A stretch of DNA of 63,268 bases, the filler included, from Conidiobolus incongruus B7586 (Eukaryota), in NCBI GenBank assembly GCA_000697335.1. It is 6 parts of 6 records of this genome, joined end to end, with 100 filler letters (N's around TTAATTAATTAA, not from the genome) between each part and the next. Parts side by side here need not be neighbours in the genome. Positions count along the whole stretch, not along the records: positions 58,873 to 63,268 come from JNEM01006405.1; 5 more parts are not named here. One strand, 5' to 3'. Below the pieces are notes generated by a model. The model searched no databases, was not told the DNA's origin, and saw only the letters and a program-made list of their open reading frames with translations. This document shows, one piece after another, positions 1 through 63,268 of this stretch; within the stretch, counting starts at the first letter, position 1; each line of letters opens with the position of its first letter. The translations under genes and the position numbers were made by a program.

Positions 1-400
1 TTTTAATTTTTTTAAGCTTTAGTTAAATTATAAGTTATTTATTTTATATTTTTTTTATTAATTTGAGTTTAAACTTTAATATATATAAAATACTTATAAA
101 ACTACTATTAAAATGTTTAGATAATTCTCTAATTAAAATAAAAAGGTGTTTTTTAATATAGTTTTTCACTCTATTAATAATTAAAATAATAATAGTTAAA
201 ATTAATCTTTTAGATTTTAACAGGTTTTAGATTATTTTTCTTTAACTTTAAAATAATTTACTTAAAAATAAATAGTTGATTTAAATAATACTTTATTATT
301 AAAAACTACTTATAAATTCTAAATAATTTTAAAGGATTTATAGTTAAGTTTTATTAATACTGAAATAAAAAACTTTTAATATTTAATATTTAGTTTAAGT
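1..400 (-). mobile_element. Hypermutated mariner-family transposase relic (N-terminal HTH region, runs off the window start)
   Basis: Minus-strand translation KLNYKSFKII*NL*VVFNNKVLFKSTIYF*VNYFK...IRELSKHF...K*ITYNLTKA*KN* reverts, mostly by A>G/T>C, to the mariner HTH (..VFGDEVPSKSTIYSWV.RFK) and WVPHxLTEAQK motifs. Similar to the relics at 27.6 kb and 53.4 kb. Boundaries approximate. Confidence 0.55.
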
Positions 401-451
401 ATGATTAAATTAAACAACCAATTTTAAAAAATTAATTTTTTAATCAAAAAA

Positions 452-488
<37 letters not shown>
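452..488. repeat. (AT)n microsatellite
   Basis: Near-perfect AT dinucleotide run. Confidence 0.9.
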
Positions 489-493
<5 letters not shown>

Positions 494-3400
494 AAAGATA
501 TATAATCTTCTATTTATTTTATATATATCTATTTATTTAAAACTAATAATATATTTGAAAAATCAAAAATTAAAAATTTTCCCTTATTTTAAATTCAATG
601 TAATATTATATTTAAAATATCAAAAATTGAAAAATAGGAAATCTTTCAATTTTGAGGTACTAATAAAATAATTCATTAATAAACTCTAATATTAGGTCAC
701 AGATATATAGGTAAAATACCTGAATAAGTAATCCATTCATATATATTATCAATATGTCAGTATTAAACCAATATTTTAAATCAATATATATATGGTTATC
801 GTCATTACTTAATAATAAAAATATAAATTAATTTCCACGAAACTTATACTAATTAATGAAAATATCATTAATTTTAATATTTATAAAGTTCAATGATATT
901 CAAGTGTATCTTCAGTAGCAGTTATTTTGGAAGGTTGTATTATTGATAAAATATATGATAATTTCGAATTAAAGTGGATATAATATTCTTTGATTTGAAG
1001 TTTGGCTAATTTTATATAAAATTAATTTATAAATTATATTAAAAGCTGACTTAGTTGATTTATATATATTATAATTTGCTCAAATTTTTGAATTGGTATA
1101 TAATTATTAATCAGTCTTTAAATGGATTTAAAAATCATAATTAAAATAAACATCAATTCCTTGAATATTTTTATTAAATGATAATTACAAATTACTATTT
1201 TATTTTTAAAATAATATCAAAAATTGGTAATTATTATTCAAACAATATGAATAAATCTCATAATCTATCTGAATATTATATAATTATTTCTATTATATAA
1301 AATGTAATATATTATCTATCAAACCAAAAATCTTTTTTCAAAAGATTTAATTAATTAATATTATGACTTTAATGATTACTCTATATCTTTTAAAATATAT
1401 ATTAAAATAAAATATAATACTTATCTAATTTGTGTTTATATTTAAAATATCTTTATTATAAATATTATTGATTGATCAATTAATAATATAATTATTTAAT
1501 TAAATCTATAAAAATCTGAATTCTTTTATACTATAAGATTTCTATTAAATGAAAATAATCAGTTATTTATTAAAAATTTAACAAATATTATATGTTTTGA
1601 TGCAAAAATCAATATAATAACCAAAATAAACCATTTTATTAAATATATTTATAATTAAGTGATATGATTAAATAAATATTATAATTATAAATTATTCAAA
1701 AGTTTTGTGTTAAATAATAAAACACTAAGTATTATATTAAGTAAAATAGAAAAATTATGTTAAATAGTTTGATAGTTTTATATTTATTAAAAACTACTTA
1801 TAATATGGAGTTTATAGAATATCGCTATTATAATTATCATAGATAATATAAAAAATTATAACTCTGAATATACATTAAAATATACAAATTAGCAATTAAT
1901 TTATATTAATTAATATATTTAAGATATTATAATAATATTAAAATATGGGAAATTTTTTATTATTTGATTTTTTAAACTCTTTCATAATTTTGAATTTATA
2001 ATTAAAAGTAAAATATAAGTAAAAATCAATGTTTTTAAACTGATTATTTACACTAGATAATAGTTTTTTGTTAAATATAATACTATTAAATTTAACTTAT
2101 GATCGATTTTATTTTAATTTGATTAAAATAACAGATGTCAAAGGTTATTTCTTTTAGCATTACTGGAAACTAAATTATATACCATTTGAAATTATTTACA
2201 ATCTTTAAACAATTTGTAAAGATAGTATATTTTTACATATTATTACTTATTGCTATATTTGTTTTTTATTCAAATTTATAAAGGATATTATAGAAAATAT
2301 ATTAAAATACAAATGATTAATTTCTTTTTGTCATTTTTTCACTTAATGATAAAATATATAGTAAATAAATAAATTTTTTTTATTTTAATTAAAGTATTTT
2401 TCTATAAATAAATCTATATATTTAATATATTAAACAAACTAGTATTACTGATATATATTTATATATTTATTTTATATATTATTGAATATTTATAGAAAAT
2501 CCTAATTAAATAAATTTAATAAAAAATATTATAAATTATATATAATTCAGTAAAAAATTAATTTCCAAAATATATTATATATATATTGATCCATTAATTG
2601 CTTAATCAAAAATATAATAAAATAGATAACAGTATTATATTATGAATATCTAGCAATAATATATAATATATATAAAACAATGTTTGTATCAATATCTATC
2701 TTTGTTAGTATAATATATTGAACATTATGAAATATTTATTTTAAATCCAGAAATTTAGATGTTGAATTATAGGTCATTATAAATATTACACATGAGACTT
2801 TATGACAATTTAATTACGTTTAATTTTTTCTATTATATAATGCGAAATAAAAATATGATAATTTTAATATTTATTTCAATTTGATTTATTTGAATGTGGA
2901 TATTTTAATATATTATTGAATTGATCAAATATTTGGAGAAATTTGACTAAAACATATTGAATTTTGATGAAATTTCAATAAATAGATATAATTAATAATA
3001 TAACCAACCAAAAATTATATTAGTTCTTACTTGTGTATACCAATAAAAGTTTATTAAAATATTAACCATTAAAAACATTTCTTTATTTTTTATATCAAGT
3101 ATCTGATATAAAATAGTTCGTATACTATACAATTTTGATATCACTTTCAAAAATTCAACCATCTCAACTATAATCTTATTTAAAAAATTATTTCAGTTAT
3201 TAGATATTATAAAATAATATTATATATAAATTGAATCAGATTATTTTTGAATATTAGGAATATAATGCTTTGGTATTAATCGAATATTGCTAATTTAAAA
3301 TAGAAAATGATCATTACTCGACATTTAACCTAATAATATCTTTCAATCTTTTTTATAGACTTTATTATCTTGAAATTGATAATCTTTTAGTAATATTGCC

Positions 3401-3564
3401 AGATTTATAAGCCATTTTGAAAGTTTATTAATATAAGATTGATTATAATGATGAAAATTAAACTTGATGTCAGATTTGTTTAATAAAAAATTTTAATAAT
3501 CTGACTGTTTTAATAAATATCAATTTCAAAGATAATTTATTATATTTAAATATAATTAAATTTA

Positions 3565-4611
3565 TTAAATACCAGTGAATAATTTAATATCGGCAGGTAA
3601 ATGTTTCCTAACCTTGATATTGGCTAATTTGAATAATTGAGTGGTTTCATTGTCCATCTTATAAGTTTGACTATATACAACTTCTTTAATTCCCATTTGA
3701 ATGATCTTTTTGGCACATCCTAATTAATCATTTAGTAGGAATATTGATGAAAATAGGCTAAATTTACCTAAACATGGACAAGTGTTACAATATAATATAC
3801 AATTTCCTCCACTCGTCCTCTCTCTACCAGCTTCCAACATTGCATTCTCTTCAGCGTGGATACATATACAGCTATCCAAGTTTCCTCCATTGGTGTTGCA
3901 TCGATTGCATCCGCCTTCATTGCAGTTTAGCACACCTTTAGGTGTTCCATTGTAACCTGTAGCAATTACGCGATTATCTTTGACGATGATACAACCTACA
4001 CGGCGTTTCATGCAATTACTTCTCAAGCTAGCTAATTGAGTGAGCAGAATGAAATATGTATCCCAACTGGGTCTCAATCTGTCGGGTTGCAACAAATCTA
4101 AGGAAGCGATGTGATTTTCAAATGATGGAATGTCTGTGTATGGATTATGAATAGTTAAATCACTCAAATTCATTATTTGGTAGAGGGGAGGGTTATGTGA
4201 ATAGTATAAATGATTATCACTTAATCGAATAAATTGATCCATTGTCGTATCTGGATGATCTTTTAAATATCTTTCAAACCTGAGATAAATAGGAGCTTCT
4301 AACCAAATAAAATAAAAGTAGGGTCTCTTCCTAAACATTCAACAATTAATCAAAAATAAATTTAATATAAAATATTCAATTTACTTCAACTCTGTCAATT
4401 CACCCAAACTTAAAGTACCATCAAATATTAAATTTTTATTATAATTAATAGTGATAAAATTAAAAAATTCTTTATAATCACTAAATTTTAATTGATTATT
4501 AATGGAAGTATCAGTGTTAAAATTTATAAATTCAAATTGGTGATTTTTGATAAAATAATGAATTAGTGTGGTTTTACCACTTTTTGAACTACCGTTAATA
4601 TAAAATAACAT
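3565..4611 (-). CDS. DCD1: dCMP deaminase with N-terminal P-loop-like domain; 3 exons (4611-4385, 4330-3768, 3719-3565)
   Basis: RPSWDTYF, RSNCMKRRVG, TGYNGTP, zinc motifs HAEENA and PCLGC (split by an intron). GT-AG introns 4331-4384 and 3720-3767 join in frame. N-terminal GSSKSGKT. Confidence 0.93.
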
Positions 4612-4759
4612 AATTGTTCAATTTGATTTAGTTTAATTAATTAGGAGATTAAATTCAAAATTGATTAATTTAGTTTTTTTTGTTGTAGATTTTGTCAAGT
4701 ATGGCTCATTTTGAATACTAAAGATATATGTTTATATATCAATTTTAGATTTGATAAAA

Positions 4760-4768
4760 TTATGGGAT
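4760..4768 (-). promoter_or_regulatory. ATCCCATAA upstream element (DCD1)
   Basis: Exact motif in the sense orientation about 150 bp upstream of the ATG; recurs upstream of five other genes. Confidence 0.6.
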
Positions 4769-5047
4769 TAAAAACAAATCAAGAGTTTGAATTACTATAT
4801 TTAATCAGTTGCAATAGTTACTAAAATGCTATGTTTTAAAAAACAGATATAATGAATCTAATATAAATAATGATTTTCAAAATATTGGCTGAAACGATAA
4901 TTTAATTAATATCAATTCAATTATTTAATGAATTTACTTATTTTACATTCTAATATATCAGGTAGACATCTTTGTTATTACAACAATCTATGTTAAACTG
5001 CTATCTTTATATATTATAAAATATCAAAATGAATGATATTTATTAGA

Positions 5048-6589
5048 TTAATGACAATCAGCATGGTAAGGAATGAATTTCTTAGTTTGAGGGTAATAAG
5101 TCCTATGAAAAGGAGGTAAAAATCCTAATTTTGCATCATGGAATTTCAAATGTAAATTGCATTTGGCACATTTTTCATTAAATATGGTATAGTATGAGAA
5201 GACCCAATGCTAATATTAGAGTTAATCAGTGATGTATTAATGATATATAATTAACGAAATTACCAAGAATGGCTCTAAAGCATCGTGATTGGAATCCGAA
5301 TATTCAAATACATCAATAAATGAAGGCATTGGAATGTGTTTCATACTCAATTCAGATAGTTTTCGTAATACTCCAAACTCGGAAGGCTCATTGAATTTAT
5401 GCTAATATCATAATTTAAATAATGTGAAATAATATAATATATTCAATGAATTTACATGTTCGTGGAATCCGTAAAATATACATTTGGAGATTAGAATTGG
5501 TGAAGTACTGGATTCGTGTTTAATATAAACTTTAATCTTTAAAATATGCTCTAAATATATCTAGTATACTATTTTAATAAAAATAATATTAGCTAGAGTA
5601 TATTATATATTACCACAAAGTATCCATATTCTTTCTCATTTAAATTAGGCTCTAATTCGAATTGATGATAGCATTTCGATTTATTTAACTCTCTAAATCT
5701 ATCTAATCGAACATCGATAGTTTCCACTTTTTTACTAGAAAATCATTAGTAAATATATTGCTTGAATAATCAAAACACCAACTTTGGATTAAATGGAATA
5801 GGATCTATTATCAATCGAAATTTATTGGGATGATTATTGTTATAATCATTTAGTAATCTATTAAATTATTCTATTAATACATTATTATTTTATATAATAT
5901 ATCATAATTACTGTAATGATTTATCAATACTCTGTCTAATTCTAGAAACTGAAGAATGAAAGAGAGTTTCATTTTCTTTATTTATTTCACCAAAACTAAA
6001 TTGAAATAAATATTAAATATTAATTATATTCATATAAACTAAAATTACTCTGATTTGGCAGAATTTTTTACTTCATTTTCCAATTTATTTATTGCACCTG
6101 AAGCTACTCTATTTTGAACTTCCATTAATAAATCTAATAATTAAATTATGTTAATCTATTGTGTAATATACAAGAATAAATTATTACCTGAATGATTATA
6201 AATATCTGATTTAAACTGCTGAAATTTAATAAATATTAAATTCAATTCTTCACTAAATTGATTAACTATAATTGGTATTAATATAGGTTATATTAAAAAT
6301 ATTATAAAGCATATATACTTTGATTTTCATTCATATTAAATTTAGATAGATTTTCAAATAAATCATTAATACTAATTCTAAAATTCTGTAAATTAAAAAT
6401 TAATTTAGATACGTTTTCAATATCGGCTTTAAGTTTCTCTTTTTTAAGTGCTATCTTCTGATCATTATTAATTAAACTCTCTTCAGTTGTTAATTCCGCA
6501 TTATTGTTAGGTAGGTTTCCATTGGTTTGGTCGTTAGTATCTTGGTTGATGTCGTCATTATTTGGTTTGGAATTGTTGTTATTGGACAT
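5048..6589 (-). CDS. MED27: Mediator complex subunit 27, multi-exon
   Basis: Last exon HWVFSYYTIFNEKCAKCNLHLKFHDAKLGFLPPFHRTYYPQTKKFIPYHADCH* matches the Med27 C-terminal W..SY..LF...C..C...L....LPP..R.......H..C motif. Upstream exon IYGFHE/PSEFGVLRKLSE and an N-terminal coiled-coil exon. Internal exon boundaries not all resolved. Confidence 0.8.
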
Positions 6590-6663
6590 TTTTTCTTAAA
6601 TTTGATGTATTATAATTTATGAATGTGACTTAATTTTATCCTAAATAATATGATTCAGAAAAA

Positions 6664-6672
6664 TTATGGGAT
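6664..6672 (-). promoter_or_regulatory. ATCCCATAA upstream element (MED27)
   Basis: Exact motif in the sense orientation about 75 bp upstream of the ATG. Confidence 0.6.
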
Positions 6673-7171
6673 TATTAAGATGAGTTTTCGTTCATATTAT
6701 ATTGCAGAGATCAATAAAAATCCTAATATATTTAGTATATATTTTTCTTTTAATTTTATATGAATAGCTATAACTTTTTATGATTTTCACTGTTAGATAT
6801 TGTATTTTAATTCTATATTACATTATTTTAAATCAAAACTGAAAACCAGATCAACAAAAAATTCTATCCCATAAGAATATTTATCTCAATATTATTATAA
6901 ATTTAGTCTGAAGTCTGACAAAACAATCAATGAAATTAATCCTATTGTGAATATTCCAATAAATCTACCATTATGAATTTCATCATTGTTCAAATTAAAA
7001 ATAATCTCAATTTAAATAGTATAAAAATTCAGGACGGTTAATTCAGAATAAATTTCAAATTAGGAATGAAGTATTGGATATAATTATTAAATGTTAGTAC
7101 AAAAGTAATAATTGATTATTTATTTATTTTAATAATCATTCATAAGGAATTATAAAATATTCTATTCATAT

Positions 7172-7506
7172 TGCCACGAGTCAGGTGACTCTCCTCCCAC
7201 GTAATATGCTTACTTCAACTGAATATAAGGGTCATTCCCCCCTCACGTGACCAACCACTTCAACCCTATCTTTTAATCAGCTAATGATACAACCCTCCAG
7301 AAAACTCCAGAAACCTACTACTCTATGCACTATATATAGAACCCAGAAACAGAGCTATTCTACACAAGAAGGAGTTCGATCTGGGTCCTCCCAGCTATTT
7401 GGCTTAAACCAATAAACCCCCTATCTCCCTAACCTTTACCTGGAATTCCCTAGATCCCTCTCTTTTGCTTATATTATTCCGGACACGGCTTTCCCAAGAC
7501 GTGTTA
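7172..7506 (+). mobile_element. Solo LTR (335 bp) with 4-bp ATAT target-site duplication
   Basis: GC-rich island beginning TGCCACG and ending CGTGTTA (imperfect inverted termini). Internal TATATATA and AATAAA. ATAT on both sides (7168-7171 and 7507-7510). Confidence 0.75.
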
Positions 7507-8633
7507 ATATATTTAAAAAACGGAAAATTATTCAATTAGTTAAGGAGGGAATTACCCATTAGAAAATTTAATAATTATGAATTAGAAATGGAATTAGATT
7601 AAATCAATTCATTTTAAGTTAATGATATTCAGGATTAATCATCAATGGGATTATAATCACCAAAAGATAGTAATCTGTTGATTTCAAATCTTCTTGCAAC
7701 TCATTCATTATTATATTCATAAATAGCTTTACATTATTATATTAGGGTTTATTTTTCAATTATTGTAAAGAACAATTATCTAATTCAATTCAAGATTTAA
7801 ACTTGCTCAAGGCTAAGGTATAATACAATAGCCATCATTTGTGTTTAATATTATTAGTAAATCAACCCTCAGGGAATCAATTGCATCATTTGATTAAACA
7901 AATTCAAATGCTGGAAAATCACCAATTCATTCAATAAATTAAGTGCGCTAATAATTTAGAACAATATTTAGAGGCAATTATATGATATTAATAAAAATAT
8001 TATTATTAATCATTGTTTATGTATAGTGTATTCATAATCAATTAAACAATTTAATTAAAATCATAATTCAACTGGAAATTAGATTAAAATTTAGGTATAT
8101 TGAATCAATCAATAATTACTTGCATTTTAACTTTAATTAATGAAAATTTAAAATTTGGGTAATTAAGATTTATATAGAATCATATATGTATATTGGTTAG
8201 CTATTGATAAAGCGTTTAGAGATCTGAATTTTTCACTTATTAATTGGATACTATTGATAATGCAAAATTTATCTCATTAATTTTAATAACTTTGTTACAT
8301 TTCATTTAAATTGATTATATTCTATAGGGAAAATTAAATCATCAACAATTTCAATTGTAAGAGTATGAAGATTTGAGAGTGTTGTTCAAATCTTTTTCAA
8401 TTCGATATATTCAGTTTTAAATAAGATTCAAATTATTGATAATGATATCAATTAAATAAGATTAAATTAATTAATACAACTGTATTATTACGCTACTCCT
8501 AAAAATCAATGATGATTTTGAAATTCTAATATTTAATCCAAGTATATACATATTGATATTAAAAATAAAAACGAATCTAAACAATATTTATTAGAATGGT
8601 TGGCAAGAATATTAAAATAAACAAAATCGACGT

Positions 8634-11600
8634 TTAGAAAAGACCTTTAACTTGTTCGGTTTCCAAGTCCAAATCGACATCGAAGAAACAGGGACGGGTA
8701 GGTAAACCGGGCATGGTCTGCATTTCACCTACCAAAGGATAAATGAACTGAGCACCGGCAGAGACACGGATATCTCTGATGGGAATGGTGAATCCAGTGG
8801 GAACACCCTTGAGATTGGCATCAGCTGACAAGGAATATTGAGTCTTGGCCATACAGATGGGCAAGTTGCTGAACCCTTGCTTGGTATAAGTCTCCAATTT
8901 GGACTTGGCTAAGTCAGAGTATTCGACACCAGAAGCACCATAGATTTCTGTGCAGATCTTTTCAATCTTTTGTTCAATGCTCCAATCAAGAGGGTAGAGG
9001 AATTTGAAGTCTCTGGGTTGATCTTTCTTTTCACAAACTTCAACGACAGCCTTGGCCAGGTCAACAGCTCCAGCACCACCTTCGGCCCAGTGATTAGAGA
9101 GAACAGCATCATAGGCTCCAGCTTCTTTAGCCTTTTGGCGAATTAAATCGATTTCAGCTTGGGTATCAGTGCTGAATTTATTGACAGCAACTACAACAGG
9201 AACTCCAAATTTGACAGCATTCTTGATATGGTGAACAAGGTTAGCAACGCCCTTTTCGAGTAATTCCAAATTTTCATTAGTGTATTCGGATGATAAAGGC
9301 TTTCCGGGTACAACGGCGGGACCACCTCCATGCATCTTAAGAGCACGGACAGTAGCAACCATGACGACAGCATCAGGAACGAGGTTGGAAGCACGGCATT
9401 TGATATTGAAGAACTTTTCCATACCAATATCGGCACCGAAACCGGCTTCAGTAACGACGTAACCGGGCTCTTGGCCAGAGTTTTCACCTTCGGTACCAGC
9501 AAGCTTCAAGGCAACCTTATCAGCCAAGATAGAGTTGTTACCATGGGCAATGTTTGCGAATGGACCGGCGTGGACGAAAACGGGAGTACCTTCAAGAGTT
9601 TGCATCAAGTTGGGTTTAATGGCATCCTTCATGAGGACAGTAAGAGCACCTCCAACTCCTAAGTCATCAACAGTGATGGGGACACCTGACTTGCTACTGG
9701 CAACAACCATGTTACCAAGTTTTTTGCGCATATCAGCCAAATCATTACTCAAAGCAAGGACAGCCATACATTCTGAAGCAACAGAAATATCGAAACCAGT
9801 TTCACGAGTCATTCCCTTTTCAGCAGCACCTTGACCAACAGTAATCTTTCTAAGGAAACGGTCATTGACATCCATAACACGGTTCCAGGTGATGGTCTCA
9901 GGGTCGATATCCAAGCGAGCAAACTTGGAGACTTCCTCGGGAGTTAGTTCGTTGGGGTCGCGAGCGGAAATGTCCAATTTCTCCAAACGCTTGATCATTA
10001 CATCAGCGAATTTACGAACTCCGTTCTTTTCAGGGCAGAGACGGTTGAAAAGAGCGGTGTCGGATTGAGTATTCTCGTGGAAGATACGAGCATCAATGGC
10101 AGCGGCTAAAAGGTTGTTGGCAGCAGTAATGGCATGAATGTCACCAGTTAAGTGAAGATTAAATTCGTCCATAGGAATGACTTGAGAGTAACCGCCACCA
10201 GCGGCACCACCTTTAATACCGAAGGTGGGACCTTGAGAGGGCTGACGACAACAAGCAATACAGACCTTGCGGAGATGAGCACCCAAAGCTTGGGAAAGAC
10301 CCATAACAGTGGTGGATTTACCTTCACCAAGGGGAGTGGGATTGATAGCGGTAACAACAACATACTTACCATTAGTACGGTGGCTTAAGCGATCCAAAAT
10401 ATTCAATTTGACCTTAGCCTTGTATTCACCATACAATTCTAATTCATTGGGAGCAATGCCTAAATCTTTGGCAATGATGCTAATGGGATGAGGATTTTGA
10501 GCCAAAGCAATTTCAATATCGCTGGGGACAGGTTTCAAAAGGGTAAGGGGATTAGGAGTGAACTTGCGCTTCAAGGATTCTTCATAGAATCTTTGTGCAG
10601 AGATTAAGGTGTTTTGTAATAAGAAAGCAACAGTCATGGGTCCAACACCTCCAGGAACGGGAGTAATGTAGGAAGAGACTTCCTTGGCAGCTTCGAAGTC
10701 AACATCTCCAGTCCAGCGATAACCAGCCTTCTTGGTAGCATCTTTGAACAAAGTTTAGCTATTTGGAAAATAATAATGAATTAATATATAAATTACCTGG
10801 AATGGAGTTCATACCAACGTCAATAACGACAGCACCAGGTTTGATCCAATCTCCCTTAATGAAATTGGCTTGACCAATAGCAACAACTAAAATGTCAGCA
10901 GTTTTAACCTACATAGTAGCAAAATGGATAAGTTATCTTAGTGTAATGATGTAAATGAATCACTTACAACTTCAGGAAGGTTTTGAGTCCTAGAGTGGCA
11001 TAAGGTGACCGTGGCATTTTCACGGTTTAACATATGGAAAACAGGAGTACCCTAATCATCAATTCAATACTATATCACTAACTTGTAACCCAATAATATT
11101 TACCACAATATCACTACGTCCTACGACTACAGCGGTTTTACCAGAAATAGTAATACCTATGATATATAATTAACTAATCAAAGTATATGATGCGTCAGTT
11201 GGAGAATGTACCTGATTTTTTGATCAATTCCATACATCCCATAGGAGTACAGGCAGAGTGTAAGGGTTTAACATTGCGCTTTGATAAATCACCAATGTTA
11301 GTGGGATGGAAACTAGAGTAAAGAAATCAGTAAAATTCAAAAGTAAAACTTTCTAGAATCAAATATTCGATGGATCAGGGTCATAGAGAGCGAACCAATA
11401 TTTTCAATTAACTCAAGATGCTAATGATACTGATGAATTCGATAAAAATCACTTACCCATCGACATCCTTTTCGGGAGCAATAGCGTCAGTGACCAACTT
11501 TTCATTGAGGTTACCAGGCAAAGGCAATTGCACTAGGAAACCATGGATGGAGGGATCATTATTCAAGTTTTTGATAAGCTTCATTAACTATTTCATAGAT

Positions 11601-11980
11601 TATTACAGAGTTACCCACTTGACTGTTAGTAATGAGGTTACCTCGGTTTGGGAAACATCTTCGGGTAAGTTATGTTGTTCGAAAGCGATACCAATCTACA
11701 TTTTCTAGTTAACTAACAATATATTGAAAAAATGTGATATTACTTCTTCAGCAGCTTTCTTCTTTTGCTTGACATAGAGAGTTGAATCCTCGCGGGTACC
11801 GACTTGAACAATAGCGAGTTTAGGCTGAAACGAGGATATTTATCCTTCCATTGGGTAATGGTCTGCTTCAAGTTTTCTCTGATTTGTCTAATATTGACAA
11901 TATCGTGTAAGTTATCAATTTTATTTAGTATTGACTATTACTTACTGAGCAGCCAATTTTCCATCTAAAATTTGGGCCAT
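8634..11980 (-). CDS. ADE3: Trifunctional C1-tetrahydrofolate synthase (methylene-THF dehydrogenase/cyclohydrolase plus formyl-THF synthetase), cytosolic type; multiple 5' introns; apparent 1-nt frameshift near 11829
   Basis: [12 protein letters not shown] start, [61 protein letters not shown]. No mitochondrial presequence. Confidence 0.93.
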
Positions 11981-13345
11981 ATTGAATTTTTTCAACCCAC
12001 CGAATAATATTTTATTGAAAAGTATTTTGAATGTAATATATTAAAAAATACACAAGTGATAGTAGGAGTAGTATTTATACTAAAATTTGAATTATTTTAG
12101 GATAAATTTATTATAGGTAAATTAAGGTGCTTATAAATTGCTATATTTAGCAATAATTGAAAAATGTCTCAGTTTTTTAGTTCAAAGGTGTGGCTGATAG
12201 AATTCGGGTGATGTCAATCATTCTCATTGGATTAAATCTGCATTTGACAATATGAAGCAAGTAGTACATTTCATTTCCTTGTGGGATTTTGTTACTATGC
12301 ATTCCCAAATTCATCTATTTTAAACTATTACAAGAATTTCAACCTCGTAAAATTTCCGAATTGAATAGGATCTAAACAGTTTTAAACATATTAATTATCT
12401 CTAAAAGAAATAACTTTAAGTGTTTTTTTGAAGTTTTTGACCCATTTTCAAGAATTTGATAGCAGTGTTTTTTAATTTCAATCCTGGTGGATAACTTAAT
12501 TAATTGTTCAAAAACTATCAAATTACAAAAATAAGGTATCAACATTCAGTCATATTAAATTATCCTTGTAGAATATTCATTCTTTCTATGCTATTTTCAA
12601 TCTTAGTTAATAAACTGTATATTGAACTCTAATTCTATGTTTCAACTAACAACATTGTGATTAATCATTTCAATTAATGATATAATTTTCATTAAATAAG
12701 AAAATAACCCCACTATTTGAAAATAATTATGACACCATCATATTGCAAGTTCATATTAAAAAGTTAATTTCTTGATGAGAAAATGAAATTGTTACCTTCA
12801 ATACTACATTTTCGGCTCAATTTGGTCACACATTTAAAATAGGATAAATAGAAATTTAAAATTATTGAGTTAAATGTGATTGTATAAAAGTTTTTATGTG
12901 GATTATAATTTTGAAAAGGACGGACAGCTAATGATATTATAAATAATTAATTATTAAATATAAAAAATATAGATAATTTTGCTTTACTTAGATATTTTTA
13001 ATCGTATAATGTGTGAGTTATTAAGAAATTATATACCAGATTTGTGGGGTGTAATTAAAAAGGAAGCTATAATTTAATACAATCAATCGATGAGCTGTTC
13101 AAATATATTCATTAATTAATGTTTTCTTATTAATATTAGATATATTGTAATAAAATTAGTTCAAAACTGAATTAATCTTGCTAAGGAAATTTTTAATAGT
13201 TTATTATTCTTTGGTTAAGTTTTACAATAAAGTAACAATAAATATTTTAATATATATTTAATATTGATTTAAATCGAGTATTCAATATAAATATAAAAGC
13301 GATTCTATTTAATTAATATTACATATTCAATATCTCTTGAAGATA

Positions 13346-14477
13346 TCATTTGATCCAATCCTTGAAATAATCACAGATATCAGAACTAAGAATAGTATCA
13401 ACACCACATGAATCCATTTTAGGGCAAGCACCGCACGGAATATCGGTTAATCCTTCTTCAATTTTATCCTCATCTGATTTCAAAGCTCTATATCTAATCT
13501 TAGATGCTTTGGGCTGAGTTCCATTGTAATACTTGACAGGAACGCTTGCATCTAGACAAATGATTAACTGCTCCAACTCCATCACCTTAAGGACTTGAAG
13601 AGTATCCTCCTCGCTGAGCTCCTTTTCGGTGTTAGCGTTGAATTTAACGTAGGAATGGATTTCGGATAATGTAGGATACATATCATAGTCAATAGGGTAG
13701 AGCTTTCCATCTGGACTTAAAGAATGATCCCTAATGTAACCAAGACAGACGTCAATCATGTGTTGAACCAACCCATCGTCGAAAGCTTGATCTGTAAAGA
13801 AAGTACCACCGGTAATTTCAGATGAAGGAGTCAAATGGTATAATATGTAAACTTTCTGAGCTGGATTTTTAACCGATTTAATCGATTTAATTAAGTAATG
13901 TCTTTCCAAATGTTTTAAACTCTGTTGAAGTGGATGATCCGAAAGTCCAGTGATCTTTTTAATATTACGTATCCAAATACCTATTTACATATATAATGAG
14001 TATATTGAATATAATTTAGCATTTAGTAATAATAAATTGCCTTCAGTATTGGATTCTTTAATAGCATTATAAACCATCTTCTGTTCGGTGGTTAAATCAG
14101 CAACTCTATCATAATCCAGTTTAATGAATATGAATTTTTATAAATTAAATTTTTCCAATTACCTAGAATGTTCTTCAAGATCAACAGCTTTACAATATTG
14201 TTGGTCTCCTTTCTGTTTAATTTCCAATAAATTCTAATCAACTTGAATAAATACATTATGAATAATAATATTGATTAAAAATGGTTACTCTTTTAATTAA
14301 ATCATTCAACAATTGGACCTGACCTTCTAGCTTGGGAAACATTTGTAGAAGTTCAGAAGTAGCAATACCGATTTCGGTTTTTAAAGTAGCCATATAAATT
14401 TCCACTTGTAAATCTGTCAAATGAAATTCCGAATGAAGTCTCTGTTGTAATTCATTTTCATCATGAATTTCGTTCAT
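13346..14477 (-). CDS. RPC34: RNA polymerase III subunit Rpc34/RPC6, multi-exon, with C-terminal Cys cluster
   Basis: GIWIRNIKK winged helix, LIKSIKSVKNPAQKVYILYHLTPSSEITGG, C-terminal PCGACP..C........C.YF.DW. Confidence 0.9.
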
Positions 14478-14587
14478 TTTATTAAGTTATCTTTTATTGA
14501 ATTTTATCTATAAATCGTTTTTTAGCGAGTTGGGTTAAAGGTATTTGGATTGGTGTTTTTTAAATTTAATTGGAGGAGGTAATCAAC

Positions 14588-14596
14588 TTATGGGAT
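14588..14596 (-). promoter_or_regulatory. ATCCCATAA upstream element (RPC34)
   Basis: Exact motif in the sense orientation about 110 bp upstream of the ATG. Confidence 0.6.
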
Positions 14597-17270
14597 CATT
14601 TGGATATTTAAAATCAAGTGGCATCTGCAAAAATTATAGTTGATAATATTGTATATAATATTAAATAGAAAGATTTAATATACTTAAATAAGCAAAAACA
14701 ATGTTAACATTATTATTATCATTTCAAAATTAATTTTCAATCTTAATGAATTAATGATATTTACTATGAGTTTTAGTTCAAATGCTTTTTATAACATTTT
14801 ATATCACTATTAATTTTTGATATTAGAAATTAATATTTCAAAGTTTGGACCAAATATATTGTGTTGAGACAAAAATAATTGCACAAATTTTCAAAATCAT
14901 ACTTTAATTGGAACGTTTGAAAATACCAGTAATTTTGATATATTTTCAATTAATAGATCCCTATAATTCATATATCAGTTCTTTATTTATTTTAACTGTT
15001 TTAATATAGCTAAATATATCCTGTGTTTAATCATGACTAAAAATTCAACTGAAAATTATTAAATTGAACTTGAAGGATCATTCAAATCGACAATATTCTT
15101 TATGTTTAATATACATTTTAGTTTTCCTCTATATTTGAAATAGAATATTTTTATTATATTACTTAGATTGAATAGTTTTATTTGATTAGTCTATATTATA
15201 TAATATATTCATTTATTACTTTAAGATAGTCGAAAATAGATTAATGATCAAATATAATGTGATGATAATCATTTAATTCTATAATGTCTATAGAATACTA
15301 GTATAGAATTAAAGTTATATGTCTTCAAATTAGATGAATAAAATTTTATTATCTTTTAATTAATTTTTATACATAAATATATCATTATAATAAATTTACA
15401 TGAGTATGTTAATGAGGAATATATAATTAGCAATATTATATCTTTTGTATTATCTTCAACCTGGATAATATAGTTGTTTTTTAAGGATAATAGTTAAGAA
15501 TATAGATATTTTTTCATCAATATTAGAACTTTATTAATCCAATATATTGGGGCTAAGATTAATGTCCAAATTTATATCATATATATAATTCAGTAAAACC
15601 TTTCCTTTTACTAACCTAGTATCTACAATACAAATTACATAAATCTTGACTTTTAAATTTTATTATATTAATATATAAATTATTTTCAATTTTATTTATT
15701 AAATTTAAAAATTTAGATATTATTATGTTCATAATTTCATATTCAAATTCGAATTTATATTATTGTTATAATAAAATATAGCCAAAAAATATTATTAAAA
15801 ATAAAATACTATGCCATATATTCACCTAGCTGAGTTTTGTATATGGCAATTTTAAACCATAAAATATATTCATTTTTATTTTATCTAACTGAAATCATGC
15901 TCCATAATTAGTATTTCAAAATTTTTACAATTTAGGATGATTATTTTGATTATATTTTTCATTTCAAAACAACTGTATAAAAATACTGTTTATTGAATTA
16001 ATTAATTATAACTGATAAAATATTTTTGAAAAACTTTAATTCATTTATATTGATACATTGAAGAACAATTATGATTGTATATTTATGTAGATGTTTTTCT
16101 TTCAACACAATAATATGAAAAATTTCATTATTGTACAGCATTTCTTATAATTCAATTATATCTTCATCTTATTACATATCACTGCAAGTAATATAATTTT
16201 GGAGAAAAAAAATATAATGAATGCCCAATATTACTTTGAATTAACACGTCATTAAATATCGAATATATAAATATATAACCAATATATTTTTGAAATTGTG
16301 AGCAGACATACTATCTAATATATTATTTACAACAATTAAAATATACTATCATTGTTTATCGGAATAGTATTTGATAATTTAAATACATATATTATCAATA
16401 AGTTCAATCATTCGGTCATTTATTCATAATAAATATCAAAAAATTGAAATTTTAATAAAATATCAATAAAGACTAAAATCATTCATAATTCAGATTTGCT
16501 TTTTGAATTTATGAGTATTAGCTTTAGAAATAATTTATTCATTGTAGAAAACTATTAATGTAATAGTCATTAGTAATAATATGTTAGCTTGTATTCCATT
16601 TCAATTCTAATGTATTTTAAAATAATATAATGTATATCATAGGAGATATAAAACATTAGTCGAAATTTCATCCTCTAATTTAATGTTAATCTAAAATAAT
16701 TATGAAATGTTTTGAGTAATAATATTTAAGGCAAAAAATCGAGTGACGAAATATTTTGAAAGCATTAAATTTCTTTTGATTAAAATATAGATAAATGAAA
16801 ATATATTAAATATATCAGTAGTTGAGTGATAAAATTATATATTTATCTATCTTAATTATATAATGAATTATTTCAGAGTGTAATATTATGATATTTGGAT
16901 TATTCTGTTAAACAATAAAATATAATGTATATTTCAAAAATCTGTAAGAGTTAAATAAAAATATGGAATATATATTGTAAATAAATGTTATTAAAGTTAA
17001 AAGAGTTAAAATTATTGAATTTGAATGGATATAATAGAGCTTCAAAAATATTTTGGTATAATGGCAAAATTAAATATTAAAACATAATAAAATCGCAAAA
17101 GATAATGTTAAATAATTAAAGAATTACTAAAATACAAATAAATAATAAATGATTGTTTGGATGGGGGTTCATGAGAATTGGTGATCAGATTAAGATGAGA
17201 TAATATTAGGATAGGTATAATTCTCAATTAATGATTTAATTTCAATATTTTCAGTGTTGGCTTAATTAAC

Positions 17271-17966
17271 CTATTTGGCAGCAGAAAGAGCGGAGTTGAG
17301 GGCCTCATAGACTTCAACCTGAATTTGAGCTTCAGCCTTTTCAGCTTCATTGTTGGTAGAAGAAGCAATACGTTGAGCTTCAGCTAAACCTTGAGAAACG
17401 GCCTAAATAAACAAAATTAATAATAATTCAAAGAAGCGTATCAAATTATATTACTTCGCGATCGAATTCATCGAGAGAGAAAGCTTCGATGGCGTTGATG
17501 TTTAAAGAAGAGTCGGGGTTGATGACAGCAAATCCACCAGAGACTATAAGGTGAAGATTAAATGGTTAGCTATTGAGGGAATTCTCAAGTCACAAAAATA
17601 GATTTACCGAAGTATTTTTCAGTCTTGTTGGCATCAACAATAATTTCAACAACACCAGGCTTAAGTTGTTCAATGGAGGCGACGTGGTCGGCTAAAATAC
17701 CCATATCTCCGGAAGTAGCAGACAAATTAACTTGTTGGACTTCGGTTTTTTTGAAAAGAGCCTGATGAGGTAAGACAAAGTTGAGAGTTAATTTTCCTTT
17801 ACCAGAGGCAGCGGTAGCTTCACTGGCATAAGTACGGACTATAAGAAATTGATTGATGTCAGTTAAATGAAAAATTTGGAACAAATTAAACTGAAAAATA
17901 GTTTGGAAAAATACCTAATTTGGAGGAGTTGAAGACAGCGCGAGTGAAAAGACGGGAAGACATCAT
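17271..17966 (-). CDS. ATP16: Mitochondrial F1 ATP synthase delta subunit, 4 exons
   Basis: Presequence MMSSRLFTRAVF, RTYASEA, QVNLSATSGDMGILADHVASIEQLKPGVVE, SGGFAVINPDSSLNINAIEAF, AEAQIQVEVYEAL. Confidence 0.93.
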
Positions 17967-18063
17967 TTTAGCTATTTTATTGGAGATTGATTGCCAATAA
18001 CGCAATTAATGACAAATCAAAAATCCTCATATATCAAATTCATCAACAATTTATTTATTTTAT

Positions 18064-18072
18064 TTATGGGAT
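18064..18072 (-). promoter_or_regulatory. ATCCCATAA upstream element (ATP16)
   Basis: Exact motif in the sense orientation about 100 bp upstream of the ATG. Confidence 0.6.
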
Positions 18073-19601
18073 TAGTTTATTAATTCACACTCTGAAATAT
18101 AGAACTTGATATTTTGATTTTACCTAGATGTATTTATTCAAGGTTATTGAACATATATTAAGTGCATAGTAGTTATCAATTTTATTATTTTGATATTTAT
18201 TGTGTAAGTACCAATTTCCAAAATATAATATATATAGGGTATCAATATCAATATATTTTCATATTTTGATACCAACATTATTCACACTTTGTATCGGGTA
18301 TTTTATTTATTTAACACATCTATTAGTTTAAATATATTATTCTCCGTATTTTCTCTATTTTATTGATCTTGGGTCAAACTCTATATACAATTTTATCAAC
18401 AACTTAAAGCAAAATTTCAAACTTGAAAATTCTTAATGTTAAATATATGTATATATAGACAATAATCAAAGATATTTTATTAATATTTCAATATCTATAG
18501 CTACATCTTATATTGATCTAAAAACATATAATATTAAAATTATGTAATAAATTTTATATTTCATCTTTACTCTTTTTCTAAAATTATCAAGTTGTTGTTT
18601 TTAAGGATATTATTTTTTTTTGTATTGAGTATTAAATTTTAATATTTATATTTTATTAACCAAGTAGATTTCTAAGAAAAATTTTATACTCAAATTTTTA
18701 AAATATAATATACACTGAAAATGTCTAAAATATGTTCACGGAATTGTTATTTCGTCGCATTAATTGAAATAATTAAATTTTGATTCTGATTTATACTATT
18801 AATAAAAAGCATTTGGTATTTTCAGGTATTATCAAACTATATTATACCTAAATAAAACATTTTGATAGATACATCTTTGGTGTTTGAAAAAACACTTAAA
18901 ATATTTTATCTTAATATAATAAAAATTCCTGCAATATCATGAATAAATATTAACTTTCAAAGACTACCATAAAATTGATTTATATCTATTTTTAACGATT
19001 TAATAAAAATTGTCAACTATATTTGCCTTTCAATTTCTGAACTTGATATAAAAAAATATATGGGAAACACAAACTATTTGCTATAATTATTTTAATGTAT
19101 ATAATTAGATTATTACTATTTGTAATGATAATAAAAACTTAATGTAATTATCTTCAAAATACTTAGAAAAAAATATAATCAATAAGATAAATCAAACATA
19201 ATTCGAAAAATCAAAATTTTCTATATTGTTGACATTATCTTCTACGAGCTCTAAATAATCTAATACAGATATTTTGAAATTCAAAAATTATACATTGGTT
19301 TCTAACTTATCAATCTAGAACGATATTATATATCTAAGTATAATTTACTTATTTCACTTTAATAGGTGAAATATATAATATTTCAGATATTATTTGATAT
19401 ATATTTAGTTTTTAAATTTTCATTTGAAATATAATGTATTAATATTATTATTTTGTTAGTATATAGTATTTGTCAATTTTTAATAATATAGATATTTATT
19501 AGTCAAATTAGCTGTGTTATAATCTAGTATAACATAAAAAACTAATATTCACTTATTCAGTATTGTTAGTGTGAATATTATTCAAATGCTCAATTATTCT
19601 G

Positions 19602-19626
19602 ATATATATATATATATATATATATA
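19602..19626. repeat. (AT)n microsatellite
   Basis: Perfect AT run. Confidence 0.85.
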
Positions 19627-20542
19627 GTATCTTGACATAAAAATGAAGAATGAATAGGAAAATTTGGTATAATTAAATCAAGGATACCAGTATCACTATA
19701 ACTATATTTAGAATAAATTTTTTTAACCAAAAAAATATTATCAAACTTAATCATTATACTTTTCAAAGGAATGTAATAATAGCTTAAACTGGTCTATGAT
19801 TTGAGTTTATTTTAACAATATATCAACATGGATGGAATAAATAAATAACTCAAATACTATCATTTTTCTATATTAAGTATTTTTTAACATGATTTAAATA
19901 AATATTATATAACGATTTTGAATTAATATCATTATTTATTATTATTTATTGATGATTCTATTATAATTAGTTTAAAATTTGAATACAATGATGTTAATTT
20001 ATAGTTAAAAATAATAAGGTATTTCTCTTGGCAATGCTATGTTTTAACAGGATAATAAGTTCAATACACTTCATATATAAAATTTAATTAGAATTTTAAT
20101 TTTTGAAAAGATTAAATGATAAATTACAATTAAATTCATGATACTACAAATTCTAATTAAAAATCAAATTCAATATTTTAAATATAGATTAGGATAAATT
20201 TTCTATTTACAAAACAAAACATGTAGGTATAATTATATATAAGACTACTGTTATTAAAAAAGGAAAGGGTGAGTAATAAGGTAGATAAATTACTTTTTAT
20301 ATTGTGTTAATTTGGAATAAAATGATGTAATAAAATCAAAAAAGCTATGTCATTTGAATAAATGAGGGGTTTCAAATCACTAGGTCAGATCCCACTCAGT
20401 GATTTACGCTAATTGAAGTTAATTAAGTAAACTCCAATTAAGACTTTATAATTCACTTTTCCCCTATTTAATCTGTCTAATTACATTCTTTGACCTTTTA
20501 TAAATCTTTTCACAATTATACAATTAATATTTATACTACGCC

Positions 20543-21915
20543 ATGACAGTTTCTTATCATGAGTAAGTTTCTTATATACTCTTAAACTAATTAACAGTCC
20601 TATTTTTCCTCTTTATATTACTCTATTATTTATACACTTAACCATATTTTAATTTTATAGAGATGAAGCACAGTTCACCGTTGGCAGTCCCAAACTTCAT
20701 AACCAAAGACTTACAATTCAACACTGGTAATCTCACTTATTCATTGAATTTTTCCTAATTATTAATTCTGTTAAAAAGGCAACTACGAGACTTGTTAGCT
20801 TGCCCTGACAAAGAAAATGAGATATATCTTGTTAACCAGTTTAGCGTTAACAGATATAATACAATAACTAAACTTGTAAAATTAACTTGTAAAGACTTGG
20901 ACGATTTTAGACTAATTTGAATATAGAGTACACCTGTATTAAAATATTTAACTTATGCACCAACTTCTATGACGATAAAGTACTTTAATTTTTATTTCGA
21001 AAATTGGGTATGTTTTTAACATTATTATTTTAGTTATGGATATTTAGCTGTAGGAGGTCAAAGAGCTCAGCTTACTGTTCGTCATTTAGAGAGTAATTGG
21101 TAAGAAATGATTTTAATTCGATTCTTAGAAATTAAGTTGATAAAAGTATACAGGTCTGTCTATACTACTGTTGGAGGTTCGATTAATAATTCTTTAACAA
21201 TATATGATCATCATAACAATAAGAGATTACTTGTGAGTAATAACGATGAAACCATCAAAGTCTTTTCTTTACCAGACTTCAGAAAAATAGATACAATCGA
21301 ATTCCCTACACCTGTCAATTATGGTAAAGTTGAATTCATTTAATATTATAGTTTACCATATTGATTTATTGTGAATATTATTTAGCTTCTGTAAGTCCTG
21401 ATGGTACAAAAATGGTTGCTGTTGGTGACTCGAATCAAGTGTTTTTATATGCTATTCAAAATGATACCTTCCAACTTATGGCGATCAACACAGCTACCGC
21501 AGATTCAGGTTTTTCTTGTTCCTGGAACCAATCATCTGACAAATATGCAGTGGCGAGTCAAGATGGATATGTGAGTGTTTGGGACATCCGCCACAGCGAA
21601 AAAATTGCAAAGTTTGCAACAGAGCAACAGGCTGCAACCAGAAGAGCTGCACGATGTGTTAAGTTTTCACCCAGTGGTTCAATTGATTTAATGGTATATA
21701 GTGAACATGTCTCCTACATTAATGTTGTTGATGCCAGAACATTTAACACTCGTCAGGTGATTCGGGCAGCTCCATCGGGTCATGATCAAAATATTTCAGG
21801 AGTTGCATTTTCTCCATCTGCGAAATCTATTTTTGTCGGGTTAGAGAGTAATGTGTTGGAGTATAAAGTGGATACAACTACTCGAAGGTGCTTTGGTGCT
21901 GGTACTATTATCTAA
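20543..21915 (+). CDS. WD40-repeat DUF2415-family protein (Gid11/YLR149C- and SPBC2A9.03-like), multi-exon
   Basis: Spliced N-terminus TIQHWQLRDLL; GYLAVGGQ, GGSINNS, VSNNDETIK, SVSPDG, FSCSWN, ASQDG..SVWDIR, RCVKFSP..DL..YSEH...INVVDAR. Confidence 0.82.
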
Positions 21916-23133
21916 TCTAACTCACTAGGTTCATTCTTATGATTGGATTCGTATTTAGTATCTTATATTCTGCAATGGTTTTATTAGGTCTGAGAATTAC
22001 TCATTTGTACACTGCCACTCATGATAATGGTTTGAGATATGCTTAATATTATTGGATATGATTTTTGTACATTAAATTTTTGAAATTTATAGTTGATATT
22101 TATTTGCTTATAAAGATATTTTTAATTACTAGCAAATAATTTTTCAGTTTTATTTCTGATGTTTTTATTATGAGGATATTAGAGATTTTAAATAGATCTA
22201 AGGATTTTATAAATTTATCAATATTTAAACATATTTATTATGATTATAATTTTTGATTCAAGTTCATCACTAAACTAGCAAGGCCATATAATAATCGATA
22301 TATTTTTAATATATAAAGCTCTTAAATGTGAAAAATTTTGAATTGATGTGATCTTAATCTCATTAAAAAGTGTTATTTGCAGCACCATATTCGAAATTCA
22401 CTCCTCAACATTTAATTCCAATTTGAGGCTATAAAACCTCAAAAATTAAAAAATCTTGAATACCCTTTTCATATATATTTATAATCAAGGTTAATAAAAA
22501 CTAATTGCGTTTTAATAATCAGCCTATTTTCATATACTTTGATACAAATTTATTTCCATCAAATCGAGGGTATTTATAGTTGAAATATACAATTTAATTC
22601 AATAATTATATAAACACTTAGATATTATCCAATGATTACTCAATATTTTTAATAAAATTTATGTATATGGAATATAAATTAATATATTTCACAAACTATA
22701 ATTAATATCTATTATATATACAAAAATTTAAATCTAAAAAATAAAGAATTAGAATCAAATTAAATGATAACAATTATATTTTCATGAATATTCATTGAAT
22801 AATATCATGTTATATATTTTTGGTTTGAATGTAAAATATCCATTAAATTGAATTTTTATCTAATTATTTTATTTTTATTTTCAATATATATTTACTTTAT
22901 CCTATTGCATTATAGTTTCATTTTTCAAAAGAATGTTTTATATTTAAAAGAATAAACTGAATTCTAAATAATATTTTCATTCGGTCAATTGTTGTCATAA
23001 TATATTATGGATCTGAAAATAGTTATTAATCTTTGAATATTTAAAACTTTGGTAATCGTTAGTATGTGATTAGGTTACAATTAATAATTTATAAGTTAAG
23101 GTAATGGCTGATGAAATAGTCTGAAATTTGAGG

Positions 23134-24026
23134 TTAATGGACACTTTTGGGCAAGTGTTTTGCTAAAGTGAGCGAAATTAGCTCAGAAAGAGCATAATGA
23201 ACTTCTGTTGAAGTATGTATAGAATCATAGAGAAAGAAGTGTTCAGGGTTAATGCATGGATCACCATCTTCAACTTCAAAGAAGCAAAATGAAACCGAGT
23301 CACCATTTGGAATAGGCTTGCTGTACCATGACGAAAGTTTGCTGAAATCTCTCCCAAATTCTATTATATTGAAATTGACATTTGGATATAAGTTGGATAA
23401 CTTGTGAATAAGCTCTTTGAGTAGTGTATTTTGAACCACAATTCTCAACTTAACTAGCTCTAAATGTTGTTTTCTCCTTATTATTACTCTGGGCGTCAAG
23501 TACGTTGGAGGTACTTCAACCACCATGATTTGTTCAAAATGATAACCTTTTATTAGCACAGTCAAGTCCCTTTCGATATTTTCAATCACCTTAAATGGAT
23601 TCGTGGCAATGTTCCTATAGTCATTAACTCCTTCAAAATAAGATACCACATAACTTTGCTTATCATTTCCACAGATTTGATCAGCTTTGCTGGCGTATCT
23701 CTTAATCTGGTCACCAATTATGTGAAATATTTCTAAAATGTAGGTGATTTTAATATGACACATATATACACCGTAAACATAATATTTTACAGTTTAAAAT
23801 ATTATACTTGGTTTCAATAGAATCTGACCTTATTGTTCCATTGCTAAATCGACCTTTATTATATTGGAGACCTGACAAGATTCAGTAGATGAAACGACCT
23901 AAGTTAGCAATATCACTTGAATTATTGCCAAATAATATCGAGCAATTTAAATTTGGATGAGAAGACGTAATATATAAAATGATTTATTGAGATAGCACTT
24001 TTAACCAAATTTAATTTGAAAGGCAT
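23134..24026 (-). pseudogene. GDSL/SGNH lipase-esterase pseudogene
   Basis: Block III GVND, block V DSIH and GRFSNG present. Block I is degraded to FGNNSSDIAN (catalytic GDS lost), there is an in-frame TGA at 23882-23884, and the 5' part has frameshifts. Confidence 0.75.
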
Positions 24027-24721
24027 ACTTGAAATTTGGTTTTATATTTGTAATACAATTGATATTGCTTGAATGTTGGTTTATAAAATATTTCAATTTT
24101 GAAGTTATAATAATTTAAGAATACATTCTTGTTTTATAAGTATTTCTTGATTATCTGATGATTTTTGGTAGTAAAAATGATACTAAGGACTGGCTTTTTG
24201 CTTACATCTAACCGATTGATCATTCAAATTTTAAATAAGATAGTTAAAACTTAATAATGAATTAATAAAATATATATCAAACTACTATGCCTTGACTTAA
24301 ATATTTAATATTAATTATAATTTCATAATGATAAAAAGTAATATATTTTTAATAATATATTATATCGTATTTTTTCAATTTTAATACAAATACATATTTT
24401 ATATTTTCCATGTAAATAAAATTTATATTTTGTATTTTATATTCAAATTTTAATTATAATAATTTGTTCTGTTATTTTTTTTTAAAAAAAATTTTCAAAT
24501 AGAACATTAATTCCAATATTAACTTTTAATACAATACTATATATATTTAAATTCAATAATGATTATAAAAAAATTAATAATTATTCATTCTTTTTTTTAA
24601 TTTTTATAAATAATTTTATTGGTGAATATAGATATTACAATAGAATCTTTGTAATTTCATTAATGATAAAATAATATTGATAATTGAAAATTGCAAAATC
24701 GATTATTACAAAATATGATAT

Positions 24722-25054
24722 TGCAATTCTACCGCTTGCTAGTAGTACTAAAATAATTAAAAGGAGAGATTCTTGCTGGTGGTTTATTTGGTAATTTGGG
24801 CTGAGGTGTTTTATTAGGAGTTGTTAAGGGTTTAATGGGCTTCATAGAAGACTGAAGTTGATGATGAAAATGTATCGCGAATATGATTCTTTTATAGATC
24901 ATTAGTCGGCTGCAGGTGGTCTAAAGAAATGCATTGAGTTTTCAGAAGTAGGAGATCTTGAAGTGGCGTGACGGGTATTCAGGAGTTATATCTCCATAAG
25001 GTAATAGACCGCTAGGTGAAGTAGGTCGGGCAGGTCACTAACGAGATAACTACA
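24722..25054 (-). mobile_element. Solo LTR (333 bp), second family
   Basis: GC-rich island. The minus strand starts TGTAGTT and ends AATTGCA (TG...CA with inverted termini) and contains TATAAAAG then AATAAA. Flanks ATAT/ATAC (4-bp TSD with one mismatch). Confidence 0.7.
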
Positions 25055-25552
25055 ATACAATCAATTAATTGACAAATCTAGCAAATTATATATTATGTGT
25101 AAAAAGATTAGATAATAAAATAGCAAATGTTTTCTCTTAATTATGACAATTTATTTTTAACATTATTCATTATTTATTAATTATAATAAGTATAAAAAAT
25201 CTTTAAATTAATTTACTCACGATTAATACTTAAATGAAAAGTAATCATAAAACTTGGTAATGTTGTAAAAAATATTGATATATTCGATAGATCTAACATA
25301 TTTATATTAACTAATGAATTCAACAAAAAAAGTAATACTTAATTGCAAAATTAAATTGTGACATGTTTGAATATTAGTAATAATAATGTCATATAGAGAT
25401 AGATATTCAAAAAAATAAATATATCTATTGATCTCAAAAAGAAAGTCCAATCTTGTTTATCATTTAACTTTATCTATCAATAGATGCAACCGAATAAATT
25501 GTATTTTTCTGAAATAATACTTACTTAAAAGGTGATTATAATATCTCACTAT

Positions 25553-26567
25553 TTATACGAACTCTATTTCAGGAGGATTAGGACCGGGATGATACTGATT
25601 TTTGTATTTATCATATAATTCTTTCAAACTGTTCATATAAGTTTGATGAAGTTTATCAATCTCTTCTTGAGTTGGGGTCAGGTTCTTAGCCACTTCAATA
25701 GGTGTCCCCACAATTGCGTGAAGTTTGACTTTTTTTGGAAATAAACCTTTGGAGCCCTCAAAAAATCCTCGACCAACAAATTGCGGAAAGTAAATACCGG
25801 TTAATCTTAATATCTTCTCAATCGTAATAGCAATAAAGCCCTTTTCGTTATTTAAATCATAGAGACTATTCTCCCCAAAACAATATACAGGTACTAAATG
25901 AGCTCTAAAAAAATATTAATATGTAATAAACTGATTAATAAATGATAAATTACCCATTTTGAATAGCCAATTTAACAAAACCTTTTCTATTTTTAAGCAC
26001 AAGCTTGCTTAGGTTAGGTTGCGCATAGAGTGATTCAGCACCTCCGCCTATAACAATTGCAACACTGCTCCCTGGTCCTTGATTTAAAAGATATTCAATC
26101 GATCTCTTGGAGACGGAACAAGCTCCAATTGACATAAAGAAATCTCTATAAAATGGAAAGTAAAAATTGACGTTTAAAGTGAGTATAGTGACTTTAATTC
26201 CTGGGAATAATTTATCAAATTGATCAGGAGGGTGTCCAAATAGAGATTGTAACCCAAAACTAATAATTCCATGAGGGTGATAAGCGAAGATATATTTATT
26301 CTCTGGTGATAAAGGAACTTCTCGATGGAGCTCAGCTTCAAAGTAATTTGCTAAATATTTGAATAATGGAAAGTTAGAACGAATCCAGTTAACGGGACGT
26401 CCGCCATTCTCATGCGCTCTGTCAAAGATAATAAAGGCAGTATAAAGCAAGACGAAAGGACGGGTGATTGGGAAGAACCATAAGCTAAAGTATAAACTAG
26501 AAAGCACTGTGATACCAATTACCATCCAAGTCGTACTTAATAATTCTAATGTCTTTTTTATAGCCAT
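25553..26567 (-). CDS. Diacylglycerol O-acyltransferase type 2 (DGAT2/MOGAT family), 2 exons (intron 25905-25953)
   Basis: YF, YHPHGII, VIGGGAES, RKGFVKLA, LVPVYCFGEN, VGTPI and EEIDKLHQTY motifs; N-terminal transmembrane segment. Confidence 0.9.
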
Positions 26568-27619
26568 AACAATATTAATTTAGTTGAATCCAATTATTAG
26601 CATTTTCAATTGTTATCAACGAAGCCATCTAACCTTATTTATACTTATCTTTATCAACTCAAAGCAGATAAAAGGAATTTATATCAAACTAAATTAATTC
26701 CAATTCTAGTATTTCCCTCAATCATGGATTTATCCTTTAGTATCAATTTAAAACAATTTAACTTATACTCTATCCCTTATATATCAGGCAATGATTTATT
26801 TTAATAATTAATTTATAATAATTCAAAACACAGATTTGTTCCAAGTTTAGTAGGTGATTAAATACCATTTCTGTAACTAAAGCATCCATATTTTTGGCAA
26901 TTGATGCATTTGACATCATTATAGAATTTCTATTCTAAATAATTGGCTTAAAATGGAAAAGGTATTGAAAATATTAAATTCCAAAAATTATAATTTAAGT
27001 TTGGATTAACCTAGTTACCTATTAAATATGTTAATAAAGTAAACATTTCAATAAAGTTGTGAATTTAAAATTATTCCTATGAGGATATTTAATATAAAAT
27101 ATAAAATATTATATATTATTAAAATTCATTATTGGTTAAATGACATTATAAAAAAATAAATTAAATTAAAAAAGTGTTAAATTATCAATTTAAATAAGTT
27201 AATTAATATTTAAATTTGTAATTTATTATTATTAATACATAAATAAATTGATAATTAAATGATATATACTTAATGATTAAAATAATATTAAAGTATTAAG
27301 TACCCAATTTATATATTTATACTCTCTAATATGAAAAAAATACCAATTTATCAAAATTTTATTATATTCATTTGTTTTAAAAAACTATTGTATTCATTTT
27401 GAAAAATAAAAATCAAATTTTTATATTTTAACTATAAATGATAATTTGATTAAAAATGGCAAATTTTTTAAATTTTGATTTTTCAAACATATTGTTAGTT
27501 TTGATAAATATATTTTATATAAGATTTATAAGTGATTTAATGATTTCAATTAGATATTTATATATATTCTAATTTATAATTATTTTTTGTTATTAAAATA
27601 TTTTTATTTAAAAATTATA

Positions 27620-28085
27620 TTATATTCTAGCTAGATAATTATTATTAAAGTTTTTTATTTTATTATTATTAAAGCTCAATCATAACCCATTTTAAATTAT
27701 TTAAACTTTATAAATAATCTTAAAAATAATGCTTTATCTTAAACTACTATTTATTGTTAAATTTGGTATTTTAAAATTAAAAATGATATTATTGAAAATT
27801 TAATATAATTTTAAAAACTAGTGATTATTATTATTATTATTTCTTTTATTAATAAAATAAAAACTTTATTAAAAAGAACCTATTATTTTAATTAACTAAT
27901 TTTTGAATTATTTAATATTAACTATATAAATATATTGTTTATATTCAAATTTAATTTTAATTTTATTAATAAAAAAATAACTCTTTTATTATTTAACTAA
28001 AGTTTAATAAAACTAAAATTACTATAATTAAATGCAAAAGATTTTTATATTGAATTATTAAAATAAAAAAAATATTAAATATTTA
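27620..28085 (+). mobile_element. Hypermutated mariner transposase relic (5' part, truncated by gap)
   Basis: IFKNNALS*TTIYC*IWYFKIKNDIIENLI*F*KL reverts to about IFGDNALSQTTIYRWIRYFKTGNDTIEDL.RSGRP; K*LFYYLTKV** reverts to about KWLPHHLTEAQQ (WVPHEL motif). Start approximate. Confidence 0.65.
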
Positions 28086-41099: not shown

Positions 41100-44000
41100 A
41101 TTTTAAATTTTATTTATAACTTATTTTATTTAAATCTAAAATTATAAATTATAATGATATTAAAAAAAATACTTGTATATAGCTTTAATAATGATAGTAT
41201 CTTAATTATTAAGTAAATTTAAAACTTTAGTTTTTAAGTGTTTGTTACTCTTTAAATAACTTATATTAAATAACTTTTGATTAAGAAAAACATAATTTAA
41301 AAAGCTTAAATCTAATAAACTAATTACTTTACTATAATTAATATATTAAACCACCTTTTTAGTGTTTTTAAAGATAAACTAACTATTTATAATAATTCTA
41401 AAGGCTTATATAAGCTTGAAAACTATTTTAAAAATATAAAGAATTATCTTAATTTAATTTTTAATGAATATTTAAACAATATCTTTAAATTAGCTATTTC
41501 TTTTTTAGAAAAATCTACTTATACTTGGTAGTTAACTTATTACAAGCTTAATCCTAAAGAGTTTTTAGGGAGATAATTTATTATAAGAATATAAACCTTT
41601 AAATAGTTAGAAAAAACCCTTAAAGAAAAATATTACTTAAAAAATTAAGTTTGATTAACAAGAGAAAAGCTTTCTTAACTTAAATAAATAACTTCTAAAA
41701 GATAATTAATTAAGAAATTTAATAAGATATGTTTAAATATATTAAATATCATTGAAGAAGAATAAATCTATAAGTTATTATAATGCTTTAATCTTAAAGT
41801 AAAACTCTAGTTAATTAATAGGGAATATTTTAATAATATGTTTTTTTTAATATTTATAATATAACAATTATGATTAATGATATTTTTTACTTTATAACTA
41901 AATCTTTTTATCTTAAGAATTAATCTTTTAAAATTATTTTAATCTACTTAAATTTCAAATGACAAATGTTTTTGTTTTAAAACTTTATCAAAAAACCTTT
42001 AATAAAGGAGTTAAAGTTTACTTAAGAATAAATAAAAGTTGCTATTATTATTAAAGGACATAAGTTAATTATAGAGTTAATAAATGTTTTCTCAAAAAAC
42101 AATATCTGTTTAATTCTCAATAATTTTAATTTATTAACTATAAATCAAACTTAAATAATATCAATATCATCTTAAAATCACCTCTTTTATAATTAGTTAG
42201 CAAATTCTAATCTAATCTACAAAAGTTCTAATAGCCTAATGATTCTATAAATTAAACTATATATATTAGAGAGATCTAACTAATTAAACTACTAGAAACT
42301 AAAAATATTCTAGTAACTAATTTACTTAATAATTCTCTATCTTTAATTATCACATTATTATTTATTTTAACTAAATATTTTATAGATATACCTGTTAATG
42401 TTTTAATTAACTTTAATTGTTTTAGTTATATTATTTTCTCTTTTATTATTATAAAATTATCTTTATCTATTTAAAAAAAATAGCTTAATAATCAAATATA
42501 TTAATAATTCAATAGAACAAGTATTTAACACTATATTTATATACTTATCATTATTTCTTAATTACTCTCAATATATTAAATTCTTAGTTGATAATATTAG
42601 TTACAATTTTATACTAAATTAAAATTAATTTGAATACTATAAACTTTTATCTATAAATATTACTCTAGAAGGTTACAAATCTATTCTATTTATATTTTCA
42701 AAGAAATTAATAAAATTAATCTCAAAAAATTTGCACTATTTTATTATATAATTACCAAATATTTTACCTAATACTAACTTTATAATTTTTTCAAATAATT
42801 TTATTATTATAAGCAAAAACCAATATAAAAAACTAATTAAAAGCTTTCATAATTTATAAAGATATATATTTGTTTATTATTTATCTATTAGTATTTTATT
42901 TATTAATTTTAATGAAGTTATAACTAATAACTATTTTTTATATAATATAATAAGTTAATTTACTAATGTTCTTAAACTTATAAGTAGATTAACTCTTAAA
43001 TATAATATTAAACACAAAATTAAATTTCTCATAAATACACAACTATATTTAAAGTTTATTTATCATTTATCTCTTGAATAATATTAAACTTTAAAAGAAG
43101 AAATCTAAAAATTACTTGAAAATAAAAATATTAAACCTTCTTCCTTACTATAAAAATCTCTTATCCTCTTTATATAAAAGGCTGATAGTGGTTAAAAACT
43201 ATATATTGATAATTATGTTTTAAACTTTAAAACTATCAAGGATAAAACTTTATTATTAAACCTTTATGATATTAAAGATAAACTACTTAAATCTACTATA
43301 TTTATTAAAATAAATGTTAAAAATAATGATTATAATATTAAAGTTAAAGAAAATTCTATTCCTTTAATTATTTTCAATACTCTATTAAGCTATTATAAAT
43401 TTAATATTATAAACTTTAAAATATATAATGTTTTTGTAACTTTTATATAACTTATCAATTCTCTTTTCAACTTTATCTTTAATAACTTTATTATTATTTA
43501 CTTTGATAATATCTTAATTTATTTAAAAATTAAACAAAAATATATCTAATATATAAAAAAGTTTTACAAATTATTCAAGAATATAAATTACTTTTAAAGC
43601 TATTAAAATATATTATTAATGCTTCTTCTATCTTTTTCTATAGTTATATTTTTTTTAAAGAGTTAATATTGATTTAACTAAACTTAATAATATAAAAGCT
43701 TTTACTATACTTATAAATAAAAATCAACTTATGTTTATACTTAGATTATTAAATTACTTTAAAGATTTCATTGATTCTTTTATTGAATTTATAACTTTTC
43801 TAATTAATCACTTGAGAAAAAACTTTTTTTTAAATAAATCCTACTATATACTTTTTATATAAATGCTTTAATTTTTTATATTACTAATACTCTTTATTTA
43901 TTTTTGATCTTAAATTACCTATTATTATTTTTATTAACTTTAATTTTTTTATAATTAGTAGATAGTTAATCTAATTTAGATTTAATTTATATTTTACCCA

Positions 44001-46150
44001 TTAACTATAAAATAAAATAATAAATAAAAAAGAATAGGTTAAGTTTAACCCTATAAATATCACCTTAAAGCTTATAAAATTCTAATTAAGAAAAATAAAG
44101 CTAGCTAAATTAAAATACCTAGTTTATAAATAAAAACTCTTTACTTTAGTAGATATAATCAAAAATCATTTATATTTCTTATCTTGCAATTTTTTTTAAT
44201 ATTTACAAATTATAGATTACTTATCTATTTAAATACTCAAAAACATTTATTAAAAAAATAAGTTAAATAAATTAAAACTATCCAAGCTTATTTTTTCTTT
44301 ATCTAATATCTTTTAGGTTAATAAAATTATATTGTAGATACTTTGTTAAAAAATCTTACATACCTATTTTTTATTCTAATTATAAAAACCTAGTAGATAT
44401 TAACATAATAGTTATTAATAAAGGAAATAAAAAAATTATTAAATTATTTTAAAAAACACTACTAAATAATAATTTCTTTATTTTCATTAAAAAAAACTCT
44501 TGAAACTATTAGAAAACTAATTAAAATATATTAAAAGATTTAAAATCATTGATAACTTACTATATTATAATAATTGTTTATATGTTTCTAATATTCTTAA
44601 GATTTAACAATTAATATTTAATGAGTATTATAACTTATTTATTAAAGGACATTAAAACTAGTTAAAGATTGCTGAAAGAATTAAAATAAAATATTACTAG
44701 CTTTCCTTAGTTAAATTAATTTAGAAATAAATTAATACTTATAATATATATTAAAAAATTAAATATAATACCTAACTAAAATATAGTAAACTTATTCCCT
44801 TACAAATCCCTAATAAAATTTAATAACAAATCTAACTTGATTTCATAGAAATTTTTAAATCAACAACTAGTTATAATAACTTATTAATTGTAATTGATTT
44901 ATTCTTTAAGTATATTTATTTTTTCTTTGTTTCAAAACTTTTATAATCAAAGATATTACAAAACTATTATTCTCTAATATTTTTACCTATTATAAAATTT
45001 CATAAACTATTATATCTAATAAAGATATATAATTCAACTCTTAATTTTTAAAGTTACTATCTTTTTCCTTTAAGATTAATTTAGCTATATCTATTACTAA
45101 TCATCAATAAACTAATAAACTTGTTAAAAAAAACTATTAAAACCTTAAAATAAATGATTAAAGTTTATATTAACATTAAATAGTTAAATTAAGATACCTA
45201 TATCTATTAATTTTGATATTTATTTAATACTTTTATTAACAAATCAACAAGTTTTAGCCTTTATTTTATTAATTATAATAAATATCTTAACTTAATAATT
45301 ACTTTAAAACTTTAAACCAACTTATCTATAGATGTTGTTGAATTTTAATCTAATATTAAATATATCAATTTCCTTTTTTAAATTTAACTTAGAAGAGAAT
45401 TAAAGGATTATAAAACAACAATATTTAAAATTATTTAGGAATCCTCTTAAATATAAAATTAATATATTTATATATTTAAAATAATCTACCTTTAAACTTA
45501 CCTTATTTAAATCTAACTTAAATCTAAAATACTTGCTATTATATTATAATCCTTATAAAATTTAATCTATTAATTTAAATTTTAAAAATATTACTTTAGA
45601 ATTACCCTTAATTTTAAAAATTAACTTTACCTTTCATATATCTAAAATCAAACCTTATTTTGAAGATTTTAATATTTTTCTTAATTAATTAAAAACTTTA
45701 AAACTAGATCTAATTATTAATTAAGATAAAAAAATACTATGTTGATTATATAATTAAATTTAAATCTATTAGCAATAAGCTTTATTTCTATATAAAATAA
45801 ATAGGTTATTTTATTAAAGAAGCTATATAAGAACCCCTATAAAATATTAAGAATATCTTAACTTATTATACCTACTTATAAAAATCTAAGGAGTGTATTT
45901 CTTTTAAAAAACTTATTAAAAGAGTGTTAAAAGATTAGTTCTTTAAATTCTTATATATACTTTCATATAATTCAATTAACTATAAATTATATGATTAATT
46001 TATACTTTTATAACTAAATTAATTATATACATTATATTGAATTATTTAATAAACTGAGTTTTTTTATCCTTTCAATACTTATTATTTCTTATCTTTTTAA
46101 CTATTTTTAAGTTTGAGACTATATCCTATTAATATTATAATATATTAACA
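41100..46150 (+). mobile_element. Hypermutated Ty3/gypsy chromovirus LTR retrotransposon (gag-PR-RT-RNaseH-IN-chromodomain plus 3' LTR)
   Basis: Degraded motifs in order: gag (LAISFLEKSTYTW*), CCHC-like knuckle near 42040, protease LINFNC (from LIDSGC) near 42400, RT IKPSSLL*KSLILFI*KADSG*KLYID (from IRPSSSPWGSP.LF..KADGGWRLCID) and YFDNILIY near 43500, integrase LIPLQIP...**QI*LDFI near 44800, chromodomain YIK*IGY....I*EPL near 45800. 5' boundary approximate. Confidence 0.88.
45925..46150 (+). repeat. 3' LTR of the gypsy element (TGTTAA...TTAACA)
   Basis: Follows a purine tract (AAAAGAG) after the chromodomain; 6-bp inverted termini TGTTAA/TTAACA. Confidence 0.6.
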
Positions 46151-46324
46151 CTACCTAATATAAATCTTAATATATTAGTAACTCACCCCAGTTTAAAGCT
46201 TAATTAAACTCTGTTTATATTTGCATACTATAGTTATATTATAATATTATAATTTATGTCATACTACTCTTATATTAAGTTTTCCTCTATACTATATTAG
46301 TACTTACTACTATACTTATATTTT

Positions 46325-46972
46325 TAAATAATTGAAAAAAGCTTTTAAAAAAATATTACTTAAAAGATTAAGTTTAATTAACAAGAGAAAAGCTTTCTTA
46401 ACAAAAATAAAAAACTTTTATAAGGTAATTAATAAAGAAATTTTATGAGATATACTTAAATATATTAAATATCATTAAAGAAGAATAAATTTAGATGTTA
46501 TTATAATGTTTTAATATTTAAGTAAGATTTTAATTAATTAATAAAAAATACTTAAATATTTTTTTTCTGATATTTATAATATAATAATTATATATGAGGA
46601 TATTTTTTATTTTATAATTAAATTTTTTTACCTAAAGAATTATTCTTTTAAAATTTATTTTAATCTATTTAGATCTTAAATAATAAATATTTTTATTTTA
46701 AAGTTTTATAAGAAAATATTGAATAAAGAAGTTAAAGTTTATTTAAAAATAAATAAAAACTGTTATTATTATTAAAAAACTTAAGTTAACTATAAAGTTA
46801 ATAAATATTTGTAAAAAAAACAGTATTAATTTAATCTTCAATTATTATAATTCATTAATTACAAATTAAACTGGAATTATATTAATATAACTTTCAAACA
46901 CCTTTTTTATAATTATTTAACAAATTTTAAATTAATCCATAAAATTTTTAATAAATTAATGATTTTTTAAAT
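46325..46972 (+). mobile_element. Second, independently mutated fragment of the same gypsy family (gag region)
   Basis: Colinear with about 41600-42250 (shared ATTAACAAGAGAAAAGCTTTCTTAAC); differences are mostly transitions. Confidence 0.85.
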
Positions 46973-47072
46973 NNNNNNNNNNNNNNNNNNNNNNNNNNNN
47001 NNNNNNNNNNNNNNNNTTAATTAATTAANNNNNNNNNNNNNNNNNNNNNNNNNNNNNNNNNNNNNNNNNNNN
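46973..47072. other. Scaffold gap with spacer
   Basis: N run with TTAATTAATTAA. Confidence 0.95.
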
Positions 47073-47478
47073 GAATATTTCATTGTTCCCAGTTTTAAGG
47101 CAAGTTTCCTGTACTATCAGTGCAACTGATTCCTTCCAAAGTAATAGGGATTCTACCATCATCAGAATTATCAATGAGGCGGAATGAGTTCAAATTCATG
47201 TTGAAATTACCAGGTTCATAGTCAAAACATTAATCAACTACATGAGCAACTGTAGATTGTTGAGTTTTAGTATTGGTGACTCTAATACACATGCCACATA
47301 CAGCTAAGTTCCCAAAGACAGATGGGCCAATGGAAGTTCAAAGAGGATATATGCCAACCGGATAGGTGCATTTACCCTTTCCTTTATCAGGGTTGAGGTC
47401 ATAAGAAGTATTACCAATTCCAGTTCTCAAGTTATTGAAACCCAAGAAAGATAAATCAAATAATTGAATTGAGTGCAT
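47073..47478 (-). pseudogene. Expansin-like pseudogene, 5' part (3' end in gap)
   Basis: Reverse complement is identical to 50346-50742, including in-frame stops; ATG at 47476-47478. Confidence 0.8.
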
Positions 47479-48348
47479 AATAAATAGTAATTAATATAAT
47501 TTAATTTTTTTCATTATATTGAATGAATATTAAATAACATTATACTACTTACAATAGCTAATATATTTTACTAACAAATTAATTATATTCTGAATATAAT
47601 AACAAATATTTAAGTTAACAATTAATGATATTTAGTCTAAAAATAGATTCGGTTAATTTAGACAAATTAAGGAATGCGATTGTGTTTGGATTGATTTTTT
47701 CCGGATTTATGTGAATTGCTTAATTGAGTTTAAATAATATAAAGTTGATTAGTGTGTTGTCAAATGACTATGAAATCCATATTGGTATTGATATTATTTT
47801 AATGTTTTATAATTGATAATTTTTTAATATGAATAATTCTTTAGAATATTCTATAATTCCTAATAGAATTAAATTAAATTTTTTTATAATTATATTCTTT
47901 TTTTTTCAATTAATTATCTTGAAAAATTTTATAAAATTTAATTAAATATGAAATTCTATTAGATATATTTTAAGATTTTTTTTATATTTCAATAAAAAAA
48001 ATGATTTCATAACTTATATTATTAATAACATTTTAATTCATTTATAATTATTGAAACTTGATTTATTAAAAATTTTAATAGTGTATAGTGTGAAAAGTTC
48101 TATTAATAACTATGGTAAAATAAATGGTTTTTGGGTATGAAAGATATAGATTAATTCATTAAATTTTAATATATTATTAGTATTAAGAGTGACATCAAAT
48201 TAATCTTATTAATTTAAAGTTATTTGATATTGTATTGATTTCAATATTGGGCGGCTGATAATATGGAAATAAATTGGTATATAAGGAGTCATGATAGCTT
48301 ATGAGTCACTACTAACAATTGTATAATATTTAATTCATTTTAACAATA

Positions 48349-48987
48349 ATGTACAAATTAATATTATCACTTTTAGCTGTGTCTGTCCAATGTGCCATTT
48401 CTGGATCTGGAAATGCTAGCTACGACACTAACCCTGATGGATATGGTAAATGTAGTTTCCCTGCTGGTTACTCTACCTACTTCACTGGTGTTGGACCCTC
48501 AGTCTTCGCTGGATCTGCTTCCTGTGGCGCTTGCATTGAAATCACCAATCCTAAGACTAAAAAGACTGTTATCGCAAGAGTTGTTGACCAATGTGCTGGA
48601 TGTGGGGCCGGTGACTTGAACTTGAACAAACCTGCTTTTGAACAAATTGGAGATCCTTTTGATGGTCGTATTCCTGTCACCTGGAAGGAGGTAAGATGCC
48701 CTAATACCCCCGGAAACTTGGTCTACCAATGGTGGGCTGGTAGCAACAGATGGTGGGCTGCCGTCCAGATTAGGAATCATGCTCAAGCTATTACCAAATT
48801 GGAAGTATTTGATGGAACTCAGTATAAGCAGATGAGCCGTCGTGATGATAATTATTTCGTCGTTTCTGGAGTTGGTGCTGGCCCTCTTAAGATCAGATTG
48901 ACTGGTACTGATGGTAAAACTGTCGAAGATGCTGCCGTCCCTATTCTTGAAAACGGAGGTCAAGTTACTAGTGGAGGTCAGTTGTAA
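48349..48987 (+). CDS. Secreted expansin-like protein (EXLX: DPBB/GH45-like D1 plus CBM63 D2), intronless
   Basis: Signal peptide; CGACIEI, VVDQCAGC, AF.QIGDP..GRIPVTW; D2 GSNRWWAAVQIRNH closely resembles Bacillus EXLX1 GSSRWWAAIQVRNH. TATATAAG about 70 bp upstream. Confidence 0.92.
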   Translation: MYKLILSLLAVSVQCAISGSGNASYDTNPDGYGKCSFPAGYSTYFTGVGPSVFAGSASCGACIEITNPKTKKTVIARVVDQCAGCGAGDLNLNKPAFEQIGDPFDGRIPVTWKEVRCPNTPGNLVYQWWAGSNRWWAAVQIRNHAQAITKLEVFDGTQYKQMSRRDDNYFVVSGVGAGPLKIRLTGTDGKTVEDAAVPILENGGQVTSGGQL

Positions 48988-50336
48988 GTTCTGATTAGTA
49001 TTGTTAATAAATTATTGTGATGAGGATTAGTACTATAAGGTAATAGTCTCTTTGATTCGACCAATTATGATATATAAACTATATGCAATTATATTAGTGT
49101 TAATTACACTTCTGAACATTATTAACCGATTCATCAAAGTATAAAAAGTAATATAATACTATATAGGTTATCAGATTAGGGCTTTTCAATAAAAATTAAA
49201 TATCAATTAAAAAATCATCATATGACTATTTTTAAAGGGATATGAACCAAATCAATTTTAAAATGGTGCTGAAATATATCGATTTGAACGATATTTTACT
49301 AAAATATTTTAGGCTTATATTAAATCAGATATAAATAACTATTATTTATATAAAAACTTTCTAATGTTAAACATTTTTCAATTTTTATATATAATTAAAG
49401 GCTATTTCAAAACTTTATTAGATATGAATATAATATAACTATTTATAATTGAATCATATTTACTAGTATTATTCATTTGATATAAATAAATCATAACAAA
49501 TAATTAAATATTTGAACAATATATAATCTGAAAATAAATTAATTATTCCCAATATTAATTTATACTTAATTCTGATTATTACAAAAATGACTTATAAATT
49601 GAAAAACATTAATTATAATTTTATAGTATATCACAATTTTAAAGAAATGTTATTATTTTAGCAATTTCATAAACAAGATAATGGATGAGTAGTTATATTT
49701 AAAAATAGCTAGCTGATTTAATCAAAAATACAAAATTTTTTCGTAAAGGTTGATATTCAGAACCTCTAAATTTTATTTTTAGATAAGTAAAAAATAAATG
49801 TTACTAGTTTATACATCACTAAATAACCTTAAAGTTTAAAGAAATACTATGATTGGATAAATTTCTGCTTAACCTGAAAGTTATAATTGAAGTATGTATT
49901 AAATTGATTCAATATATATGAGATAACTGAAAAAAAAATAAATACTCTCTTTGACTCAAATTTTCATCACTTCAAACAAATATTAAATGGATAATGAATA
50001 TTATTTCAAAAAAAAATTTATAACAATTAATTAGTTAATGGATTAAGAATTAAAATCAATGTTCTAATATAGGACCACTTATTTTAAGATTAAAGTTTTT
50101 TAAACATGATTAATTTTTATTCAAAATATACCTGTTATATGAATTAACCAAAATTCTATATTTAGCTGAAAATTTTAACATTATCTGTAATTTAGATTAG
50201 GTATTGGGAATTAAAAATTAAAGATTTGACTGTTTTTGGTGAGTGATGAATTTGAAAAAGTATATAGTTTAGAGAAGACTGTTGGTCTAGTAATAACAAC
50301 TTAATTTTTAAACAGTCAATAATATCTTTTCAAATA

Positions 50337-50981
50337 ATGCGTTCTATTCAATTATTTGATTTATCTTTCTTGGGTTTCAATAACTTGAGAACTGGAATTG
50401 GTAATACTTCTTATGACCTCAACCCTGATAAAGGAAAGGGTAAATGCACCTATCCGGTTGGCATATATCCTCTTTGAACTTCCATTGGCCCATCTGTCTT
50501 TGGGAACTTAGCTGTATGTGGCATGTGTATTAGAGTCACCAATACTAAAACTCAACAATCTACAGTTGCTCATGTAGTTGATTAATGTTTTGACTATGAA
50601 CCTGGTAATTTCAACATGAATTTGAACTCATTCCGCCTCATTGATAATTCTGATGATGGTAGAATCCCTATTACTTTGGAAGGAATCAGTTGCACTGATA
50701 GTACAGGAAACTTGCCTTAAAACTGGGAACAATGAAATATTCAATGACATATAGTTGTCCATACCAGAAACAATCCTCAACCTATCAAGTATATAGAAAT
50801 CTTTGCTAACAATCAATGGGTTACTCAATCTCACAGAAGTGACAATCAATTCATTGTCAGAGGAGTTGGTAATGGTCCTTATGGAACTTGTGTTACAGGT
50901 GAAGATGGCAAATCTGTTGAAGATAACGCTGTCCCAACTTTGGAACAAGAAAGTATTGTTGTAAGCAGTGGAAATATCTAA
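50337..50981 (+). pseudogene. Full-length expansin-like pseudogene
   Basis: Colinear with the 56691 copy over 215 codons; in-frame stops at about 50476, 50583, 50718, 50733 and 50745. Confidence 0.9.
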
Positions 50982-52541
50982 TTGTGATCTATTTTTATGA
51001 ATATATCATATACATTATATTTGTATATCACATTTAATCAAGAAATTTCTATTGAATATACCTCTCTATTCCTGTCAATAATATTTATTCGAATTATATA
51101 TAATTTTTATAAATCAAGTATATTTTCTATTTTATATTTTAAGCTATAACTGGAAAACCTGAATGAAATTCATATTTTTTCCATATCCATAATCAGTTAT
51201 ATTTTTAATTTAAATAAAAAACTAACTCAATTTTTATTATCTTTATTAATTTTATTTTGAAGATCCAATTAAATTCCTTGAGGTAATAATATATGTTACA
51301 GGCAAGTATTTTGATAATAAAGCCACTCCTATGATGTCATCAGATGTTGTCATCACTCTTGATTCACTTATATACTACAAAGCCTTATTAGCCATCTATA
51401 GTCTTTATCTCAGTATTGATGAACTTTAACCATTTAGAAAGTGGGTTATAATCCATTTACCCTGGATATATAACTTTAATTAAAAACACTACAATGAAAA
51501 ACCTTTTTCCATCATAAATCCATCAATTACTTAAATATTTGAGTTATTACTTACCAATTGGTGATTAAGTCAAGAACTAAGATAATATTAAATCTTTAAA
51601 ACCTTTGGTTAATAACATTGTGGATAATTGTGATTTGCAAACAATCCAAATTATAATTTCAATATTTTTGCCTTTAGATATATGTAATCAGTAGAATATC
51701 TAATTTTTTACCAAATTTTTAATATTGAGTTATAATTTATCATCAATATATATTGATTTGTTATTTATCAAAATATTATAAGATTTTTAATTTTATAAAT
51801 AAAATTCAGCTTTATTATGCTATATTTATGTTAATTATAATATTCTTATAAAATATATTATAATTATTCTGGATTTTAGGTTGATTTAATTAGATTTTTT
51901 AATTTAATATTAAATTATCATTGAATTTGATTTATAAAGTATTATTTAATTTAAAAAATAAAATCATATTTAATATTTTATTGCTTAAACTTAAGATTAA
52001 AAAATTGATATTAAAAGAACTGATAAAATAATATAGATATTATAAATAATATAATTTAAACTTTAAAATGACTAATATACTTCAAATTTATAATAAAATT
52101 TTTATATTATTTTTCAAAAAAACATTACTATAAAAATTAAACAAAAGCAAAATTTTAAAATTAAAATTAAATATAATTTTTAATAAATAGTATAAATTAT
52201 TAAATAAATGAATAATATAATGCTAATATTATCTTTAATAATTAAAAACCTTTTATTATAATTTTGGTAAACTTTTAACATTTAAAAACTATTGATTATT
52301 ATAATTAAATTTAATATTTTAAATATATATTAAATTTGTATTTTATGATTTTTTTATATAAATAAAATTTCTGGTAATTTAAAATAAATTTAAAATTATA
52401 AATTATAATCTAGAGAGTATATATAATATATTAGTATCTTTTGATTAGTTATATAAAAAGTCTTATATAATTTTACCCATATATAATTTATAATTATTAT
52501 TTACAAAATTAAATAATTTATAATTATTATTTACAAAATTA

Positions 52542-52641
52542 NNNNNNNNNNNNNNNNNNNNNNNNNNNNNNNNNNNNNNNNNNNNTTAATTAATTAANNN
52601 NNNNNNNNNNNNNNNNNNNNNNNNNNNNNNNNNNNNNNNNN
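52542..52641. other. Scaffold gap with spacer
   Basis: N run with TTAATTAATTAA. Confidence 0.95.
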
Positions 52642-53159
52642 CCTATCCCCTTTACACCTCAGTTGGTCCTTCTGTCTTTGGCGACTCAACCGTATGTGGT
52701 ATGTGTATCAAAGTAACTAATACTAAGACCCAACAATCTACTGTGGCTCATGTGGTTGATCAATGTTTGAACTGTGGACCTGGAGATCTTAACATGAATT
52801 TGAATTCATTCCGTCTTATTGGTAATCCTGATGATGGTAGAGTTCCTATCACATGGGAAGAAGTTCGTTGTACCGATACTACCGGAAACTTGTCTTATAA
52901 TTGGGAACAAGGAAGTAATCAATGGTATGCAGTCGTCCAAATCAGAAATAATCCTCAACCTATCAAAAGCTTTGAATTTTTAGTGAACAATCAATGGGTT
53001 GCTCAAACTCGTAGAAGTGACAATCACTTCATCGTACAAGGAGTTGGCAATGGTCCTTATAGAATTCGTGTCACTGGCGAAGATGGTAAATCTATTGAAG
53101 ACAACTCTGTCCCAATTTTGGAACAGGGAGGTGCTGTTGTAAGCAGTGGAAATATTTAA
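52642..53159 (+). CDS. Expansin-like protein, 5' end hidden in gap
   Basis: Open frame YPLYTSVGPSVFGDSTVCGMCIKV...GSNQWYAVVQIRN...VVSSGNI*. Confidence 0.85.
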
Positions 53160-53379
53160 TATATGCATATTCAAATGTATTTTTAAAAATTCAATTATCA
53201 GTTATGAAAGAAATCACAGATTTTTTAATTTCTAATTTTCCAAATATATTGCTAGTTTTATAAAATAAAATATATGCAAAATAAATCAGAGAATGATATT
53301 TTGAAACTATATATATATTCATTCAATATTACTTTTTAATAAAATATTTTTATTGAAAAATATATTATTGAATTTAATC

Positions 53380-53880
53380 ATGTTTAAACTAAAAAGTGAT
53401 CATAAAAAGTTTATTATTACTATTAAGACTCAATCACAAACTTTCTAATATCATTTTTAAATTGTAAACAAAATATTAATTAAAGCATTATTTAAAACTA
53501 CCATTTATTGCTAGATTTATTACTTAAAAGCTAAAAATGATTTTATCTAAAATTCATCAAAATCTAAAAGATTAATTTTTACCAATACCCTTTTATTAAA
53601 AAATAAATATTATATTAAAAAAACTTTTTATTTTAGCTAAAAAAATATCAAAATAGCTCTATATTAATAATAAAAGTAAATTTTATATATTAAAATTTAA
53701 ATTTAATTTGATTTATAAAAATATTAAATAAAAATCATTTAACTTATTAAAAGCTTAAAAAATCAAATAATTGTAATTAAATAAAATTTATTAAGATATA
53801 ATTAAAAACAAAGATTTATATATTAAATCATTATTATTGATGAATTTTAAACTTTTTGGTATAATCTTTTATTTAAAGCA
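53380..53880 (+). mobile_element. Hypermutated mariner transposase relic
   Basis: ALFKTTIYC*IYYLKAKNDFI*NSSKSKRL (from ALSKTTIYRWI.YLKAGNDSIQDSPRSGRP), KNIK*KSFNLLKA*K, IIIIDEF* (from IIT.DESW, first catalytic Asp). Nucleotide similarity to 27.7 kb. Boundaries approximate. Confidence 0.65.
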
Positions 53881-56690
53881 AAAACAATTACTAAGTTAAA
53901 ACACTCTTTAATAAGTATAATATTAGTAAAGCCAATATAATATAAAGGAAGACTTAATTTAATATCCATATGATAAGTTAATATATCAGTAAATAAAGTT
54001 TATTTAATTTTTGTAAATAATGGGTCAATATAGATAAATTTAATTTTATATTAGATAATTTCAAAATAATAAAATATTGATAAATATAGTTATAATCTTA
54101 AGAATAATAATAAAAATTAAAAAATATTAAAGAAAAGAAACTCTGATTTTTAGTTAAATTAATATTATTTATATAATTAAATTATATTTTATATAATTAT
54201 AATTATTTTAGGTAAATAAAAAATATACTTACATAAAAGAAAATTCTTGAAAATATATTTAAATGATTTTTTGAAATATCAAATTTTAGTTTTAAATGGA
54301 ACTATATTAAAGTAACAAATGATTACCCAAAATATAATCAAAAGTTATTAATAATAAAAAAGAGTTTTAATATTATATTATATATTATATATTAATATTT
54401 CTATATCATATTTTAAATATTATATTTAATTTTGATTTTAGAATTTTATTATTATTAGAATTAATCAAATGATATTAAAATATAATAAAATTCATTTTGC
54501 AATATCAAATCATAATAATTTATTTTTGATTTTAATTTATTTTATACTTTAGCATATATAATGTTATAAAATGAATTATGATTAATGTTAAAGTATTCAA
54601 ATTAGACGCTAATAGTATATTGTTGGTTTAACTCTTGCTATTATTAGATCTTATTATTATCAATATTCATTATCATTTTTATGCTTTCATATCTCTTATT
54701 GAAAATAATAATTAAAAATTTGAATCTTATTTGAATGTTATTTCTAATTCTTTGATCAGTTTTAAAGCCAATTTACAGGTTTATTTAATGATTTCATTTC
54801 AACTGTTTTTTAATTAATATTATATCTTTTCAGATGATGTCTTAATTTGGATTTTTTTAACTTGACAAATAATTTGATCGATATTTTATTTTGATCTGAT
54901 CGTCACGATAATATATTACAACTAAAGTCTAGAATTGATGTATCAATGTATCAAAAGTTACATATATTAGCAAAATATAAGTTGGTACTAGAATAATCTA
55001 TTTATATATACTGATGTTTTAATATTCTTCAACTTAATATATTCAAAATTTTGATACAATTAAGATATCTATCAAATATATTATTGAAATATCAAGAAAT
55101 TTGAAGTTTTAATTATTAATAGCTGAACTTATTTCAGTATATATAAATTATATTTTATAACTATAGAAAATAAGAGTCCAGGATTAATGAATATTAAATT
55201 AATATTTTTTTTATTTATTTTTATATATTAATGACTTAATTTGACATACAATTATAATTCATTATTATTAGTAGTAGACTTTTACATCATATTCACCCAA
55301 CTCTAACATTAATTATAATATTTATAATAATTTAATAATACTGTTTATTCGTAATTTTATTTGAGAATACATGTAATAAAACTAAAGCATATGATAATTT
55401 TCTAATATTGAATTATTAATAATTTCATAATTTTGTACCATCCAGTTCTAGTATTAATTAAAAATATATTAAAATTAAAAGATATTTTATCAGTTGATAT
55501 TTAAAAATTTATTATAGAATTAAACTCAATTATACATTCAAATAAATATATTCTTATAGCAGTATTGTTTTGTATATTATTCAATAGATCGTTATATAAA
55601 TTCTGAATCAACAATTATTGAATAATGATAATACAATAGTGTCCGAGCATCATTGATAAATCATTTAATTGATTTTATTATCAATAAAATTAGAATAGTA
55701 TTATTCAAGTACTATAGTTCTAGTTTGATAATTATTAATCTTTCTAGAAAGTTATTCATTATTATAGGTTTTTAGAATGTATGTTTAGTCGCCTCATTTA
55801 CAAAAAATGATATTTGCTATTTCATTATTACATCTACCAATTTAATTACTAACCAATTTCTATTGATATATTGCTGAATTGAGCTTAATACTATATTTAT
55901 CTTGGATTGTATACAGTATCCGTGACTGATGATTCTTTTGTATGTTTATATTTTTGCTTCAAATTAATTTCCTGTTATAAAATGAATAATAATGTTCTAG
56001 AAAGATTAGTACATATTTTTCAGATATTAAATAATAATGAAATCATGAATAATTTTGCATTTTAATGCAGATATTTTTAAATAATAAGGTCATTTGATGT
56101 GATATTAATTACAGCATTTAACCACCTTTTCAGTTCATTAAAGGAAGCTATTTGGAACCTATTAAATGTTTTTGTATGTGCTGATTAAATAAATTCAATA
56201 ATATACAAAATCGTACAACAATCAAGGATTGATTCAAGTTATGATATATCTCTTATAAGCTTAATACTAATTAATAAAAGTGTTGCTAAATAATTTAAAT
56301 ATTAATATGAAAAGATATAGTCTCTTATTACTATTCATGGTGTTAAACAGTATTTATCAGTAAGAATTATATGAATTGATTAAATGATATATTATACTGT
56401 ATGATGAATGAAAAATATGTAATAAATATTCAATATTGAAACAATTATTTTAATCAAGTACTTTTCCATATTTTTTTTTCAAATTCATCAAAATCTATTT
56501 TTAACAATTTAAATTTAGACATAATCACCCAAATTTGTGGTCAAGTACTGTGAAATTTCAATTAGAGGATTGAATGATTTCATTTTTTATTGTGAGAAAT
56601 GAATTTGAAAAGATATAAAACCTAATCTAGTATGTTTAATTTCGATATATCATAGTTTAATATTTTAATAATTTATTAATATCTAATATA

Positions 56691-57380
56691 ATGATGCGCA
56701 CTATCCTATTATTTGCTTTATATATCTTGGGTGTAAACAGCTTAAGAAGTGGGACTGGTAATGCTTCCTATGATATCAATCCTGATGAAGGCAAGGGTAA
56801 ATGTACTTACCCAGCTGGTACCTATCCCCTTTACACCTCAGTTGGTCCTTCTGTCTTTGGCGACTCAACCGTATGTGGTATGTGTATCAAAGTAACTAAT
56901 ACTAAGACCCAACAATCTACTGTGGTTCATGTGGTTGATCAATGCTTGAACTGTGGACCTGGAGATCTTAACATGAATTTGAATTCATTCCGTCTTATTG
57001 GTAATCCTGATGATGGTAGAGTTCCTATCACATGGGAAGAAGTTCGTTGTACCGATACTACCGGAAACTTGTCTTATAATTGGGAACAAGGAAGTAATCA
57101 ATGGTATGCAGTCGTCCAAATCAGAAATAATCCTCAACCCATCAAGAGCTTTGAAATCTTCGTCAATAACCAATGGGTTGCTCAAACTCGTAGAAGTGAT
57201 AACCAATTCATTGTCAGAGGAGTTGGTAGCAGATCTTATAGAACTAGGACCACTGATGAAGATGGTAAATCTGTTAAGGATAGCTCTGTTCTCATTTTGG
57301 AACAAGGTGCAAATGTAGTTTACAGCCCAAATATCAAGTTGATTTCATTAAATTTGATACACATATATTTTGTGTATTGA
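56691..57380 (+). CDS. Secreted expansin-like protein with 15-aa C-terminal extension from a lost stop codon
   Basis: Signal peptide plus D1 and D2 motifs. Paralogs stop after ...GNI; here ATC AAG continues. Confidence 0.85.
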   Translation: MMRTILLFALYILGVNSLRSGTGNASYDINPDEGKGKCTYPAGTYPLYTSVGPSVFGDSTVCGMCIKVTNTKTQQSTVVHVVDQCLNCGPGDLNMNLNSFRLIGNPDDGRVPITWEEVRCTDTTGNLSYNWEQGSNQWYAVVQIRNNPQPIKSFEIFVNNQWVAQTRRSDNQFIVRGVGSRSYRTRTTDEDGKSVKDSSVLILEQGANVVYSPNIKLISLNLIHIYFVY

Positions 57381-58309
57381 AGATATCGATTTACTGCAAA
57401 GAATATATTAATATTTACTAGAGTATTTTATGTAAATCCCAGGAATTAATTTTATTCTTTTTATAATTTTTATTTTAAATGGAGAACAGGTTAAGAATTT
57501 GTATCTTTTTTCATATCCAAACCAAGAAACTTTTTAATTAAAACTAATAAATAAATAAATACTAAATACTTTTAATCTACTTTAATATCATATTAAGCAT
57601 CTAATTCAGTTTCTTGAAATGATAGAAAATTTATCTATTATTTATTAAAATAAAGAGCTTTTAAAATTTTTAAATATCACATTTATCAGGGCCATCTAAC
57701 ATAATAATGCACTTTTGCAATTCCCTATCAAATAAATTAGCATTTTTGTGGTTTAGACTTCAATAGGCCAATATTTGCTATTTAATATTAAAACAATAGT
57801 AAAATTGAGTCAAATTTTGATTAAAACTTAACTAATGAAAAGATAAAATAGTTCTGAATATTACATCATTTGAATGTGAAAAAATTCAAAAATACAATAA
57901 AAATCGTAATAAAAAGATATTATAGAAATAATTACATCCAATTCAAATATAAAAATTCTAATATAAAATAATCAATGTACTATTAGCTGATAACATAGAT
58001 TTTACTTCTTATCTTAAAATATAATATTATCGTCAAGTTATCACAAATATACAATGAATATATGTCCAAAATATAATTCTGGAAAAGTGAAAACTATATA
58101 GTTAATATTAGTGTTATCAAATTTAAAATCATTTGTACTATAATTAAAATTTGATTATCATATGATAATATTATAAATGAAAAGGAAATAAGATTTAATA
58201 TTTGGATAGCTTTGACAACAAAGCTAAAATTGAAATTAAATAATCATAATATTTATTGAATATTAGATTACAGATATTATAATAATTGGGCAATACTAAT
58301 AAAATACAT

Positions 58310-58772
58310 TTAGAGTTGGCCACTACTGGAGACATTACCACCATCTGCTAGGACCTTGACAGATTCATCTTGTACAACTTTGCCATCCATACCAGTGATT
58401 CGAATGTTAGCTGGATTAGTTGCTCCATTAATAATCCAAATGTTATTGTTGTTTCTAGAAGCTGGTTTCCATTGTCCATTGACATTGATTTCAATACTCT
58501 TAATAGCTTGAGCTGAGTTTAAGATTTGTAAACCAGCCCACCATTCGTTACTTCCAGCTTGCCAGCGATATTGGAGATTTCCATTAATGTTAGGACATCT
58601 GACTTGCTTCCAAGTGATAGGGACATTTCCTGATGCAGGATCACCAATTAATTGGAAAGCATTGGCATTGATATTAAGATCACTTGCTCCACATCCACTA
58701 CAAATATCAGCTACATTGACAATGACTGATTTGTTGTTATCAGTGTTAGTGACTTCGAGACAAGCTCCACAC
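58310..58772 (-). CDS. Expansin-like protein, 5' end hidden in gap
   Basis: Minus-strand frame CGACLEVTNTDNNKSVIVNVADICSGCGASDLNINANAFQLIGDPASGNVPITWKQVRC...GSNEWWAGLQILN...GGNVSSSGQL*. Confidence 0.88.
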
Positions 58773-58872
58773 NNNNNNNNNNNNNNNNNNNNNNNNNNNN
58801 NNNNNNNNNNNNNNNNTTAATTAATTAANNNNNNNNNNNNNNNNNNNNNNNNNNNNNNNNNNNNNNNNNNNN
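58773..58872. other. Scaffold gap with spacer
   Basis: N run with TTAATTAATTAA. Confidence 0.95.
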
Positions 58873-60238
58873 TAATAAAAATATTTAAAAATCTTTATTA
58901 ATATTTGATTTTTATAAATATTTAATCAATTATACAGATTTTTTGAGTTTTAAAAATAATAACATCATTTGTATATATTTTAAGATTATATATATTAAAT
59001 ATATTGTTATTTAATATTAATTTAAAATATGATATATATATATATATTTACAAGGTGATTATATATTATAAATTTGAATAATTCATTTTATAGTAATATT
59101 GAATAAATAAAAATTTTTATATATTATATAATATTATAATATGCATATTTAATTTCTAAATAAAAAATTTATATTATATAATTCTTATTGAATATTTAAC
59201 AAAAATTGCTCTCTATTATTGCTTCTATCTGATAATAAATTCCATAAATATAACTTGTTTTTAAAATATAAATTTACTTGTATAATGATTTTTAAGAATA
59301 TAATGTGTGAATAAATTATTATTTCAAAACTTGGTCCGAAAAATAAATTTCCTAATCTAGTAAAAAATATATTTTAGGTTGCCAATTTATATAAAAAAAT
59401 TGTACATTATTTTGAAAAATCAAAGTTGATACCTTAGTCTTGCATTTAATTGAGAATTCCAAAGTATTAGAAACTTTTGTTACAATTTGATATTTTATTA
59501 AATTTGGTAATTATTTTGTTAAATTATTCAATAATCTTAAAATGGTAAAAATTCCAAATTTCGTGATCAGTTGAATAGCCCACAAAACTTATTGAATGAG
59601 TAGTTATTGGGTATTATAAATAATATTAAGTACTAAGAGAGTTCTTTTTTCATACTTTAATAATAATTAATGGAATATTGTATTAATGACTTATTTGAAT
59701 TATGTCTTAGTTTAAAAAATCTTTTAAAAAGTAGTTCACCAAATTTTTCATCATCTTGTTAATCTAGTTTATACAAAATCTAATATTATTTACTCATTAT
59801 TCCTGAAAAATAATATTGAAATAATTCATCGATTGATTCTTATTTATATATAATGGTTTTATATATTATAACATTATAATACTAAATATCTATAGAGTAT
59901 GAAAAATTTTCATTTTACCAATCATATATGATTCGGAGTAATTTAATCAAAATGAATGGGGTTTAAAAAGATTATTAATCAATTTTCATGATATATAACT
60001 GTATCAAGCAAAGTTGAAAAATGGAATTTTTGATTAATATTTATTATATTATACAATTTAAATTCCTTATCGTACCAACATATTACACTATTCAACATTA
60101 CTTATTCCTTGATATTCAAATAATACTCAATACAAGAATTCAACAGTATTATATGTACAATGTAATTATAACGGTTCTATTTAAAAACCATTGAATAATA
60201 AATAATTAATATTGAACTGAATTTACTGAGTTAACATA

Positions 60239-61094
60239 TTAAGAATTGATATTGATTTTTAAAAAGAATATTTTGAAGAAAAGTACCTTTTTCAGAACTA
60301 AGTTAATCTCAAGAATAGTATTGCTTATATCAATTAAATCGTACTTAAAGACAGTTCTTAATATACTATCATTATTTACTATGATATTAATTATAAGTTT
60401 TGGGAAATTTAGAAATATTGATATATCAATATATTCATAAAACTCTATATTATGGGTAGAATTTTTATCCTTAAATTCAATCAATTAGGTTTTGCTTTAA
60501 AGCATAACTTTATCAAAGATATAAAAGAATAATAAATTTTTTATCATATCTTAGATATAATTGGATTAAAGGATATAGCGATATAGAATGTGATAGAGAA
60601 TCTGAAATTTCAATATCCTATCAACGACTAATTTAAATTTCAAATTTTCGGCTCTCAAAGAAACATACCAGTTTAATCTCAACAAATTATTATCAAGATT
60701 ATCTAATTCAAAAATAAACCAAAATTTCTGTTACAATAAAAGAAGTATGATACGCTGCTCCATTTGTAAGGAAGGGTTACCAAGATCTATATTGGCAATT
60801 ATTTTAACTTTAATTAAATAAATTAACTAAACCTTACAAGTGCTGGATCCAATAATGAATGGATAGCCAATTTTTCTTCACTTTCCTATTAGTTTATTTA
60901 AATGCTTCTGGAATAAATACGTCAGGATCTGCTGGTATATCAAGGTTGTGATGATTAACCCTGAGATAGCAAGTAATAGATATCCTCTCTAGAATTTTAA
61001 TGGCGTTTGATAGTATCAAGTCTTCCGCTGAAACAAAATGAATTTTCTTAACAGTTGTTATGTTTCTGATCAATTCTTCGAAAGCCATATTCAA
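60239..61094 (-). pseudogene. Possible degraded multi-exon gene of unknown function
   Basis: Coding-like minus-strand segments with a GTAAGG...ATAG intron (about 60788-60836) but in-frame TAA codons; no family recognised. Confidence 0.3.
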
Positions 61095-61706
61095 TTAACA
61101 CACTAATATCAATTAATTTATCATTCGCATTTTGAGTGCAGTTAAAAATTATTCATTTCTTTCTCGATATTTTGTTAATTCACAAATTTCCTTTGATTAT
61201 AGTATTTGATTAACGCATTCAAGATATTTTGCCAAATAACAAAATTCAAAGGTTATTGTGCTGTTCAGATTACTTTGACCAATTATTATATACTTTTGAA
61301 ATTATCTTATATATTTTTAATCTTTAAATTTAAATTAATTGGCCATTATAAATTAAAATCTTTTATAAGATATTATTTAAATGAAATTTCAATTTATAAT
61401 TCATAATTTCATAATATTTATACCTATATCATATTCTCATTGATTTATTAAAGTTATTAATTTAATTCTTACCTAATTTCAGTACTATTCAATAGTTAAT
61501 GCTTAATTTGTAAATAAGCTAAAATATATAGCATATGGTAATTATCATCTAAACTAAAATTTACCATATTTAACCTAAAATTGAAATTATTTTACTTCAA
61601 TTATAATATTAGTAAAATAATGTATTAATATAATCAAGTTATTTAATAATATCAGCTTAAATTTTACTAAGTTAAGTTTATTATTAATACTATTCTATTA
61701 TTAATA

Positions 61707-63268
61707 CACTAACCTGCAAAAGTGAGTTATAAAATCAAAAATATATATATTTTAATTAATAACTAAAATAGTTATATATATTAAATTACTTGAAACTATA
61801 ATATATAATTAAGATATATTATTTGATAATAAATAAATATATTTAGATATATTTAATAAACTATTAGTGAAAATATTAACCTTTAATATTTAATTAAGAT
61901 AAGTTATAAATTTACAAGTTTTTGAGATAAAAGGATATATTTAATAATATATAACCATATCTTTTTTCTCTCTTTGTTATTATTTTATATAATATTTTAC
62001 AGATATATTAAATTTTTTTATTAGTATTATTATACTTAAATCCCTCTTTAAGAAGATTTACTTGTATATTAATTAACTTTATAAAAAAGATAAATCAACT
62101 TATAATATTACTAGAATTACTAGTGTTAATTAATCTACTATAGTTAAAACTATTAAGAATAATAATAAAAACACATTTAAACTTAAATTTAAATGTATTA
62201 AAATTATAGATAAATATAATAAAAGTATATTTATAAGTTAATTAATATAGATAAGTGTGGTATTATTATAAAAATATAGCAGGAATTATAAAATTATACA
62301 AAAATATTAATTAGCACTAATATTATTATATGTGTTTTATACTAGCATAGATACTATTTATACTTTAAGAAAAAACACCCCTAATTAAAAAAATCCCACT
62401 ATAAAATTAAGCAAAAGTTTAAATGTCATTACTAATATTAAACTAAAACTAATTAAAGTAAAGCTATTTAGTTTAATAAAACAAAAATATATTTTAATAA
62501 ATTTAATAAAAAAGCTAAATATTTTAAAAAAGATATAAAACTACTTTATAACTATTATATTAATTTTACTTAAAAATACAATAATAGGTTAATTATTATT
62601 TAAGGATATATATTATTTTTAAATATAAGATATCTTTATAAAATTAATAAGGGAATTAATATTAAGATATATTAAAGTATTCTAAATAATAAATTGAAAA
62701 AAAATTATTAAATAATATAAGTTAAACAAATTTAATATTATTTTTTAATAAGATAATACTTTTTATTATATTATAGCTTTTATTACCAAATAGCTTAAAA
62801 ATAACAAAATAATAGTTATAAAATAGCTTCTTTAATTTTTTAACTTTAAGCTAATTAAATACTTTTAAGGTTAGTTAAAAAAAGTTATTAAAGCTTTCCC
62901 CCTAATAAAAAATTTAAATTAGTTTTAAAAATATATTTAAGAAATATAAAATAAGATTAACCCTTCTTAATATAAAAAGTTAATTAATTTTATACCTTAT
63001 AAACTTAAAGAAATTAGAAAAGTTAAAGGTAGATATACTAAGTTTTAATTTTTTTTATCATTAAAAACTTACAAATTTATAATTTATCTTAGGTAAAATT
63101 TAAAGGTTTATATTTTAACCAATTAATAACTAAATATCATTATTTAATAATATATATAATTAATAAATATAACAGATTTTAATTATTTAATTTAAGTTTA
63201 TTTTATTAAACATTAATTAAGTTATTAGTAAAAATATAAGTGTTTTTGATTTTATAACTTATTTTTAT
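61707..63268 (+). mobile_element. Tc1-family (DD34E) DNA transposon, hypermutated, with about 225-bp TIRs; right end runs off the window
   Basis: TA then CACTAACCTGCAAAAGTGAG left end; 61716-61932 matches the reverse complement of 63051-63268. Transposase relic 62032-63048 with *FNK (WSDE), KYNNRLIII*GY (KYGGGS.IIWGC), F**DNTFYY (FQQDNAPCH), *LL*FFNFKLIK (WPPQSPDF.PIE; 34 residues between D and E) and KGRYTKF*. Confidence 0.88.

Follow-up and report, generated by a model that had tools for sequence, protein, structure and literature searches.

Probable RIP-like hypermutation of transposons in a Conidiobolus incongruus assembly

The window analysed here, 63,268 nucleotides from the Conidiobolus incongruus B7586 assembly, is AT-rich throughout and joins six contigs, one of which raises the question of what process has worn its coding sequence away, and in whose genome. 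This stretch (40977-46972, a single contig between linkers) carries the remains of a retroelement and no host gene. In its 5996 bp we observed 0 CpG against 29.4 expected, bearing out the first-pass annotation, which had reported virtually none in about 6 kb. CpA is also scarce (observed/expected 0.49, with TpG at 0.71 and CpT at 1.56), whereas the other five contigs range from 0.39 to 0.75 for CpG and from 0.91 to 1.13 for CpA. The abundance of TpA that had likewise been claimed was not recovered: its ratio of 1.04, against 0.85-1.02 in the other contigs, represents no clear enrichment beyond composition.

Anatomy of the dead retroelement

The contig holds a dead Ty3/Gypsy chromovirus (Table 1). 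Frameshift-tolerant alignment of intact relatives placed RT, RH, IN-H2C2, IN core, SH3 and chromodomain collinearly, with scores for RT, RH and IN of 82-293 against shuffled maxima of 50-58. The proposed gag-PR-RT-RH-IN-chromodomain order is therefore present, with weaker support for gag (one of two references exceeds the shuffled maximum), for PR (three of four references place it at the same site; best 80 vs shuffled 58) and for the chromodomain, which lies on a continuous alignment path with both references tried and has moderate support. The PR-RT-RH-IN order with integrase last, and a chromodomain at the integrase C-terminus, are what define Ty3/Gypsy chromoviruses; the element shares these with them, gag and protease starting in one frame, and differs in being dead and 5'-truncated. 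Its nearest intact relatives (P0175, P0289 and P0177) are metagenome proteins, and no close named relative emerged; comparable chromoviruses go under the clade name Tcn1-like.

The element had been described as complete, which it is not, because it has one LTR, no 5' LTR and about 11 frameshifts along the aligned path. A complete LTR element would show two LTRs and a target-site duplication; here the family homology of this copy, element A, starts near 41184 with no 5' LTR upstream, an LTR match sought in the 5' region scored 22 against a shuffled maximum of 28, and the contig itself begins with a Tc1 fragment. The damage reported at the catalytic motifs was seen (YFDN, INFNC and tryptophans turned to stops), but the relatives shown carry YLDD and not YFDD. 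The 140 conserved codon positions divide into 51 retained, 53 whose change C>T or G>A would explain and 36 that differ in other ways; no conserved Gly (0 of 11) or His (0 of 5) survives. Pfam gave 0 matches in nine raw frames and one weak integrase zinc-finger match in seven narrower ones.

Directly at the LTR end lies a second gag, apparently the target of a nested insertion: element A may have landed in the gag of element B, its own 5' end being lost afterwards. The second gag (46323-46972) and 41598-42252 are identical in 535 of 656 columns. Each copy keeps different ancestral C/G, as had been proposed (52 sites vs 22). Transitions also outnumber transversions between them, 74 to 40, but this is no different from unmutated host expansin-like paralogs (106:62, p 0.80), so that the check suggested for this pair fails to distinguish them and the two-gag comparison by itself does not show the transition saturation attributed to both copies.

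Table 1. Features of the window, with coordinates along its whole length
Feature	Position	Strand	Remarks
Third, older CpG-free repeat	1..630	.	further copies 27413-28080, 53209-53828
HAS1 helicase, host marker, neighbouring contig	38212..39888	+	best named match C. coronatus
Whole retroelement contig	40977..46972	.	N44-TTAATTAATTAA-N44 linkers both sides; GC 14.5%; 0 CpG
Internal Tc1-family fragment	40978..41070	-	same family as 62129-62221; 76/93 identical; 13 transitions, 4 transversions
Gag relic, capsid region, element A	41409..41903	+	P0232 scores 97 (shuffled maximum 76); P0175 not significant
Aspartic protease relic	42361..42640	+	active-site column INFN at 42406; one frameshift
Reverse transcriptase relic	43172..43650	+	YFDN at 43499; relatives YLDD
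RNase H relic	43906..44291	+	firm from ~44029
Integrase relic	44599..45661	+	H2C2 44599-44769, core 44830-45288, SH3 45461-45661
Chromodomain relic	45723..45875	+	aromatic W columns are stops; 2/5 references above shuffled maximum
3' LTR (inferred)	~45925..46321	+	TGT start; highest summed depth; end from solo-LTR match and gag B start
Second gag, element B, diverged subfamily	46323..46972	+	starts mid-gag right after LTR; cut by contig end
Degenerate solo-LTR, relative of 46015-46319	53911..54184	-	scores 151.5; best of 72 control windows 56
Single-copy unmutated AT-rich Tc1 flank	58873..61703	.	GC 19.8%, 18 CpG, normal CpA
Tc1/mariner relic	61705..63268	+	terminal inverted repeats ~220 bp; 0 CpG; sharp left boundary at TA

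Mutation spectra and their boundaries

The transition excess expected of RIP appears among the repeat copies, and is absent from the gag pair alone. In run X1, variable places of the retroelement family comprise 1119 transitions (A>G 270, T>C 431, C>T 241, G>A 177) against 149 transversions, and those of the Tc1 family 289 (105, 90, 47 and 47 in the same order) against 7; places were called at a 10% threshold, which favours recurrent changes. Run X3, from the same sample, agrees. These spectra rest on one sample (runs X1-X4), from which the window itself may derive; neither the retroelement nor the single-copy Tc1 flank is covered in runs X5 and X7, which are thus uninformative about absence.

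Both strands are affected. In the pol alignment, a model allowing C>T and G>A on the sense strand scored 1119, compared with 259 for G>A only and 393 for C>T only, so that the proposed check for both changes on one strand came out positive. Against shuffles, the transition model stands far higher (1119 vs ~55) than a transversion control (595 vs ~280). In the gag/PR region the transversion control equals the transition model in score, and we base no claim about the spectrum there. Together with the Tc1 ratio, the pol result upholds the earlier proposal that a single process affects class I and class II elements alike, independently of retrotransposition. RIP prefers CpA. Surviving dinucleotides in the mutated elements rank, from least to most, CpG (none), CpA, CpT: CpG is gone, CpA is halved and CpT is mutated as well, with saturation masking the true rates.

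The Tc1 relic shares with Tc1/mariner elements a catalytic C-terminal half (matching the Sleeping Beauty catalytic domain, PDB 5cr4, E 4.7e-6), long terminal inverted repeats and a TA at its boundary; the relic is cut ~12 bp short of its right end, and only the left TA lies inside the window. It differs in its many stops, with no Pfam or NCBIfam match in raw frames; NCBIfam and plasmid searches with Tc1 were empty, and metagenome contigs yielded 0 matches to a degenerate motif for the Tc1 end. Over 1565 bp this copy has at most 7 transversion places, and it has lost C/G at 195 places that retain it in other copies. Its flank, 2.8 kb of unmutated DNA, occurs in one exact record at depth 23.5 that extends only 22 letters into the Tc1. 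CpA:CpT changes from 240:208 outside the element to 46:131 inside (p 3e-10). No homologue of the flank's ORF was found among 20 candidates, and the atlas gave a weak P450 lead only.

Explanations of the pattern

The retroelement and Tc1 families have both undergone C-to-T mutation on the two strands. In our view this likely happened in the Conidiobolus genome and likely through a cytosine-methyltransferase-linked, RIP-like defence against transposons; on the sequence evidence from one sample, methylation-linked, RIP-like hypermutation of transposons outside Dikarya is the best reading. Copies would have inserted intact and then been mutated one by one, fast relative to a neutral clock, judging by the Tc1 copy with its few transversion places and many lost C/G places. 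A DNMT1/DIM-2-class enzyme at work on repeats in heterochromatin is the putative agent, and the cytosines it modifies would then be deaminated. More tentatively, Conidiobolus, a zoopagomycete beyond the range in which RID is known, may possess a fast, enzyme-driven hypermutator of its own. This would remove CpG, CpA and some CpT from young transposon copies by the thousand, and would be a counterpart of RIP that either predates Dikarya or arose independently.

Could the mutated elements instead belong to a filamentous ascomycete that undergoes ordinary RIP and was sequenced along with the host, its AT-rich contigs being assembled with the Conidiobolus DNA? Loss of CpG and CpA is the textbook ascomycete pattern, the retroelement contig is without a host gene, its clade is tied to no named fungus, and contig letters amount to 81 million (X1) and 114 million (X3) vs 25-33 million (X5, X7). 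On none of the six contigs, moreover, does a Conidiobolus gene named by homology occur together with a young mutated element. Yet unmutated filamentous-ascomycete DNA has ~50% GC, and the unmutated Tc1 flank, beside the same Tc1 family that opens the retroelement contig, resembles host intergenic DNA instead. None of the six contigs (0 of 6) resembles an ascomycete gene contig, and among the best 120 matches to the retroelement the sole named fungal protein is from Penicillium, at 35%. The host itself is marked by HAS1, whose best named match is C. coronatus (Zoopagomycota; 98% over 80% of the query); a HAS1-based scan for an independent genome returned 80 loci, the best at 79% identity and none Conidiobolus-like. 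The solo-LTR relative sits between expansin-like host genes (codon usage correlation with HAS1 0.70-0.74), and the third repeat, which has no match to the retroelement contig, has a copy at each end of the gene-rich first contig. Unmutated, AT-rich DNA of host type thus borders the Tc1, the solo-LTR relative and the third repeat alike. This speaks against an ascomycete contaminant, and we regard contamination as quite unlikely.

Passive decay, in which transposons are densely methylated in all contexts and slow spontaneous 5mC deamination proceeds during vegetative growth, without a mutator or homology search, we consider unlikely. It accommodates the total and strongest loss at CpG, the sparing of host duplicates, and the older repeats, where transitions equal transversions and yet no CpG remains; in Zymoseptoria tritici, Dim2 is reported to promote C>T at CpA during mitosis (PMC8016269). 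The Tc1 tells against it: with so few transversions for its lost C/G places, many of them at CpT, the rate must lie far above the neutral clock recorded by host paralogs (1.7:1). What divides passive decay from RIP-like hypermutation is rate and the involvement of an enzyme. APOBEC-like editing of retroelement cDNA, or general AT mutation pressure, suits the base composition of the window but is very improbable. Editing of cDNA is excluded because both C>T and G>A are required on the pol sense strand, and the DNA transposon is hit harder than the retroelement; as for AT pressure, equally AT-rich host DNA retains CpG and CpA.

The trigger of RIP-like mutation is a separate matter. RIP responds to any duplication above ~400 bp, whatever its content, and the first-pass annotation had made repetition the cause here. 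Repetition as such may be the trigger, but CpG and CpA persist in duplicated expansin-like host sequence (409 bp at 99%; 514 columns at 90%), so that targeting of transposons through chromatin or RNAi fits equally well. At 409-514 bp these duplicates are near the size threshold; they also sit where contigs begin, and could be of recent origin or products of the assembly.

Significance and comparison with known systems

If true, RIP-like transposon-killing mutation would extend to a fungal phylum for which rough indices have so far been the sole hint of it. With 41 transitions per transversion at copy level in a culturable zoopagomycete, the origin of RIP, and its need for RID or sex, would become directly testable. 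The case also warns that such relics evade Pfam and k-mer screens in AT-rich genomes.

What is unusual here is the host, outside Dikarya. In Neurospora crassa, RIP depends on RID/DIM-2; it acts between fertilisation and karyogamy and requires the RID/Masc1 methyltransferase. Our elements share with it a high density of C>T/G>A changes that affect both strands and both classes of element, patterns that differ from copy to copy, an abrupt limit where the repeat ends, and CpA depletion. They differ in that the host is apparently a member of Zoopagomycota, CpG loss exceeds CpA loss, CpT is also mutated, and linked host duplicates of 400-500 bp are untouched.

The Zymoseptoria Dim2 system (PMC8016269) shares C>T in transposons, including at CpA, without a need for sex, and a link to a methyltransferase that is here presumed; theirs is an ascomycete, CpA-specific and experimentally shown, whereas ours affects CpG, CpA and CpT and is known from sequence. 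RID/Masc1 homologues are reported only from Dikarya, except for one likely bacterial transfer (PMC5751038), and a 1,239-genome survey concluded that RIP-like signatures occur in ascomycetes only, C. coronatus NRRL 28638 (6.4% repeats) being included (PMC12543289). The literature searched, 7 of the 19 PMC12543289 supplements excepted, contained no account of such mutation in Conidiobolus; the per-species k-mer tables of that survey may bear on C. coronatus. In PMC11105155 the Neoconidiobolus row has no RIP analysis marked, and the sole earlier hint from Entomophthorales is an index-based signal in 24.2% of windows of Zoophthora radicans, a result its authors call caveated. That species belongs to the same subphylum and likewise suggests RIP-like activity outside Dikarya; its signal (PMC11105155) is a dinucleotide index, whereas ours consists of substitution spectra between copies.

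Composition and anatomy of the chromovirus

The contig at 40977–46972 has a GC content of 14.5% and, as the first-pass annotation had noticed over about 6 kb, is devoid of CpG (0 vs. 29.4 expected). Observed/expected ratios are 0.49 for CpA, 0.71 for TpG and 1.56 for CpT, while TpA, supposed to be abundant, is merely at expectation (1.04). On both strands, surviving C is followed by A in 24%, T in 65% and G in 0% of cases, against 49%, 37% and 5% in equally AT-rich host non-coding DNA, so AT richness by itself does not explain this pattern.

Raw frames carry 196–232 stops each, and a Pfam search of these frames matched no family. The RT frame of element A, the dead Ty3/Gypsy chromovirus on this contig, gave 13,963 protein matches at E up to 0.001 when read with X. 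Intact relatives such as P0175 possess gag, protease, RT, RNase H, integrase, SH3 and chromodomain. Using an alignment tolerant of frameshifts, in which each T or A could represent an earlier C or G, element A was collinear with these relatives from RT to chromodomain over 42932–45875, with 11 frameshifts. Aligned singly, RT, RNase H and integrase far exceeded shuffled maxima; gag exceeded them for one of two references, protease for three of four (at the right place) and chromodomain for two of five. The proposed domain order is confirmed, with weaker evidence for gag, protease and chromodomain. The element is not complete, however: family homology begins near 41184, and a 5′ LTR partner was looked for on this contig and not found.

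The second gag (element B, 46323–46972) begins mid-gene, two bases past the LTR end, which suggests an insertion of element A within element B; alternatively, the junction may be a chimeric join. When contig depths are summed, the LTR stands several times higher than the coding part, as common solo LTRs would give, although depth is not a copy number. As a dead chromovirus element A is ordinary; its location is what is unusual.

Coordinates of features in the window
Feature	Positions	Remark
Linker N44-TTAATTAATTAA-N44	28086–28185, 40877–40976, 46973–47072, 52542–52641, 58773–58872	identical each time
Third repeat, three copies	1–630, 27413–28080, 53209–53828	~600 bp, ~70% alike, CpG-free
LTR of element A	about 45925–46321	sole LTR, without 5′ partner
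Tc1 fragment	40978–41070	contig of element A
Tc1 relic	61705–63268	last contig
Duplicates at contig starts	47073–47481 vs. 50334–50742; 52642–52941 vs. 56821–57120	99% identical; CpG, CpA kept
HAS1 helicase gene	38212–39888 (+)	
ORF beside Tc1	60897–61088 (−)	64 codons

Substitution spectra

The two gag copies had been described as each transition-saturated. Over 656 columns they differ by 74 transitions and 40 transversions (25 of them A/T), with 7 gap columns, which is no different from unmutated expansin-like paralogs (106 vs. 62; p 0.80). The pair represents diverged subfamilies and, taken alone, proves little.

Family-level spectra came from X1 and X3, among four sequencing runs of one sample that contain this contig; variable places were scored at a 10% threshold, which is biased towards recurrent changes. 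Two runs from other samples, X5 and X7, were compared alongside; they cover neither the retroelement nor the single-copy Tc1 flank and so do not bear on absence. In X1, 26,385 contigs align to the retroelement, giving 1119 transition and 149 transversion places with all four transition classes seen. For Tc1, a DNA transposon with inverted repeats of ~220 bp and a match to the catalytic domain of Sleeping Beauty (E 4.7e-6), the counts were 289 vs. 7 (X1) and 290 vs. 8 (X3), which supports the proposal that the same process acts on class I and class II elements. At its start (~61705), 29 and 35 contigs have differing flanks. Threshold-based counts still bound the Tc1 copy at 61705–63268: it has no more than 7 transversion places, but at 195 places it lacks a C or G kept by other copies. 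Among 40 listed of 314 rows, 19 of 25 C/G losses lie in CpT context, as expected since CpG and most CpA are already gone from all copies.

The pol alignment scored 1119 when both changes were allowed, against 259 when restricted to G>A and 393 when restricted to C>T. As predicted, both changes occur on the same strand, and cDNA editing is therefore excluded. Across 140 conserved codon positions, 53 changed as C>T/G>A explains and 36 otherwise, the latter including misplacement near frameshifts as well as true divergence.

Host DNA or contaminant

The window consists of six contigs joined via a fixed linker, the contig of element A being one entire contig, so adjacency across a linker is no evidence of linkage. 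The best named match of HAS1, on the neighbouring contig, is Conidiobolus coronatus (98% over 80% of the query); one protein at 91% over full length ranked before it, and other named fungi reach at most 86%. Codon usage correlates at 0.66–0.86 among HAS1, formate-THF ligase (contig 1) and two expansin-like genes (contigs 4 and 5). On these grounds the gene-bearing contigs are read as a single Conidiobolus-like zoopagomycete.

The mutated elements could instead be contaminant DNA: all evidence is drawn from one sample, the record that matches the Tc1 flank (58873–61703) exactly extends just 22 letters into Tc1, and a homologue search with that flank gave no named homologue. We consider this unlikely, as three links connect the mutated repeats with DNA of host type. 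Tc1, whose family is also present on the contig of element A, adjoins this 2.8 kb unmutated single-copy flank (GC 19.8%, 18 CpG, normal CpA), and the mutation signature switches at the boundary. Between expansin-like genes there is a degenerate LTR relative whose end coincides with that of the LTR (score 151.5; maximum of 56 in 72 control windows). The third repeat, also without CpG, flanks gene-rich contig 1 at both ends; its copies score 368–442 (maximum 233 in 40 controls), with transitions about equal to transversions.

The ORF beside Tc1 has an early stop and is possibly a pseudogene; its atlas match to cytochrome P450 (0.90) is a weak lead, with few features in common. An expansin-like (DPBB/Barwin) cluster of five or more genes or gene fragments, 57–99% alike, spans two contigs (47073–58772); for 56691–57377 the best atlas cluster is a YoaJ-type expansin (0.95) with mostly bacterial members, which is no more than a lead. 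The 99% duplicates at contig starts are either recent duplicates or assembly overlaps. Because host duplicates keep CpG and CpA (409 bp at 99%, 514 columns at 90%), we say only that the process may depend on repetition, as first proposed.

Likeness to RIP

Mutation here targets C on both strands, irrespective of element class; it is restricted to repeats and outpaces transversions. A putative cytosine methyltransferase would mark transposon copies, and the marked cytosines would then become fixed T, CpG before CpA and CpA before CpT. Our literature search found no report of such mutation in Conidiobolus. In the parts consulted, PMC12543289 places RIP-like (repeat-induced point mutation) signatures in ascomycetes only; PMC11105155 gives Zoophthora radicans a composite RIP index of 24.2%, describes RIP as otherwise seen in Dikarya only and, for Neoconidiobolus, indicates no RIP analysis. 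PMC5751038 assigns RID/Masc1 to Pezizomycotina and a few other Dikarya, PMC8016269 shows Dim2-driven C>T at CpA during mitosis, and passages of PMC13297926, which do not mention Zoopagomycota, report near-undetectable 5mC in early-diverging fungi. The process described here works like RIP and is a candidate member of that class.

Follow-up and report, generated by a model that had tools for sequence, protein, structure and literature searches.

RIP in Neurospora and other Pezizomycotina (RID, DIM-2) converts C:G to T:A on both strands, is confined to repeats and affects CpA strongly, leaving full-length elements full of TAA and TAG codons, with a positive composite index and possible spill into the flanks. 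All these features recur at the locus described here, a dead Tc1 transposon at the end of a 63,268-nt stretch of DNA from Conidiobolus incongruus B7586 (the whole stretch analysed, hereafter the window). Unlike in Neurospora RIP, however, the host belongs to Zoopagomycota, the loss of CpG is as complete as that of CpA, CpC and CpT are changed at about one third of the CpA rate, and near-identical gene duplicates appear to be spared. The Dim2 mitotic mutator of Zymoseptoria tritici likewise targets C>T changes at CpA to transposons; in the accessible text it is tied to a methyltransferase and needs no cross, whereas here we infer the link to an enzyme, and more than 98% of its changes fall at CpA with CpG spared, whereas CpG, CpC and CpT sites were also changed in our copy (PMC8016269). 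This Dim2-dependent CpA mutator is the nearest experimental precedent. The CpG decay of Basidiomycota (Masc2/DNMT1) resembles our locus in the total loss of CpG from repeats, likely via methylation, but the available part of the source gives these genomes a CpG signature only, whereas CpA/TpG is depleted, and not enriched, in our case (PMC4352252).

Within the order to which our host belongs, Stajich et al. (2024; PMC11105155) reported RIP indices for Entomophthoraceae (24.2% in Zoophthora radicans and 2.4–5.7% in three others), proposed RIP outside Dikarya and named candidate methyltransferases with a double PF00145 domain, which, according to the authors, cannot be read as RID homologues. 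The idea of RIP in Entomophthorales thus predates our analysis. The accessible text of that study gives values for Zoophthora, Entomophaga, Entomophthora and Massospora and none for Conidiobolus s.s., and these are window-based indices only, whereas changes are read here by codon and by copy. Badet and Croll (2025; PMC12543289), by contrast, considered such signatures unique to Ascomycota and scored 8/8 Zoopagomycota, C. coronatus included, as 'no_rip'; as far as the available parts of both papers go, RIP-like mutation outside Dikarya is therefore disputed in print. The eight AT-rich 4-mers that the latter source tabulates for C. coronatus had a transposon/intergenic enrichment of 1.05–1.93 in our window, none reaching twofold because the intergenic DNA is already 82% AT, and this low enrichment suggests a possible reason why a k-mer screen could miss the signal. 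In the accessible part of PMC5751038, RID/Masc1 is recorded only for Pezizomycotina, for two members of Taphrinomycotina and for five of Agaricomycotina, plus a bacterial-like enzyme in a chytrid. The term 'RIP' is absent from the available text of the C. coronatus genome paper (PMC12387763), and in the open literature (as distinct from subscription papers) we found no study that follows C>T change copy by copy in Conidiobolus.

The window comprises six contigs joined by 100-nt artificial linkers (28086–28185, 40877–40976, 46973–47072, 52542–52641 and 58773–58872), each made up of 44 N, a 12-base six-frame stop and 44 N, which are not biology; the features discussed below are collected in Table 1. 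An early-diverging host had been predicted from the sequence, and the HAS1 helicase gene agreed with this: its core was 438/448 identical to that of C. coronatus, with which it formed a clade (support 100/97) within Entomophthorales (100/99), in a tree of this one marker built from 20 rows picked among 120 listed hits and including no ascomycete row. On this marker, the host is assigned to Conidiobolus (Entomophthorales), near but distinct from C. coronatus. An ascomycete host with ordinary RIP was ruled out by this placement, and no ascomycete name occurred among the 120 listed HAS1 hits.

Table 1. Positions of the transposon features, host marker and control genes along the window.
Feature	Position	Strand	Remarks
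HAS1 helicase gene	38212..39888	+	Host marker; on a different contig from the Tc1 element
Ty3/gypsy retrotransposon relic	40977..46972	+	Whole contig; PDB search with its RT, X included, hit Ty3 RT (E 3e-8)
Tc1 fragment of 93 nt, same family as the element	40978..41070	-	Ungapped 82% match to 62129-62221, with 13 transitions and 4 transversions
Expansin-like gene cluster (control)	47073..57330		Pairs 75-99% identical, without CpA scar; further copy at 58310-58772
Long-TIR Tc1 (DD34E) element	61707-63268		Right end cut by the window end
TA target dinucleotide, left element end	61705..61706	+	From the sequence; contigs of other copies (29 and 35) diverge just before 61704
Left long TIR	61707..61932	+	Inner limit approximate; 222 columns aligned with the right arm, 74% identical
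Dead Tc1 DD34E transposase frame	62032..63048	+	338 codons, 26 stops; ATG, TGG and CGN codons all gone
-1 frameshift, one base missing	62221..62222	+	Other copies have an extra A behind 62220
Catalytic triad positions	62475..62859	+	First D (62475) reads AAT, second D (62752) remains GAT, E (62857) reads AAA
+1 frameshift in poly-A run	62697	+	Exact base ambiguous, ~62697-62706
Right TIR	63053..63268	-	~10 bases short at the window end; contigs continue past 63268

Tc1 (DD34E) transposons with long TIRs encode a 338-aa transposase with HTH and DDE_3 domains and share the TA target with the window element, which is dead. The element was assigned to this group by an HTH+DDE transposase recognised by collinearity, by the 34 residues separating the second D and the E of the triad (D241 to E276), and by its TIRs and TA, with the right end seen only in contigs extending past the window, where the missing terminal bases of the right TIR are present. 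The left end follows the TA and matches the end of the intact relative L003. Both structural claims of the original prediction, a full-length frame of about 339 codons with two 1-nt indels and TIRs that are still recognisable, were borne out. A frameshift-aware alignment showed the frame to open with ATA where relatives have Met, to close with a stop ending at 63048 and to be collinear with the 338-aa protein P0124, the two 1-nt shifts being the only ones; both recurred against 23/24 relatives, the 24th being a 247-aa protein that ends short of the first shift, and codon-size gaps are added by some relatives. The stops comprise 19 TAA, 7 TAG and 0 TGA. The TIR arms of ~220 nt are best conserved over their outer 53 nt (83%), and the TIRs of relatives L003 and L004 are of similar length (~180–220 nt).

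A Pfam scan of the raw transposase pieces gave no domain match, and phmmer with the C-terminal piece (X at stops) recovered five proteins at E ≤0.001 among 1.84 billion, four of them carrying DDE_3. HTH_Tnp_Tc3_2 and DDE_3 are present in two of the intact relatives, P0124 and P0125, and P0124 opened the way to a subfamily of intact transposases, 24 of which were aligned to the window frame (62032–63045). The closest intact relatives, from metagenome and run assemblies, reached only a 60–77% transition-aware match to this frame. Intact fungal-type Tc1 transposases of the same subfamily (L001–L080) are common on short metagenome contigs, and the six loci measured had a GC content of 46–57% and 46–86 CpG per frame. 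A degenerate TIR pattern had 0 matches among the metagenome contigs, and no homologue of a 66-aa frame beside the element was found among longer proteins.

The substitution spectrum was read against the four closest (L001–L004) of 80 fetched loci, at the 403 sites where all four agree. C:G>T:A changes were present at 160/216 C/G sites, compared with 3/187 for A:T>G:C and 13/403 for transversions, and both strands were affected alike (C>T 61/88, G>A 99/128). Corrected for repeat hits, this corresponds to ~1.4 C:G>T:A changes per site versus 0.017 for A:T>G:C, a ratio of ~85, whereas the intergenic GC of the window (18%) predicts ~4.5. The asymmetry is the window copy's own, because intact relatives compared with one another over a similar distance had roughly balanced transitions and differed by 180–320 transversions. 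Conserved motifs had been claimed to be recoverable by reversing transitions, and this proved correct: among 129 columns at least 80% conserved in 22 relatives, 48 were unchanged, 75 were rescued by undoing C>T/G>A only and 6 were not, the shuffled-codon control for the rescued columns giving 26 ± 4 (maximum 45). Over 337 codons, reversing C>T/G>A raised the matches to P0124 from 99 to 238 (null 68), compared with 126 (null 81) for G>T/C>A and 131 (null 94) for A<>T; undoing these other classes gains little over chance. Nine conserved Trp codons now read TAA (6) or TAG (3) and never TGA, a pattern compatible with an initial change at CpA followed more slowly by another at CpY. The claim that the frame was destroyed almost purely by transitions stands for the spectrum but has to be softened, as ordinary ageing has left its mark too: there are two indels, and no fewer than 8 A:T>G:C changes are almost exclusive to the window copy (8 among the 40 rows listed, with 99.6–99.95% of the other depth keeping A/T).

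Classified by the 3' neighbour, the mutated sites were 35/37 for CpA, 12/13 for CpG, 25/41 for CpC and 11/17 for CpT (CpR versus CpY, p=7e-5), which establishes the order CpA ~ CpG > CpT ~ CpC in the window copy. A conserved CG had become TA in 5/7 cases. CpC and CpT were also changed, and the process is therefore not plain CpG decay; the same counts agree with the proposals that the changes are not confined to CpG and that TGG>TAA implies targets outside CpA. CpG-only methylation decay was rejected, given the mutated CpA sites and the depletion of CpA/TpG (CpA o/e 0.51 in Tc1 and 0.57 in Ty3), with no TpG/CpA excess. The excess of CpA over CpY, with CpG equal to CpA, was found in both the window copy and the Ty3 relic, and a table of 26 sites across the family (below) was mixed.

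The Ty3 relic, five pieces of which had no match in a Pfam scan, contained 0 CpG in 5996 nt versus 29 expected. Its C fraction at CpA was 0.09, compared with 0.21 in intergenic DNA and ~0.48 in genes, and CpT was not under the intergenic level. The relic thus carries the same dinucleotide scar as the Tc1 element and the genes do not. In this one 63-kb window, the C>T scar was restricted to repeats, single-copy DNA being spared.

Other repeats were also observed. A direct repeat of 650 nt at 82% identity (41598–42252 and 46323–46972; Ti/Tv 1.85) flanks the Ty3 pol and was initially read as LTRs; it is either an LTR pair or a repeated coding part of two elements. AT-rich repeats of ~600 nt with 65–73% identity lie at 1–630, 1908–2431, 27413–28080 and 53211–53828; the three copies counted had 0 CpG and a CpA fraction of 0.10, and the family shows weak similarity to 46553–46700. 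The Ti/Tv of these short repeats was 0.6–0.9, and the older repeat pairs in the window as a whole had many A<>T differences (Ti/Tv 0.6–1.9). The 600-nt repeats and the 650-nt pair are too old or too loosely aligned for a reading of context.

Six expansin-like genes within ~12 kb (47073–58772), with Barwin/DPBB_1 matches in both of those scanned, served as duplicated controls. Linked duplicates shared 60/60 CpA sites over 409 nt at 99% identity and 63/70 over 487 nt at 92%, and the CpA fraction was kept at 0.52, with CpG at 0.15 versus 0.30 in other genes (these are paralogues and not independent). These duplicates fit targeting of transposon chromatin better than a system sensing any duplication; being coding sequence, they could owe their state to selection or recent origin, and two 99% pairs lie at contig starts and are possible assembly echoes. 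The CpG o/e of the expansin-like genes was 0.15–0.53, compared with 0.47–0.98 elsewhere in genes, and their CpA was normal; this deficit possibly means that a duplicated gene family is methylated at CpG yet escapes transposon-type damage. In the pair 52642–53128/56821–57307, identity fell from 99% in the first 300 nt to ~80% beyond, as in a gene-conversion tract or a contig-start assembly echo.

Four runs of one sample, from which all the copy data come, contain the stretch; this sample may be the source of the window, and the matching sequences are therefore treated as sister copies and not as independent occurrences. At 80% likeness, 27,280 contigs in X1 and 36,257 in X4 aligned to 61300–63268; runs X5 and X7, under another label, had 0 and 1 matching contigs, and no RNA run with the stretch was listed. 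The summed contig depth was ~100,000 versus ~30 in the flank and was not taken as a copy number. Places differing in at least 5% of the depth comprised 340 transitions and 18 transversions in X1 and 354 and 18 in X4, with one indel, in counts that leave some differences aside and of which 40 of 384 rows are listed. Between 62325 and 62445 (121 nt), 26/26 variable sites were transitions, with no indel. The depth share of C at these 26 sites was 0.02–0.99 for CpA-type and 0.03–0.89 for CpT-type sites, the values scattering widely whatever the context and CpA not being clearly preferred, in a table biased towards window-like contigs. Among the listed rows with a mutation in the window copy that most others lack, only 4/25 had a 3' purine versus 57% expected (p=5e-5), and CpY therefore survives best across the family. 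Loose contig ends at 62405–62420 and 62819–62850 come from copies or subfamilies retaining more G/C; less damaged copies are therefore present in the same sample.

On the sequence evidence, we lean towards a putative mutator linked to a methyltransferase of the DIM-2/DNMT1 class, acting on transposon chromatin, as the likely source of the C>T changes on both strands of this dead high-copy Tc1 element. Repeats would be marked as heterochromatin, the methyltransferase would attack the cytosines of the marked repeats in all contexts, and deamination, at a rate far above the passive one, followed by replication would fix C>T. Repeated rounds would carry CpG through TpG to TpA and TGG through TAG to TAA, until the frame is dead while its length and the TIRs survive. 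PF00145 also covers the tRNA methylase DNMT2. All entomophthoralean fungi of the eLife set carry PF00145 genes according to the accessible text (PMC11105155), DIM-2 exists in early-diverging fungi (PMC7862722, available part), and reviews, as far as their accessible text goes, rate 5mC as sparse in Zoopagomycota and as almost below detection in early-diverging fungi (PMC11258239, PMC13297926). The outcome resembles RIP and fails the tests of both CpG-only decay and a CpA-only Dim2 mutator. The RIP-like defence originally predicted was thus upheld for C:G>T:A change on both strands, in repeats only and beyond CpG. This support does not extend to a homology trigger, to action in a sexual cycle or to a system separate from known DNA methyltransferases; linked duplicates at 92–99% identity show no CpA loss. 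These spared duplicates and the reported lack of RID tilt the balance towards the methyltransferase-linked mutator, neither of them being decisive.

True RIP would sense duplications by DNA–DNA pairing around the sexual stage, through a system that lacks canonical RID and is either ancestral or convergent. It would account for CpA as the top context, for the changes on both strands and for the composite RIP index, which was +0.77 for Tc1 and +0.61 for Ty3 versus -0.47 and -0.42 for two gene-rich contigs. The 400 nt to the left of the element, with a CpA fraction of 0.12 versus 0.21 in intergenic DNA (p=0.003) and no CpG, look like leakage into the flanks, although this low-CpA stretch may be either spill-over or an older repeat. 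The accessible data for C. coronatus list 0 repeats of 1 kb at 95–100% identity and 555 at 80–95% (PMC12543289), and the indices of related Entomophthorales reach the 24.2% cited above (PMC11105155, accessible text). The expansin-like duplicates, by contrast, keep their CpA, whereas Neurospora RIP is still active at 90–95% identity (PMC11969663, available part), no RID is listed for Zoopagomycota in the accessible part of PMC5751038, and CpG is erased as fully as CpA. We therefore regard homology-triggered RIP without RID in Conidiobolus, through another methyltransferase preferring CpA and CpG, as unlikely.

Passive decay, by which CG and non-CG 5mC in repeats would deaminate spontaneously over a long time without a dedicated mutator, seems to us slightly harder to sustain. 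Pure CpG decay would raise TpG/CpA, yet both are depleted, and CpA received ~2.9 hits per site versus ~0.017 per A:T site, with only two indels in 1 kb. Methylated CpG usually shows a mutation excess of about tenfold, and the values found here lie far above this. The total loss of CpG in all repeat classes and its partial loss in the duplicated expansin-like genes would nevertheless be expected from such decay, and repeat-restricted CG/CHH 5mC in Phycomyces and repeat 5mC in Linderina, described in the accessible text of PMC11258239, speak in the same direction.

An AID/APOBEC-like cytidine deaminase editing transposon DNA is very improbable. Within the Tc1 frame, TCA ranked last among the C contexts (3/202 versus 15/173 for ACA), and two TCA sites retain C in just 2–5% of the family depth, but the pattern is set by the 3' base, the Ty3 relic has no 5' preference (C fraction 0.13–0.17 for all four 5' bases), the two strands of this cut-and-paste element are altered alike, and the sole deaminase match in the window is a dCMP deaminase domain. 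The near absence of TCA in the frame at 62032–63048, compared with 104/1186 in the Ty3 relic, may reflect a 5' T preference limited to the Tc1 family. The dCMP deaminase domain gene (PF00383; 3724–4338, minus strand) is most likely a housekeeping gene unrelated to the damage. A contaminating RIP-competent ascomycete or an assembly artefact is scarcely credible: HAS1 and the element do lie on different contigs and the 66-aa frame beside the element is without homologue, but the Tc1 family is very abundant in the sample, the CpG-free short repeat family occurs on contigs with host genes, a 2611-nt contig of ordinary depth spans the flank into the element start, and the listed HAS1 hits include no ascomycete.

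The locus adds evidence, at the level of codons and of copies, that C>T change in a culturable relative with a small genome is extreme, confined to repeats and not limited to CpG; both trigger and enzyme can now be tested directly. If this were true RIP without RID, RIP-type defence would be older than Dikarya or would have evolved twice, and AT-rich early-diverging genomes would hide RIP from k-mer screens.
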